A DNA stretch of 63,870 nt from Rozella allomycis CSF55 (taxonomy: Eukaryota). A program made the position numbers and the translations under genes. The stretch lies in the NCBI GenBank assembly GCA_000442015.1, contig KE561216.1, positions 1 to 63,870 on the forward strand, read 5' to 3'. Of the stretch, positions 1 through 63,870 are shown piece after piece (positions within the stretch are counted from its first letter, which is position 1; every line of letters starts with the position of its first letter). A model generated the notes under the pieces. It had not been told where the DNA came from. It did not search any database and saw nothing but the letters and a program-made list of their open reading frames with translations.

Positions 1-556
1 CTCGAGTCGTTGTGTGAAGCATACATTTCACAGATCCAATGTTCGCTCACAGGGAATCCAAGCCTTGATCAAGATACATTATATCTATGCCAATGCCTTG
101 CAGCGATGGTTCAATTGCGAAGAAAGCTGATCCAGCACGTTTACGAATGTCAGACGTCGTTTGATGCTGATGTCAGTTGTTACAAGGCGATTTTGTCAGA
201 TAATGTTAGACAGATGCGCAAAGAAAAGGATTTGGATTATGAATTTGTGGATGAAACCTCGGAGCGTTGGGAAAGACCAGCAAAGAGACAGCCAAAGAAA
301 AAGAGAAGCAACTTTCAGCCAGAAATTACTGAGGTTTTGTGGGAATGGATTGATAAACACGCTGACTATCCTTTTCCTACTGCAGAGGAAAAGAAATTGT
401 TGTGTAAAAAGACTGGATTAGTAAAATGTTGCGTGTGATCTAAAATAGACTTTGGTCCAATTAAACAATTGGATGATAAATGCCAGAAGAAGAAAGCTAA
501 ATGGCAAATTTAAAAGATATGATCCTCTTCATCATATGAAAGACGATAAGGAATAG
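1..556 (+). CDS. TALE-class homeodomain transcription factor (5' end outside window)
   Basis: ORF 10-420 plus intron 421-448 (GT..AG) gives ...HADYPFPTAEEKKLLCKKTGLTLVQLNNWMINARRR, a TALE loop plus helix-3 WxxNARRR; stop TAG 554-556. Confidence 0.85.
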
Positions 557-613
557 TGATCAATAAATTGCAGAGAATTTTGATAATTTAAATGATGAAT
601 ATGATATGGTGGT

Positions 614-2071
<1,458 letters not shown>

Positions 2072-2259
2072 TACGTCAGTTGCGGGGTTGTAAAGTTTAA
2101 ATGTCGTTTAGGAAATTTGTGCAAAACAAATTCACGACTGAATAAATGAATAATTGAATTAATGAGTCAATGATTGAATTCTTACTCTGAGGGAAAAGGC
2201 TGCCAAAAATTATAATTGCATTCGGTTAGTACTTTTGATTTCCTAATTGATAAAATTCC

Positions 2260-4103
2260 ATGTTTAGGATTGCCACGAAGCAAAAGAAATTATTTAATCT
2301 TAAAGGTCTATTTCACTGCAATTATTCGCAGAGCCTTGAAAAAATTGCAAAACTTGACAATGAGAGACTGCAATTGGAAAAGGAAATGAGACAATTTGAA
2401 GAAGAAGTTAAACAATCAACAACTGAAATTACAAATGAATTAATTCTAGAAGACATCAATGAAGAAGACGATGATTCAAATCCACGTAGAAAATTGTCGC
2501 CTGAATATGAAATGGCAAAAGTACGGCCTAGACAGGCCGTTCTTCCGCCTATTCTCGAAGACAATATCAAAAAACTACTATACAGTAATTAAATAACAAT
2601 CGAATATAATTAAAAGAATATCCGCAGGCTCATCTCAAGAATGACGTCCACAAATTCCGCGAAGCGATCCGATCCCCAATGGCTCAAGAAACAGTCTACA
2701 CGAAAAGAGTGAAAGACGAATATCGAAAGAAGCTGTGGAATGGAATAAACTTTGAGCGCGATGAACATGCGCTTGATAAATTGGAGCAAATGAAGAGGGA
2801 AGAAGCGATAGACAAGGCTGGACAAAGGAGTGTGCCTATAGTTATTGAATATGGAGCGAAAGAGTCTATGATTTATTGCGCGTGGCAGCTTCCATTTACA
2901 TTTGGACCGATATTGCGTGTGTTGAATGAAATTAAATCTAGGAACCCTGATTATGTTCCAAAGTCTATTTTGGATGTTGGGACTGGACCTGGAACGTGTT
3001 TGTGGTAATCGAGAAATAAATTTATAACCAGGGCTGCTAATGAGGTTTGGGGTGATGTCAAGGAAATGATTGGAATGGATACCTCAAGCGACATGATAGC
3101 AATGGCAGAGAATTTAAATACAGGTAATTAAAATAATTGGGTTTGAGAGATAAAAATGGTGACAAAATATTAAAGAACGCAAAGTTTCAAATGCACATGT
3201 CGTATTTAAACGTTGTAAGAATTTCAATAGGGAAACAATAAAGGAACCGCGTCACGATGTTGTTATTTCAAGTTTTGTATTATTGGAAATTCCAGAAGAG
3301 AAAACCAGATTGGAATTTTATGATAGATTGTGGAACCAAACGAGTGATTTTCTAGTTTTGATTGAGCGTGGATCACCGCAAGGGTTTAAGTATATTGCAG
3401 AGGCGAGAAAATATCTTTTAGAAAGGGAAAATGGACCAATGCAGGGACTTTACACTTCAATGGATGAAAATGGAGAAGAAAGTATTTATAAAATTGTTCC
3501 TCAACTTAAAGGAGAAAGAGCCCATGTTTTCGCTCCTGTAATTGTTATTTTTTTGATTGATAAAGTGCCCTCATGATGGAATTTGTCCAATACTAAAATT
3601 GAAGAATCATTGCCATTTTCAAGTCGATTCGCGATTAACAAAATTTCAAGTAAAAGTTTGAATTAAAAATGAAAGCAAAATATTTCAAATTACAAAGAAA
3701 ATAAAGTCCCACAAAAGTTTTCATACGTTGTATTGAGAAAGAAGCCACGTCCAGATAACGAACACAACGCAGATCTCACCTTTCCAGGTATGCAGATTAA
3801 AATAGGTTTTGAATAGAAAATTTGGCAAATAAAAGTGCGCATTGGCCTAGAATCACAAGAGAAACAATGAAGAGGGGCGGGCATGTGATTGTTGATGTTT
3901 GTGATAACGATGCAACGATGAAAAGATTGCTTTGTACAAAGACCCAGGGAACGAGTGTTTTCAAGGAATCAAGGAAGAGCAGATGGGGTGATCTATGGCC
4001 CCATGAATCAAAATCAAAGCCACGTGAGATTACAGATTGGGATAGAGGAAATAACAATCTCACAAAATACATTAATCTATTCCTAGGAAAGCCTCAAGAA
4101 TAA
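2260..4103 (+). CDS. RSM22: Mitochondrial small ribosomal subunit assembly methyltransferase-like protein Rsm22/METTL17
   Basis: ILDVGTGPGT, LVLIERGSPQGF, HVFAPCPHDGICP, KRGGHVIVDVC, RKSRWGDLWP across short introns. Confidence 0.9.
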
Positions 4104-4181
4104 TTCATTTGTATAAATTAATTTTCATTTCATAGTTCTAACTTTATGATTTAAATTATCAATTCATATCTATTGCCTCTA

Positions 4182-4414
4182 TTAATCTTCACGTTCTAAA
4201 ATTTCCCTCTGCCTTTCTCTCAAACCACTTTTAGCTTCTTCCTGCTGTCTCTCTCTTTCCTTCTTTTCCAATATCTTTTGCTTCACCACCTATCACCCAA
4301 TTGCAACCAAAATACCTTTTCATTCTCTCGCTTATAAGTGTTAACAAAATACACAACCGATACAGTAAACACTGTAGAACTTATAATAGCAGTATACCCT
4401 TTCCATGTTGCCAT
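4182..4414 (-). CDS. Small single-TM protein, PET117-like cytochrome c oxidase assembly factor
   Basis: MATWKGYTAIISSTVFTVSVVYFVNTYKRENEK + one short intron + charged coiled-coil tail VVKQKILEKKERERQQEE...; size and layout resemble PET117. Confidence 0.5.
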
Positions 4415-4431
4415 ACCTGCAACCCCTGTAA

Positions 4432-5664
4432 ATGTTTGTACTGCGCAATATGCAGCGAGTGCGTCCATGGACCCGAGTATTTTCATTCGCTAAATCGTAT
4501 TCCACTACTGCAAAACTGCCAGTGCCTAGTAGAGTGCCGTTAAGCGATGAAGAGATTCAATCGCTTCAAATGAGTTTAAAGACACATAATCTGAAGCCTG
4601 AAGAGCTGATCAAGGGAGAAGTTGATGTGGTCGATTACCATGAAGCTAAATATTTGGTGGTGGGTGTTGATTATGATGAAGCTGATGAAAAGTTTGATCC
4701 TGCCAAGGTTAGTTTGGAAGAGGCTATGGAAAATATTAAAAAGTAATTAATCGTTGTGGATTTGAATAGGTAATTGAACATTAGTAGATTTGAATAGGTA
4801 ATTGAACATTAGTAGATTTGAATAGGTAATTAATAGCAGTCCTTTTGAATAGGTATGATAATGTTGGAAAGAAATTGTTGTATAATGAAGCAGCTTATCA
4901 TAAATTTTTGGGTGATTTCACTCAAGAATTGATGAGCAGGGGTTATCCAGGTTCAGGGTTAGTTGGTCCGATTGATGAGCATTCAGGTCTTTTCAAGAGT
5001 AATTAAAATAAAAGAGATATAAAAAGAACAAGTGTATGAAAAATTTGCCGAGGCGAAGATTGAATGGTTTAAAGGGGATACAACGTTGCAAAAGACGAAT
5101 AGAATGTTTACATGGTTTGGATTTTTTTCGTATCTTTTAGCAAATCAATATTTTCCTGTTCATGATCAATTGTTGGAACTTTCAGCTTTATTCTTTGCGA
5201 TGAGATTTATGAAGAAATTCTTCTTTGGTGATCAAGTCGTTGCGTCAATCAACACACACAGCAATGAAAGAGAAACGTTTATGAATCCTTTAACGAAACA
5301 GTTTGCTGAAATGGGAAAGAATGCGAATAAATTTAAAACTTTTGCATTGTTTGGAAAGATGAATGAAGATTTGTTTTCAATGATTAAAGAGAATTTGAAA
5401 GAGGAAGGGAAATTGATGGAATTGAAAGAGAAAAATGTTAAATTGACGGAAATTAAATCTCAGCTGGATAGAAGAGCCCGCCAAGATGTTGAAAAGAAGA
5501 GACAAGAAAGAATTGAAATTCTTCAAACTCTTCATGCAAGGGTTTTGGAAAGAATTAAAGATGAATCTTTTGTAAATTTCATAAACTTTAATTAATTTTA
5601 GCAAGAAAAGTTTTTAAGTCAATGTTTATCTGATCTCAAAAATTTGGCTACAAAAGCTAAATAA
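4432..5664 (+). CDS. ATP4: Mitochondrial ATP synthase subunit b (Atp4/ATP5PB), 354 aa as modelled
   Basis: Presequence-like N-terminus; exons 4432-4742, 4853-4998, 5027-5571, 5602-5664; C-terminus EIKSQLDRRARQDVEKKRQER...VLERIKDESFQEKFLSQCLSDLKNL resembles subunit b. Confidence 0.7.
4743..4852 (+). repeat. Intron made of four abutting GT..AG units (27, 28, 28, 27 nt)
   Basis: GTAATTAATCGTTGTGGATTTGAATAG|GTAATTGAACATTAGTAGATTTGAATAG x2|GTAATTAATAGCAGTCCTTTTGAATAG. Confidence 0.9.
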
Positions 5665-5713
5665 AAATTACCCCATCCCCTGGACAAATCGCTTTTATTT
5701 TTATTTTTCAAAA

Positions 5714-6382
5714 CTAAGCCCCAAATTTAGATCTTTTTTCAATTTTAAACAAAACTTCATCTAGAAATTGATCTAATCTAATACAGCCTAAACAACCATT
5801 CTTCAAAATGCCTTTAGATTTAATTTCTCTCACACCATCACATCTCACTTTGCCTGGACAAATATAAGTTAACGTCCATTCTATCGACAGTCCTTCTTCA
5901 CATTCAAAAGATTGTTTTGGTCTCCATCTCCTCAAATGTTCTGGAATGCATTTCCCTTCAACAATCTCTTCAAACGCCACTTTTCTTTCTTCATCATCTA
6001 GTCTTGTCAATATAGCCACAAACAACTCACTATCTGTGCTATTTAAATATGTATCAATGTCTTTATAATTATGTATCAGTGTCAAATCAGCATCTCCTAT
6101 CGATTCCACAACTGGTATTCCCAGTTGTACAGCAGTCTCATTCCATTCTCCATCCTGATCAACAATTTCAATCTTTATCCCCTTCCAAATAAACAATACA
6201 ACTTCATCTTACCTCTTCTCCTCCCACTCACAATCCCCATTCCTAGTCCCATCCTTCAATCCAAATATGCCAAACAGAGCCTTCCCCAAATGCTGCTCCC
6301 TCACCGCCAAATGTCCACTCGCACAATTCCCCACCAAATACTTGCTCTCTCTCCTCTCCTGCATAAAAACACATCCCCGCAT
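5714..6382 (-). CDS. Uncharacterised conserved protein ending ...FLDEVLFKIEKRSKFGA
   Basis: ATG 6382 (MRGCVFMQ...), one short intron joins it to ORF 5714-6196; the C-terminus recalls a plant/basal-fungal DUF ending in KYGA (from memory, unverified). Confidence 0.55.
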
Positions 6383-6405
6383 CAAAAAACTGTCTCAGCC
6401 ACTTT

Positions 6406-7518
6406 ATGACCGTCGGCACGAAGCAGTACGACGAGCGGCTCAGGCAAGTTATAGAGCTATGTTTCAAAAAGCTTGACGAGCTGTCTACTGGCGCATCTGA
6501 TCGCATGGTTCATTTCGACCGGTTCAGTGAAACAAAGTTCAAGACGGATTTAGGTAATGCGGGTGCGGTTGGTTGATGTAGAATATTTTTCAAAGACGCT
6601 GCTCGATAAGGCGGCAAAGTTTGCGCTGGTGGGGAGACTGCCGAATCCGGCTGTGTCTGAGGCGCTTGGGCTGTTGGAAACTTTGGAGCTGTTTGTAAGG
6701 ACTTTGACTGTAAGGAGGTTATGATTGTTTTGAATAGATTTTGGTGTTGACGATACCAGAGTCGAGGGGTAAATTGTTTAGAGATGATGTGAAGAGTGTG
6801 TGCACTGATCTGATTAAAGGTGAGAATTTTTGTTGGCGTTGATAGGAATCGCTTCGTTGATTAATCCGTCATTAGAAGAACCTTTGGATACGCAGATGCA
6901 TCCGGAACATCTGTTTGCTAATCATAATGCTATTTTTGATGTTTGTGAGAGAATGAAGAATCTAAGCTACAATAATTCAATGGCTATACAGAAACGATGG
7001 GACGATAGTATGGAGTTGCTGCAGGATGTAATTAATGAGATGGAGGAGCTGCAGAACGATGATGGAATGTTCGATTTCGATGATTCTGCCTTTGAAAAGG
7101 AAGGTAAATATTCATTTAAAATATAAAAGGTTCCCCATTGACGGATGATGACAAGGCGATGGTTAAAAGATGTTTAGCGATTGTTAAATTGACTAAAATT
7201 TTGTTCAAGAAATTGCTTGTTAGATGCATTAAAGATTGTCAGCCAAACACTGAAGAAAAAGTATCATGGCTTGATCAGTTGTATGAAACGTCTAAAAAGG
7301 TTCTTGAAAAAGTTGATGATTTGGGTGTTTCGCTGCATGAGACTTGCAATATTCAAATAATTTGTTTGCATGCAGCTGAACTGACGGATGTTTGTGCGAA
7401 AATTATTGATGTTGCTAAACTTTTAACTTCAGAAGAGCATTTGTCTTGGTTTGAGAAATGTGGCGATCAATATCATAGAGTTTTAGTCTCCATTCTAGAA
7501 AGGAGTCCACAACGCTAA
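6406..7518 (+). CDS. Grap2/cyclin-D-interacting (GCIP/CCNDBP1)-like helical protein
   Basis: Multi-exon; WDDSMELLQDVINEMEE and WLDQLYETSKKVLEKVDDLGVSL motifs. Confidence 0.6.
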
Positions 7519-7584
7519 TCGCTAACGCTAAATGCTTTAAAGATCTTTTTGCTAATGTAAACATAAAATACTTTATTAAAGTGA

Positions 7585-8843
7585 TTATTTTCTTTCTTTA
7601 GTTCCAATTTTCAATCTTTGAATGTGATTCATGATTCTCTTGTATCGATCAGGTTGCTATATAAAATATATTAAGAATATTATTACTTTATCCTTTAATT
7701 CATCTAGAGTAACTTTAGGTTTTGGTCGAATGACGTAATCATGAGCGGCTGGGGCTGGAATCCTAGTACCCTTGTAACTGGCGGGAATACTTTCTCTCAC
7801 ATTTGTTCTTTTAAAAGTATCCAAATTCTGTTCAGCCCTTGCTAAATCTCTGTAGTCCATGCTATGCCCGATAATTGGTCTGCTCCAAGTATCTTTTTAA
7901 CAATCAAGCAACCAATTACTCATTAGATTCAATGCCTGCTTTTTCAATTCGGCAGTTTCTCTTGGACACTTGTACATGAAATGGATAACCTTCCCTACTC
8001 CACTTTCCTTCAAATGATCCTTTTCAATAGGCAACTTTGCTAACACGCCAAGCAGAAACTTGCGAATGTCTAAACTAGGAAGAGAACCATCGTTCATTGG
8101 CTCCAACCACATTCTGATAGCCTCCAATATGCCATTGTCTAGAAAATGTTCGTATAAATCGCGTTTTCCTAATTCTTCTTCAACGAGACTCAACAATTTC
8201 AATTTCTCCAACGCAGGTTTCTTTTCTTGATTCAATTCGACATCTTTTATAGCAGCCATTTTCATCTTTTCTCTCAAAACTACAATCGCCTCATCGAGTC
8301 GCTTTNTGAAATCTTTTCTTTTATTTTACCACATCATCGTATGTATCTTTTCGCCTCTTTTTCGTCTTTTTAATTGCGTTAACAGCACTCTCAAATATTT
8401 TACGGCCTTCAATAACCTTTTCAGGTAAAGCTACTTCTTCTTGCTCTGGCTCCTTTTCCTTTCTTTTGCGTTTGCTTTGATAAAAAGTTATTNGATTAAT
8501 TAACTATTACGTCTTTTCTTTGGTATTTTTCTTGGCACCTGTTTTGCGTTTTGTTCTCCTCCTTCCATATTCTTCATCATCTTGTTCTTCGTCCTGTTCG
8601 TACAATGGCTGCACAGGTTCTTCCTGATCCTCTAGAAATTATATTACATGGATTATATGTACTTAATAGTTCCATAACTTCATCGTTGGGAATCTGCGGA
8701 ATATCGTCGTCTTTTAAATCATCGTCCGAATCACCAAAAATGTCTTTTTCTAAATTTTTCTATTATATTTTTTTCTAAATATTGTACTGGTTTATCTATC
8801 GTTCATTCTTGACGGTTATTTTACCTTGTTCTTTGTCGGACAT
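7585..8843 (-). CDS. IWS1: Transcription elongation factor IWS1/Spn1
   Basis: KPALEKLKLL, FLDNGILEAIRMWLEPMNDGSLPSLDIR, LKESGVGKVI, WSRPI; acidic N-terminus DIFGDSDDD. Confidence 0.93.
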
Positions 8844-8856
8844 TTGGAAATTTCGT

Positions 8857-10548
8857 ATGTTCCAAACCCTAACTTCAAAGTCTCAGTTTATAGATCTAAT
8901 AAGACAATATGAAGTTGTAATATACGATAATGAATTTAGATTAATCGATTATTTGCTAAGCATAATCGTCACTGAGAAATGTCTCGTGCGATTTCAACCT
9001 TTTGAAGACGATTTAGAAATAGACGAATCGTCAAAAGCCATATTACTATGTTGTTCTATTAATGAAAATCATAAAAAATGGTTAGAAGCTACGGGAAACA
9101 TTTCAACAATTACACTCGTACCAAGTGGATTAAAAGAATCGCAAAGCTTTGTAATTGCAAGCTTAGAATTGGCATTAAAAGAATCAGTTGAAAGAATTTT
9201 TGATTTTCCAACAATTTTTCCCTTATTTAATGCTGAATATGATATGAGTATTATTCAATTTCTTTCGTTCTATCTTTCAAGCAACTATGAATCCATCAAC
9301 ACGTATACAATTGGTAGTGGATCTAGCAATTTTGTTAATAAATTACAGCTAAATAAATACACTACAAATAATGGGAAAAGGTGTTCATTGATAATTTTTG
9401 ACAAGGTAACACTCAATTAATGAATTCACTTCAGCGTTTAGATTTAGCGTCTTACGCGCAACATTCAGACAATTTGATTGATCATGTAAAGAATTTATCA
9501 TGTGATGATGCTACTAACCATTTTCTTAATTATTTTGTAGAGAAAGATTATTCCACCGTTGATCAAAAGGAAGGGCTATCATTACTGAGAAAAAATGTTT
9601 TGGAAGTGCTTTCAGAGAATCTTGAAGACTTTAAACCGCCAAAGGTAAAAAATTGGAAAGTTAAATATAGATTTTAGGCAAGGTTACCCTCGCTCAACTC
9701 ACGAAATTTGCAAATTGCATCCCGCCAGAATCTCCACTTTGGTTTACACAAGCCAGGGTCTTAGAATTGTTACGGATTGTAATTAAATGTTTAGAATCAA
9801 GGTAATTACTACATTTTCTTTCCATAATAGTGAGCAACAACATTGGACGACATTGCTTGGCTTTGAAAAGATTCTATTCGCAAGTTTGGCTGAAAATGCA
9901 GCAACATCCATTGAGCCAGTTTTGGATCAACTATTGAACTTTATTTCAATGTCAACGACAAAGACTTCGGGTTTACCATTTGAAAAACTTTTATGCTTGA
10001 TTGTTTACACGTATTATTTATCTCCCGCTCATTTCATTGATTCCAGTAGGTATAAAGAATGCGAAGAAAAAAGGGCGTTGAAACTTGAGGCGTGGCACTG
10101 CGTTTGCTATCCAGAAATGCAACCAGAAAACGCAAGACAAAAGATTCAAAATTTCTTCAAAAAATTAAGAGCTGGATGCCGCGAAAGATATTCTCAAAGT
10201 TCTGTGATTAAACCAATTGTAACCCCAGAATCAGGGACTCCGTTTTACAAATCATTCTTTACCAGTTTTATGGAAAAGTTGACAGATCAGACCTTGCCTG
10301 ACGTTCCAGGCGTTTATCAAAATGAATCAAGAATTCCTAATGTTCTTGGCTCTTATATAAGCAAAATTGTTAAACCGAATTCATCTGTGACGCATCCAAT
10401 GGCTGCAGATGCCGTTTATGTTGTAGTTTTGAGTGGATTGACTGCATGGGAATTAAAGCAGTCGCTTCCGTTTGTCAATGAAAAGATCAAGATAATCAAT
10501 TTAGGATACTGCACTCAAACTGATCTAATTCAGCAACTCTTAAACTAG
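8857..10548 (+). CDS. Sec1 family domain-containing protein 2 (SCFD2/MIP3-like)
   Basis: SLIIFDKRLDLASYAQHSDNLIDHV and C-terminal YVVVLSGLTAWELK resemble the divergent Sec1/Munc18 member SCFD2. Confidence 0.6.
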
Positions 10549-10672
10549 TCTTCTCATTTTTAAATAAATTATTACATTGAATAAATTGAAAATATTATAT
10601 GAATTGAAAACAATTGTTTCAAAAGGTCTTAATTTGAATTGACTGAACCCAAGCCACAGACAGCGCCTTGAG

Positions 10673-12082
10673 ATGACCAAATTATCGCCCGTTGTTATTG
10701 ATAATGGTACTGGGTAAAAATATTAATTTCAATTTACAGATACACCAAATTGGGTTTCGCTGGAAATTCTGATCCGCAATTTATTATCCCTTCAGCGATA
10801 GCAGTTAAAGAGACCGCAACGAGCATAAACCGCACAAGAAAAGGCATTGAAGATTTAGACTTTTACATTGGCGATGAAGCATTTGCGAACCAGAAAACGT
10901 ATTCGCTACAATACCCAGTGCGACATGGGCAAATTGAAAACTGGGATTTGATGGAGAGATATTGGGAAAAGTGTTTGTTCAAGTATTTGAGATGTGAGCC
11001 TGAAGACCATTATTTTTTGTTGGTATAATTTGTGTGGTTGCTGAATTAGACGGAACCACCATTGAATGCGCCAGAGAATAGAGAGTATACTGCAGAAATC
11101 ATGTTTGAAACGTTTAATGTGCCTGGATTGTATATTGCGGTGCAAGCAGTGTTGGCTCTGGCTGCATCTTGGACGTCGGGCAAAGTTGTGGAGCAAACAT
11201 TGACTGGGACTGTTATTGATTCAGGCGATGGAGTGACGCATATTATTCCTGTAGCGGATGGATATGTGATTGGCAGTGCAATTAAACATGTCCCGATCGC
11301 TGGACGAGACATTACGTATTTTGTGCAACAGATGCTGCGTGAAAGGGAGCCGACAATTCCGCCTGAAGATTCGCTTGAAGTTGCGAAAAGAATTAAAGAA
11401 ATGTACAGCTACGTCTGTCCTGATATTGTGAAGGAATTTAAAAAGTATGATCAAGAAGGAGAAAAGTATTTCAAGAAATATGAAGGGATTCATTCTGTAA
11501 CGAAAAAGGTAAAATTTGAATTGATGAAATAATTAGCCATTTTCAGTTGATGTTGGCTATGAAAGATTTCTTGGGCCTGAAATATTCTTTAACCCTGAAA
11601 TTGCTTCATCTGATTATCTAACGCCTCTTCCTGATATGGTTGATAGAGTTATTCAACAATGCCCAATTGATACACGCAGAGGACTTTACAGAGTAATTTT
11701 ATTATTATTTTGTAATTGAATATTGTTCTTTCAGGGGGATCTACAATGTACAAAGATTTTGGGAAAAGACTGCAAAGAGACGTCGGGAAAATTGTGGATT
11801 ATCGATTGCAAAAAAGCATGGAGATTAGTGGAGGGAAACTTCAAGTATTTTAAATTTTATTTCTTTAATAAAGTCGACACCAATTGATGTTAATGTTCTC
11901 AGTCACAAGAAACAACGCTACGCTGTTTGGTATGGTGGAAGTTTATTAGCTTCAATGGTAATTTTAATGTTCATTGAACACTAAAGGATCAATTTTATGG
12001 ATACTGTCACACTAAAGCAGATTATGAAGAATATGGACCAAGTATTTGCAGACATAATCGTGTATTTGGAACAATGAGTTGA
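10673..12082 (+). CDS. ARP3: Actin-related protein 3 (Arp2/3 complex)
   Basis: [76 protein letters not shown]. Confidence 0.97.
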
Positions 12083-12187
12083 AATAAATCAATTTATACT
12101 TTTTTATCGTTTTAAATATATATTTTAATTAAATATCTAATAGTATATGTCCAACTTTGATCAAAACCTCAAAACATTTATTAAATA

Positions 12188-12991
12188 TCAAAATTGACTT
12201 TGTGATTCCGTATAAAAGTTTAAATCTTCTTCTGAAAATCCCACAGTCTCTAAAATAGTTCGCAATGATGGACGATCCCCAGCAAACTCTTCACGATGAA
12301 TCATCCAGAAATCAGTTCCATTTGGATTCACAATCGCAACCCCACCAAGTTGACTGAAATTATATCCCAATTTAACTACTTACAAAAAATTTCCTTGATA
12401 ATTCTTAGTTAGAGATGCACCCGCGGCAAGTGCAAGCTAACGTGAGCAAGGATTAATAAACTTACCATTGCCTGATATCCCTTTGAGTTTAACAATCCAA
12501 ATCCATTAGAAAGTTCTATTAAATAATCAAAAATACTTCTACTCAATCTTCTAAAATTCATAATATCAAAAAATGCAGCATTGTCAGTTGCATCAATCAT
12601 CACATCACCCGCAAAATATTTATCACTTATGAATTCTTCGTATCCTAATTCTTCGACTCCGATCGCTATTAATTTAATATTTCGTTTTTCTAGTGTCTCT
12701 TTCAGCGATGACAATTCCAACGCCGTCAGTCTACGGAACCCTCACTTGCATCATTTACCTGCAAATCCCACAACCGAATCGTCTGAGAAATGTAAGGATA
12801 ACGGCACCCGAGCCGGGAACAGACCCTTTACCTATCCGTGCCTGCTCCTCCACAGTCGGATGCGGAAGAATATCATCAACTGTAATAACGGTTTTTACAG
12901 GCGGCTCCTTTGAATTAGGTCCAAGTTCAATTTTAATCAATTTATAGCGCCTGATCTTTTCTAGCAGGTTTTGCTGCCCAAGGTCTTTCAT
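12188..12991 (-). CDS. Peroxiredoxin-like 2 / prostamide-prostaglandin F synthase-like (AhpC-TSA_2)
   Basis: FLRRFGCGICR (CxxC), LIAIGVEELGYEEF, QLGG, HREEFAGD. Confidence 0.85.
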
Positions 12992-13075
12992 CCGAAGGAC
13001 CGAAATTTCGTTAGATAGTAGAACTAGAAAGAACAAGAGATCTAGAATGATGTGAAAATTTATTCAAAAGGATTC

Positions 13076-13614
13076 AGTGAAAATCAATTTTTGACAATGC
13101 GTTGAAGCTATTCTTATTTGAATTGATGAGTGTTACGCCTCGTCGAGGAATGTTTCTAGAGTTATCATGTTTTCTTTGAATCCTTTGGGTGTCATTGATG
13201 CATTAGTGGCGCCTAAATTCTTTAGAGCTAGATTTAAAGCTACAAATTCCTTACCTTGCTCATATTGCTCAAAGGAAATGTATCCTTTTCTTGTAACATC
13301 TAATGTTTTAAATAATGCTGCTATATCATCTCTGTTAAAAACTAGAATGGGAGGCTAATTAAATAAATGTCATTTTCATACTTGACCTACCCGCAATTCT
13401 TTGAATTGTTCGTATAGCTTTAATTGTTCTATGAGAAACGCTTTAGGGTTCTCTTTTTATTTATAACACAATATAGNTATTTATAATACAGTATAGCAAT
13501 ACCAGGACGATAATACAAAAGCGACGACATCATTCTCTCAAACAATATCGGCACATTGTGTTTTTCAAAGTATTCTTCAACCTGTTTCTTATTTTCCAAA
13601 TCATCAGACAACAT
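13076..13614 (-). CDS. EFCAB10-like protein (RIIa/Dpy-30-type docking domain + EF-hand)
   Basis: EEYFEKHNVPILFERMMSSLLYYRPENPKAFLIEQL then LFKTLDVTRKGYISFEQY; 3' end approximate. Confidence 0.7.
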
Positions 13615-13701
13615 TGGCAATGTTTTTGTTTTCTTTCCAATTACATATTGATGTAACCCTTGCAATATTTAAAATNATAGGTAACCCTTGCAGTATTTAA
13701 A

Positions 13702-14852
13702 ATGACCAGCGAGATTCCCGATACAGCAGAACGAGATCCAGCGTATTTCTCGTATTATGGAATGATTACCCATCAAGTATATTTTACGTCTAGTTGAAAT
13801 AGCAAAACATGCTGCAAGATTATATCAGAACGGGAAGCTACCATACAGCGATCACTACCAACCCTTCAGATTTCAAAGACAAGGTTGTTCTTGATGTTGG
13901 TGCAGGTTCGGGAATTCTGTCGTTTTTCTGCGCACAAGCTGGTGCCAAGAAGGTGTATGCCGTTGAAGCTAGTCCGATGGCAAAGTTGGCGGAAAAGCTG
14001 GTGAAACAGAATGGACTTGAAGATGTGATTACTGTTATCCAGGACAAGGTTGAGAATTTGGAGCTGCCTGAAATGGTGGACGTTATTGTTTCTGAACCGA
14101 TTGGCGTGCTTTTAGTTCATGAGAGAATGATAGAAAGCTTTATTTTTGCAAGAAATAAATTTTTGAAAAGAAATGTGACGGAAGAATGCACATGCCAAAT
14201 GTATCCATCACGAGGATCTATTTGCCTTGCTCCATTTTCTGATGCCCCATTGTATACAGAGCTGATGACTAGATACCGATTTTGGGAGCAAACTGGTTTT
14301 TATGGCGTTGATTTGACCGGTTTGAAGGAAGATGCGTTCCAACATTATTTTGAGCAGCCGATTGTTGGGACATTTGATGCAAGGACGCTGATGGCTAATC
14401 AGGTGAATAAAGACTTTGATTTTCATTGGATAAACGCGGATGATTTAATAGAGTTTGAAATACCGTTTGAATTCAAAATGAATTTTACCGGGGTATGTCA
14501 TGGCATCGCTGGTTGGTTTGATTTAGCGTTTGAAGGGACTGACTTTTATGCGACCCTGTCAACATCGCCTGCACATGAAAGAACACATTGGTATCAAATT
14601 AGGTTTGTATTCTCGAACCCATTAGCTATTAATATTGGTCAAGTTCTTAAAGGAGTGATGAAATTCAAAGTGAACAGCCATCGAAGTTACGTGATAAAGA
14701 CAGAAGCTGAGATTGAAGGAACTTGCGTGAAAATTGATTGTTCTCATAATCTTCATGAGCAGCAATACTCATTTTTGAACCCTACAAATGATATTGACTT
14801 GAAACCAGAATCAATTTGTCTTTATTCGCCACCCACGTTAAACAAAAAATAA
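13702..14852 (+). CDS. CARM1: Protein arginine methyltransferase CARM1/PRMT4 (catalytic core only)
   Basis: YFSYYG...QQNMLQDYIRT, VLDVGAGSGILSFF, IVSEPIG, THWYQ. Confidence 0.92.
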
Positions 14853-14879
14853 ATTATTTTAAAGAATAAATTAATAAAA

Positions 14880-16170
14880 TTACAAAACGTTTAAATGTTT
14901 AATGACTTGTTCGAGAGCGTAATCAAGACTTGTTTCATTTTGAGTTGACGATGTTGAATATTTAAACCTTTCAATGTCATTCACTATTTCAGGTATAGAA
15001 GAAATCATTGAATTTGAATGATAACTTTTTATGCTCTCGTCATCTCTAAAGTTTGTCAAAAATGAATCCAAAATTGGGGGATTGTAATCGGTGCCGATCG
15101 CCTTGTCTTCTTTTCCTGTCGTTTGTATGAATCTGCTTTCTTTTTTCTTCTGATTGGTATGACCCTGGTTGCTGGGTTTACTTTCAGTTTGAGTGGCCAA
15201 CGATTTTCGATTCTTTTGTTCTTCAATTAATTGGTAAAGAGAATACTTAAATCTGTCGTCTTTGGGAAAAGTGGATAGTTTAAAGATGTCGTCTAATTCC
15301 TTTATAGTCTCATTTGAATCCATAGAATCATCTTTCAATTTAATACTGGACTGTCGATGAACAATTGGTTGAACCTCTTTGACTGGAGGTACTTCTGGGA
15401 TGAGAGGCGGTGATGCGCTTGGTGTGGAAGGAATTGTTGTTTTATTGTAATCTATCGGTGGTAAAAAATCTTGTCTAGGAAATGGATCTTGGCCCATAGG
15501 AATTGGTTCAAACACAAAGTCTTCTGGTGGAACTTTCCGATGATCGCGAGTTGAAGCATTTTTTGTTGCCATTACATCGTTATCTATAGACTTGGTTGTT
15601 TCCTTTTCATCTTTATCTATCGATTTGGTAGGTTTAACATTTCTATTAGAACTATTTAAAATGGTTTTCTCCAATTCAGTCACCTAACTTTAATTACCCA
15701 AACCTAACCACACCTTTGCAATAAATAGTTCCTTTAGTTCTTTTATTTCATTCTACATCCCCAAAATAGTTTCTACTTACATTCACAAAATCAAATCCAT
15801 TTTCTTTTCCCTCGCCTTTCTTTCTCGCCTTTTTTATTAGTTTCAAAGTAGTTAAAAGTCTTTCATATCTAATCTTAAATTCTCATCTAAATAGCAGGAA
15901 ACAATTACGTGTGAGCTCATTTTCAAGATTTTCCTTATTCGCTGTCAACTTTAGCAATCCTTCTTTTTCTCTTTCCAATGTTTCCAAAAGTTCTTTGTTT
16001 TTCCGTTCAGAAAGAGCAAGTTCCTTTAGCAACCTGGTAAAATGTGTTTGGTCTATATTGCTTCTGATATTTGGCCTTGAAGGCCTTCTTATATTTGATC
16101 TGTTTTCTTCTATTTGGGCAGCTAATATTTTATCTACAGATTTGTCTCTGAATTCCTTCCAATGAACCAT
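14880..16170 (-). CDS. Hypothetical coiled-coil / proline-rich protein
   Basis: ORFs 15883-16170 and 14880-15683 joinable through short GT..AG introns; no family recognised. Confidence 0.6.
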
Positions 16171-16199
16171 GTTTTGCCCGCCTTTTGTGGCTTAAACTC

Positions 16200-16636
16200 A
16201 TGAAAGACTTTTATAGAGTTTTAAACATTGATTTTGAAGCTGCTACTCACGAAATCAAGAAAGCTTATCAAGAAAGATTATTAAAAGTAAATTTAGCCAT
16301 CTTTTATTACAGATACACCCAGATAAAACCGGAATATACAATGGAACTGTAGCGATGGAAATTGAAGAGTTAAAAGAGGCACTCAGTACCCTATCTGATT
16401 CGAAAAAGCGGCATTTATATAATTCAAAACTTAGAACCTACTACTCGCGGAATGAAGTAATTTACACAACGTTCACAATTGACGAATACGTCAATGATGA
16501 ATCCGTGGGCTATTGCAGATGCAGTGGATCATTCGTTGTTGATGTACCAGACTGCTATGATTTATTTGCATCCGGTCTATCAGAATTAATCGTGCCATGT
16601 GATTCTTGTTCCCTGCACTGTTCCATCCGAAAGTAA
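16200..16636 (+). CDS. DPH4: Diphthamide biosynthesis protein 4 (J-domain + CSL zinc finger)
   Basis: MKDFYRVL...EIKKAY...HPDK; CRCSG and CDSCSL. Confidence 0.9.
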
Positions 16637-16650
16637 ATTTCTGAAATCCA

Positions 16651-17691
16651 ATGTTGGATGCACCGCAGGAAAACACCAATAAGACAACTCAAGTACTTGT
16701 ACAGTGATTAGTTTATAGCCACCAAACAATAATAAACCTCGTTTTGAAAGAAAGTACATTGTTATTCCCAGATGCTATGTCCAGTCTGGCGATGAAGTTC
16801 AGTTTAGTGTCAAACTTCCTCTTATATATTCTGGAATGGTAAATGGGTATGAAATAATTCCATAGTTTCCTTATGAGAATGAGCTGACTGATTTCATTGT
16901 AGAATTGAACTCGGCGCTAAAATTGATTACAAGCGATCACTTTGAAAACGTTATTTATTCTATTTTATCGTTTCTCACATTCCATTTGTCGTCTCTTATC
17001 ATTAATTCAAGAACCGATAGAGTAAAATTGGTGAAGGTGTGCAAACTAGTTCCTGTACCGCATTGATGAAATTGTCAGTCGATGGAATAAAATGTGCTTT
17101 GCTTCCAAAGGATATAAAATCTTAAACCCCAAAATCCATGGCTTTTGCCATCTTGTAATAGAGAAAATGGAAGAAAAGCTGAACAATAGTCAGAGCGGGG
17201 TTCCTAACTTGGTATTTATTATTTTTTTTCGATAATAGCATGATGAAACAAAAGAATTTCCTTTAAGCGTATTAGAAAACCCTCAACATGAAGATAAAAG
17301 AGGTGAAGTAAGTGAGACAGAATTAGAAAAGAAAATCGAAGAAAATGTAGAAAATTTAAATGAGGGCCTTGATACCAATCAAAAAGAAGTATTGCCAAAT
17401 GATCACGATGAAAATGCAAAATGCGAGGAATCTGAAAAGCAGGTCAATTTAGAATTGGATACAATTCATGAAAACCAAAGCAACTTAGATGAGCGTTTAC
17501 AGGTCGATGTAAAAGAAAATGAAGTCAATGTTAATGAGGACAGTCTTTCTCCAGTGCATCAAGTAAACAACACAGACCAAGGCCAAATTGACCTTATCAC
17601 CGAAGAAGTCACGGGACTTTCATACCGTAAGGGTGAAAAAGAAAATGAATATGATTCGAATGTCAAGAATATTTTCGAACAAAACTCCTAA
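16651..17691 (+). CDS. Erf4/Golgin A7-domain protein with acidic C-terminal extension
   Basis: IPRCYVQSGDEVQFSVKLP...ELNSAL...SILSFLTFHLS...GYKILNPKIHGFCHL, assembled through 4 short introns and continuing into ORF 17392-17691. Confidence 0.6.
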
Positions 17692-17867
17692 TAAGAAAAT
17701 AGATGTAGAAAAACGGTTCAAATTAATAAATTGTTTCTCAAGACTCATTATTTAAGAATGCTTGTTGAAACATACTTTATATTGCTCCGGAGATTCAACT
17801 TTCCATCATCTTTATGCTACGACAACTTTTTTTGATATTTCGAATTTGTTATAAATCTGTTATAAAA

Positions 17868-19080
17868 ATGGATGAAAACGATCTTTATCAATTTCGAGAA
17901 GAATGGAAAAAAGAAATCGGCATACAAGAAAATAGTACAACGTCTGTAGCTTCAACCTCGAAAGAGGGCATTCAAGATATCAACAAATCTGAAAAGAGTG
18001 TTCACTGCTATAGAGAGGCTACAATTTTAGAAAGACAAGGAAAACTAAACGAAGGTACAGGGCAAAGATATTTATAATAGCTCTAAAACTTTATAGAACA
18101 GCATTTAAACTCAGTCCAAACGTCGAACAACTAATTAAGGACATGGGCTCTATAAATATAAATGAAGATACTAAAGATATTAAGCCTGAAGTTAAATCAT
18201 ATAGCGAATATTTAAATCTGCAGCAAAAAGCAAAATTTAAGCCTGTTTTAGAAAACGAATTCGCGAAACTAATTGATGAAGTTTGTCAGGAATATTCAGA
18301 GCAAATTTTTCTGCCTGCAGGTAAATATTTTGTTTTAACGAAACAGAAATCATGATTAAAATCTTTCAGGCAATATCCTTGGTCAGTTTGAAGTCCCTGT
18401 GTGATTGCATGCTTGTGTGTAAATCGTGGTTGGTACTTGCTAATGACCAATCAGTTTGGAAAACAATTAGTTCAAAATACCATTCCATGAGAAATATAAA
18501 CGATTCTGACAATTTATCCCCGCTGTTGGAAGAAATGAGGACTTCAAAGGAGGATAACCTAAATGCCGAGTTGGATAATCATGTAACTTCATATATGAAT
18601 TCATTCCGTGTTCTCTTCAAATATAAGCCTAGGGTACGCTTTGATGGAATATATATTTCAGTGATACGGTACATGCGCCAAGGGGAAGCAGAAAATTCGT
18701 GGTATTTGCCTGTACATACAGTTACTTATTTTCGATATCTCCGATTTTTAAAAAATGGGGACGTGCATTCACTTTTAAGTAACCATGAGCCCAGTATTGT
18801 CGTCCCAAAACTCAAAAGCAACACTAAGGTAGATCATCTACTTTCTGGTCGGTGGATCAAAGAAAACGACAAATTACATATCGTTGTTTCTGACCCAAAC
18901 AGTAAGAGAATCGCCGGCTATTGCATGACAATGCAAATACAGTCCTCACATCAGGCATTACATGGAAAGTTAGTATGGGAAGAATATTACACCGTTACAA
19001 AGTCTAATGAAGTAACCCACTACCCATTGAAAATGCTCAAACCTTTTATTTTTTCTAAAGTTAAAAGTTTCGATTACTAG
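17868..19080 (+). CDS. FBXO9: F-box protein FBXO9/Hrt3/Pof7
   Basis: LYQFREEWKKEI, KPRVRFDGIYIS..YMRQG, VHTVTYFRYLRF, FIFSKVKSF. Confidence 0.88.
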
Positions 19081-19123
19081 AGTAGAAAGTATTAAACAGA
19101 CCATTCGTAAATTTCATAAATAA

Positions 19124-19960
19124 ATGTCAAGTAAAGATTCTAATGATTTAAGCTTGATATCTCACAATTATTCGGAACCGTACTTTGTATAATTTTTAGT
19201 TTTAGAAATCACGATATTAATGAACAGTTAAATCTACGTATAGAACACCTCAAGAAGACAAAGCGTATTCTTGAAACTCAGTGGGAAAGTTTGTATTTTA
19301 AACCATGCATGGCAAGTTTAGTATTATACATTACTTTTAGCAACAAGACTCTATATATTTTTGATGAGATCGTAAAAGACATAGTGGCCAACTCGGTTCT
19401 GAATTATGTTCAAGAAGATATGGAAAAGAACTTAACATGCGACAAATGTAATTTAAAGTAACTTTTTCATGGTTTTTAAGACATAGTTGCGGAGAATTCG
19501 GTAATAAAAGATTTTCAAATTTCAATAGCTGAAAAGCCCGGCTATGATGTTTATGGTCAACGATTGTCTATGGACATTACTGAATCGGTGAGTTGTCCTG
19601 TCTGTACCAGACAAGTTGCTGTCACTAGATTTGCACCACATCTGGAGAAATGTATGGGACTGAAAACATCTAGAGTCGCCAGGATAAAAAAGTATTTCAT
19701 GTTGAATTATTTAATAAGACCTGACGGACTTTCATTATCGCAGAAAAATGCCGATGATGGAGATGATGTTCACGAAGATGAAGACTACGATAGTCTTGAG
19801 CAAATGGATCAGGATGATACTTACAGTGAAAGAAAAAGTAAGTTTATTTTAAATGTCCTAACGTTTAGAAAGAAAAAGAGTAATCATTTATTTTAAGCCA
19901 GAAAAAGAATAATACAAACAGGAGAAGGAAGAAAAAGGATGAAGATATTTCCAGTCAAAG
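19124..19960 (+). CDS. SGF11: SAGA deubiquitination module subunit Sgf11/ATXN7L3
   Basis: Zinc finger CPVCTRQVAVTRFAPHLEKCMG; 5' exons and 3' end approximate. Confidence 0.8.
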
Positions 19961-20162
19961 TCAAGCTATTGAATAACTTCTCTTTTTATTAGTTATTACA
20001 TTGAAACAAATTAATAAAAATTCGACACATGCAACAATATATGAAACCATTTCAACATGAAACAATCGTTGATTGGTTGGTTTCATTGGGGGTAGCTTTT
20101 GATTGGTTCCTGAACAATATAAAATGATATATTTGTACCCCTTTCTGCAACAAGTAGCAAAC

Positions 20163-20705
20163 ATGAAAGTCTTTGCAATCCTATCACTTCTTTCTTCTTT
20201 AGCCTTCGCTCACCCACAAGCTCCGGCTGATAACAGCGGCTATCAAGACCTCACAGTAAGTTTCCATGCCGAATATTATGGCACAAGTGCAGTTCCACGA
20301 GCCGTTACTTTACACAATCTACAGTGCACAGATAGATTTGTCGGTCCTGGAGATGGAATTATCAATTCTGAGATCATGTATCAGTACACTGAGGGTTTAG
20401 GATATCATATGCTTGCCTCCGCTAGTCCAAGTTTTACATGTGGGGATTGCCTGGAGTTTAAAAACAAAGCTGATGGCACTAGAGACTGGGGAATGGTCAT
20501 TGACCAAGGTGGCGGTGTTCTCGATCTACATCCAGATCTTTTTGTAAAGGTTGTTCCTGACAGAGGTACTGGCGCCCAACCGTATCCATATTTTGATGCG
20601 CAAGCTGGTCAAAGATTTCTTGGAATTGGAACAGGGACGGTCTTGGTAAGAAAATTACAGCCTGGCGACGAATTGTATAATCAATGCATATTTTACAAAA
20701 AATAA
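20163..20705 (+). CDS. Small secreted barwin/RlpA/expansin-like double-psi beta-barrel protein
   Basis: Signal peptide MKVFAILSLLSSLAFA; CGDCLEFKN..G....MVIDQGGGVLDL matches the CGxCxxV...VDxxxxxLDL pattern; intronless. Confidence 0.7.
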   Translation: MKVFAILSLLSSLAFAHPQAPADNSGYQDLTVSFHAEYYGTSAVPRAVTLHNLQCTDRFVGPGDGIINSEIMYQYTEGLGYHMLASASPSFTCGDCLEFKNKADGTRDWGMVIDQGGGVLDLHPDLFVKVVPDRGTGAQPYPYFDAQAGQRFLGIGTGTVLVRKLQPGDELYNQCIFYKK

Positions 20706-20807
20706 ATGGTAAATTTTGCATTAACATTGATATGTTATTTTTCAAAGAATACATTGAAAGCTCCGGGTTAATTGAGTAAAATTTGAAATTCTTTACATTA
20801 AACTAAT

Positions 20808-22187
20808 TTATACTTTTGATTTACTTGAATCTATCTTCTTGAATACTAGCTTTGAGTTTTCCTGTTCAACAGCAGTTGACATGGTGTGTATCTGACCAAA
20901 CGCATAAAGGTAACGCCTCTGACTAATACAACTAAAGAGTAAAACCATTGTAGTTAAGAATGGAGAGAGGTAAAAGCTGTATACATCTCGTCTGAATTGA
21001 AGCACAATAGAAGGGGTCCAAAGCATTAAATGACATAAAAGCAAAAGACATGGATGCATTGCGGTAAGTGTAATTGTACTTAATACAGCCAATAGTGCAA
21101 TCTTGTGAACATATGCACCATCAGACCTCTCGATTACAAAGTAGTAGGAATAAATAAATAGCAATGAAGCTTCAATAAAATAAAACAAAATAACGAACGC
21201 TTGGATTTTGGTTATTTGATGCAACTTTTGATCACGACATTTTAATTTTTTAGAAATAAAAACCCAAGATCCGTACAACGCAGCGAAAGCAAAAAAGGAG
21301 ATAAATGGATACTGAAAATTATATTTTGATAACCCATTGAAATATAGAAAAGACATTGTAAAGAAAGAAGAAGAAAAGAAGCCATAATTGAAAGGCTCCA
21401 TTAAAGCTTGAGCTTCCCATTGTTTCACTTGATCGTTTTTTACAGAATGCTTGAAACTTATTACTTCTTTAAATGACAATTCCTTGAATTTTGGAACAGT
21501 ATATTTGATCCTTGTAAAAATATGACGCCGATAACAATCAACTAATAATGAATAATATGCTAATCCAATGTTCGCTTCTTCAACCAAATTTAATTGCAAT
21601 CCATAATTTTGATTTGTTAAAAGCAATATAAATCTAACAATGAAAGAAACAGCCAATCCAAGTTTGCATGCCATGTAGGACATATCACACCCTTTGTACA
21701 AATAAAGGGATGCCACAAGCGTTGAAATCACACAAATAGAGCCGTCATGGTAAAAGAATTCTGCGTACAAATGCGGTATAATGCAGCCACTTAAAGAAAA
21801 CACAATCCCCAAACATTCCAACATATCTATAACTTTCATTTTAAAGGCAAAGTGTAGAAATACAGCTGAAAAGTACGCTACAGCCACTGCTATGAGACAA
21901 TACACTCGAACGGAAAATGAAAACGATTCCAAAGGCATACCATCCATGTATACTGAACTGAACATATCGTACCCAATAAATAACATTGCCAAAAACATAA
22001 CAATAAAGAATCGTTTGGACAATTGCACATTATACTTTGCTCTAAAATCACGCTCCTTTTTTGGATCCTTTGCAATAAGTGTGATTACATTTAATTCCAA
22101 ATATTCAGCAGAAGCCACGATATTTTCTCCAAATATCCGCTTGAGTACATACAAGAGGTAAAAGTACAATTGACCAAAAACGCCCAT
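20808..22187 (-). CDS. Intronless multi-pass membrane protein, unknown family
   Basis: 459-aa ORF with roughly 11-12 hydrophobic segments in two clusters. Confidence 0.7.
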   Translation of the reverse strand: MGVFGQLYFYLLYVLKRIFGENIVASAEYLELNVITLIAKDPKKERDFRAKYNVQLSKRFFIVMFLAMLFIGYDMFSSVYMDGMPLESFSFSVRVYCLIAVAVAYFSAVFLHFAFKMKVIDMLECLGIVFSLSGCIIPHLYAEFFYHDGSICVISTLVASLYLYKGCDMSYMACKLGLAVSFIVRFILLLTNQNYGLQLNLVEEANIGLAYYSLLVDCYRRHIFTRIKYTVPKFKELSFKEVISFKHSVKNDQVKQWEAQALMEPFNYGFFSSSFFTMSFLYFNGLSKYNFQYPFISFFAFAALYGSWVFISKKLKCRDQKLHQITKIQAFVILFYFIEASLLFIYSYYFVIERSDGAYVHKIALLAVLSTITLTAMHPCLLLLCHLMLWTPSIVLQFRRDVYSFYLSPFLTTMVLLFSCISQRRYLYAFGQIHTMSTAVEQENSKLVFKKIDSSKSKV

Positions 22188-22331
22188 CGGGAATTAATGT
22201 GGCCCAAAGATAACTATAGCATAAATTAATATAGCAAATAATTGTGTTCAAAAACCCGCAAATAGATATTACTGCAAGTCCAACAAACCAAGTAATCCAA
22301 GCCACGAGAAGACAAGGGTCAAGAAAAAAAC

Positions 22332-23824
22332 ATGAGTAGTGTAGCCGACCAACAACGTTCTTCTGATTTTATGATAAAACCATCTACTGAAAAGCCAGTA
22401 TTAGATACATCGAAATGGCCTCTTTTGCTCAAAGTAGAAATATATTTATTTTGTGATAGAATTATGACAAACTTAATGTTCGCACTTCCCACTATACACC
22501 AATTCCATGTGGACATTCTCCTTTACAACGTCCTTTGAAGGAATATTTGAGGTAAATATTTTATTTTGAAGATAAAAGATATGGAGTTATTAATCTTGAT
22601 AAGCCAGCGAATCCATCTTCACATGAAGTTGTTGCTTGGATTAGAAGAATATTGAAGGTGGAAAAGACTGGACATTCTGGTACTCTTGATCCAAAGGTTA
22701 CAGGGTGTTTGATTGTGTGTATTGACCGTGCAACCAGATTAGTGAAATCACAGCAAAGTGCTGGAAAAGAATACGTCTGTGTTTTGAGATTGCATGATAA
22801 AATTGAGTCTGAAAAGAAATTGTTGAATGCGCTTGAAACTCTTACTGGAGCATTGTTTCAAAGACCTCCATTGATTTCAGCTGTGAAGAGACAATTGAGA
22901 GTTAGAACTATTTATGAATCAAAGCTTATTGAATTTGATAATGAAAGACAATTGGCAGTCTTTTGGGTTTCATGTGAAGCTGGAACTTATATTCGTACAT
23001 TGTGTGTCCATTTAGGATATTTGTTGCAAGTTGGAGGACACATGCAAGAGCTTAGACGTGTTAGATCTGGTGCATCAACTGAAAACGAAGGGATGGTAAC
23101 AATGCATGACGTTTTAGACGCACAATGGGTTTTTGAAAATCAACGTGACGAATCTTACTTGAGAAGAGTTGTTAGACCATTAGAATCATTGCTTGTTGGA
23201 TATAAGAGAATTGTTGTCAAGGATAGTTCCGTTAATGCTATTTGCTATGGAGCTAAATTGATGTTGCCTGGTGTTCTTCGCTATGAATCTGGAATTGAAG
23301 TCAACACTGAAGTTGTTTTGATGACCACTAAAGGTGAAGCTATCGCTCTTGGTATCGCACAAATGACTACTGCTGACATTGTTTGCTGTGATCATGGTGT
23401 TGTTGCAAAGATTAAGAGAGTCATCATGGAAAGAGACACTTACCCACGTAGATGGGGATTAGGTCCTAAAGCTCAATTGAAAAAGTCAATGATTAAAGAT
23501 GGAAAATTAGATAAATATGGACGTCCAAATGAAAAGACTCCAGCTGATTGGAAGAAGAGTTACGTTGATTATCAAAGGTACTAATCATCTATTCAATTAA
23601 AAAGGGATGATAATGAACTCTCCGCTAAGTCAATTGTAGATGAGATTCAACAACAAAAGGCAGCAGAAGAACCTGTTGAGTCAATTGAAGAAAAGCCAGT
23701 TGAAAAGAGAAAGGACTTAACCGACGACGAATCAAAGCCAAAAAAGAAGAAAAAGGATGAAACTGAAGAAGAAAAGGCTGAACGTAAGAAAAAGAAGAAG
23801 GAAAAGAAAGAAAAATCTCAATAA
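22332..23824 (+). CDS. CBF5: H/ACA pseudouridine synthase Cbf5/dyskerin
   Basis: [28 protein letters not shown] domain, K/E-rich tail. Confidence 0.97.
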
Positions 23825-23908
23825 GAAATTTCATAAATTTATTTCACAAATTTACAACTTTTTTGTCACACTTCATTGAAATATTTTTCTTCTATTTACA
23901 TGCATCAT

Positions 23909-24995
23909 CTACTCTAACAATGAATCTTTAATTTCAGATATAAACTCTAATTTCAGTTGCAAAGGTATATGTTTTTCATTAAGCCAATAAAACTTGCCAT
24001 CATGTAGTCTCTGAACATTATATTGAAAAGATAAAACATTGGAAGGTGACTTTCTTATGCCAAATATCGTTGGTTTAAAATCCCTTTCAAAATTTACGTG
24101 GCTTCCATACGTCACCCTCCCAGACACATTTTTGATCATTTCTTTGTTTGGTGAAGATGACAAGGATCCATTCATTTCCAGTTTTTGTTTATCAGATACA
24201 GATTTATTCAATTCTTTGGGCTTTTCTTTGGAATACTCAATCGATATCAAACTCTCGACTTTATGTTTCTTCTTGTCGTTTTCATTTTCTTCTTCCTCTT
24301 CATCAAGAACTCTCTTCTTTAAAATCCCCTTTCTTTCTGTTTCCTTTGTTTGATTTTTTGAAACAACAATCTCTTCAGAAAATGAAACTCTTCGTTTTCG
24401 TTGCAATTTTGAAACTGACACATCATCAATATTTTCTTCCCTCGTATATCCTTTCGTGCTTATTCTTATCTGCTTTTTATNTTCTGATCTGCTTTTTATC
24501 CTTTTCTTCGTTTAATACCGGTGATTCTGTACTAGGGTGAGTTATTCCATCATCCAAATCTTCTTCCTTCAATAAAGGGCCTTCATCCAACAATTCATCA
24601 ATATTTGTTTCAACTGGTTCTTCCTCTTTCATTTGATACATCTCATTAGCATTCCATCCTTGTCCGATCTGTGCCTTTAGCTTCTTCCTACCTTTCCCCT
24701 TCTTTTCCTTTGCCAAGTGCTTCAAATTCTGGCGACCTTCGGTTTTCGCAATGTTCACCCACTCCTCGCCCTTCTCAGCTTTCACCCGTGCCCAAAATTC
24801 TTCCCGTAATTCCGCTGATAGATTTGTAGCGGGCTCCCATGTATCGTCGGCTTCACTATAGCCGTACCAGCGAACTCTGTATTTAAACCCACCATCTTCA
24901 AATTTGTAGTCTACAATTTTATCAACAAAATACTCATCCTCCTCTAATACTTGGATATCTTCGTCAACTTCAGGTGGTGGTGCTGGTTTCGGCAT
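23909..24995 (-). CDS. Chromodomain protein (HP1/Swi6-like layout; frame broken at assembly n 24481)
   Basis: YFVDKIVD...[21 protein letters not shown]; charged linker; possible chromo-shadow-like C-terminus. Confidence 0.7.
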
Positions 24996-25126
24996 AAACT
25001 TTCTTTATGTTCGACAAGGGTTTCTAGAGTTAATATAATTGGCATTCAACTACAACTATAATTAAAATTTTTAAGGGTCTTTGAATTAAATGGAATGTGA
25101 ATTAACAGTTTATTATCGGCTTCACT

Positions 25127-25696
25127 TCACACAGCAAACATGAGTGGAGAATTGTGAAAATGTGGAACTGGGAGAAATGGATCGGCTTGAAGATGTCGTT
25201 CAAAATTATATGCAATGCTATTCTTCAATTCCAAGTCAGATATTTCAGGAAGATGGATTTCAATGCTTTCTGCTTCCTCTTCTTCGTTGTAATATATTTG
25301 CCCTGATTTTGCAAATTCAATGATTGAATCTGGAACAGCTACTGGTGGCTCCAATTCAAAATCTACTAATTATATATAAATCATCAAACCTGTAGTCCTG
25401 CATTTTGGAAAAAATCCCACATCGTCTTCAATGTCGGGTTTACTTGATTTTGATACTTGGATTTGCTTTGTGAATAAAGCATTCTTTTTGATTTTATTGA
25501 TATTGCTTTTTTCCTTGATGCCTGATGAAATTGTCTTTGGAGTGTTAACATTTACAACTCCTAACGCTGATCTGGTACTTTTCACAGGATTGGCGGTCTC
25601 AATCATTTTATTCGAAATAGATTTTGGCATTTGTTTACTAGCCAAACCCTGTTGTAAATTCTCTTTATCCAGAGCACTAGAAAGGTACTCGCTCAT
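25127..25696 (-). CDS. KEN-box/D-box protein, candidate securin
   Basis: DKENL, RSALGVVNVN, PDIEDDVGFFP, acidic C-terminus with LPE; one short intron. Confidence 0.45.
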
Positions 25697-25788
25697 TTCC
25701 AAAATTTCCGCCAAAAATTCATTGAAAAACTTTCGAGAATACGTAAAAGAACTAGAAAAAGTAAACACGTTTATTTAGCTCAAACAAT

Positions 25789-38379: not shown

Positions 38380-38690
38380 GTATCACGCTAAAAATTTCTA
38401 AATGCCCCACTTTTTTCTTTAACTTTTGACATATTATTTCAGCTCTTTGTGCAAGTAGGAAAAGGGACCTCATGGGTTTACTTGGTTCAAAGGTTTGAAG
38501 ACAAATTTACAAATTTAGAAGCAATAAGGTTATCGTGCATTTATTGTGCTTGTTTGAGTGAATGGCTTCTCTTATAACAAGTGACACTGATCAAGTGGCA
38601 TTTGTAACGATAATACTCTCATGATAAAAGATTCTAATTATCTTCGCAAGTGCTAAACTCCAAAATGTAGCGAGGAAAAAATGTGGATAA
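38380..38690 (-). pseudogene. Degraded copy of the AAA/PD-(D/E)xK gene 3' end and its downstream flank
   Basis: ataacaagtgacactgatcaa...acgataatactc...ttatcttcgcaa...aactcca matches 39443-39575; 38380-38500 resembles 39290-39380. Confidence 0.65.
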
Positions 38691-38729
38691 AAGTATATTT
38701 GATCTTAACCAATCTATACGAACGTAAAT

Positions 38730-39000
38730 TTAGTCGCTCCGGGGATTAGAGGTTAAATTGAAACACACCCAAGTTAGTTTATATAAATCAGATTGGAATT
38801 TGGGCGAATGTGCGTAATCATGCTATCAAGTAACAGAGGATATTAGAGAATTTATTCTTGGATCTGACGGCAAGGAAGCTAAGTGTTTTTTAACGGCTTT
38901 GTGTGGGAGCTATTTAAGGAAGACTTGGAAGTCTCTTTGTTAATACTTTACGCTACTGCACATGGAGGGAAAGATAGAGACTGCAGTAAAGTCACAATTT
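38730..39000 (+). mobile_element. Possible highly decayed non-LTR reverse transcriptase remnant
   Basis: Weak RT-like words only (APG; RLCVGAI*GRLGS resembling RPIxVGExxRRL; GKIETAV). Confidence 0.2.
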
Positions 39001-39399
39001 ACAAAAACTCTAATACTTCATCTCCAACTTCCAAGATTGAGCATGCGTCTTGTCACTGAAACGTAAATGCCTTTATTTTTTTAATGTGGCTTATGGGAGA
39101 GCTTAAATTCGAGTGTTTTTCTTGAATGAAATTTGCTACTTGGTACTGTGTTGTTGTTGAAAATTGCTTATTGATGACCAGGATTACCAATGTTAACCTT
39201 TTACTTGATAAACTTAAAAATTAAAAACAATGCTTAGGAATAATTGTCATGTTGAGTTATTACCATCTATTTACAACGATGACCCTTGTCACGCTATCGC
39301 CTATGACATATTATTTCAGCTCAAGAAAACGGACCTCTCTCAGGAATATGGTATTACTTGATTCAAAGGTTTCAAGATTAATAAGAAACCAAAAGGTAA

Positions 39400-39840
39400 T
39401 CACGCGTTTATTGTTGCCTGTTTGATTGAGAGGCGTTTCATATAACAAGTGACACTGATCAAATGGACAGTGTAACCGTTCAAGTCACGATAATACTCGT
39501 TGTCCTGAATTTGGTTGAAAGCAACATCACATTCATGATCAAAGTTTCTATTATCTTCGCAAACGCTGAACTCCATAATGAATACCTTTTTCGTGTGAGG
39601 AAAAGTAATTCGAACATGGCAACGACCTTCAATACCTTCCATTCTTGATTCCACGATTACATTTTGTCCATCATGAATACACGCATGGAAAATGCCAAAA
39701 AACAAACAATGATATGCAGCCACAGGAATTCGAATTTTTTCATGCGATTCACGATTACGCCACTCAATTAGGATTAAATCATGAGCGAACGAGTTAACTA
39801 GAATTTGTCGCATCAACACTTTCAAGGCAGTTTCATCAAA
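39400..39840 (-). pseudogene. Partial duplicate of the C-terminal domain of the AAA/PD-(D/E)xK gene
   Basis: High identity to 39982-40421 with several substitutions; truncated at n 39841. Confidence 0.7.
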
Positions 39841-39981
39841 NATAACCGGAAACAAATAATATCACTATAAATGGTTACTAGCTTGTCAGAGGCCATTCGG
39901 TCAGATATTGCCAGTTTAAAAGGTTAAACATCAACCAAAATAGCATATTATAAAATAATAGATCGATCAAGAATAAGCTAT

Positions 39982-41649
39982 TCACGCGTTTATTGTTGCC
40001 TGTTTGAGTGAAAGGCGTTTCATATAACAAGTGACACTGATCAAATGGACGGTGTAACCGTTCAAGTCACGATAATACTCGTTGTCCTGAATTTGGTTGA
40101 AAGCAGCATCACACTCATGATCAAAGTTTCTATTATCTTCGCAAACGCTGAACTCCATAATAAATACCTTTTTCGTGTGAGGAAAAGTAATTCGAACATT
40201 GCAACGACCTTCAATACCTTCCATTCTTGATTCCACGATTACATTTTGTCCATCATGAATACACGCATGGAAAATGCCAAAAAACAAACAATGATATGCA
40301 GCCACAGGAATACGAATTTTTTCATGCGATTCACGATTACGCCACTCAATTAGGTTTACATTATGAGCAAATGAGTTAACTAGAATTTGTCGCATCAACA
40401 CTTTCAAGGCAGTTTCATCAAACGGATCTTGATTAAAAACTTTGGAGACGTGATCCCCATAGGTTGATTTGGCCGTGTTGTTCATACTAGGAAGGACTTC
40501 GTGGGTCCAATGGTCTCTCAATTCTTTGTTCGGAATCATTAACAACTTTTCACTAAGTCGATAGGTCAGATAGCCTGTCAAGACAAGATAATTGATGATT
40601 TCGCACAATTTCCAATCTGAGTCATAAAAGTCAGTTTGGGCGTGTTTCAATGTAAGTTCTAAGCCATTTCTATCAAGAAGAAGTGTATAGATTTCCATTG
40701 GTAAAAATTGGTGAAGGCCTTTGATAAATTCTGCTATAAATGGTCTTGTTGTTCCAACCCAATAACTTTCATATTTTTTGCCATTCTTGAGCCACGTCAT
40801 TATTGAATAAGGATTTGACACTTTAGAGTCCCTAAAGTAGTACCCATCGTACAAATTCATGGCTTTTTCAACATCCCCTTCGTCAAGCCCCAATTGTCGA
40901 ACTTCTTCCAAAGTAAAACCAAAGCACGAAGAATATCGCATATTAGAATACGAATGGACGACAAAATTGTCAAATTGAGACATCATGATACCATCCTTTC
41001 GTATTTCAAACATTCCCATAACGCAAGCCTTCTCAAGTGAATCATTGCCTTTCAAAGCTGCTGAGAAAAAAGACCAAAAGAAATCTATTGCCTGTTCAAA
41101 AAACCCTTCTCTATGAGCGTTTTCCAATGGGGCATCATATTCATCGATTAACACAATGACTCTCTGCTTGTAATACTTGCGCAAGATATTTATCAAATTT
41201 GAGAGACATCTGCGTGGAGGGTCAGATTTAAGGTCATCACGCAGATACATATCTTTGCCATGATACGTTTGGTCAATAACATCTCTGTGTTCTTCAGCCA
41301 TTCGTTGAACTGCTTGCCATAATTTTGTTAATGTGCTTTCCCAAGTAGACCCAACGACATCCTTCAAATCTAAGTGCACAACAGGATAAGTCCCACAATA
41401 TTTTTCCATTAGTTCCTTTTTCTCGTTTATCTTCAAATCTTTGAACAAACTAGGGTCATTTCCGATACGAAAAAACGATTTCAACATGGACAAGTTCAAA
41501 CTCTTGCCAAACCCTCTTGGCCGAAGAATAACATCAACTTCACACCCATTATTAATAAATTCCTCGATGAAGAGAGACTTATCTACGAAAAATGCATCGC
41601 TTTTTCGATACTGATCAAATGACGACGAGTCAGCCAGCACAGGTTTCAT
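39982..41649 (-). CDS. Bacterial-type AAA-ATPase-like + PD-(D/E)xK (PDDEXK_9-type) protein
   Basis: FFVDKSLFI, Walker A RPRGFGKSLNLSML, Walker B VLIDEYDAP, FGFTLEEV, YDGY, NPYSI, GYLT, IPNKE, A..QI....Y; intronless. Confidence 0.88.
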   Translation of the reverse strand: MKPVLADSSSFDQYRKSDAFFVDKSLFIEEFINNGCEVDVILRPRGFGKSLNLSMLKSFFRIGNDPSLFKDLKINEKKELMEKYCGTYPVVHLDLKDVVGSTWESTLTKLWQAVQRMAEEHRDVIDQTYHGKDMYLRDDLKSDPPRRCLSNLINILRKYYKQRVIVLIDEYDAPLENAHREGFFEQAIDFFWSFFSAALKGNDSLEKACVMGMFEIRKDGIMMSQFDNFVVHSYSNMRYSSCFGFTLEEVRQLGLDEGDVEKAMNLYDGYYFRDSKVSNPYSIMTWLKNGKKYESYWVGTTRPFIAEFIKGLHQFLPMEIYTLLLDRNGLELTLKHAQTDFYDSDWKLCEIINYLVLTGYLTYRLSEKLLMIPNKELRDHWTHEVLPSMNNTAKSTYGDHVSKVFNQDPFDETALKVLMRQILVNSFAHNVNLIEWRNRESHEKIRIPVAAYHCLFFGIFHACIHDGQNVIVESRMEGIEGRCNVRITFPHTKKVFIMEFSVCEDNRNFDHECDAAFNQIQDNEYYRDLNGYTVHLISVTCYMKRLSLKQATINA

Positions 41650-41785
41650 TGTGGCGTAATCATGATTCTTGAACCTAGTTACCTGTATTTTAAGAATTGA
41701 ATTTATGCATAAAAATTTTAGATATTTAGTGACTAGTGTGGTATTTGATATCTAATAGTGGCTGATTGTTTTGAAATCTCATTAC

Positions 41786-44053
41786 ATGGACATCTTTAAA
41801 AAGAACCTTTATGATTTTAATCATTTAAAGAGGAATATTACTAATCCCTGTTTAAACCATGTTTTGGCACAAAATAGCATTGTATCATTCAAAAAGAATG
41901 CAATTTTTGTACAGAGAAGCGATTCAAAGGAATTAACGAAATATGAATCGTTTTCTAACATTATCGATATCATGTATTGCGAATCATATTTATATATAAT
42001 AGAGAAGCTAGAAACGTTTAAATTTCATAAAATAAAATTTGAAAACAACATCTTTAACCCGGATCATGCCGAGGCAGCCGAGTTTGTCAAATTTGAAACA
42101 GATCTGATAAATGAGCACAAAAATTATCAGCAGAGTAATATCAGAGTATACAATAATTGGTTATTCTTTTTCTTTTCAAGTCATGTCATCTGTGCCGCCT
42201 TTGGGATTAATTTGGTACCATTTTCAGTTACATTACCGAGCGAAGTAATGAATGTTTGTCTTTTTAAACACAACTTCATTGTTGCTGATGCAAATCAAAT
42301 TTGGTATGTTGTTGATTCCAATGGAGAAATAAAGTACCGAACCAGAGTTGAACGTACTTTTGTGTTTTTTACATATTACGAAGCGAAACATTATATTATC
42401 GCAGTTACAAAAGAGTGTTCGTTTTTAATATATAATATGAAATACGACAATGAAGGAAATACAATTAGGCAAATCCGACAATGTCATTCCAACACAACAT
42501 TCTGTAGAATGCTCGAACCTAATTCAAAAATATATCTTGACGGGTTGAAATTGAGCACAATAACAGAAACAACAAAAGAATCATTGAACAGATTTCAAAT
42601 TTTGCTCATTATAGATCATACCATAATGCTCATTAACCCTATCACATTTCAAATAGAGGCGAAATTCGAGTTGCCCCAGAATTTAGAATATTCTAAAATC
42701 TTATTATCAGATTTGGAATGCCCATTCGAAGTTGATATATGTTTTTTAAACACTCCGAATAGTGCGATTGAATGCGTGACGATTAGCAAGTCCACAGAAT
42801 CAATGAGATTAGAAATATACGATAATAAATCTAAATGGAATATCAATGAGGCTATGAAACAAGTAAAAATAGCAGAGTCATCTTCTTCAAACCAACGGAA
42901 GACTTCAAATGATAAGCCTGTTACTTTTAAGACAAAAATAAAGTCATCTGGCTATGGAAATAGAGCAGTAAACAAGTCTAAAAAAGAGAAAGCAAAAGCA
43001 AAAGAGAATAGGTCAAAAGTCCATAAAGATCATTTACAGTATACAATGAAAGCGCCAAATCTTACTAATTTTCTAAAGTTTTCATTGCTTGATAAAAGAA
43101 TAGCTAATGAAACCCAATCGGGCAAAGTTACATGTCAAGCATTTTCCAATACAGGAAAGTTTTTTTACACTGACCAAAATTCTTTGATCAAAGGATTCAA
43201 AAGTGAAAAATGCATATCAACAAGCAAAGAGGCAGCATATTTTTGTCAAATGGATTTTACAGAGAATGATAAATTGTGCTTATTGACATTGAGCAATGGC
43301 GACTTCCATCTAGTTTCAACCGAAGGTTTCAATAATGAGCCCCTTATTCAATTTTCATCTAAAATAAAGAAAAAGTCTATTGATTTGAGCGAACCATGTT
43401 TACCACAGACTCGCTTCATATTGAATGATCAATTGCTAATAAATTCGAATGAGAATAAACTGAGTATTTTCAATTACAAAATTAACAAACGCCTAAATGA
43501 TATTGAAAAACCTGTAAATGATCTTAATCATATGGCAGAATCATCTTTTGATCAAAATATCTCTGCATTATCCACATTTTGTCAAGGGTCCACTAAACTA
43601 ATCTTGAACCAATTTTCCAAGTTTGAAAGTACGATAACCCTATTTGATATTTACTCAATGACATCTGAAAGCACGGGCAAAATATCTTATGATGATGTGA
43701 AGTCCTTGAAAACAATCAACTCTAGCCAGTACGTGCATTCAGGAAGAAACTACTTTGGCATTGGGGACATAAGGGTGCCAAATTTCACTGTTCAAGTCTC
43801 ATCATTCTTTTGCCCTTACACAAACAACATGGAATTTATAAGTACTTCATATGACAACGGTCTAATATGTACCGCCAAGGGATCGTCAATTTTGTTGTTT
43901 GACATTCGCAGCATTGAAAAACCTCTAGTTACCAAAACTATTTCAAATAAAGAGTCAATCAAGTCTTTATCCATGTATGATTCGAAATGCATAATTTTAG
44001 CCAAGCATAATTTTAAAGAATGCGAAGTGTTTTATGATTATAGAATTAAATAA
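41786..44053 (+). CDS. WD40-repeat protein, WDR27-like
   Basis: Linker motif DKPVTFKTKIKSSGYG between two beta-rich regions; WD-like ends GDIR, LFDIR. Confidence 0.65.
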   Translation: MDIFKKNLYDFNHLKRNITNPCLNHVLAQNSIVSFKKNAIFVQRSDSKELTKYESFSNIIDIMYCESYLYIIEKLETFKFHKIKFENNIFNPDHAEAAEFVKFETDLINEHKNYQQSNIRVYNNWLFFFFSSHVICAAFGINLVPFSVTLPSEVMNVCLFKHNFIVADANQIWYVVDSNGEIKYRTRVERTFVFFTYYEAKHYIIAVTKECSFLIYNMKYDNEGNTIRQIRQCHSNTTFCRMLEPNSKIYLDGLKLSTITETTKESLNRFQILLIIDHTIMLINPITFQIEAKFELPQNLEYSKILLSDLECPFEVDICFLNTPNSAIECVTISKSTESMRLEIYDNKSKWNINEAMKQVKIAESSSSNQRKTSNDKPVTFKTKIKSSGYGNRAVNKSKKEKAKAKENRSKVHKDHLQYTMKAPNLTNFLKFSLLDKRIANETQSGKVTCQAFSNTGKFFYTDQNSLIKGFKSEKCISTSKEAAYFCQMDFTENDKLCLLTLSNGDFHLVSTEGFNNEPLIQFSSKIKKKSIDLSEPCLPQTRFILNDQLLINSNENKLSIFNYKINKRLNDIEKPVNDLNHMAESSFDQNISALSTFCQGSTKLILNQFSKFESTITLFDIYSMTSESTGKISYDDVKSLKTINSSQYVHSGRNYFGIGDIRVPNFTVQVSSFFCPYTNNMEFISTSYDNGLICTAKGSSILLFDIRSIEKPLVTKTISNKESIKSLSMYDSKCIILAKHNFKECEVFYDYRIK

Positions 44054-44282
44054 ATCAAAATTTTATAAAAAATGTCCACATAAAGCAAAATAATGTATAA
44101 TAAGTTTATGTATTTGTGAGATAAAATTACGCACGCCTCCATATTGAAGACACACTGTCACTTTACCGAATTTATTTATCTTTGTACAATTACATTGCTA
44201 ATTGCTTACTATTATGCTGCTAAGTGCCAAATATTTTTTATTTACCAACTCATTTGTTTGTTTATTTTTGTTTACTTGCAAT

Positions 44283-44751
44283 AATGACACTAACAGCTAC
44301 TTCATCCGCAAAACAAGTTCCATCTACATTAAATGTATACTTGCACGAGCTAGATTTTACTTTCTCCAAGGTGAAAAATGAATACCTCGCACGCAATGTG
44401 ACCACCAAATGCGCACTCTACGCCCACGGTTCCTCTGCCAAAATAATCCCGGGGGATTGCGAGTCCTTGCAAATTCCAGTAAAATGATTCAAATAAAAGC
44501 ATTAGGCAACTACAGAGAAGGAGTTGAAATTGACATTGAAAGATTTATGCGCTGGCAACCTAGGCTGGGTAGCCATCGGGAAAATGGATCTTCTTTTCGA
44601 AAAGGGCGAGATGGAGTTTAAACTTCCAGTCTTTGCCGCACAATGCAATATGAAGAGCCGCATACCGATCATCATCGGACATTGCAAAGTGACTGTGAAA
44701 GTGGCATACACTGAATCAAATGTGCCAAAAGTAATATACATTATTGAATAG
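44283..44751 (+). CDS. Hypothetical beta-rich (C2-like) protein
   Basis: Two ORFs joinable through a short GT..AG intron (~44479-44505); C2-like pattern LKLTLKD....IGK....IGHCKVTVKV; may continue into the next ORF. Confidence 0.35.
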
Positions 44752-44798
44752 CATAGACGATAAATAATTGCCGTTTTGATTGGAAACAGCCAAATCAG

Positions 44799-45623
44799 AT
44801 GCTGAGCGATGTAAAACAAGCGTTGAAGTTGAGAGAATCAATGCTTGACATAAGAGACTCCCTTGTTGAATTCGTTGAAAGTAAAGCATTTTTTAAATTT
44901 GCAAAAGATGTTGCAAATGACACGGAATCTGAAACCTCAGGGTTTGGGGAATTTGAAGAATTCCATTCTGGCTTTAGAACAGAAGCAGGAAGCTTTATCG
45001 AGCTTGATCCTGAGAAGGATATCGTGACCATTAGTGATGCAAGGGAGCATTGTATCAGAGAACATAGTATCATAGAACAGGTGACGATACCGAACCCCGC
45101 CAGTGACAGTCTAGGCGACAGAATGGTACATATGCTTAATGAATGCCCTTTTGGAATGAACTCGTTTCACTCTCCCCTTTTCATGAATATGATTCTCGAA
45201 CGGACCAAGGGGGTTCATAGAAAAGAAGAAGGGTTAAGATTTAAAGAAAATGTACAAGTTGAATATTTGTCGGTTGAGAACACCTCGGTTGAAATTGTTC
45301 CAGTTGAAATTGTTCAAGTCAGCAATACTCCAATAAAAGTTGAGCATACTCCAATAAAAGCTGAAATGGTTCCTGACGAAAAAGTTCAACTAAAAGTTCC
45401 ACTTGATAATGCCTCTGTCCAAAATACCGTAAAAGGCACTTTTTTATTGAAAAAAGGTTGTAAAAAAGGAACAATTCAGTATCCGAAACCTTTACAGGTT
45501 TTGTTCTTCCACACATCCGTTTGTATTGAATTCATTTCATTCTGTTCAGTTGATGAATATAATCAACAAAGCGAATGCCGCACGAACATGCACTCCCATT
45601 TATGTGAAAAAAATTTAATTTAA
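44799..45623 (+). CDS. Hypothetical protein
   Basis: 274-aa ORF with no recognised family. Confidence 0.45.
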   Translation: MLSDVKQALKLRESMLDIRDSLVEFVESKAFFKFAKDVANDTESETSGFGEFEEFHSGFRTEAGSFIELDPEKDIVTISDAREHCIREHSIIEQVTIPNPASDSLGDRMVHMLNECPFGMNSFHSPLFMNMILERTKGVHRKEEGLRFKENVQVEYLSVENTSVEIVPVEIVQVSNTPIKVEHTPIKAEMVPDEKVQLKVPLDNASVQNTVKGTFLLKKGCKKGTIQYPKPLQVLFFHTSVCIEFISFCSVDEYNQQSECRTNMHSHLCEKNLI

Positions 45624-45969
45624 CTATATGTAAATAAAAATCAAGTACTTTTAAAGTGTTACCACTTACCAGTCACGTACTTATTATGCTAGAAATGGAA
45701 TATCCGTCGAAGACGATATTGTAATCGTATTCAATAAGAATTAGTACGAGGTCCCAGGTGTACTAATTCTCTTATTCCTTAAAACATATATGATTGATAC
45801 TATTAAATGCATGTAAACTTAAACCAAATCTCAATAACTTCATTAAAAAAACTTTATTAACCTTTAATTTGAAAAACCGAAAACAACTTGCCCAAATCAA
45901 CCACACTCCTCAANTTCAATAATATAAAACAATACCCTCAAACAATAAACTTTATTAACTTTCAACAAT

Positions 45970-48900
45970 TCAACCCTTAATTTGAAAAACCGAAAACAAC
46001 TTGCCCAAATCAACCACACTCCTCAAATTAGCTCTCATCACACTGTCCACAAACATCCCAGTACTTTTATAGCATCCATTCAAATCAACCAAACACTTTT
46101 CAAACTGTACGATAGTCTTTGCAAAGCTTCGTTTAAGTTTATCTGGATTGAAGAGGTAGCTGAAATACGCCAGCTGGTTGTACAATGCCGCATCCGATAC
46201 CTATAAAAGTAAAAGATATTTGTTACTGTGGGATACAGACGGCCGCCGCACAGTGCTGATGGACACTTGTACCCATTAACAGACAGTTTATTAGTTTTCA
46301 GGCCGCATTGCGAGTTGTCGCAGATGTAGAATGAACGGTAGTATTGTCTGATAGAGTTTCTAATTGCCGCGACTATTTGGATGTACACGAGCTGTGGAGA
46401 CAAGAGTGAAGAACAGTTTGGACATTCGTAGCCGCTAATCACGTCTAGTCACATGTAAAGGTTTGATTTACTTGAATCTTTCATTTTGATTATTCCAGTG
46501 AATTCAAACGGCTTTGAACATTTGGAACAAGTGAACGCCAATTTCTTTACATTGGCAAAACGATCAATGGAATTTAGAGAGAATGTTTCTTCTTCATTTT
46601 CATTTTGGACTGAATGGTATTTTGAGCTGTCTAGCCCTAAACAGTCGGCCAATCTAGCAGAATCAGTGCCTTGGATGTGTTGACATAATCTAACAATTGG
46701 AGGCAAGATTTGTTGTTTTAGGTACCATTCAATATCAATAGATAGATTTTGTTTTTTTATTTCATCCAAGGAAAAGGCTCTTTCAGATAAATTTGAAGAT
46801 TCAGATTTGCAGATAGCATAAGCTACTGTGTCACCAATTCTAACGTTTAATCCTTTTTGTTTCATTCTGATAGCCACTTGAACGTGTGGTTGTGATTTAG
46901 CATCAGAATATTCTTCTGGTTGTTTTGTTAGACCTTTTATCAAGAGAAGTTAGGGAGTTACCTGTGATTAACTATACTCAATTAATTATACCTAACATTA
47001 ACTATAGTGAACTCGTTATACCTAACATTAATCATTCCAACTGATGATACCTAACATCACCCAACTTCAACTCATATACCTTTGGTTATTAAATACTTTT
47101 CAATATCAATTCTCCCACCCCTCATCTCATTCGCCACTGATCCCAAATAGCTATGCACAATAGCCACCAAATCTTCTCTATTCAGCCCACTCAGAATCTT
47201 ATCAAGAATAAAATTAGACACCTGCACAGACAACTCGCTCCAATCTCTCCTCACCAGATCCAGCCCTTTAGTCTCAATACTAGTTTTAAACTTGTTATTG
47301 TCAATCTCATTCAACACCAATGCTGCGTATTTCTTCTTTTTCAGCAAGAGCAAGTTTTTGAATATTCCGTCCAATTCGATTTCTAAGAGTTTGTATTTTT
47401 CATTAACTGATTTTTTAACCATTTGGGCTATTTGCTTTGCTTTGAGAACATCTTCTGTGCCAGTGTAGATCATGATAGAGTCTGTGTCACCGTAGATAAC
47501 ATCCAAGTGACATTGTTCCATGGCTAATTGGACTGTGTTTTGTAGAATTTCTCTTCCTTTTGAAGTAATCAACATTGCCAATGGTTTAGCATAGAAGCGT
47601 GAATGTGAGAAACCTAAACAACCGTACATTGAATTGGCTGTTAATTTTAATGCTTTCTGTCTAATGTCTAATTGAATTAATTCATCCTTGTTTTTATTGT
47701 CTTTCATTAACCCTTTCACTTGTCTTCTTCTCTGAACCAAATTAGCAATCAACTTTGGCAAAATACCTATTTTAAAGGAGGAGATATTTGTTACCTATTT
47801 TATAATGTTATACCCCTTTGAATTACCTATTTTATAATGTTAAACCCCTTTGATTACCTTGATCTAAATTCTTTTCAGGAATCTCTGGCAACATATCACT
47901 CTCCAATGCCTCCCTCTCCACCGTAGTAAAACAAATATTATATTCTTGTATAATAGACGGATACAAACTATTAAAATCCAACAACAACACAATCTTATCA
48001 TAGAACCCTTTCACTAAACTTTTTTAAACTATGTTACCCTTTTTAGGCTCCAACACCAACCCCCCAGAATACGATGGCTTCTTTTTTCCAACTTTTTTGT
48101 CATCCAAATCTTTAAACCCAAATTGCTTGTCGGGAACTATAAACTTGTTCTTGTGGAATTCATGCAACAACAAAAACTCGTTTCTCTCTGCTCTAGCACC
48201 ACACAATGTTCTCGACCACAAATTTCCAGCTAGATTAGTCAATTGCTTTGTTAATGGCAAGGCCATCAATTTAAACATTAAAGAAACACTCAGGATTGAA
48301 TCTTGCACACATTGCTTAAGAAATGATAATAAATTTGTTGAATTCTTGTAATAAGCTGGAATCTTTTCAAAATCAATTTCCATCTTTTTTATTCCCAGTT
48401 GAGATTCAGACAGACATGATAAAGAATAACTTTTAGATCTTAATAAATCTTTTGATACCAAATAAGTATCACAAACTATTCTTCCAGAAACTATTTGTCT
48501 CTCTCCAAACGTTGACTCACTCATCCCACCAGCTCCACTTTGCAGTTTAGGCCACACAGATCTCTTCAATCTACCCAATCTACTCCAAGTGTCTATTTTA
48601 TTATATTTCATTCTATGCAATAACACATCCAAANAATCAAACCCTAGAAAATTATGCCCAACTAGAATATCTGGATCTGTTCTATGAATAAACGCTGTTA
48701 AATAATTCAACAAACTTCTCTCATTTCTACACAATTCAATTCCAATCATCTTTTCCTTTTTTATTATCTCTTCAAACTTGAATGGAAATGGCTTATTATC
48801 CAACTGAACAACTGCTACATTGCTCTGACTAGCTTTAATCCCTTCATTTCTCTTGTCTACATGCACATTCTTATACACCAAAAATGAAACTGAAACAATC

Positions 48901-50431
48901 TCATTCACATTCTTTTCTCTATTCAATATAGTCTTCACTCCCAAACTCAACACTGTCATCGGTGGAGGTAAAAAGTTTCCTTGCATCACCTTCACTTGTT
49001 TAGGATCATCAATCACAAACTCTTCTTTACACCATGTCACCTTTTAATCAACTTCAAATTAATTACATTCTTTTCACTCTTCTTGGCATTCTCAACTGTA
49101 ATCCAACATGGTCCCATCATCTTTCGCTTCAACAGAAAATGCTCCATCGCCGTTGTATTCCCTCCAAAGATTCTTTCAAACGTCTTTCCCTGCAAATCAT
49201 TAGGCAACGCTGCATTACTAAATGGATAAACAACCTTTCAAACTTAACTCTCTTTAATTACCTTTAAATATTCAGCTTCTTTTGGCACATTTTCTACTTC
49301 AAATGCATACTTTCTCTTCACAGTTTTACATTTAAACTTGTTAATTTTATATCTAGGCGCAATCTTTTGAAACTCGTTATAAACCATCCCCATGTTCACT
49401 TTAATCTCCTCCCCTTCTTCAACTACACTCTTCTTGGGCAGCAAATACACATTCCTCTTAATCTCATTCACAGTCAAACACACACTCACATACTCTTGCT
49501 TCTCATTCAACATCTTTCCAAACAAATAAAGAGTTCCATTGCCCTTGTCATACAAATCTATCCAATACATCTTCAAACACTTTTCTGTTGAATTAACCCC
49601 CTCTTCTATCTCCACCTTTTCTTCTTCTCCATTCAACACATATTCATCCAAATCCATCTCCATCTTCAATTCATCTTCTTCCTTTACTTCTTTAACGTAA
49701 TTATTATCTTGACCATCTTGAACATATTTACTATTTTGGACCTCACTCTTCCCTTCTATTTCCTCCTTCACCTTAACTTTAACTTCATCAACCTGCATCG
49801 CATCAAAATCATCATCAAAAGCTCCACTCTCAAACAACTCTTGCAACTCCTTCTCCTCCTCATTCTCCTTGTCCTCCTCTTTAATCTTCTTCACTCCAAC
49901 CTCCTCCAAACTAAACAACTCACTCCCACCAACACTCACCCTCTTCCTCCCCAAACTCTTCCTCTCAACCTTCTTCTTCCTCTTCTCCCTCCTCTTCCCA
50001 CCCTCACCCACATTCTCCTCGCTCCACAGCGAATTCAACACATTTACATCATCCTCCCTACATTGCTCCTCCTACCTCAATCCCTTCCAATCCTCTTACA
50101 CTCTTCTTGATCCGCTGCACATTCGTAAACATCTCGCTAATCTTCTTGCCCTTCTTCTCCCCCCTCGCCTTTTTCTCCTCCCGCTTGCGCTCCTCGCCAA
50201 GCTCCCATCCATCAACCACATCGTCAGCATACCCTTGGCCGTCATCGTCCACAACGAAATCATCAACAAGCCGCTGCCGCTGGATCACTCGGTACTCGTC
50301 CTCATCAACCTCATCGTATATCCGCTTCTCTTCAGCCTATAAAGCTCAAAGAGAATATTTACCTGGTATTCCTTGAGGCGACTCGATTTGTCCTTTTTTA
50401 AAAGTGCTTTCAGCGTCTCGCGTCGGGACAT
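45970..50431 (-). CDS. POL1: DNA polymerase alpha catalytic subunit
   Basis: [51 protein letters not shown]-terminal zinc fingers. Confidence 0.97.
46934..47079 (-). repeat. POL1 intron made of five abutting GT..AG units (29, 29, 30, 30, 28 nt)
   Basis: 146 nt between ITK-G and G-LTKQPEEY; every internal junction is AG|GTA. Confidence 0.9.
47767..47857 (-). repeat. POL1 intron made of three abutting GT..AG units (31, 32, 28 nt)
   Basis: 91 nt between DQ-G and G-ILPKL; internal junctions ATAG|GTAA. Confidence 0.9.
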
Positions 50432-51001
50432 GACAAGGGTGCAATTCAAGCAAAGTGACTTTTAAAATTTAAATGTTTTAATGACAAGATTGAGGTTTAT
50501 TTGGTTGAACAAATTGAAATGTGTTTCAAGAGAAACCGTTTCCCACAAGAGCTCTTGTGAATATTTGGTGAAATTCGTATGCGGTTTGCGAATTTCCAAG
50601 TATCCATTCCCAGGGTTGATCGCGATTCCTATGACGCGCACGGAGGATTGCGTGGCCGAAAACGATTACTTGATTTAATCATTGAACGAGTGGCCCTACT
50701 TTGGTTGCTCAATTTATGGAGACCTCATCGGTCACTTTCAATTTCAATTTCATTCTTCAATTTCATGTGTTGCATAAGGGAAAAATGTATATGATTATTT
50801 AATACTTGGAGTTTCGGTAGAATACATCTAGTCTATATGCTATAATTCGGTGATCATCGTTTTGTTTTTTGTTCTTAGCTTTTGAATATTAAGCCGAATT
50901 AGCCAATCTTAATAAGAAGTAAAAAATATAATCAATGCGTACAACGACAAGTTAAATTACTTTTCAGCACACTATTAAAAAACCTTGTTGCTACGCAATG
51001 C

Positions 51002-53054
51002 ATGTTGCAAACTTCACCCACCCCGGGCCTCCTCTCCGTCTCCTCAAGCACCAACGACGTCCAGCACACACTCTCCCAGCCCAAACTTCTCAGCCGCCGT
51101 TCCAGCTTCCAATTCCTACCCACTCCCTCGCACCCTCCAGTTTCGCAATCCACGCGGCACATCGCCCTCGACGATTTCAACGACGAAGACGACTGGGCGC
51201 GGCTACAGTATCTCGAATTCACCACTAAAAGTCTCGTCAATGCGCCCATCCAGGAAATCGACGAGGAAGTTTCCGCGAAATCAGATACCGTTGAAGACGC
51301 TGTTATTGAAACGGAGGGGTTGAAGGGGCTGTAGAATTTACAGTTTGATCCTTCTTTTGCGTCTCTGCAGAGTATCAAGGATCAGCTCAAAAGCTCCAAA
51401 GGTAAGAGGTTGTGGTGAATTGCAAAGAATTGGAAAAGGAAGAGCTGGACAGGATTTTTAGGCATGTGGCGGATATCACTGAACGCATTTTTGATTACAA
51501 TGAAGCGGATGATGATTTGCCGGATGATTTTATTGATAGGATGATATATGAAAATGTAGATGGTATGGCGCAAAAGAGCAATATGAAACTGTCGAGATCT
51601 GCGTCATCGAAAATNCTTCATCGAAAATTGGCAGACGGAAATCATCTGTTCACTCTAGACATTCTTTTGCGTTGGAAAACGGGCCGGTGTTTTTAACCGA
51701 AACTAGTTTGGGAGAAATGAAAAGAGATAGATCTGAGCTAGCAAGTGCTAATAAAACAAGCGACTTGACTGTTGAAGTAAATAGTAGTAAATATGGCAAA
51801 AGGGAATCTCGTATCCCGGGTTCAGTGATATTTCCCCTCCACTACCCCAAAATCAAGATTGCCAGCAACAATTGAATAAAGTGATCGTCGAGAACTTGCA
51901 TGCCATCGATGTAATAACATGTTTGTCGTAAAATAGAAACATACAGTCAATTTTCTCCAGACATGTGCAACGACAACTGCCGGAAAAGTCTTTGTAAACG
52001 ACATGTTTTGGTATGTTTTCCTACAGATATTCAAAGTAATCCAGTCGATGAAGTAATATAGAAAACAGACTTTGAAAAACATCAAGGAGATTTATACGAC
52101 CGACTTGCCGAATATTTTGTTAAAACAAACTTTTGCGAAGGGAATCTAAAATACAGTGGTGAAAACGATCTATATTTGGTATCTGATTTATTTAGCTTTC
52201 AATGATAGGGCCTCTCTGATATTTTCGCACAAACATTGTTTATAATTCTTTGTGAAGGATTTCCCCTCTCAGCTCATGTATTCACACTCTCTATGCAACA
52301 AAAAGTATATGAAGACGTGTGCAACCTTATCATTGGTAATTGTTAAATTTCAGAGCGACAAGGTTACCAGCCTGCGTTTTTGGCATGGGAGTGTTGGCCA
52401 CTGGATAACTTGCTACCAGCAATAATCAAGGCCAACAGGCAACAGCAAAAAGATAGTATTGAAAACTCAAGTTTATACAGTCGCTCAATGAAATATGGGC
52501 GCAGATCTGGCGGGAAAACGTCAAGTGGAAGGCCTAAAAGTTCCAAGAATATTGGAGAATCAATTTTTGACATGGATGACAAAGTAACAAAATCGTTGAA
52601 CACTTTGAATACCTCAAATTTGGAATCCAGTTTTCTTGAAAAAACTTGCATTACCAAAAAGATTCCATTTCATTCAGCCCAAAAGAGCCCCTTGGTGTTG
52701 CATTATTTGAATAAAAGAAAAGCAGATATTGAAAACGTCCGCACTCATATAACTAAAGTGTCATACGTGCCTACTGAGGAATTACGAAAAAGAGATACTA
52801 TTGCAAAAACTGTCAATGATTCCAGAAATCGGAGTAAAAAGGAAAGTCAGGAATATAACAAAAACTTGACTGCAATAAATAAAGATAAGCAGACCTTGTT
52901 GAATTTGAAAAAGAAGGAAATGAAAAAGATAGACAATGAATGCCAGAAAATATTGTCAAAAGCAGCAGAAACAAAATCAATGAGTGATAAAATTGTTGAA
53001 ACATGGATTGGTAAAGTTAACAAACCTATATCCAAAACAAAAGACGGCAAATAA
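51002..53054 (+). CDS. FAM227-like (FWWh-domain) protein
   Basis: Multi-exon; DMFWYVFLQIF...LYDRLAEYFV...DIFAQTLF..LCEGFP.S..VF pattern; basic coiled-coil C-terminus. Confidence 0.5.
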
Positions 53055-53251
53055 ATTTCTTTTTCAAATTTTCATATATTGAGTTCAGGAAAGCGCTTGC
53101 TGCTGTATATTCCTTCAAAAACACGGAGCACAGACGAAGTTTTTAAGTCGTACCATTAACATCTACGATTTTGATAGAAATTGTAGTTCTAACTAGCGGA
53201 AGTTCGAAAATTCAAAATTCATGATCTGGGTTTACTAAGCCACAGAAAAAA

Positions 53252-56233
53252 ATGAAGAACCTAGGGGTCAAGATCCTGATTGCTATCTTCTTGTCTTTCA
53301 GTTCTCAAAATGCTATTTTAATGCTAAAAGAGAAAAGATTAACGAATAACTCTGTTGACCTACTTCCTTCAAAATCTTTTGAAGATCTAGCTATGAAGGG
53401 GCTCGCGCTGTGCTATCTCCAACGAGCTGATGAAGCATCTCTGATGTTGAACCGACTTATCACCGAAAGCAACAGAATATCGTTGCTTGAGATCAAAAAA
53501 GCTGCCGTGCCAGTTGAAACGTTCCTCTCAATGACTCAATCTGAAGTAACTGATAAGAATTGTATGATTCCTTTTGCCACTTTTATCCATGACAAAACAA
53601 GATCTTGTTCAATTGCAAAGTACATATTAACTTCCAACTTGAATGCATTTGCACCTCAAAGAGCGTTGAATATAGTGAATGCATGTATGAAGTCTTCCAA
53701 AGACACTCAGTGGTATTTTTTAAAAACAGAATTGCTTCAATTAACAAATGATGAAAGTCTTGTGAGAACGTTCTATAAAGATGTCTTCTTGCCCGGTATT
53801 AAAGCCATTGACAATAAGAAGATGCTTCTTAACTTTATTGTCGCGTCTTTTAAATTGGCTGCTTTTCATATTCACAAATTTAACATTTTTCAGACTGCTT
53901 CTAAAGAACTACAAGAACTTTGGATAACTGAGGGATTTGAACACTACGCTGGGGAATATGTTAATGGACTTTATAATTTGTTAATAGGGAATGCCGATAT
54001 TGCACGAAGCTATTTCTTTAAAATTAGAGAAACCAATCTTGTTACACGTTTCGGAAATCAAATTCTTGCATACGAAGCCTACGTAAAATCTTTAATCAGT
54101 GATCAATCTCTCCGATTCAATGATATTTTCTATAACCTTATTAATGGCCAATACAGCGAAAGTTTTTTGAACAAGGGGTTTGATTATTTAGCAAAGGCTA
54201 TTCCTTCAAAGTATAATTTCGAAGATGTAGTCGACGGTATGGTCAAAATTATTTCGGAAGCGATGCTTTACAAAACAGAGAATATTACAAAAGCGTTATT
54301 AGATGTGTTCGGTTCTTATTTAGAGTCTAATTTTTATGAAAATGTAAAGACGGAAGTTGAGAAAAGAGTTTGCCAAAATGGACCTCAACCCTTCTTTACT
54401 GAGAGTTGTTTTACTGAATTACCAAGCATTCATTCTATTGCTCAAGTTCCCCAGGTGTATTTCTTCTCGAAAGTATTTGGGCCTATATACTCTGTCCCAT
54501 TGTTTGAAAAGGAAATGAATGTGAAGGCTGTGCATGATTTCCACGCAATAAACAAAAAGACTGCCAAAATGTTAGACAATGCTATAGTTCATTTACTATT
54601 AAAATCAAGAAACTTGGCTAAAATCTTTGACACGCAATACTTCAGTACAAAAGAACTTAATGAAAAATGGGCTCAACAACTGAAGCATCTTTCTTTTGTG
54701 ACCGATCCAATATTTGCCACTGAAAGCCGTTATTTCTATGAAAGAGTTCTTACTGATGCAGGCCGTAATCTTTTATGTAACGATATTCGAAGTTTAAATC
54801 AATTTTCATCTATATATATGTCTGCGTTGTATTTCTGTGACAAAAAGAGTTTTATCACATATTACGAAGAAAATATAAAAACTTCTAAAGGAGAAATCAA
54901 AGATTTGCTGCGTTATCTATACTTTTTGACAATGAAGTTTCAAAACAAAATCGTTACATTTCCTGAGCTTGGAATATTTTCTTTCGCGTTTACAAAATAT
55001 AGAAATATTGATGAATACGCTGATTCAGGAAAATCTGGTTTGATTTATTCTTATTTGGCATGCATTGAAGCGACTACAGCGGCAACCATATACAGTGATA
55101 AGGAAACATTGGAAAAATGGTTGAAAGTCTTTATCCAGCACGGAAATGAGTATATAACTTTAAACATCATGCAAGTCGCTGATTATCTCATTCCAAAACT
55201 TTTGTCACGTACTAAAGCATTTCCGGAGATGAATAACTTGGTATTAGAATCAATTGTTTCTTTTTCTTTCTATTCACCATTTGAAGATGAGAAGAAATTC
55301 AAAAATGTTCATTTTAACTCGGGCTTTGATGTGGCAGGAACATTGTCGAAATTGAGGAATGACTTGTTAAGCCCAAGCTTTCTGGTGAGAAATATGCTGG
55401 AAAATGACAATGATATAAATTGGCCATTGATGTCAGAAGCCTTTAGATATTATCAATCTTTCTTGTTGATGGAAACTGACTTGTATTTAAAGAAATATGT
55501 TGAAAGCCACAAGAATGGATGGAAGGCTCAAAGATCCTGTATCATTAATATTTTTCAAGTCGGGAAATTGGAAAAAGCTGAGTTCAATATCTTGTATCCC
55601 GAACAATATAAGAAGGAAATATTTGAATTGATGATTTTAAATAAATATGACATGAACAGAATGGAGGAGTTCAATTTTTTGCGCCCATTAATTTTTGATA
55701 AAAGAAGAGAAATGATAACCGATCAAACGTCAAATACAAAGAATTTTTTCGGTGGATACGAAACAGTTCATGTAAGTGGTTTTGGCTACAGTCAACCTAA
55801 ACGAAAAATTTTAATAAGCAAAGTAAAAAGAACATCAATCAAAGCTGCCACGAAATCGATTGATCGTTTGAGACAGTCAATAGGCCTCAAAAATGAACCC
55901 GCTGAAGAATGTCGAATTGGAAACATATACGTATTAAAGAATCTCAAAGAAATTGATTATTTGAACCAAAATTTTATTGATTATATGTTCATGAATAAAG
56001 ATAGTTCTTACTGTAGAGGGCACTATGACAAGATACAATCAAGAAATGGTTTGTTCAAAATGAAATACAGAGATGATTTTATTCAGCCTATGAGAATCGT
56101 TTTTGGAAGAGTTGGTCTTGATATTTACATCATAAAAATGGATAGAAGACAAAACGACAAAGCTTATCGCAACTTGGCTAAACTGGATATAACGGAAGGA
56201 TTTGTCAATGTGTTTGATATTATAATTGAATAA
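53252..56233 (+). CDS. Large secreted helical protein with C-terminal RelE-like domain (paralogue A)
   Basis: Signal peptide; 993 aa intronless; C-terminus LFKMKY...MRIVF...IYIIKMDRRQNDKAY. Confidence 0.8.
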   Translation: MKNLGVKILIAIFLSFSSQNAILMLKEKRLTNNSVDLLPSKSFEDLAMKGLALCYLQRADEASLMLNRLITESNRISLLEIKKAAVPVETFLSMTQSEVTDKNCMIPFATFIHDKTRSCSIAKYILTSNLNAFAPQRALNIVNACMKSSKDTQWYFLKTELLQLTNDESLVRTFYKDVFLPGIKAIDNKKMLLNFIVASFKLAAFHIHKFNIFQTASKELQELWITEGFEHYAGEYVNGLYNLLIGNADIARSYFFKIRETNLVTRFGNQILAYEAYVKSLISDQSLRFNDIFYNLINGQYSESFLNKGFDYLAKAIPSKYNFEDVVDGMVKIISEAMLYKTENITKALLDVFGSYLESNFYENVKTEVEKRVCQNGPQPFFTESCFTELPSIHSIAQVPQVYFFSKVFGPIYSVPLFEKEMNVKAVHDFHAINKKTAKMLDNAIVHLLLKSRNLAKIFDTQYFSTKELNEKWAQQLKHLSFVTDPIFATESRYFYERVLTDAGRNLLCNDIRSLNQFSSIYMSALYFCDKKSFITYYEENIKTSKGEIKDLLRYLYFLTMKFQNKIVTFPELGIFSFAFTKYRNIDEYADSGKSGLIYSYLACIEATTAATIYSDKETLEKWLKVFIQHGNEYITLNIMQVADYLIPKLLSRTKAFPEMNNLVLESIVSFSFYSPFEDEKKFKNVHFNSGFDVAGTLSKLRNDLLSPSFLVRNMLENDNDINWPLMSEAFRYYQSFLLMETDLYLKKYVESHKNGWKAQRSCIINIFQVGKLEKAEFNILYPEQYKKEIFELMILNKYDMNRMEEFNFLRPLIFDKRREMITDQTSNTKNFFGGYETVHVSGFGYSQPKRKILISKVKRTSIKAATKSIDRLRQSIGLKNEPAEECRIGNIYVLKNLKEIDYLNQNFIDYMFMNKDSSYCRGHYDKIQSRNGLFKMKYRDDFIQPMRIVFGRVGLDIYIIKMDRRQNDKAYRNLAKLDITEGFVNVFDIIIE

Positions 56234-56659
56234 AGAAATAATTTAAAGTTATTAGAAATATTAATATTTTTTAATTTTATGCGTTTCGTTTGATTCCATG
56301 TTTCCTATCATCAAAGATCAGACACTAAAATATCTATAATCTTTATCAAGGTCAAATTTAGTAATTTCTAGTCTGGCTCTGCTGATATTCAAAAGTATAT
56401 TCAAAATATTTCATACTCATACATCGTATCCTGTTTGAACAATTTCTTGTGATACACGCGCAGCGCACTTGCCACTTGTTGCTCTTAAAGAGAATTATGA
56501 ATGTATTATATCATTATAGTGCTTTGATTACAAAATTTGGAAAAAAATCCCAGATATATTATGGAACAATGATAATTTGATTTTGAAATTTACATCACTG
56601 TAAACGCGGTTTGCAAGTCTTCTTCTCTTCATTTGCAGGATTATGGCTGAGATCTATTC

Positions 56660-59600
56660 ATGAAATTCAAATTCACTAAAATTCAGACATGTGCGCCCAA
56701 GCCACTGAAAAAAATGTTCCCTTTCACTTGGGTTGCTTGTTGGATACTCTTTGTCAGTGTTACTTTGCAAAACAATCTAAATGCTTTAAATGAAGCTATA
56801 CGTAAAAATACGATCAATATGAATATTGTGAAGTCTTTGCCCTCTCGTTCATTGGAGCAGAAGTTTACGAAAGGTTTGGGGTATTGTTACATCGGGGAGA
56901 ATGAAGAAGCAAGAAGTATTGTGTCAAACTTTAATGATAATGCGAAGAAATATTTGTCCGATAAGAAATTTCTTTCTCAGGTCGAACAGTTTCTTGTTAA
57001 AGCAGCTAATAAGCTTGAGATTCACGACTGCTTGGTTCCATATTTGAAATTTGTTATAAAGTCATCGTCATCTTGTGCTTTGATTAAGGCTGGTTTACAA
57101 ATCAAGTTTGATCTTTACAGTATGGCGGATACGTTAACTATGGTGAACTTTTGCCTTCAAAATCATAAATCTGATCCTAGGTGGTATTTGCTTAAATTCA
57201 AAATCTTTACGCAAACTACCGATGTCTCGAAACTTGGTGAATTGTACAAGGAGGTGCTCGGCCCGGCTGCTATTTATGTAAAGGACAAAAACGAGTTGCT
57301 TAATATATTTTTCCAGTGTTTGAAGCTTGCCTCTACATATTTACCTCGACATAACATATTTAATGATAGAATAACTGACCTTCAAACAATTTGGCATCAG
57401 CATGGATTTGAGAATACAGCAGATAACTTTATCAAAGGGATATATCATCTTGTCATTGGAAGTATCGACTCCTCTAGGAGTTTTTTTCATAAGGTGTATT
57501 TCACAAATGACATTAAGGGTCTAATGTATAGCGAGGCAGAGGCTTTGACTTCTTATGTAAAATCATTTGTTGCCGATAAAACATTGACATTCACCGATAT
57601 ATTTCAAAGTATAATTAAGGAATTTACGGACAAGGAGAAACTTAAGGCAAGTTTGGAAGCTATATCATTATACATCAAGGAAGAGACTTTGCAAATTCAG
57701 GATGTTGTCTATGGGCTTATCAACATGGCCAAAGAATCTCAAGCCGAGAGCGATGAAGAAAAATTAAGAGATTACTTAAGAATACTCGGTGAGTTCCTGG
57801 ATCCAGAAACTTTTGATACAATTAAAAAATCTGTTGATGAAAATTTATGCCTTGAAAACCGAGAATCGTTTTTTGCTCAATCTTGTTTTGAACAAATTTA
57901 TATTACAGGTGTCGAACCAGGTGTCTTTCATGAAACAACCTTTTTTGAGTTGGATATGGGTCAGGATATTCATAATGCAATGAACAACTATGCATACCAT
58001 CTTTTTAATGAATCGAGAAACCGTAATAATGGAGTGGTGACAAATGATGCCCTTGTTCGGCTCCTTGTTAACGCTATTTCATTTGATTTCTTTTTTACGA
58101 ATATCGGGATCAATGGTATGAAAGAAGATTGGTTTTTGCCAATGGTGATTATAGATAAAATAGGCAAGGATTTATCAACTGGAGGGCCAATATTGTTTGA
58201 AAGGACACTCACCGAAGGAGGGAGAAAAGTTTTATGTGAAAGTGTAGATGCAAGAACCTTTTTCGGACGTTATGGTGCACTGTATGCAACTTATGTATAT
58301 TTTTGTGATGATGACGCATTTTTCGAGTTTTTTTATAATGAAAGAAGGGTTCAAGCCTCTGACTACGACTACTTTCTCACGTACTTGTATTTTTTGAAAA
58401 GAACTCTTAATGGCCAAAAAATAGATTTTCCTGGCATGGAATTATTTTCTTTTTTCTTCACAAAATATAAATCATTGGAGCTTCCTGTTGACGAACAAGA
58501 CTTCGAAGATGACTATAAGAGTATTGCCCCTTTTTTAATGTGTATTGAAGTAACCACAGCTGCATATGCGTTTATTGATGATGACCAATTTGTCTTCAAA
58601 TGGCTTTTAACTTTCGTACAGCATGGAAACGAATTAATCACGCTGCAATTACTTGAAAAAGATGATCAGGCTTTCAGAAATTTACTGCTAAAAGTGGTTT
58701 CAGTTCCTGAATACACTATTTTCTTATTGGAGGCGCTAGGATCATCAGCATTTTTTGCCCCAGTGATGAATATTGAACGTTACAAGTCAGCTGGAATTCC
58801 ATTCGGACCACATATCGAAGCTAAGCAAAGAGAATTAAGAAAAATCATCATACCAAATGAAGTAGTGAAAAGAGTTTTAGATTCTGTAGAAGAAATAAAT
58901 TGGGATATTCTTGTTGATGTGTTTAGGCTTTATCCAGAAACATACATTGAAAATCAAGATGTCTTTTTGACGAAAATCATTAAAGAGATGAAAAAGGGGT
59001 TGAGATTACAGCGTGCTTGCATCATTTATGTATTTCAAGTAGGCAAAATATCTAGTGGTGCTGAATTCAATAAAACATTTCCACCAGAGAGAATCGAATA
59101 CATATTTAACAAGATGATTGACAATAAGTTCAATTTGGAAAACATGGCTGAGTTTAGCTTCTTGAACTCTTATGTCAACGATTATAGAGCCAAACTTATA
59201 CAACAAAAACTAGAGTATCAATCAACAAGAGTTTTATCATTTTCTAGAGTTTACTCAAATTTCGATTATGGACTTCAAGCAATATCTAAAGGTACTTCAA
59301 ATGTCTCCAAAGTCCTTAAAAAGACTTTACCGCGACCAAGAGCTAAATTGACAGCTGAATCTAGCACATCTAATAACAATGCACCCAAGATCGGCAACGT
59401 TTACGTTTTAAGTAATGCCCCGGGACTTGACAATCTTACTAAAGAATTGATTCACGAGTTATTTTTTGATCCAGCCGGCAAATATGCTCGTGGCATGTAT
59501 AAGAGACTCAATGCATGCAATCTTTGTAGTATAAAATTCAAAGATGAAGCTGTGCAACCTTACAGAATCTTATTTGGAACAGAGGGAAATGATGTCTACA

Positions 59601-59704
59601 TTGTTAAAGTTGGACGCAGAGTGAACAACAAGGCCTATAGACAGCTGGTGAATTTTAAAAAGGGAGATGAATTTATAAATGTAGCGTCCCTTTTCAACAA
59701 TTAA
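56660..59704 (+). CDS. Large secreted helical protein with C-terminal RelE-like domain (paralogue B)
   Basis: Signal-like MFPFTWVACWILFVSVTLQ; colinear with paralogue A; C-terminus LCSIKF...YRILF...VYIVKVGRRVNNKAY. Confidence 0.8.
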   Translation: MKFKFTKIQTCAPKPLKKMFPFTWVACWILFVSVTLQNNLNALNEAIRKNTINMNIVKSLPSRSLEQKFTKGLGYCYIGENEEARSIVSNFNDNAKKYLSDKKFLSQVEQFLVKAANKLEIHDCLVPYLKFVIKSSSSCALIKAGLQIKFDLYSMADTLTMVNFCLQNHKSDPRWYLLKFKIFTQTTDVSKLGELYKEVLGPAAIYVKDKNELLNIFFQCLKLASTYLPRHNIFNDRITDLQTIWHQHGFENTADNFIKGIYHLVIGSIDSSRSFFHKVYFTNDIKGLMYSEAEALTSYVKSFVADKTLTFTDIFQSIIKEFTDKEKLKASLEAISLYIKEETLQIQDVVYGLINMAKESQAESDEEKLRDYLRILGEFLDPETFDTIKKSVDENLCLENRESFFAQSCFEQIYITGVEPGVFHETTFFELDMGQDIHNAMNNYAYHLFNESRNRNNGVVTNDALVRLLVNAISFDFFFTNIGINGMKEDWFLPMVIIDKIGKDLSTGGPILFERTLTEGGRKVLCESVDARTFFGRYGALYATYVYFCDDDAFFEFFYNERRVQASDYDYFLTYLYFLKRTLNGQKIDFPGMELFSFFFTKYKSLELPVDEQDFEDDYKSIAPFLMCIEVTTAAYAFIDDDQFVFKWLLTFVQHGNELITLQLLEKDDQAFRNLLLKVVSVPEYTIFLLEALGSSAFFAPVMNIERYKSAGIPFGPHIEAKQRELRKIIIPNEVVKRVLDSVEEINWDILVDVFRLYPETYIENQDVFLTKIIKEMKKGLRLQRACIIYVFQVGKISSGAEFNKTFPPERIEYIFNKMIDNKFNLENMAEFSFLNSYVNDYRAKLIQQKLEYQSTRVLSFSRVYSNFDYGLQAISKGTSNVSKVLKKTLPRPRAKLTAESSTSNNNAPKIGNVYVLSNAPGLDNLTKELIHELFFDPAGKYARGMYKRLNACNLCSIKFKDEAVQPYRILFGTEGNDVYIVKVGRRVNNKAYRQLVNFKKGDEFINVASLFNN

Positions 59705-59863
59705 TAAACGTGATTAACTTAATAACTAATTTTTGGTTTAAAATTCTGTAGCATTTCTATCATTCACCCATGTGTCAAAAAAGTTAGTCTGCCTTAATTT
59801 ATCGGNCTAATAATATCATACTCAAGGATGATTTTAGGAATGCTTTTAATCTTGCCTCACACT

Positions 59864-60140
59864 ATGTTCGGACAGTTTCGTGATCTCTGCCCTCAAATTT
59901 TGCCATGGATAGAATATTGCTATAGAATGAACTCACATTTGCGCACTTCCGTCTTTGTATATGCTAGCGCTACAGGAGTACAGCAAGGCGATCCTCTCGG
60001 TCCTTAGCTGTTTTCCCTGGTTTTGAATTCACTCGTAGAAAGAATAAATGTCTAATGTCCTGACTTGTTAATTAACGCATGGTGACCATTATTGGTACTG
60101 CTCATATTTTTGAAGAAGTTTTCGACCTTATTGCTGAGGA
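59864..60140 (+). mobile_element. Decayed non-LTR retrotransposon reverse transcriptase (CRE-like)
   Basis: RDLCPQILPWIEYCY...SATGVQQGDPLGP*LFSLVL...CPDLLINAW* with stops and the YLDD motif lost. Confidence 0.8.
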
Positions 60141-60441
60141 AGGCCCAGATTTTCTCCTGCATGGGATCATTTTCCGAAAGTTTTTTTAGTATGGAGGACT
60201 GGAAATTACAGATCTATTAATTTTCCCAGGTAGTCAGACGACGATGGCATTTGTGATCTACTGACAGCATTTCAAATGCGCTGGGTTGTGTAGAATAATG
60301 GATTTTGTAAATTTGACCTGGATTTGAAGATTACTGGCTGCTGTGATGGTGCTAACAGTCGGGAGATACTATTTTTAACTTGTGGCGTAGTGAAACATGG
60401 GGCAATATAGAAAAAGTTTTGTTATTCTCAACCCTGGTCGC

Positions 60442-63400
60442 ATGAAATATTTTGTTCTTTGGACTACCTGTGCTTACTTCTTTAGTGCGTTTGCACTCTG
60501 TGAAGATTTAAGAAAGTACGAAACACTCAAGGACCGCCTTGCTGACGAGATCTCAAAAGGAAAAATTGAATATCTCCCATTTTATGACGAGCCTCTTTTT
60601 ACTCCTGTTGATGGTCTCACTGACTTTTTCAAGCTACTTGTTCGGGACAACGAAGTTGAGTTGGTGAAAGGGATTACTGAACATGCATATGACCTTCTTT
60701 TCTCTTGGAATCATGCAAGCGAATCGATATTTACTTTTGCCCTTAAAGAAAAGAGATTTGAAATCTTTAAAATTCTTGTTAATGCTGTTAAGAAAGAACA
60801 TATGAAATTCATAGATGTTAAAGTGACCACCACGGATTCTTTGATAGCCACAGCTGTTGCCTTGAAAAAATTTGAATATCTTGATTATTTGGTCTCAAAT
60901 AAGTTTTTTAATATCGCCGATATTGAAGCCGCGTTGGATGTTGTTGATGTTAATCAATCAGTTTCTCTTATTGCCGAGCTTTTCGGCTATGAAATTGTGG
61001 AAAATAACGATTCCAGTGAAACCAATATAGCTAATATAAGAGAAGCTATAACTAGCGGTCATCAAATTTATTCTCGGCTCAGAAAACACACTGATAGTCT
61101 ACCAAATATGTTGAAGCCGAAAGCGCAACAAGTTAGAACGATCGATGGACCTCCTGCTGTGAACAAATATAGATCTCTTGCTCCTTTGAAGACTTATGAA
61201 CATTCCATGCATGATCTTGTTGATATAAGCAAACTTTCTGTGTATACGGCATGGAAAACGGTACTTGAAGTAGTAAAAAATATGATCACGCCCTCTCAAC
61301 TGCTCACTGGAACAACAGCTGATAATTTGAATACTTATGTTATGAATATATCTCGCGATAACAAGATTCTTGCCAATGCAATCTTTTATGCCTTGTTTGG
61401 TCCCGGATCAAGCCTATTAGGACTCGATAACGAATTCCAAAAAATTTATCGTGTTTTTAAGAACCATTTTACTAATATATCGGCGAAACATCTCCTATTG
61501 TTACTGACTCATAATGGTTGTCACAATTTGATTGCTAGTTTTCAACTAAAAGTAATCGAATTATTACTTTGTGATTTTCCTGATTCTCATTACATATTGG
61601 CACAGCACATTACAGATACATGGGAAAAATATAGTAAGGAGCGACTGTTGCCATATTTGGCCTTGCTCCAACGTCATCTTGATATTAATGATTCCAAAGT
61701 GAAACATGTATCAAGGAAACTAATAGCGTATCTTTTCAGTAAAGAGAGGTTTGATTTACTACACATAATAATGTCAAGTGAGTATGCACCCTTGGACCTT
61801 CCTTTAACGAATTACTTTAATGTTGCTCAACAGTTAATAGTATCCGCCGAAGCGAAAGATATAATTTTCGAATTATATAAAATAGACACTATCAAGGAAA
61901 ATTTTAAAAGGGCGGTATTTGGCAATCTAAATTTAAGTAGTGATAAATTAAGAAGCACCTTATGCAATGGCAAGGTTGACCTCGAAGTTATCACATTGTT
62001 CATTGCATTAGTTCCTGAGGAACTGGAAAGATTAAATAGCAGTGGTGAAACAATAGAAAACACATGTGAGACCAACCGTATTATATTTAAATATTTTGTC
62101 GACGAAAAGAAAAGGCGTGGAATAAAACCGATTCCACAAAGATACGAGGATCGAAATGGTTATATTACTCTTATGATGCCATATACAGGAACTCCATTGA
62201 ATCAAATTGACGACAAAGAATTCTATTTCCCAACCTATAATTATGAAAAGTATGTTAGACTCGAAAGTGGACAAGTTGTTGAACATTTACCATATTTAAT
62301 TGAACAAAGGCAAGAAGATCTAATCAGGTATTATATAAGAGTTATATCTGATGATTCTCTTTTGGATCCAAGAAGATCTTATCTTTCTGATGCTGTTATA
62401 AATGGTGATTTGAATTTGGTTAAATTATTGGTTGGCTCGAATAATGATGAAAGATACTTCTCCTTCTTTTTATCTTCTAAAGAGTTACCAAATCATTTAG
62501 TTTATCAAATTATTGAATTGAGGCGAATTGAAATACTCAATTATTTAATGGACATGGGTGTTATTAAAGAAGAAACTCTATTCGCATGTTTACAAACATT
62601 TAAAGATCGTCAAAAGGTTGTTGAATTCTTAAAGGAAGTTCAAAGTGTTGCTTCTCCCTTTTTGGAATATGTTTCTGCTGTTCAAAGTGAAGTGTCTTTT
62701 GACAAAATGAGCACCGTTTTATTGGATTCATTGAATTCTAAAAAGCTATTGTTGCCTCTTAAACCTAAACTTCTGCCTCAATTATTTTTCTCCAATGATA
62801 AAAATGAAAATTCTATCAAATCAGTTCTTGATCCGCTTTTCAATAAAAGAAAAAATAGAATGGTAATGGTAAAAGAAATCCTCGGAGAAAACCCCGAAAT
62901 ATTTTACACTGAAGCTATCTTTTTTCATATGGTTAAGAAAGACATTCAATTGTTAAAATTTGTTCTTGAAAATACAAAAGAGTTTCACGTCTATTTACAA
63001 AATCTCTACCTTGAAGATTCCAATACAAAGCAATCATATTTCGAAAAAGTGCTAAGCATAAATCCTCATTTGATATCTATTCTTGTTAACTCTGGTGCCT
63101 TTCCACTTTCCTTTCGTTTGAATAGCTCATTTAACGTTGCTCAAAGAATATTGGTCTCTGATGTTTACAATTCGCTTCGCAACTATAATCAAGATGAAGT
63201 TAGGGAAGCATTGACTCAAGTTAGTCTTGGAATGAACTTTTCTCTTAAAATGTACTTCGAAGCTGCTAGAGAAATTTATGATGAAGACTTTGTGAAATAT
63301 TTGGTTAACCTTGAAAGGACAAGCGTTTTACGTAAAGATTATTACGGTGATGATATCTTTGCCTACTGTGAAAAGAATTCTTTTGTCAGAAAACAAACTG

Positions 63401-63477
63401 TTGACTTTATGACCAAAATGATGAAAAGGTATTTTAAGGTAGTTCATGCCAACTTAAGCTGGGAAAAACTCTACTAA
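60442..63477 (+). CDS. Large secreted protein with degenerate ankyrin-like repeats and an internal duplication
   Basis: Signal peptide MKYFVLWTTCAYFFSAFALC; ALKEKRFEIFKILV, AVINGDLNLVKLLV; two halves share FNVAQ..(I/L)VS. Confidence 0.75.
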   Translation: MKYFVLWTTCAYFFSAFALCEDLRKYETLKDRLADEISKGKIEYLPFYDEPLFTPVDGLTDFFKLLVRDNEVELVKGITEHAYDLLFSWNHASESIFTFALKEKRFEIFKILVNAVKKEHMKFIDVKVTTTDSLIATAVALKKFEYLDYLVSNKFFNIADIEAALDVVDVNQSVSLIAELFGYEIVENNDSSETNIANIREAITSGHQIYSRLRKHTDSLPNMLKPKAQQVRTIDGPPAVNKYRSLAPLKTYEHSMHDLVDISKLSVYTAWKTVLEVVKNMITPSQLLTGTTADNLNTYVMNISRDNKILANAIFYALFGPGSSLLGLDNEFQKIYRVFKNHFTNISAKHLLLLLTHNGCHNLIASFQLKVIELLLCDFPDSHYILAQHITDTWEKYSKERLLPYLALLQRHLDINDSKVKHVSRKLIAYLFSKERFDLLHIIMSSEYAPLDLPLTNYFNVAQQLIVSAEAKDIIFELYKIDTIKENFKRAVFGNLNLSSDKLRSTLCNGKVDLEVITLFIALVPEELERLNSSGETIENTCETNRIIFKYFVDEKKRRGIKPIPQRYEDRNGYITLMMPYTGTPLNQIDDKEFYFPTYNYEKYVRLESGQVVEHLPYLIEQRQEDLIRYYIRVISDDSLLDPRRSYLSDAVINGDLNLVKLLVGSNNDERYFSFFLSSKELPNHLVYQIIELRRIEILNYLMDMGVIKEETLFACLQTFKDRQKVVEFLKEVQSVASPFLEYVSAVQSEVSFDKMSTVLLDSLNSKKLLLPLKPKLLPQLFFSNDKNENSIKSVLDPLFNKRKNRMVMVKEILGENPEIFYTEAIFFHMVKKDIQLLKFVLENTKEFHVYLQNLYLEDSNTKQSYFEKVLSINPHLISILVNSGAFPLSFRLNSSFNVAQRILVSDVYNSLRNYNQDEVREALTQVSLGMNFSLKMYFEAAREIYDEDFVKYLVNLERTSVLRKDYYGDDIFAYCEKNSFVRKQTVDFMTKMMKRYFKVVHANLSWEKLY

Positions 63478-63870
63478 ATTGAAGAAATCAACTAATAAAC
63501 TAACTTTAAACTTATAAGTTTTCTAAAAGTACTATGGATAAAATGCGGGCATTATACAGAAGGAATCAGGTAATGGAATGAATATTAGCCGCTAGCTTGA
63601 TAAATAAGGAGTGTCCCCATCTTAGATAGTAGATACCAATCATCGATGAGTGACGAGTACACATATCAATTTTGTAACAGTCTTGTAAATACGTACCCTA
63701 TTTCTTGTCTTAATTCCTATACTGTAAATTGCAATTTGCAACTCTTGTGTACAGCGGAATCTTTTTCACCAACTTCATTTTTGTGGTTCGTGATATTTTT
63801 TTTTAAATAATTTTTTTTAAATATATCAACATTTTTTATCGGACGGGGAGTTTACGACCCGGACTTCAGA

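Follow-up and report, generated by a model that had tools for sequence, protein, structure and literature searches.

Several described systems share features with an intron array in an ATP synthase gene of Rozella allomycis. Recursive splicing at zero-length exons, or ratchet points, is documented in Drosophila (10.1101/006163), and zero-nucleotide-exon recursive splicing is described for a few S. pombe introns, such as that of SPNCRNA.445 (10.1101/226894). As at the sites presented in the accessible parts of these reports, a 3' splice site in Rozella abuts a 5' splice site, and successive steps can rebuild the 5' site. However, the same accounts place the Drosophila and S. pombe sites in a 336-nt or a very long intron and describe no arrays of copies, whereas the Rozella intervening sequences, of 91–146 nt, consist wholly of three to five full-sized mini-introns that copy each other. 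Stepwise removal is demonstrated by RNA data in these accounts of Drosophila and S. pombe, whereas for Rozella we infer it from sequence.

Fungal stwintrons likewise place several intron units at one intron position. In the example of the Lipomyces reticulon-like gene, U2-type units undergo consecutive splicing, and an origin by duplication of splice elements has been proposed (PMC7138796). As characterized in the available portion of that work, stwintron units are nested, with one interrupting the splice signal of another, whereas each Rozella unit is complete and sits next to its neighbour without overlap.

Intron gain by tandem genomic duplication is a further precedent, for which several models exist (PMC4974935, PMC2891723, PMC3265369). 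Cryptococcus CNN00420 gained introns by repeat expansion; the gained introns are located in a repetitive region and are identical to other introns of the gene (PMC2395259). To the extent that the accessible text of these papers covers it, new introns arise there, as they seem to in Rozella, as identical or nearly identical copies via slippage, unequal crossing-over or conversion. The Rozella repeat unit is the intron alone, which adds no coding sequence and leaves the protein unchanged. In Cryptococcus, by contrast, the repeat unit reportedly carries coding sequence, so that exons separate the copies.

Genomes with ultra-short introns, including those of Paramecium and other ciliates, microsporidia, dicyemids, and myxozoans, have an intron length peak below about 30 nt according to the available parts of two sources (PMC13644364, PMC5014332), and intron lengths in the Rozella sequence also peak sharply below about 30 nt. 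Introns of ~30 nt in R. allomycis are mentioned in passages of one published paper, and Rozella is missing from the ultra-short-intron lineages listed in the introduction of PMC13644364. In the accessible text of the literature on ultra-short-intron organisms, no mention of tandem intron chains was found, and searches of the open-access literature and bioRxiv, as far as their accessible text extends, did not turn up any description of complete ultrashort introns arrayed in tandem. The known kinds to which this locus relates are recursive-splice sites and tandem duplication as a source of new introns, of which the side-by-side array of whole mini-introns is a variant. The Rozella lineage is described, in the portion of the literature available, as sister to microsporidia, most or all of whose introns are lost according to the accessible part of PMC6349667. 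Given this kinship, the arrays may also be informative about the fate of introns in genomes that undergo reduction.

The array described here comprises 110 nt that we consider, with somewhat better than even confidence, to be four complete spliceosomal mini-introns separated by zero-length exons, probably born by slippage and removed unit by unit. The origin of new spliceosomal introns and the limits on intron length are long-standing open questions, and such arrays represent a natural experiment on both, in which whole introns are copied in place with the protein unchanged. The analysis covers one window, the whole 63,870-nt stretch of R. allomycis CSF55 DNA.

The ATP4-like gene and its intron array

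The gene was delimited by its open reading frames (ORFs) and by comparison with the closest database protein, P0001, which has 354 residues, is 99% identical, and is listed in one source as a hypothetical protein of Rozella allomycis CSF55. Its features are the following:

4432-4742, + strand: exon 1 of the ATP4-like gene, from its ORF; ends in phase 2 with AAA AA and matches the first 104 residues of P0001
4743-4769, + strand: chain unit 1, putative 27-nt mini-intron, GTAATT...TTTGAATAG; splice-signal score 13.9
4770-4797, + strand: chain unit 2, putative 28-nt mini-intron; splice-signal score 12.6; 0.82 identity to unit 1
4798-4825, + strand: chain unit 3, putative 28-nt mini-intron; letter for letter the same as unit 2
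4826-4852, + strand: chain unit 4, putative 27-nt mini-intron, GTAATT...TTTGAATAG
4853-4998, + strand: exon 2, starting GTATGA and ending in phase 1; P0001 reads ...ENIKKYDNVGKK...
4999-5026, + strand: single 28-nt intron, placed by frame logic; P0001 reads ...SGLFKKQVYEK...
5027-5571, + strand: exon 3, with the Mt_ATP-synt_B domain (Pfam PF05405)
5572-5601, + strand: single 30-nt intron; P0001 has the C-terminus ...DESFQEKFL...
5602-5664, + strand: exon 4 with the stop codon, matched to P0001

Exon 3 matches Pfam PF05405 (Mt_ATP-synt_B) with an E-value of 1.3e-6 and 28.6 bits, above the cut-off of 21.7 bits. The same family is also precomputed for P0001 and for P0002, a homologue of 357 residues and 48% identity that is encoded on a 1106-nt contig and found in JGI only. 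By its domain, the host gene is identified as that of mitochondrial ATP synthase subunit b, and ATP4, the name used in an earlier note on this DNA, is a fair one. The match of P0002 to the ATP4-like protein is full-length and takes in an unusual N-terminal extension of ~150 residues; this extension is therefore not an annotation error, and an unsequenced relative exists. On the minus strand, a 68-residue ORF with no Pfam match (4283-4489) overlaps head-to-head with the annotated ATP4-like start at 4432 (+). Either one of the two starts is mis-set, or the 5' ends of two genes overlap.

The 110 nt at 4743-4852 (+) consist of four abutting units of 27 + 28 + 28 + 27 nt with nothing in between, and all four start with GTAATT and end with TTTGAATAG. 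Direct reading of the window thus agrees with the earlier note, which had proposed these four units with the same coordinates and ends. The note had also described units 2 and 3 as identical and units 1 and 4 as diverged, and Tandem Repeats Finder concurs, reporting a period of 28 over 4759-4831 with 2.6 copies and 100% matches. At three positions inside the array (4769/4770, 4797/4798, and 4825/4826), the junction AG|GTAATT sets a 3' splice site directly against a 5' splice site. The pattern GTAATT-N(12-24)-TGAATAG has four matches in the window, all four inside the array; 0.08 were expected, and four or more occurred in none of 100 shuffles.

The reading frame that begins at 4432 meets a stop, the TAA in the first GTAATT, and is open again at 4853. 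From the phase 2 donor at 4743, the AG at 4851-4852 is the only reachable one that restores the downstream frame, and all 110 nt must therefore be removed. The claim that the frame survives removal of all four units is accurate: AAA AA up to 4742 joins G TAT GAT from 4853 to give ...KK YDNVGKK, and the same letters bear out the observation that the downstream exon begins with GTATG. P0001 joins ...ENIKK straight to YDNVGKK..., the array being absent from the annotated protein, and P0002 aligns without gaps across both exon junctions (those of the chain and of 4999-5026). Judged by frame and homology, none of the 110 nt codes for protein. The nearest N lies at 8306, so that no assembly gap is close by, as the note had stated.

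Short introns and further chains in the window

The standard code applies in this DNA, which is gene-dense, with a GC content of 34–40% (about 35% in most 4-kb windows) and ORFs in short pieces. Three intron-free ORFs of ~1000 residues are arranged in tandem (53225-56230, 56651-59701, and 60394-63474, all +) and match no Pfam family. With 30% identity across about 1000 residues, the first and second are old tandem paralogues. A low-complexity ORF of 260 residues (29727-30506, −) with Lys/Arg/Glu repeats (KRRNEEKRKRRN...) adjoins an ankyrin-like ORF.

Candidate introns with a GTA donor that bridge two open frames number 12, 12, and 14 at lengths of 26, 27, and 28 nt, against roughly 1–5 at neighbouring lengths beyond the peak. 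A rule-based pick yielded 26 single introns of 23–33 nt, with 14 of them at a length of 27 or 28 nt. Two single introns were checked by hand:

3005-3031, + strand: single 27-nt intron of Rsm22
46445-46471, − strand: single 27-nt intron of the gene for DNA polymerase alpha (Pol alpha)

Since introns of about 27 nt are normal in the window, each ATP4 unit has the size of a full intron for this genome. Another Rsm22 intron (3124-3175, +) is 52 nt long and cannot be tiled into GT..AG units. It is composed of 26 + 26 nt; the first half reads GTAATT...GAGAG, and the second starts with ATAAAA, one base off a GTAAAA donor. Because of this start, the intron must leave in one piece, which argues against a strict length limit and indicates that more than 33 nt can apparently be removed in one step. 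One may speculate that it is a decayed two-unit chain.

Both strands of the window were scanned for abutting GTA..AG units of 20–34 nt. Three loci with chains of at least three units were found, the ATP4 array and two chains in Pol alpha, where Markov simulation gave an expectation of 0.06; three loci were reached in 0 of 200 runs, for order 1 as for order 3. The two Pol alpha chains are as follows:

47767-47857, − strand: Pol alpha chain A, 91 nt, with units at 47857-47827 (31 nt), 47826-47795 (32 nt), and 47794-47767 (28 nt)
46934-47079, − strand: Pol alpha chain B, 146 nt, five abutting putative mini-introns of 29 + 29 + 30 + 30 + 28 nt

Both gaps in Pol alpha are already visible in a plain ORF map of the window, and the chain borders match a solved structure (PDB chain 8g99_A) residue for residue. 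At chain A, the upstream exon ends with Q, corresponding to residue 573, and the next exon begins with G574; at chain B, ...YLITK extends up to residue 802, and G-LTKQPEEY follows from 803 on. Abutting junctions of the AG|GT type number two in chain A and four in chain B, and a 5' GT and a 3' AG are present in all four ATP4 and all eight Pol alpha units. Unlike in stwintrons, no unit of either gene is nested in the splice signal of another; the units abut without overlap, and their ends are intact.

The splice signals of the ATP4 units score 12.6–14.3, compared with 11.0 ± 2.5 for the single introns (leave-one-out) and 1.7 ± 5.0 for 1672 GT..AG decoys. Chain A scores 12.7–14.4, and chain B is weaker, at 4.6–8.0; three of its five units reach the score of the lowest single intron (6.5), and two (6.2 and 4.6) fall below it. 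In the aligned chains, the GTA and AG columns are invariant in 15 of 15 cases versus 29 of 75 for other columns, a difference that is formally significant but partly circular, these letters having been required in the scan, and that we give little weight. Constraint shows less circularly in unit length: every one of the 12 units, even in the diverged chain B, measures 27–32 nt, which is within the single-intron range of 23–33 nt (mode 27/28).

Tiling was also applied to 1686 ORF-consistent GT..AG candidates of 40–200 nt, of which 13 are tileable. Four of these 13 rows represent the three chains (ATP4 once, chain A once, and chain B twice, one version running a further 21 nt into the exon that follows). 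Each of the remaining nine is a single intron joined to coding sequence and was rejected as a chain. The scan of both strands had also flagged 9779-9830 (23 + 29 nt), which was rejected because frame logic removes only the first 23 nt and the second ‘unit’ codes.

In ATP4 and Pol alpha, whose structures were checked against homologues, all three long intervening sequences are chains, and the remaining identified introns (two in ATP4 and four in Pol alpha) are all single. Chains of mini-introns are a recurring architecture of this window and not a peculiarity of ATP4. If the density of three arrays per 64 kb holds, many more would be present genome-wide.

A Pol alpha exon was also used to scan metagenomes for relatives; the 80 loci retained have identities of 47–62%, too distant for dating the arrays. 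Most of these Pol alpha loci (L001-L080) are continuous at ITK|G, and about 20 have 33–69 additional nt at that site, so that other lineages may share an intron at or close to the place of chain B.

Possible modes of removal

The units are probably taken out one at a time, a proposal in which we have moderate confidence. A spliceosome tuned to about 27 nt would join every 5' site to the 3' site closest to it, and each unit would then be excised as its own ~27-nt intron in successive rounds. Such recursive splicing would proceed most simply 5'-to-3' during transcription. With unit 1 removed, exon 1 (...AA) would meet the GTAATT of unit 2, which would rebuild the 5' splice site, and the same would recur down the array. 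Exon 1 ends with ...AAAAA and every unit starts with GTAATT; by sequence, the context of each regenerated 5' splice site is the same as the original. Retention of an ATP4 unit brings an immediate in-frame stop (AAG TAA), and in the Pol alpha chains, a stop occurs within each unit or soon after.

Alternatively, the 110 nt could be one ordinary intron with an internal tandem repeat, removed in one step through its outermost GT and AG, with the inner sites as idle by-products of recent duplication. We regard this reading as doubtful, though it deserves serious weight. The non-chain 52-nt intron of neighbouring Rsm22 shows that longer introns can be removed, and the identity of units 2 and 3 implies little time for decay. 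However, all 26 single introns picked by rule are 23–33 nt long, and the nearest-site pairing of short introns would use the inner sites. Chain B is diverged and still keeps units of 28–30 nt with usable ends, which is unexpected for idle sites, subject to the ascertainment caveat that the scan required GTA and AG. On the question of whether a short-intron spliceosome cuts 110–146 nt once or unit by unit, the arrays offer a clean test.

Unit-by-unit removal could be part of a broader picture, which we put forward tentatively and do not expect to hold in full. The spliceosome of this organism would work well only at ~23–33 nt, and most longer intervening sequences would be concatenated mini-introns that depend on obligate recursive splicing, in arrays turned over by slippage at AG|GT(A) microhomology. 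If this is true, duplication and exact deletion of whole introns would constitute a live, genome-wide turnover of introns that leaves the protein untouched.

Relatedness, origin, and authenticity of the units

The background identity among introns was set with 27 hand-listed, unrelated single introns, whose 351 pairs average 0.60 ± 0.06 (95th percentile, 0.69). ATP4 unit pairs have identities of 0.75–1.00. Units 1 and 2 of Pol alpha chain A are 0.94 identical, and adjacent pairs in chain B are 0.74, 0.71, and 0.73 identical. The last unit of chain A and that of chain B have identities of 0.50–0.66, no higher than background, and a common origin for every unit is therefore not established. Between ATP4 units 1 and 4, the first nine and the last nine nucleotides are identical (9/9 each), whereas only 3/9 are in the middle (Fisher p = 2.8e-4).

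The units are tandem direct repeats in which each copy has its own splice sites, the pattern characteristic of intron gain by tandem duplication. The earlier note had taken the array as a record of ongoing tandem duplication of a whole intron. Duplication is well founded, as the ATP4 units are related (0.75–1.00 versus 0.60); ‘ongoing’ goes further, its sole basis being one identical and one 94% pair.

A clue to the origin of the arrays is the first dinucleotide of the next exon. It is GT after all three chains (GTATGA in ATP4, GTATTT after chain A, and GTCTAA after chain B) and after 3 of the 26 rule-picked single introns (Fisher p = 0.0055), and the suggestion that the array is tied to a GT-starting exon thus gains support. 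As a consequence, the exon/intron and intron/exon borders of each chain share a short sequence, which is the 3-nt GTA in ATP4, the 5-nt AGGTA in chain A, and the 6-nt AAAGGT in chain B. A short direct repeat exactly one intron apart is the substrate that would be expected for replication slippage, a process that we infer here and that would lend the idea of the earlier note a concrete mechanism. One ancestral mini-intron may have been copied via replication slippage or unequal exchange between its two border repeats. A forward slip would yield an exact copy of the intron, and a backward slip would delete it exactly. From two copies on, the array could grow or shrink in the manner of a minisatellite, and the middles of the units would drift while their ends stay fit for splicing.

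An origin by subdivision, in which pressure for short splicing units gave a long ancestral intron its internal AG|GT junctions and true duplication was limited to identical or nearly identical pairs, appears improbable. The contrast between the shared ends and the divergent middles of ATP4 units 1 and 4 is compatible with it, as is the lack of detectable kinship between the last units of chains A and B and their neighbours. However, adjacent units exceed the background in all three chains (0.71–1.00 versus 0.60), the last Pol alpha units excepted, and identical 9-nt ends favour copying, or strong selection to one optimum, over independent origin. Subdivision also leaves the GT-starting exon after all three chains unexplained.

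Very improbable is the notion of a mobile, introner-like element whose repeated insertion produced the units. Such elements are reported from fungi in the accessible part of the literature, which gives the idea some precedent. However, a search for dispersed copies within the 63,870 nt found the unit pattern at the ATP4 locus only, where all four matches lie, and the mean identity of the chain units to the 27 single introns, 0.59–0.62, is no higher than that among unrelated introns, each chain having its own unit type.

Elsewhere in the window, a 28-nt tandem duplication (13653-13709, +) reaches from immediately upstream into the start codon of the gene for a PRMT-type arginine methyltransferase (Pfam PRMT_C). 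Its first copy has intron-like ends (GTAACC...ATAG) and contains an N at 13676, and the second continues into ATG ACC AGC.... Duplication in the 5' leader could here have given rise to a new mini-intron.

The duplication in ATP4 was also followed in sequencing runs. Nine listed runs, none recorded as RNA, contain all or part of the ATP4 locus (4300-5700), and four were compared with the window. Runs X1-X3 have the character of DNA, as X3 record 19 illustrates by crossing the Rsm22 introns without a break (2876-4788). Their contigs were built from 31-letter words and, as expected, break inside the 28-nt tandem repeat: among the matches listed, X1 and X2 contigs stop at 4788, and one X1 contig resumes at 4802. 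A 43-nt contig of X3 spans 4774-4816 with no differences and takes in the tail of unit 2 and the head of unit 3, the former unlike the tail of unit 1 and the latter unlike the head of unit 4. This contig requires two adjacent identical units, and the duplication is therefore no assembly artefact. As far as contigs of 31-letter words resolve it, the array contains at least two copies of the identical 28-nt unit.

Copy-number errors classically arise at short tandem repeats, and the 31-letter-word contigs do break at the array, but an assembler that wrongly expanded the repeat is scarcely credible and largely refuted. The X3 contig crosses the junction of units 2 and 3, and ATP4 units 1 and 4, like the units of both Pol alpha chains, differ from one another in ways that mis-assembly of a repeat cannot produce. 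The earlier note had named a single unit in raw reads as grounds for abandoning its reading, and the X3 contig is instead in line with duplication. An RNA run, X11, has a single 35-nt match (3476-3510) that is less than 90% alike and continues unlike the window.

The runs differ from the window at ~1–2% of positions, such as 18 in 802 nt in X1 record 5, and X2 has two alleles at several sites, including 4958 and 4988. Because of this divergence and these two-allele sites, the runs are not simply the source data of the assembly. X1 is strongly fragmented, with at least 107 pieces over 5.2 kb (2400-7600 of the window). Together with the divergence of X1-X3 and the alleles of X2, this suggests two diverged haplotypes or a mixed population.

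Follow-up and report, generated by a model that had tools for sequence, protein, structure and literature searches.

We analysed a 63,870-nucleotide stretch of contig KE561216.1 from the fungus-like parasite Rozella allomycis CSF55 (hereafter the window). Its G+C content was 33-43% in 2-kb windows, it contained 21 single Ns, and it was gene-dense, with genes broken up by very short introns. An Rfam search of the window returned no match. We tallied introns within the window using a simple coding-potential gene model, restricted to models of at least 120 aa, which predicted 105 introns. Their lengths had a mode of 26-29 nt (64 out of 105), they mostly began with GTA (93 out of 105) and often carried an A at position 4 (51 out of 74), and their 3' consensus was A at -4, T or A at -3, and AG. 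Internal AGs as far in as about position 24-25 were skipped by canonical introns, as were TGs located 3-5 nt upstream of the AG. The available sections of an earlier study give a length of about 30 nt for R. allomycis introns and do not mention non-canonical ends (PMC6349667). No description of non-AG acceptors in Rozella turned up in the literature searched.

The window held several other features. At 4743-4852 on the forward strand, four intron-like units of 27, 28, 28 and 27 nt, each reading GTAATT...GAATAG, lay head to tail between two exons of one gene, representing either a mini-intron duplicated in tandem or a single composite intron of 110 nt. Three further intron-like units (31, 32 and 28 nt, each GTAA...AAATAG, the first two near-identical) lay in tandem at approximately 47857-47767 on the reverse strand, between two strongly coding open reading frames (ORFs). 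The region 39400-41751 (reverse strand) contained a 589-aa ORF that combined a Predicted AAA-ATPase domain (PF09820) with a PD-(D/E)XK domain (PF08011), followed by an ORF with PF08011 only; this family is mostly prokaryotic, and the region could stem from horizontal transfer or be a duplicated fragment. On the forward strand, three ORFs in a row, at 53225-56230, 56651-59701 and 60394-63474, lacked introns and encoded about 1000 aa each, in contrast to their intron-rich neighbours.

The gene of main interest encodes actin-related protein 3 (Arp3). Its 414-aa product aligned end to end with Arp3 from an aphelid, chytrids and Capsaspora, including a similar C-terminus. Exon 3 was 100% identical to the protein deposited as "Actin-related protein 3 [Rozella allomycis CSF55]" and 87% identical to aphelid Arp3. 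Exons 4 and 5 matched Arp3 chains (PF00022 actin fold) at E 2e-21 and 3e-12, respectively, whereas actins matched these two exons at E 1e-5 or worse only. The coordinates of this gene and of all introns discussed below are listed in the table.

Table. Arp3 gene model, introns and candidate TG acceptors in the window.
Feature	Position	Strand	Remarks
Arp3 gene	10673..12082	+	7 exons, 414 aa, ends with TGA
Arp3 exons	10673-10713, 10740-11022, 11050-11508, 11537-11692, 11719-11844, 11874-11957, 11987-12082	+	
GT...TG intron, Arp3, 26 nt	11693-11718	+	GTAATTTTATTATTATTTTGTAATTG; phase 0, separating an Arg codon from an Asn codon
Rival GT-AG intron, Arp3, 23 nt	11712-11734	+	in frame; in both deposited Arp3 models
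Canonical GT-AG last Arp3 intron, 29 nt	11958-11986	+	missed in both deposited models
GT...TG intron, U11/U12-35K (SNRNP35) homologue, 26 nt	28058-28033	-	GTATGATCTAACTTGCCAAGTAATTG; homology-backed
GT...TG candidate intron, DRC3 gene, 27 nt	26075-26049	-	in-frame TAA inside
GT...TG candidate, 27 nt	6212-6186	-	typical GTA...TG; upstream of Arp3; no deciding homology
GT...TG candidate, LIM-RhoGAP gene, 27 nt	37723-37697	-	typical GTA...TG; no deciding homology
Further TG calls of the coding-potential scan	29546-29515, 28236-28206, 27465-27440, 26662-26640, 15697-15677		

Exons 4 and 5 of Arp3 are separated by a 26-nt segment in the context TAC AGA, then GTAATTTTATTATTATTTTGTAATTG, then AAT ATT GTT CTT TCA. 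An earlier note, made from the sequence alone, had quoted these letters and stated that the segment contains no AG, that its retention brings in a stop and that the next AG shifts the frame, and all of this was accurate. There was no AG anywhere inside the segment, and hence no canonical GT-AG 3' end. Read-through (GTA ATT ... TGT AAT TGA) met an in-frame stop at 11717-11719, and joining the donor at 11693 to the next AG (11733-11734) would remove a 42-nt intron, out of frame. In alignments with solved structures, exon 4 ended at residue 315 and exon 5 began at residue 316 of 9dlz_A (328 and 329 of 3dwl_A). Because these chains align across the junction without a missing residue, the Arp3 mRNA must lack exactly 26 nt. 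Moving the 26-nt cut one base to the left left the protein unchanged but gave AG...TT ends, and other shifts altered conserved residues; the sole reading with a normal donor was GT...TG.

The residues at this junction are strongly conserved. The motif N[IV]VLSGG[ST][ST]M followed LY[KR] in all 104 full-length Arp3 homologues (104/104), and the TG-spliced product scored 831.1 bits against a profile of full-length homologues. We also compared 80 environmental Arp3 loci, obtained by scanning metagenomes for close relatives. Of these 80 loci, 66 contained the motif; LY[KRQ] stood directly upstream of it in 49 of these 66 and across an intron in 3, and was not matched by the regular expression in the remaining 14. 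Three environmental loci (L049-L051) had a 71-76-nt GT-AG intron at exactly the phase-0 K|N position of the Rozella intron, indicating that the intron site is old. None of the 80 loci was a close Rozella relative spanning the junction, the best one (87% identical) ending before it. The donor (GTAATT) and the length of the segment were typical of the organism, and its 3' end matched ordinary introns at -4 (A), -3 (T) and -1 (G), differing only at -2, where T replaces A. Judging from protein homology, the junction demanded by the mature Arp3 message would be the TG.

A second exact case was found in a homologue of U11/U12-35K at approximately 28264-27646 on the reverse strand, which matched PDB 8r7n_C (E 3e-19) and carried the GGKKESGQLRFGGRDR signature. 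Its first RRM exon, which by itself gave no match in Pfam or PDB, ends in NPQTNE, and EKLQYFFEKFG is the next conserved segment; removal of the 26-nt GT...TG segment joined the two without a gap. AGs at positions 20 and 31 flank the TG at position 26. Use of the first, as a 20-nt GT-AG intron (28058-28039), would keep the frame but insert "VI", whereas the 31-nt GT-AG alternative would shift the frame. The TG product scored 199.5 bits against a profile of 120 homologues, compared with 191.0 bits for the 20-nt GT-AG product, and none of the 118 homologues covering the spot (0/118) had an insertion at the junction. The AG located 5 nt past the TG looks good and is a likely competitor, which counts against TG. 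On this homology, we take U11/U12-35K to be a second exact GT-TG case. Separately, the homologue carries an insertion of 8-9 residues (IEIDVIRK) in its RRLGGG box that is intron-like, although it could not be spliced out in frame.

The third case lies in a DRC3 gene. The exon before position 26075 matched DRC3 at residues 405-433 (E 0.003), and the 26-aa exon immediately after 26049 matched DRC3 chains only (3 out of 3 matches), from residue 442 (E 0.0035). The next exon matched residues 481-513, collinear though weak (E 2.2). A homologue search with a DRC3 exon returned no match. Because the gap between the first two exons holds an in-frame TAA and no GT-AG segment of length 3n fits, DRC3 needs a non-AG acceptor. 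The homology allows lengths of 21 nt (ending in AA), 24 nt (AT) and 27 nt (TG), and the 27-nt option alone combines a modal length with a final G, making TG the likeliest acceptor.

Two further candidates had less to decide them. The one upstream of Arp3 has atypical rivals, namely a GTGAGT..AAG intron of 24 nt (6231-6208) or, as in a related deposited model (P0242), a GT-AG intron of about 120 nt. Among 1.84 billion representatives, the ORF adjoining position 6212 matched only a deposited relative that was 96% identical and had a third gene structure, plus two weak matches. For the LIM-RhoGAP candidate, the rival is an atypical 21-nt GTT..TAG intron at 37736-37716. We rejected two other calls: that at 4743-4776, made by the coding-potential scan, belongs to the tandem array of canonical intron units described above, and that at 39878-39853 lies in intergenic-looking sequence.

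Taking these cases together, the window contains roughly two exact, one probable and two possible GT-TG introns among about 105 predicted introns, or about 2-5%. The earlier note had mentioned four similar cases after Arp3. Those that we found downstream of 11718 were the intron of 35K, which proved exact, that of DRC3, which requires a non-AG end for which TG is likeliest, that of the LIM-RhoGAP gene, a candidate, and the segment at 39878-39853, which had to be dropped. The note's view that TG acceptors are routine here did not hold, with about three, and at most five, among some 105 predicted introns; they recur, but as a minority. TG accounts for 6.2% of intron-internal dinucleotides, and if non-AG ends were arbitrary, the chance probability of two further TG ends would be p ~0.004. 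The coding-potential scan gave no TG excess among end dinucleotides (TG 9, compared with AA 13, TA 12, GA 11, TT 10 and AT 9). Because these scans lack a TG excess and canonical introns skip TGs before AG, there is a clear preference for AG. TG is confined to introns that lack a suitably placed AG.

The public annotation offers a different junction for Arp3. The deposited proteins from two assemblies (P0001 and P0121, 392 aa each) use the 23-nt intron, which turns NIVLSGG into VILLLFW, and both end early because the last intron was missed. The statement in the earlier note that only a TG acceptor restores the protein therefore holds for the conserved sequence but not for the reading frame, which this 23-nt GT-AG intron, overlooked in the note, also restores. 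The intron is in frame, has canonical ends and was picked by two independent deposited annotations, and our coding-potential model likewise selected it. Its use, however, would break a motif kept in 104/104 full-length homologues, and its product scored 812.5 bits rather than 831.1, a loss of 18.6 bits against the profile of homologues. Moreover, the tail of the supposed intron, AATATTGTTCTTTCAG, encodes NIVLS(G) in frame, for which chance is no explanation. A length of 23 nt also falls outside the well-populated range: the 4 introns out of 105 with this length were the rival itself, two that contain an N, and one whose donor is GTT. Because a plain canonical last intron was missed as well, the deposited models were not based on RNA at Arp3. 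We conclude that both are wrong, at the 11693-11734 junction and at the C-terminus, and we regard it as unlikely that the public annotation is right in splicing Arp3 so that VILLLFW replaces NIVLSG.

To return to the TG junction, its acceptor base was compared with sequencing runs from four studies (X1, X2, X3 and X6, one each). All were analysed as DNA contigs and contained 69-84% of sampled words; an RNA run (X10) had next to none of the window's sampled words and was left out. Contigs from three studies spanned the site (X1, 10647-12320 without gaps; X2, 11158-13466; X6, 8538-12752), and X3, from the fourth study, had read depth over 11693-11718. As expected of DNA, intron-sized joints were absent from X1, X2, X3 and X6. 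The differences listed, apparently in order of position, included 11292, 11337, 11358, 11430, 11433, 11439, 12100 and 12110, and none lay between 11439 and 12100. At position 11717, which the earlier note had proposed to check in raw reads, the DNA contigs of the runs favoured T, with no difference listed at the site in the four studies. This constitutes strong evidence, not proof, among the differences listed, that the T at 11717 is genuine and no assembly error. Across positions 6150-26149, the four DNA runs and the window disagreed at numerous sites (about 0.1-1.9% per contig), with some differences common to X1 and X2 only and others to X3 and X6 only, a pattern that two haplotypes or sub-strains would produce.

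The acceptor might instead have been lost recently, through an AG>TG change or loss of an A, leaving Arp3 mis-spliced or non-productive, and decaying or poorly expressed. The intron end AATTG is indeed one change away from the common AATAG and AATTAG ends, and human AG>TG mutants splice at neighbouring AGs, according to the available sections of a study of human TG acceptors (PMC2374985). Against this, all exon 3 differences between the runs and the window, among those listed, fell at third codon positions (6/6), and P0001 and P0121 differed at only two residues, both conservatively (I/V and K/Q); because of this pattern, we consider Arp3 to be under purifying selection rather than decaying. 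The T at 11717 was identical across the four runs, among the differences listed, the 120 matches listed contained no second Arp3 from R. allomycis, and a comparable TG solution is called for in two or three other conserved genes, exactly in 35K and as the likeliest option in DRC3. A recent loss of the acceptor is therefore quite improbable.

Two readings are more doubtful still. The first is an assembly or sequencing error, position 11717 being in truth an A. The assembly does have local flaws, since the runs show small deletions at the two Ns near 8306 and 8493, but 11693-11734 is spanned by the X1, X2 and X6 contigs and covered by X3, the differences listed leave 11439 to 12100 free, and an independent second assembly gives an identical translation of 11693-11711, all of which makes an error highly unlikely. 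The second is that the segment is a U12-type intron, removed by the minor spliceosome and tolerant of odd 3' ends. Because the window encodes a U11/U12-35K homologue, R. allomycis probably keeps a minor spliceosome. U12-type introns can have non-canonical termini, and the distance from the branch point sets their 3' sites, which are variable in sequence; a non-AG 3' end and a position-dependent acceptor would thus be shared with the Arp3 intron. U12-type introns are defined, however, by a 5' RTATCCTT box and a TCCTTAAC branch box. The 5' end of the Arp3 segment, GTAATTTT, is unlike RTATCCTT, and the intron (GTAATTTTATTATT...) contains neither this box nor a TCCTTAAC-like branch box, as judged against these generally given consensus boxes; its 26-nt length and GTAA donor are those of ordinary introns in the window. 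We give the U12-type reading very little credence. A ciliate-type TA-bounded internal eliminated sequence was rejected, as the TA...TA segment is 19 nt long and does not restore the frame, and the organism is Rozella.

We infer the splicing of Arp3 because the protein family demands an exact junction, TG recurs in other genes and the gene is under selection. On these grounds, the segment at 11693-11718 is probably a spliceosomal U2-type mini-intron of Arp3 whose productive 3' splice site is TG rather than AG.

Comparison with human TG acceptors revealed both likenesses and differences. In the available sections of the human study, TG acceptors are minor alternatives next to AG and never an intron's sole site, account for about 0.01% of candidate motifs and occur in long introns, and AG>TG mutants activated neighbouring AGs, not TG (PMC2374985). 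By the human rule, as given there, Arp3 would therefore splice at 11734, which counts against TG (PMC2374985). The Rozella introns resemble the human TG-AG sites of those sections in having a GT donor in U2-type context, a TG end, a pyrimidine at -3 and a purine at +1 (PMC2374985). They also agree with the rule reported there that an AG lies within 28 nt: it stands 16 nt downstream in Arp3, 7 nt away in DRC3, and both 6 nt upstream and 5 nt downstream in 35K (PMC2374985). Unlike in humans, TG alone would yield the conserved protein in Rozella, the AG partners giving a frameshift or a damaged motif, and in contrast to the human figure of about 0.01% and long introns, the Rozella introns are 26-27 nt long and make up about 3% of the window's predicted introns. 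For the human TG-AG tandems, the authors propose in the same sections an early requirement for AG, with TG open to selection at a later stage (PMC2374985).

Tiny introns occur in other eukaryotes, including Paramecium (about 25 nt), Stentor (15 nt) and the nucleomorphs of chlorarachniophytes (18-21 nt). Rozella resembles these genomes in its sharply peaked intron length, AT-rich introns and GTA donor, features generally ascribed to them. To our knowledge, the introns of Paramecium, Stentor and chlorarachniophyte nucleomorphs are near-uniformly GT-AG.

How a TG might serve as the acceptor can be outlined as follows. In very short introns, what mostly fixes the acceptor may be where it lies, shortly after the branch region. 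The last G of an intron pairs with its first G in the second-step spliceosome, and the terminal G would be kept in Rozella, with A at -2 preferred and not obligatory. A nearby AG, such as that 16 nt downstream in Arp3, may aid early recognition, the TG then being used in the second step. At 26, 26 and 27 nt, the TG introns of Arp3, 35K and DRC3 have the modal intron length, and these lengths, together with the AGs flanking the 35K acceptor, are consistent with a choice set by distance. More broadly, R. allomycis may have relaxed the AG rule, such that, for a few percent of its introns of about 27 nt, located in essential genes, TG is the only productive acceptor, with the cut placed by position after the branch region and only the terminal G needed. 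We offer this wider reading tentatively, at slightly less than an even chance.

Few signals in eukaryotic gene expression vary as little as the AG that closes an intron. If conserved genes of this fungal relative depend on TG, then the choice of 3' splice site in very short introns would be looser and based on position. R. allomycis is the reference genome for Cryptomycota, a lineage widely used in fungal and microsporidian phylogenomics, and gene finders that allow only GT-AG introns will get a few percent of the gene models of the Rozella lineage wrong. If the relaxed rule is true and the window is typical, there would be hundreds of TG introns genome-wide. R. allomycis would then be the first eukaryote known to have GT-TG as a constitutive intron class, and would provide a natural system for AG-independent site choice in the second step of splicing.

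What the first reader, a model, noticed from the sequence alone, without database searches (positions are those of the whole stretch)
46934..47079. POL1 intron is five back-to-back mini-introns with zero-length exons (recursive splicing)
Seen on the minus strand: AAAG|GTATATGAGTTGAAGTTGGGTGATGTTAG|GTATCATCAGTTGGAATGATTAATGTTAG|GTATAACGAGTTCACTATAGTTAATGTTAG|GTATAATTAATTGAGTATAGTTAATCACAG|GTAACTCCCTAACTTCTCTTGATAAAAG|GTCTA. The units are 29/29/30/30/28 nt, the typical intron size in this window, and removing all 146 nt restores [12 protein letters not shown]. The unit interiors have diverged while every AG|GTA junction is kept, which argues for selection on the junctions rather than a neutral repeat. 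Inference: this spliceosome removes only ~30-nt pieces, so long introns persist as ratchet chains. Established recursive splicing involves very long animal introns; I know of no report of chains of minimal introns.
Basis: partly seen in the sequence, partly recalled or inferred. Interest (0 to 1): 0.9.

Follow-up and report, generated by a model that had tools for sequence, protein, structure and literature searches.

The report
Tandem arrays of duplicated mini-introns
In the DNA polymerase alpha gene of the fungus-like parasite Rozella allomycis, one intron site holds five complete 28-30-base introns placed end to end with no exon between them, most likely made by repeated duplication of a tiny intron, and how they are spliced out is still untested.

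Summary
On the minus strand, 46934-47079 parses into five GTA...AG units of 29/29/30/30/28 nt. Only removal of all 146 nt keeps the DNA polymerase alpha frame open and colinear with fungal homologues. The window is a Rozella allomycis CSF55 contig whose ordinary introns are 26-29 nt.

The feature recurs. The same gene has a three-unit chain at 47767-47857, and an ATP synthase b gene has a four-unit chain at 4743-4852 with two identical units. Chains of 4 or more units appeared in none of 200 shuffles. A scan of 80 other POL1 loci (422 kb) found one chance chain of 3.

Units 1-4 of the reported chain are diverged tandem copies. The 3'-most unit is unrelated. Other fungi carry a single 33-69-nt intron within one base of this site. 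The best reading is in-situ tandem duplication of a whole mini-intron, giving abutting introns that can each be spliced on their own.

Stepwise (recursive) removal is plausible but untested, because no RNA data were available. Zero-length-exon recursion is already known in two yeasts, for 336-375-nt introns. I rate this a new variant of known kinds.

The parts
45970..50431 (-). POL1 (DNA polymerase alpha catalytic subunit) gene, from the ATG at 50431 to the TGA at 45970-45972. It has nine intron sites.
   Evidence: homology and colinear tblastn; the model gives a CDS of 4017 or 4041 nt with a single terminal stop once all introns are removed.
46934..47079 (-). Chain A, the reported feature: five abutting mini-introns, 146 nt in all, in phase 1 inside a Gly codon (G|GT).
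47051..47079 (-). Chain A unit 1 (29 nt, GTAT...TTAG).
47022..47050 (-). Chain A unit 2 (29 nt). Its interior is 71% identical to unit 1.
46992..47021 (-). Chain A unit 3 (30 nt). Retaining it gives an in-frame stop.
46962..46991 (-). Chain A unit 4 (30 nt). Retaining it gives an in-frame stop.
46934..46961 (-). Chain A unit 5 (28 nt). It is unrelated to units 1-4 (interior identity 40-50%, at the chance level), is C/T-rich and contains CTAAC. It is possibly the ancestral intron of the site.
   Evidence: That it is ancestral is inference.
47767..47857 (-). Chain B in the same gene: three abutting mini-introns of 31/32/28 nt, in phase 1 inside a Gly codon (...NLDQG|ILPKL...). Units 1 and 2 have 93% identical interiors. 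Unit 3 is unrelated.
4743..4852 (+). Chain C in a mitochondrial ATP synthase b-chain gene: four abutting mini-introns of 27/28/28/27 nt. Units 2 and 3 are identical.
   Evidence: period 28, 100% matches; a later exon of the gene, ORF 5023-5595, hits PF05405; only full removal leaves an open frame. No homologue spans this junction.
50337..50362 (-). Single POL1 intron, 26 nt.
50054..50099 (-). Ambiguous POL1 intron site. It may be one 46-nt intron, a 24+22 pair, or only the 22-nt piece. Two of these three readings were tested: removing all 46 nt (the same deletion as the 24+22 pair) and removing only the 22-nt piece. Both keep the frame open.
49235..49261 (-). Single POL1 intron, 27 nt.
49041..49066 (-). 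Single POL1 intron, 26 nt.
48008..48037 (-). Single POL1 intron, 30 nt.
46445..46471 (-). Single POL1 intron, 27 nt.
46201..46226 (-). Single POL1 intron, 26 nt. It shares an identical 13-nt 5' end with chain B unit 3.

Best explanation
Chain A is a tandem array of complete, individually competent minimal spliceosomal introns at one intron site of the Rozella allomycis POL1 gene.

Origin (inferred). A single short intron stood at or next to this site. Exact tandem duplications of whole-intron length, followed by unequal exchange or slippage between copies, then added more units. Duplication may have been helped by the short direct repeat formed when AG|GT at the donor is matched by AG|GT at the acceptor-exon border.

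Why it is tolerated (follows from the sequence). Every unit carries its own GTA donor and AG acceptor. Any donor can therefore be joined to any downstream acceptor, and what remains is again a run of whole units. Every splicing path ends in the same mRNA, and any retained unit hits a stop codon.

Removal (inferred, not shown). In a genome whose introns are almost all 26-29 nt, donors most likely pair with the nearest acceptor. The 146 nt would then usually leave in several ~30-nt reactions, in no obligatory order. When the 5'-most unit goes first, this is recursive splicing at a zero-length exon. Once internal sites are used, selection keeps them, because losing one site strands its partner. 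No upper size limit of the spliceosome is needed.
For: Units 1-4 are tandem copies: TRF gives 76-77% matches, and interior identities are 60-71% against a null mean of 52% and a 99th percentile of 69%.

The feature recurs on the same contig. Chains B and C are present, with 93% and 100% identical neighbouring units. The only TRF arrays of period 28-32 in the window are these three loci.

The chains are far beyond chance. No chain of 4 or more units arose in 200 shuffles. Only one chain of 3, on the strand opposite the POL1 match and with no sign of repeat relatedness, was found in 422,436 nt of 80 other POL1 loci.

Only full removal gives an open frame: 1 of 32 combinations for chain A, 1 of 8 for B and 1 of 16 for C. 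A fungal Pol alpha is colinear across chains A and B.

The ordinary intron size is 26-29 nt. The public gene model of the neighbouring dyskerin gene also uses a 26-nt intron.

At the chain A site, 18 of 79 metagenomic POL1 loci have a 33-69-nt gap. All 12 that I inspected carry one ordinary intron there, one base upstream.

Splice-signal columns are kept better than interiors (P=0.014). All five units share T-R-A-T at positions -9 to -6. In all 3 chains the downstream exon begins with GT.
Against: There is no RNA evidence of any kind. No RNA run holds the locus, and the one RNA run laid gave only 36-53-nt low-identity scraps. The order and number of splicing steps are therefore inference.

Duplication does not explain the unrelated 3'-most units of chains A and B.

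The GT-microhomology argument is weak. Three of the 6 unambiguous single POL1 introns are also followed by GT, although only 4 of 42 are in the noisier window-wide set.

The conservation test rests on four units, and the chain was noticed because its junctions are intact.

No whole genome was held, so the frequency of chains and the existence of long undivided introns in this organism are unknown.
Confidence: 0.55

Rival explanations
1. One-step excision. The 146 nt is spliced as a single ordinary intron, from the donor of unit 1 to the branch site and acceptor of unit 5. The internal AG|GTA sites are silent or rarely used relics of the duplications, so the feature is a minisatellite inside an intron.
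For: Spliceosomes in general handle 146 nt easily. Close relatives carry 120-152-nt introns (Mitosporidium and Paramicrosporidium S23; passage read). Other fungi have one 33-69-nt intron at this site. A 46-nt single intron is one possible reading at 50054-50099.
Against: The internal sites match the local consensus as well as the outer ones do, and they are nearer to each other. Signal columns are better kept than interiors despite 29-40% interior divergence. No convincing undivided intron above about 35 nt emerged in the window: the count of longer candidates is flat with length. No RNA structure brings the ends together (z = -0.66).
Confidence: 0.2
2. This spliceosome has a hard upper limit near 30-35 nt, so any longer intervening sequence can exist only as a chain of units and must be removed by obligatory recursive steps.
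For: All securely placed POL1 introns are 26-32 nt. Candidate intron lengths in the window peak sharply at 26-29 nt. All three longer intervening sequences found parse completely into units. Junctions are conserved.
Against: The evidence is one 64-kb contig only. Origin by duplication explains the chains without any limit. Junction conservation is also expected without a limit. The site at 50054-50099 may be a single 46-nt intron. There are no RNA data.
Confidence: 0.15
3. Assembly artefact, or a coding insert. The repeat is a mis-assembly, or some units are translated.
For: Contigs of DNA run X2 end at 46928 and 47077 and at 47741 and 47854, at the borders of chains A and B. The DNA runs also hold a second, divergent form of the region.
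Against: The units of chain A differ from one another by 29-40%, which a collapsed or expanded repeat would not produce. Two DNA runs from different samples show normal depth in the bins over both chains, and no contig skips units (tables 2 and 5). Every unit causes a stop if retained, and homologues have no extra residues there.
Confidence: 0.03

Closest known systems
Recursive splicing at zero-nucleotide exons. Known cases: Drosophila ratchet points (10.1101/006163, abstract start seen); the S. pombe SPNCRNA.445 intron (10.1101/226894, passages); C. neoformans BOT1 (10.1101/224170, passages).
   Same: An acceptor lies directly against a donor (AG|GT) inside an intervening sequence that is wholly absent from the mRNA. 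Removing the upstream piece joins the exon to the next donor.
   Different: Known cases have one or a few ratchet points in introns of 336-375 nt (yeasts) or many kilobases (animals), and the pieces are unrelated in sequence. Here, four internal junctions cut 146 nt into minimal-size introns that are copies of each other. Each piece is a complete intron, so no order is imposed. Stepwise removal is not shown here.
Intron gain by tandem genomic duplication or repeat expansion. Sources: the Rogers model (recalled); Hellsten 2011 (PMC3265369) and potato RdRp (PMC4974935), both seen only as listings; Cryptococcus CNN00420 (PMC2395259, passages).
   Same: New introns arise in place by local DNA duplication, with AG|GT at each new border. 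Identical copies point to recent slippage or unequal exchange.
   Different: In those cases the duplicated segment contains exon sequence, so exons lie between the new introns. Here the repeat unit is exactly one intron and the exons between units have zero length. No unit resembles the flanking exons.
Stwintrons and complex intervening sequences of fungi (Lipomyces; PMC7138796, abstract and passages).
   Same: A fungal intervening sequence made of more than one U2-type intron and removed by consecutive reactions, with small duplications of donor elements proposed as the origin.
   Different: In a stwintron the inner intron interrupts a splice signal of the outer one, so the order is fixed. 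Here the units abut, and each keeps its own intact signals.
Ultra-short introns of ciliates, microsporidia, dicyemids and myxozoans (PMC13644364, abstract and passages; PMC5014332, abstract). PMC6349667 also remarks that R. allomycis S23 has two putative introns of about 30 nt.
   Same: GT-AG introns with a sharp size mode below 30 nt.
   Different: In the passages I read, none of these papers mentions end-to-end arrays. The words 'tandem' and 'recursive' occur 0 times in PMC13644364.

Membership tests
Recursive splicing at zero-nucleotide exons | An acceptor is immediately followed by a donor (AG|GT) inside the intervening sequence. | tested here: met
   There are four internal AG|GTA junctions in chain A, two in chain B and three in chain C.
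Recursive splicing at zero-nucleotide exons | The whole intervening sequence is absent from the mature mRNA. | tested here: met
   The evidence is indirect. A homologue is colinear across chains A and B, and only full removal gives an open frame. No RNA was seen.
Recursive splicing at zero-nucleotide exons | Stepwise removal is shown by intermediates, junction reads or lariats. | not testable with these tools
   No RNA run holds the locus. The RNA run that was laid gave no usable contig.
Recursive splicing at zero-nucleotide exons | The host intron is long (hundreds of nt to many kb in all described cases). | tested here: not met
   The chains total 146, 91 and 110 nt.
Intron gain by tandem genomic duplication | The units are tandem copies with detectable sequence similarity. 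| tested here: met
   TRF, and the identities. This is not true of the 3'-most units of chains A and B.
Intron gain by tandem genomic duplication | The duplicated segment includes exon sequence containing AGGT, so the new intron is partly exon-derived. | tested here: not met
   No unit aligns to the 40 nt of either flanking exon better than shuffled units do. The best case was 67 of 500 shuffles reaching the observed score.
Intron gain by tandem genomic duplication | Presence/absence differences between close relatives or alleles. | tested here: inconclusive
   DNA contigs break at the chain borders, and a second divergent form is present, but unit numbers could not be read. No closer relative than about 60% protein identity was found among 80 metagenome loci.
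Stwintron (spliceosomal twin intron) | An internal intron interrupts the donor, branch site or acceptor of an external intron. | tested here: not met
   Each unit begins with an intact GTA and ends with an intact AG. The units abut and are not nested.
Minimal (ultra-short) spliceosomal introns | GT-AG borders and a narrow length mode below about 35 nt. | tested here: met
   Unit lengths are 27-32 nt. Of 42 candidate single introns, 34 are 26-29 nt long.

The most novel reading that the evidence does not exclude
Rozella's spliceosome works only on pieces of about 24-35 nt, so introns in this lineage can lengthen only by adding whole units. Intron lengths would then be quantised genome-wide in multiples of about 28 nt, chains would be removed by obligatory iterative splicing, and exact tandem duplication of mini-introns would be a major ongoing source of new introns in the sister lineage of Microsporidia.
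Probability: 0.15. Interest if true: 0.85.

Novelty: new variant of a known kind. Interest (0 to 1): 0.6.

Why it matters
If confirmed with RNA, these arrays would be a natural experiment on two open questions.

The first is how new introns arise. The arrays show whole-intron tandem duplication caught at several ages: identical copies, 93% identical copies, and copies whose interiors are 60-71% identical.

The second is what sets intron length in organisms with minimal introns. The same site offers the spliceosome a choice between ~30-nt steps and a 146-nt step.

The arrays also bear on annotation. Gene finders cannot place zero-length exons. No protein containing the 334-residue POL1 exon of this organism appeared in the protein collection at 183-2000 residues, while the neighbouring dyskerin protein was found at 100% identity.

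Three chains on one 64-kb contig suggest that many more exist in the roughly 12-Mb genome.

Tried and rejected
**RNA evidence.** No RNA holder was listed for 45900-50450. I laid 31001-51000 with two DNA runs and two possible RNA sources. X11 laid nothing. X12 gave 15 pieces, and the 8 listed are 34-53 nt; 8 of the 15 were under 90% alike. This says nothing for or against expression.

**Whole genome.** None is held for this window, so no genome-wide length or periodicity test could be run.

**False or doubtful chains from the scan.**
- 9779-9830 is one 29-nt intron preceded by coding sequence.
- 13653-13709 is a 28-nt tandem duplication spanning the likely PRMT start codon. It is not a secure chain.
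- The other two-unit rows were not pursued, apart from 50054-50099, which is reported as an ambiguous intron site. About 3.7 two-unit chains per shuffle are expected by chance.

**Long undivided introns.** A scan for GTA...AG candidates of 37-199 nt gave 337 candidates spread flatly over length, with no enrichment. The method is too noisy to exclude them.

**RNA structure looping out the chain.** The fold energy was -31.7 kcal/mol against a shuffle mean of -29.6, z = -0.66. Rejected.

**Exon-derived origin of the units (Rogers type).** Rejected.

**Ciliate or alternative genetic code.** This was my first guess from the intron size. I dropped it because the POL1 model has no in-frame stop codon under the standard code and every organism name among the 120 listed homologues is a fungus.

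**Rfam.** There were 0 matches in the window.

**Public POL1 protein of this organism.** It was not found at 586-2000 residues or at 183-585 residues.

**Close relatives in metagenomes.** The best of 80 loci is 60-62% identical in protein, which is no closer than named fungi.

**Literature.** Searches for tandem, abutting, contiguous or back-to-back introns found no paper on chains of minimal introns. Searches on Rozella introns gave only the remark in PMC6349667. The Rozella genome paper is not held, and supplements are closed. Either could hold intron statistics that I could not see.

**Earlier findings of this scan.** Four look-ups found nothing relevant.
Full report
**What is there.** Read on the minus strand, 46934-47079 is ccaaag | 29 | 29 | 30 | 30 | 28 | gtctaaca. 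Tandem Repeats Finder sees the same stretch as a period-30 array (3.1 copies, 77% matches) and a period-29 array (2.2 copies, 76%).

The host gene is the catalytic subunit of DNA polymerase alpha. A 334-residue exon finds fungal Pol alpha proteins at up to 55% identity, and every organism name among the 120 listed hits is a fungus. A Basidiobolus Pol alpha aligns across the site with no residue missing or added...IEKYLITKG | [18 protein letters not shown]....

With this chain, a second chain and seven other short introns removed, the gene reads open from the ATG at 50431 to the TGA at 45970-45972 (1338 or 1346 codons). Of the 32 possible retain/remove combinations of the five units, only removal of all five leaves an open frame.

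**Whose genome.** An ORF for dyskerin at 22556-23584 is 100% identical to a protein that a source names Rozella allomycis CSF55. That protein lies on a contig of 63,870 nt, the length of this window. The public model of that protein uses a 26-nt intron.

Candidate introns supported by open reading frames on both sides peak sharply at 26-29 nt, begin with GTA(A/T), and are about 71% A+T. A paper on microsporidian introns remarks in passing that R. allomycis S23 has two putative introns of about 30 nt (PMC6349667, passage read). The units of the chain are therefore ordinary introns of this organism in size and signals.

**It is not unique.** The same gene has a second chain at 47767-47857. It has three units of 31/32/28 nt, again inside a Gly codon (...NLDQG | ILPKL...), and it is colinear with the homologue. 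A mitochondrial ATP synthase b-chain gene has a four-unit chain at 4743-4852 (27/28/28/27 nt) whose two middle units are identical. For that chain the support is reading frame only.

In the whole window, the only tandem arrays with periods of 28-32 nt are these three loci. With units of 24-34 nt the window has chains of 3, 4 and 5 units. In 200 dinucleotide shuffles the longest chain was 3 in 2 shuffles and never reached 4. As an outside control I scanned 80 POL1 loci from metagenomes (422,436 nt, both strands). That gave one chain of 3, G+C-rich, on the strand opposite the POL1 match, with no sign of repeat relatedness among its units.

Two other rows of my first scan did not hold up. 9779-9830 is a single 29-nt intron. 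13653-13709 is a 28-nt duplication over the likely start codon of a PRMT gene. One POL1 site, 50054-50099, can be read as a 46-nt intron, as a 24+22 pair, or as a 22-nt intron.

**Anatomy and origin.** In chain A, units 1-4 are related. Their interior identities are 60-71%, where shuffled interiors give a mean of 52% and a 99th percentile of 69%. They share GTAT, AGTT and TTAATGTTAG-like ends. Unit 5 is unrelated (40-50%), is C/T-rich and contains CTAAC.

Chain B has the same layout: two units with 93% identical interiors, then an unrelated C/T-rich unit at the 3' end. Chain C has two identical units flanked by two 70-78% relatives. The three chains thus show copies of very different ages, which fits a continuing process of exact whole-intron tandem duplication followed by unequal exchange or slippage.

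No unit resembles the flanking exons, so the classical model in which duplicated exon sequence becomes the intron does not fit. In all three chains the downstream exon begins with GT. With the acceptor AG, this makes a short direct repeat of the donor junction, which could both favour slippage and make off-register duplications harmless. The argument is weak, however. Three of the six unambiguous single POL1 introns are also followed by GT, against 4 of 42 in the noisier window-wide set.

**Comparison with other organisms.** A search of metagenome contigs with the 228-residue exon between the two chains returned 80 POL1 loci. None is closer than 60-62% protein identity. At the position of chain A, 18 of the 79 loci where both flanks aligned have an unaligned stretch of 33-69 nt. 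In all 12 that I read, this is one ordinary GT-AG intron (in one case GC-AG) lying one nucleotide upstream, between the residues that align with K and G.

Chain A therefore sits at, or one base from, an intron site that is widespread in fungi and singly occupied elsewhere. The position of chain B was not occupied in those 12 loci; where an intron was evident it lies roughly 17 codons upstream (read from the sequences). This comparison supports 'a short intron that multiplied' over 'a long intron that was cut up'.

**How it is probably removed.** Every unit has its own donor and acceptor. Joining any donor to any downstream acceptor therefore leaves a run of whole units, so all paths converge on the same mRNA. 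Any unit left behind meets a stop codon. That makes such duplications nearly harmless, which explains why they can accumulate.

In a genome whose introns are almost all 26-29 nt, pairing of each donor with the nearest acceptor is the expected behaviour. I therefore think removal in several ~30-nt reactions is the most likely course. If unit 1 goes first, this is recursive splicing at a zero-length exon in the strict sense. This step is inference.

No RNA run holds the locus. The single laying of reads gave nothing usable from the one RNA run. The chain has no unusual RNA structure (z = -0.66).

**Selection on the junctions.** Among units 1-4, all 5 signal columns (GTA, AG) are invariant, against 9 of the 25 other columns (hypergeometric P = 0.014). 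All five units share T-R-A-T at -9 to -6, a possible branch site.

This is modest, post hoc evidence that the internal sites are under constraint. It does not show a size limit. Once internal sites are used at all, loss of one site leaves its partner to produce dead-end products, so they would be kept in any case.

It remains possible, since I found no secure undivided intron above about 35 nt in the window. But it rests on one contig, and my scan for longer introns was too noisy to be a test.

**DNA support.** Logan contigs of two DNA runs from different samples cover the region at normal depth, and no contig skips units. Contigs of run X2 end at 46928 and 47077 and at 47741 and 47854, which are the borders of both chains. 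Both runs contain many contigs only 90-95% like the window.

A second divergent form is therefore present in the sequenced material. It may differ at the chains, but the tables were cut and I could not read that. The divergence between units of chain A rules out a simple assembly expansion.

**What is known.** Recursive splicing at zero-nucleotide exons is established in Drosophila and mammals.
- a 336-nt S. pombe intron (10.1101/226894, passages);
- a 375-nt C. neoformans intron split into 210 + 165 nt (10.1101/224170, passages).

Fungal stwintrons are nested introns removed in fixed order (PMC7138796, abstract and passages). Expansion of an intron-containing coding repeat created new introns in Cryptococcus (PMC2395259, passages).

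I found no paper describing end-to-end arrays of minimal introns or discussing Rozella intron arrays. The Rozella genome paper is not held and supplements are closed, so a mention there cannot be excluded.

**Verdict.** The structural reading (abutting mini-introns with zero-length exons) is sound. The evolutionary reading changes from 'long introns preserved as chains' to 'mini-introns multiplied in place'. The mechanistic reading (recursive, stepwise removal) is likely but unproven. It is a new variant of known kinds, of real interest to people who study intron origin and minimal introns, and it is directly testable with RNA from infected cultures.

Noticed in passing
window 45800-50299, minus strand: The POL1 coding strand is G-rich and C-poor in patches. 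The + strand GC skew is -0.45 to -0.86 over 48500-50299, -0.575 at 47000-47299 and -0.74 at 45800-46099, but about 0 to +0.15 at 46100-46999 and 47300-47599. The related units of chains A and B share the G-rich make-up of the exon upstream. The unrelated 3'-most units share the C/T-rich make-up of the exon downstream. The cause is unknown.
   Followed up: partly
window 47767-47794 and 46201-46226, minus strand: Chain B unit 3 and the last POL1 intron share an identical 13-nt 5' end and 74% interior identity, above the 99th percentile of shuffled pairs. This may be copying of an intron between two sites of one gene.
   Followed up: no
window 13653-13709, plus strand: A 28/29-nt tandem duplication lies just upstream of a PRMT-type arginine methyltransferase ORF (Pfam hits). 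Both copies parse as GTA...AG units, but the second contains the likely ATG. It may be a 5'-UTR intron pair or simply a duplication of the start region.
   Followed up: partly
window 45615-45915: The last ~17 codons of POL1 and the sequence after them are repeated just downstream of the stop codon, next to an N at 45914. Contigs of both DNA runs replace 299 nt here with 32 other letters (tables 5 and 5c). The window probably carries an assembly duplication or one of two alleles.
   Followed up: no
window 31001-51000: DNA runs X1 and X2 differ from the window at 388 substitution places and 52 indel rows in 20 kb, and many contigs are only 90-95% alike. A second haplotype or strain is present in the sequenced material. 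The 21 single Ns of the window may mark such sites.
   Followed up: no
window 53225-56233, 56651-59704, 60394-63477, plus strand: Three tandem intron-free ORFs of about 1000 residues have no Pfam family. The first two are 30% identical over their whole length (E = 9e-144). They look like a lineage-specific paralogue family.
   Followed up: partly
window 39982-41751, minus strand: A 589-residue ORF has AAA-ATPase_like (PF09820, E = 3e-37) and a weak PDDEXK_9 nuclease match that falls below Pfam's cut-off (24.1 bits against 25.5). DNA depth over 40339-41672 is about twice that of its neighbours in both DNA runs. It may be a multi-copy or mobile gene.
   Followed up: no
POL1 gene, window 45970-50431: No protein containing the 334-residue POL1 exon of this organism appeared in the protein collection at 183-2000 residues, although the neighbouring dyskerin protein is there. 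The public annotation may lack or mis-model this gene, perhaps because of the chains or the N at 48634.
   Followed up: partly
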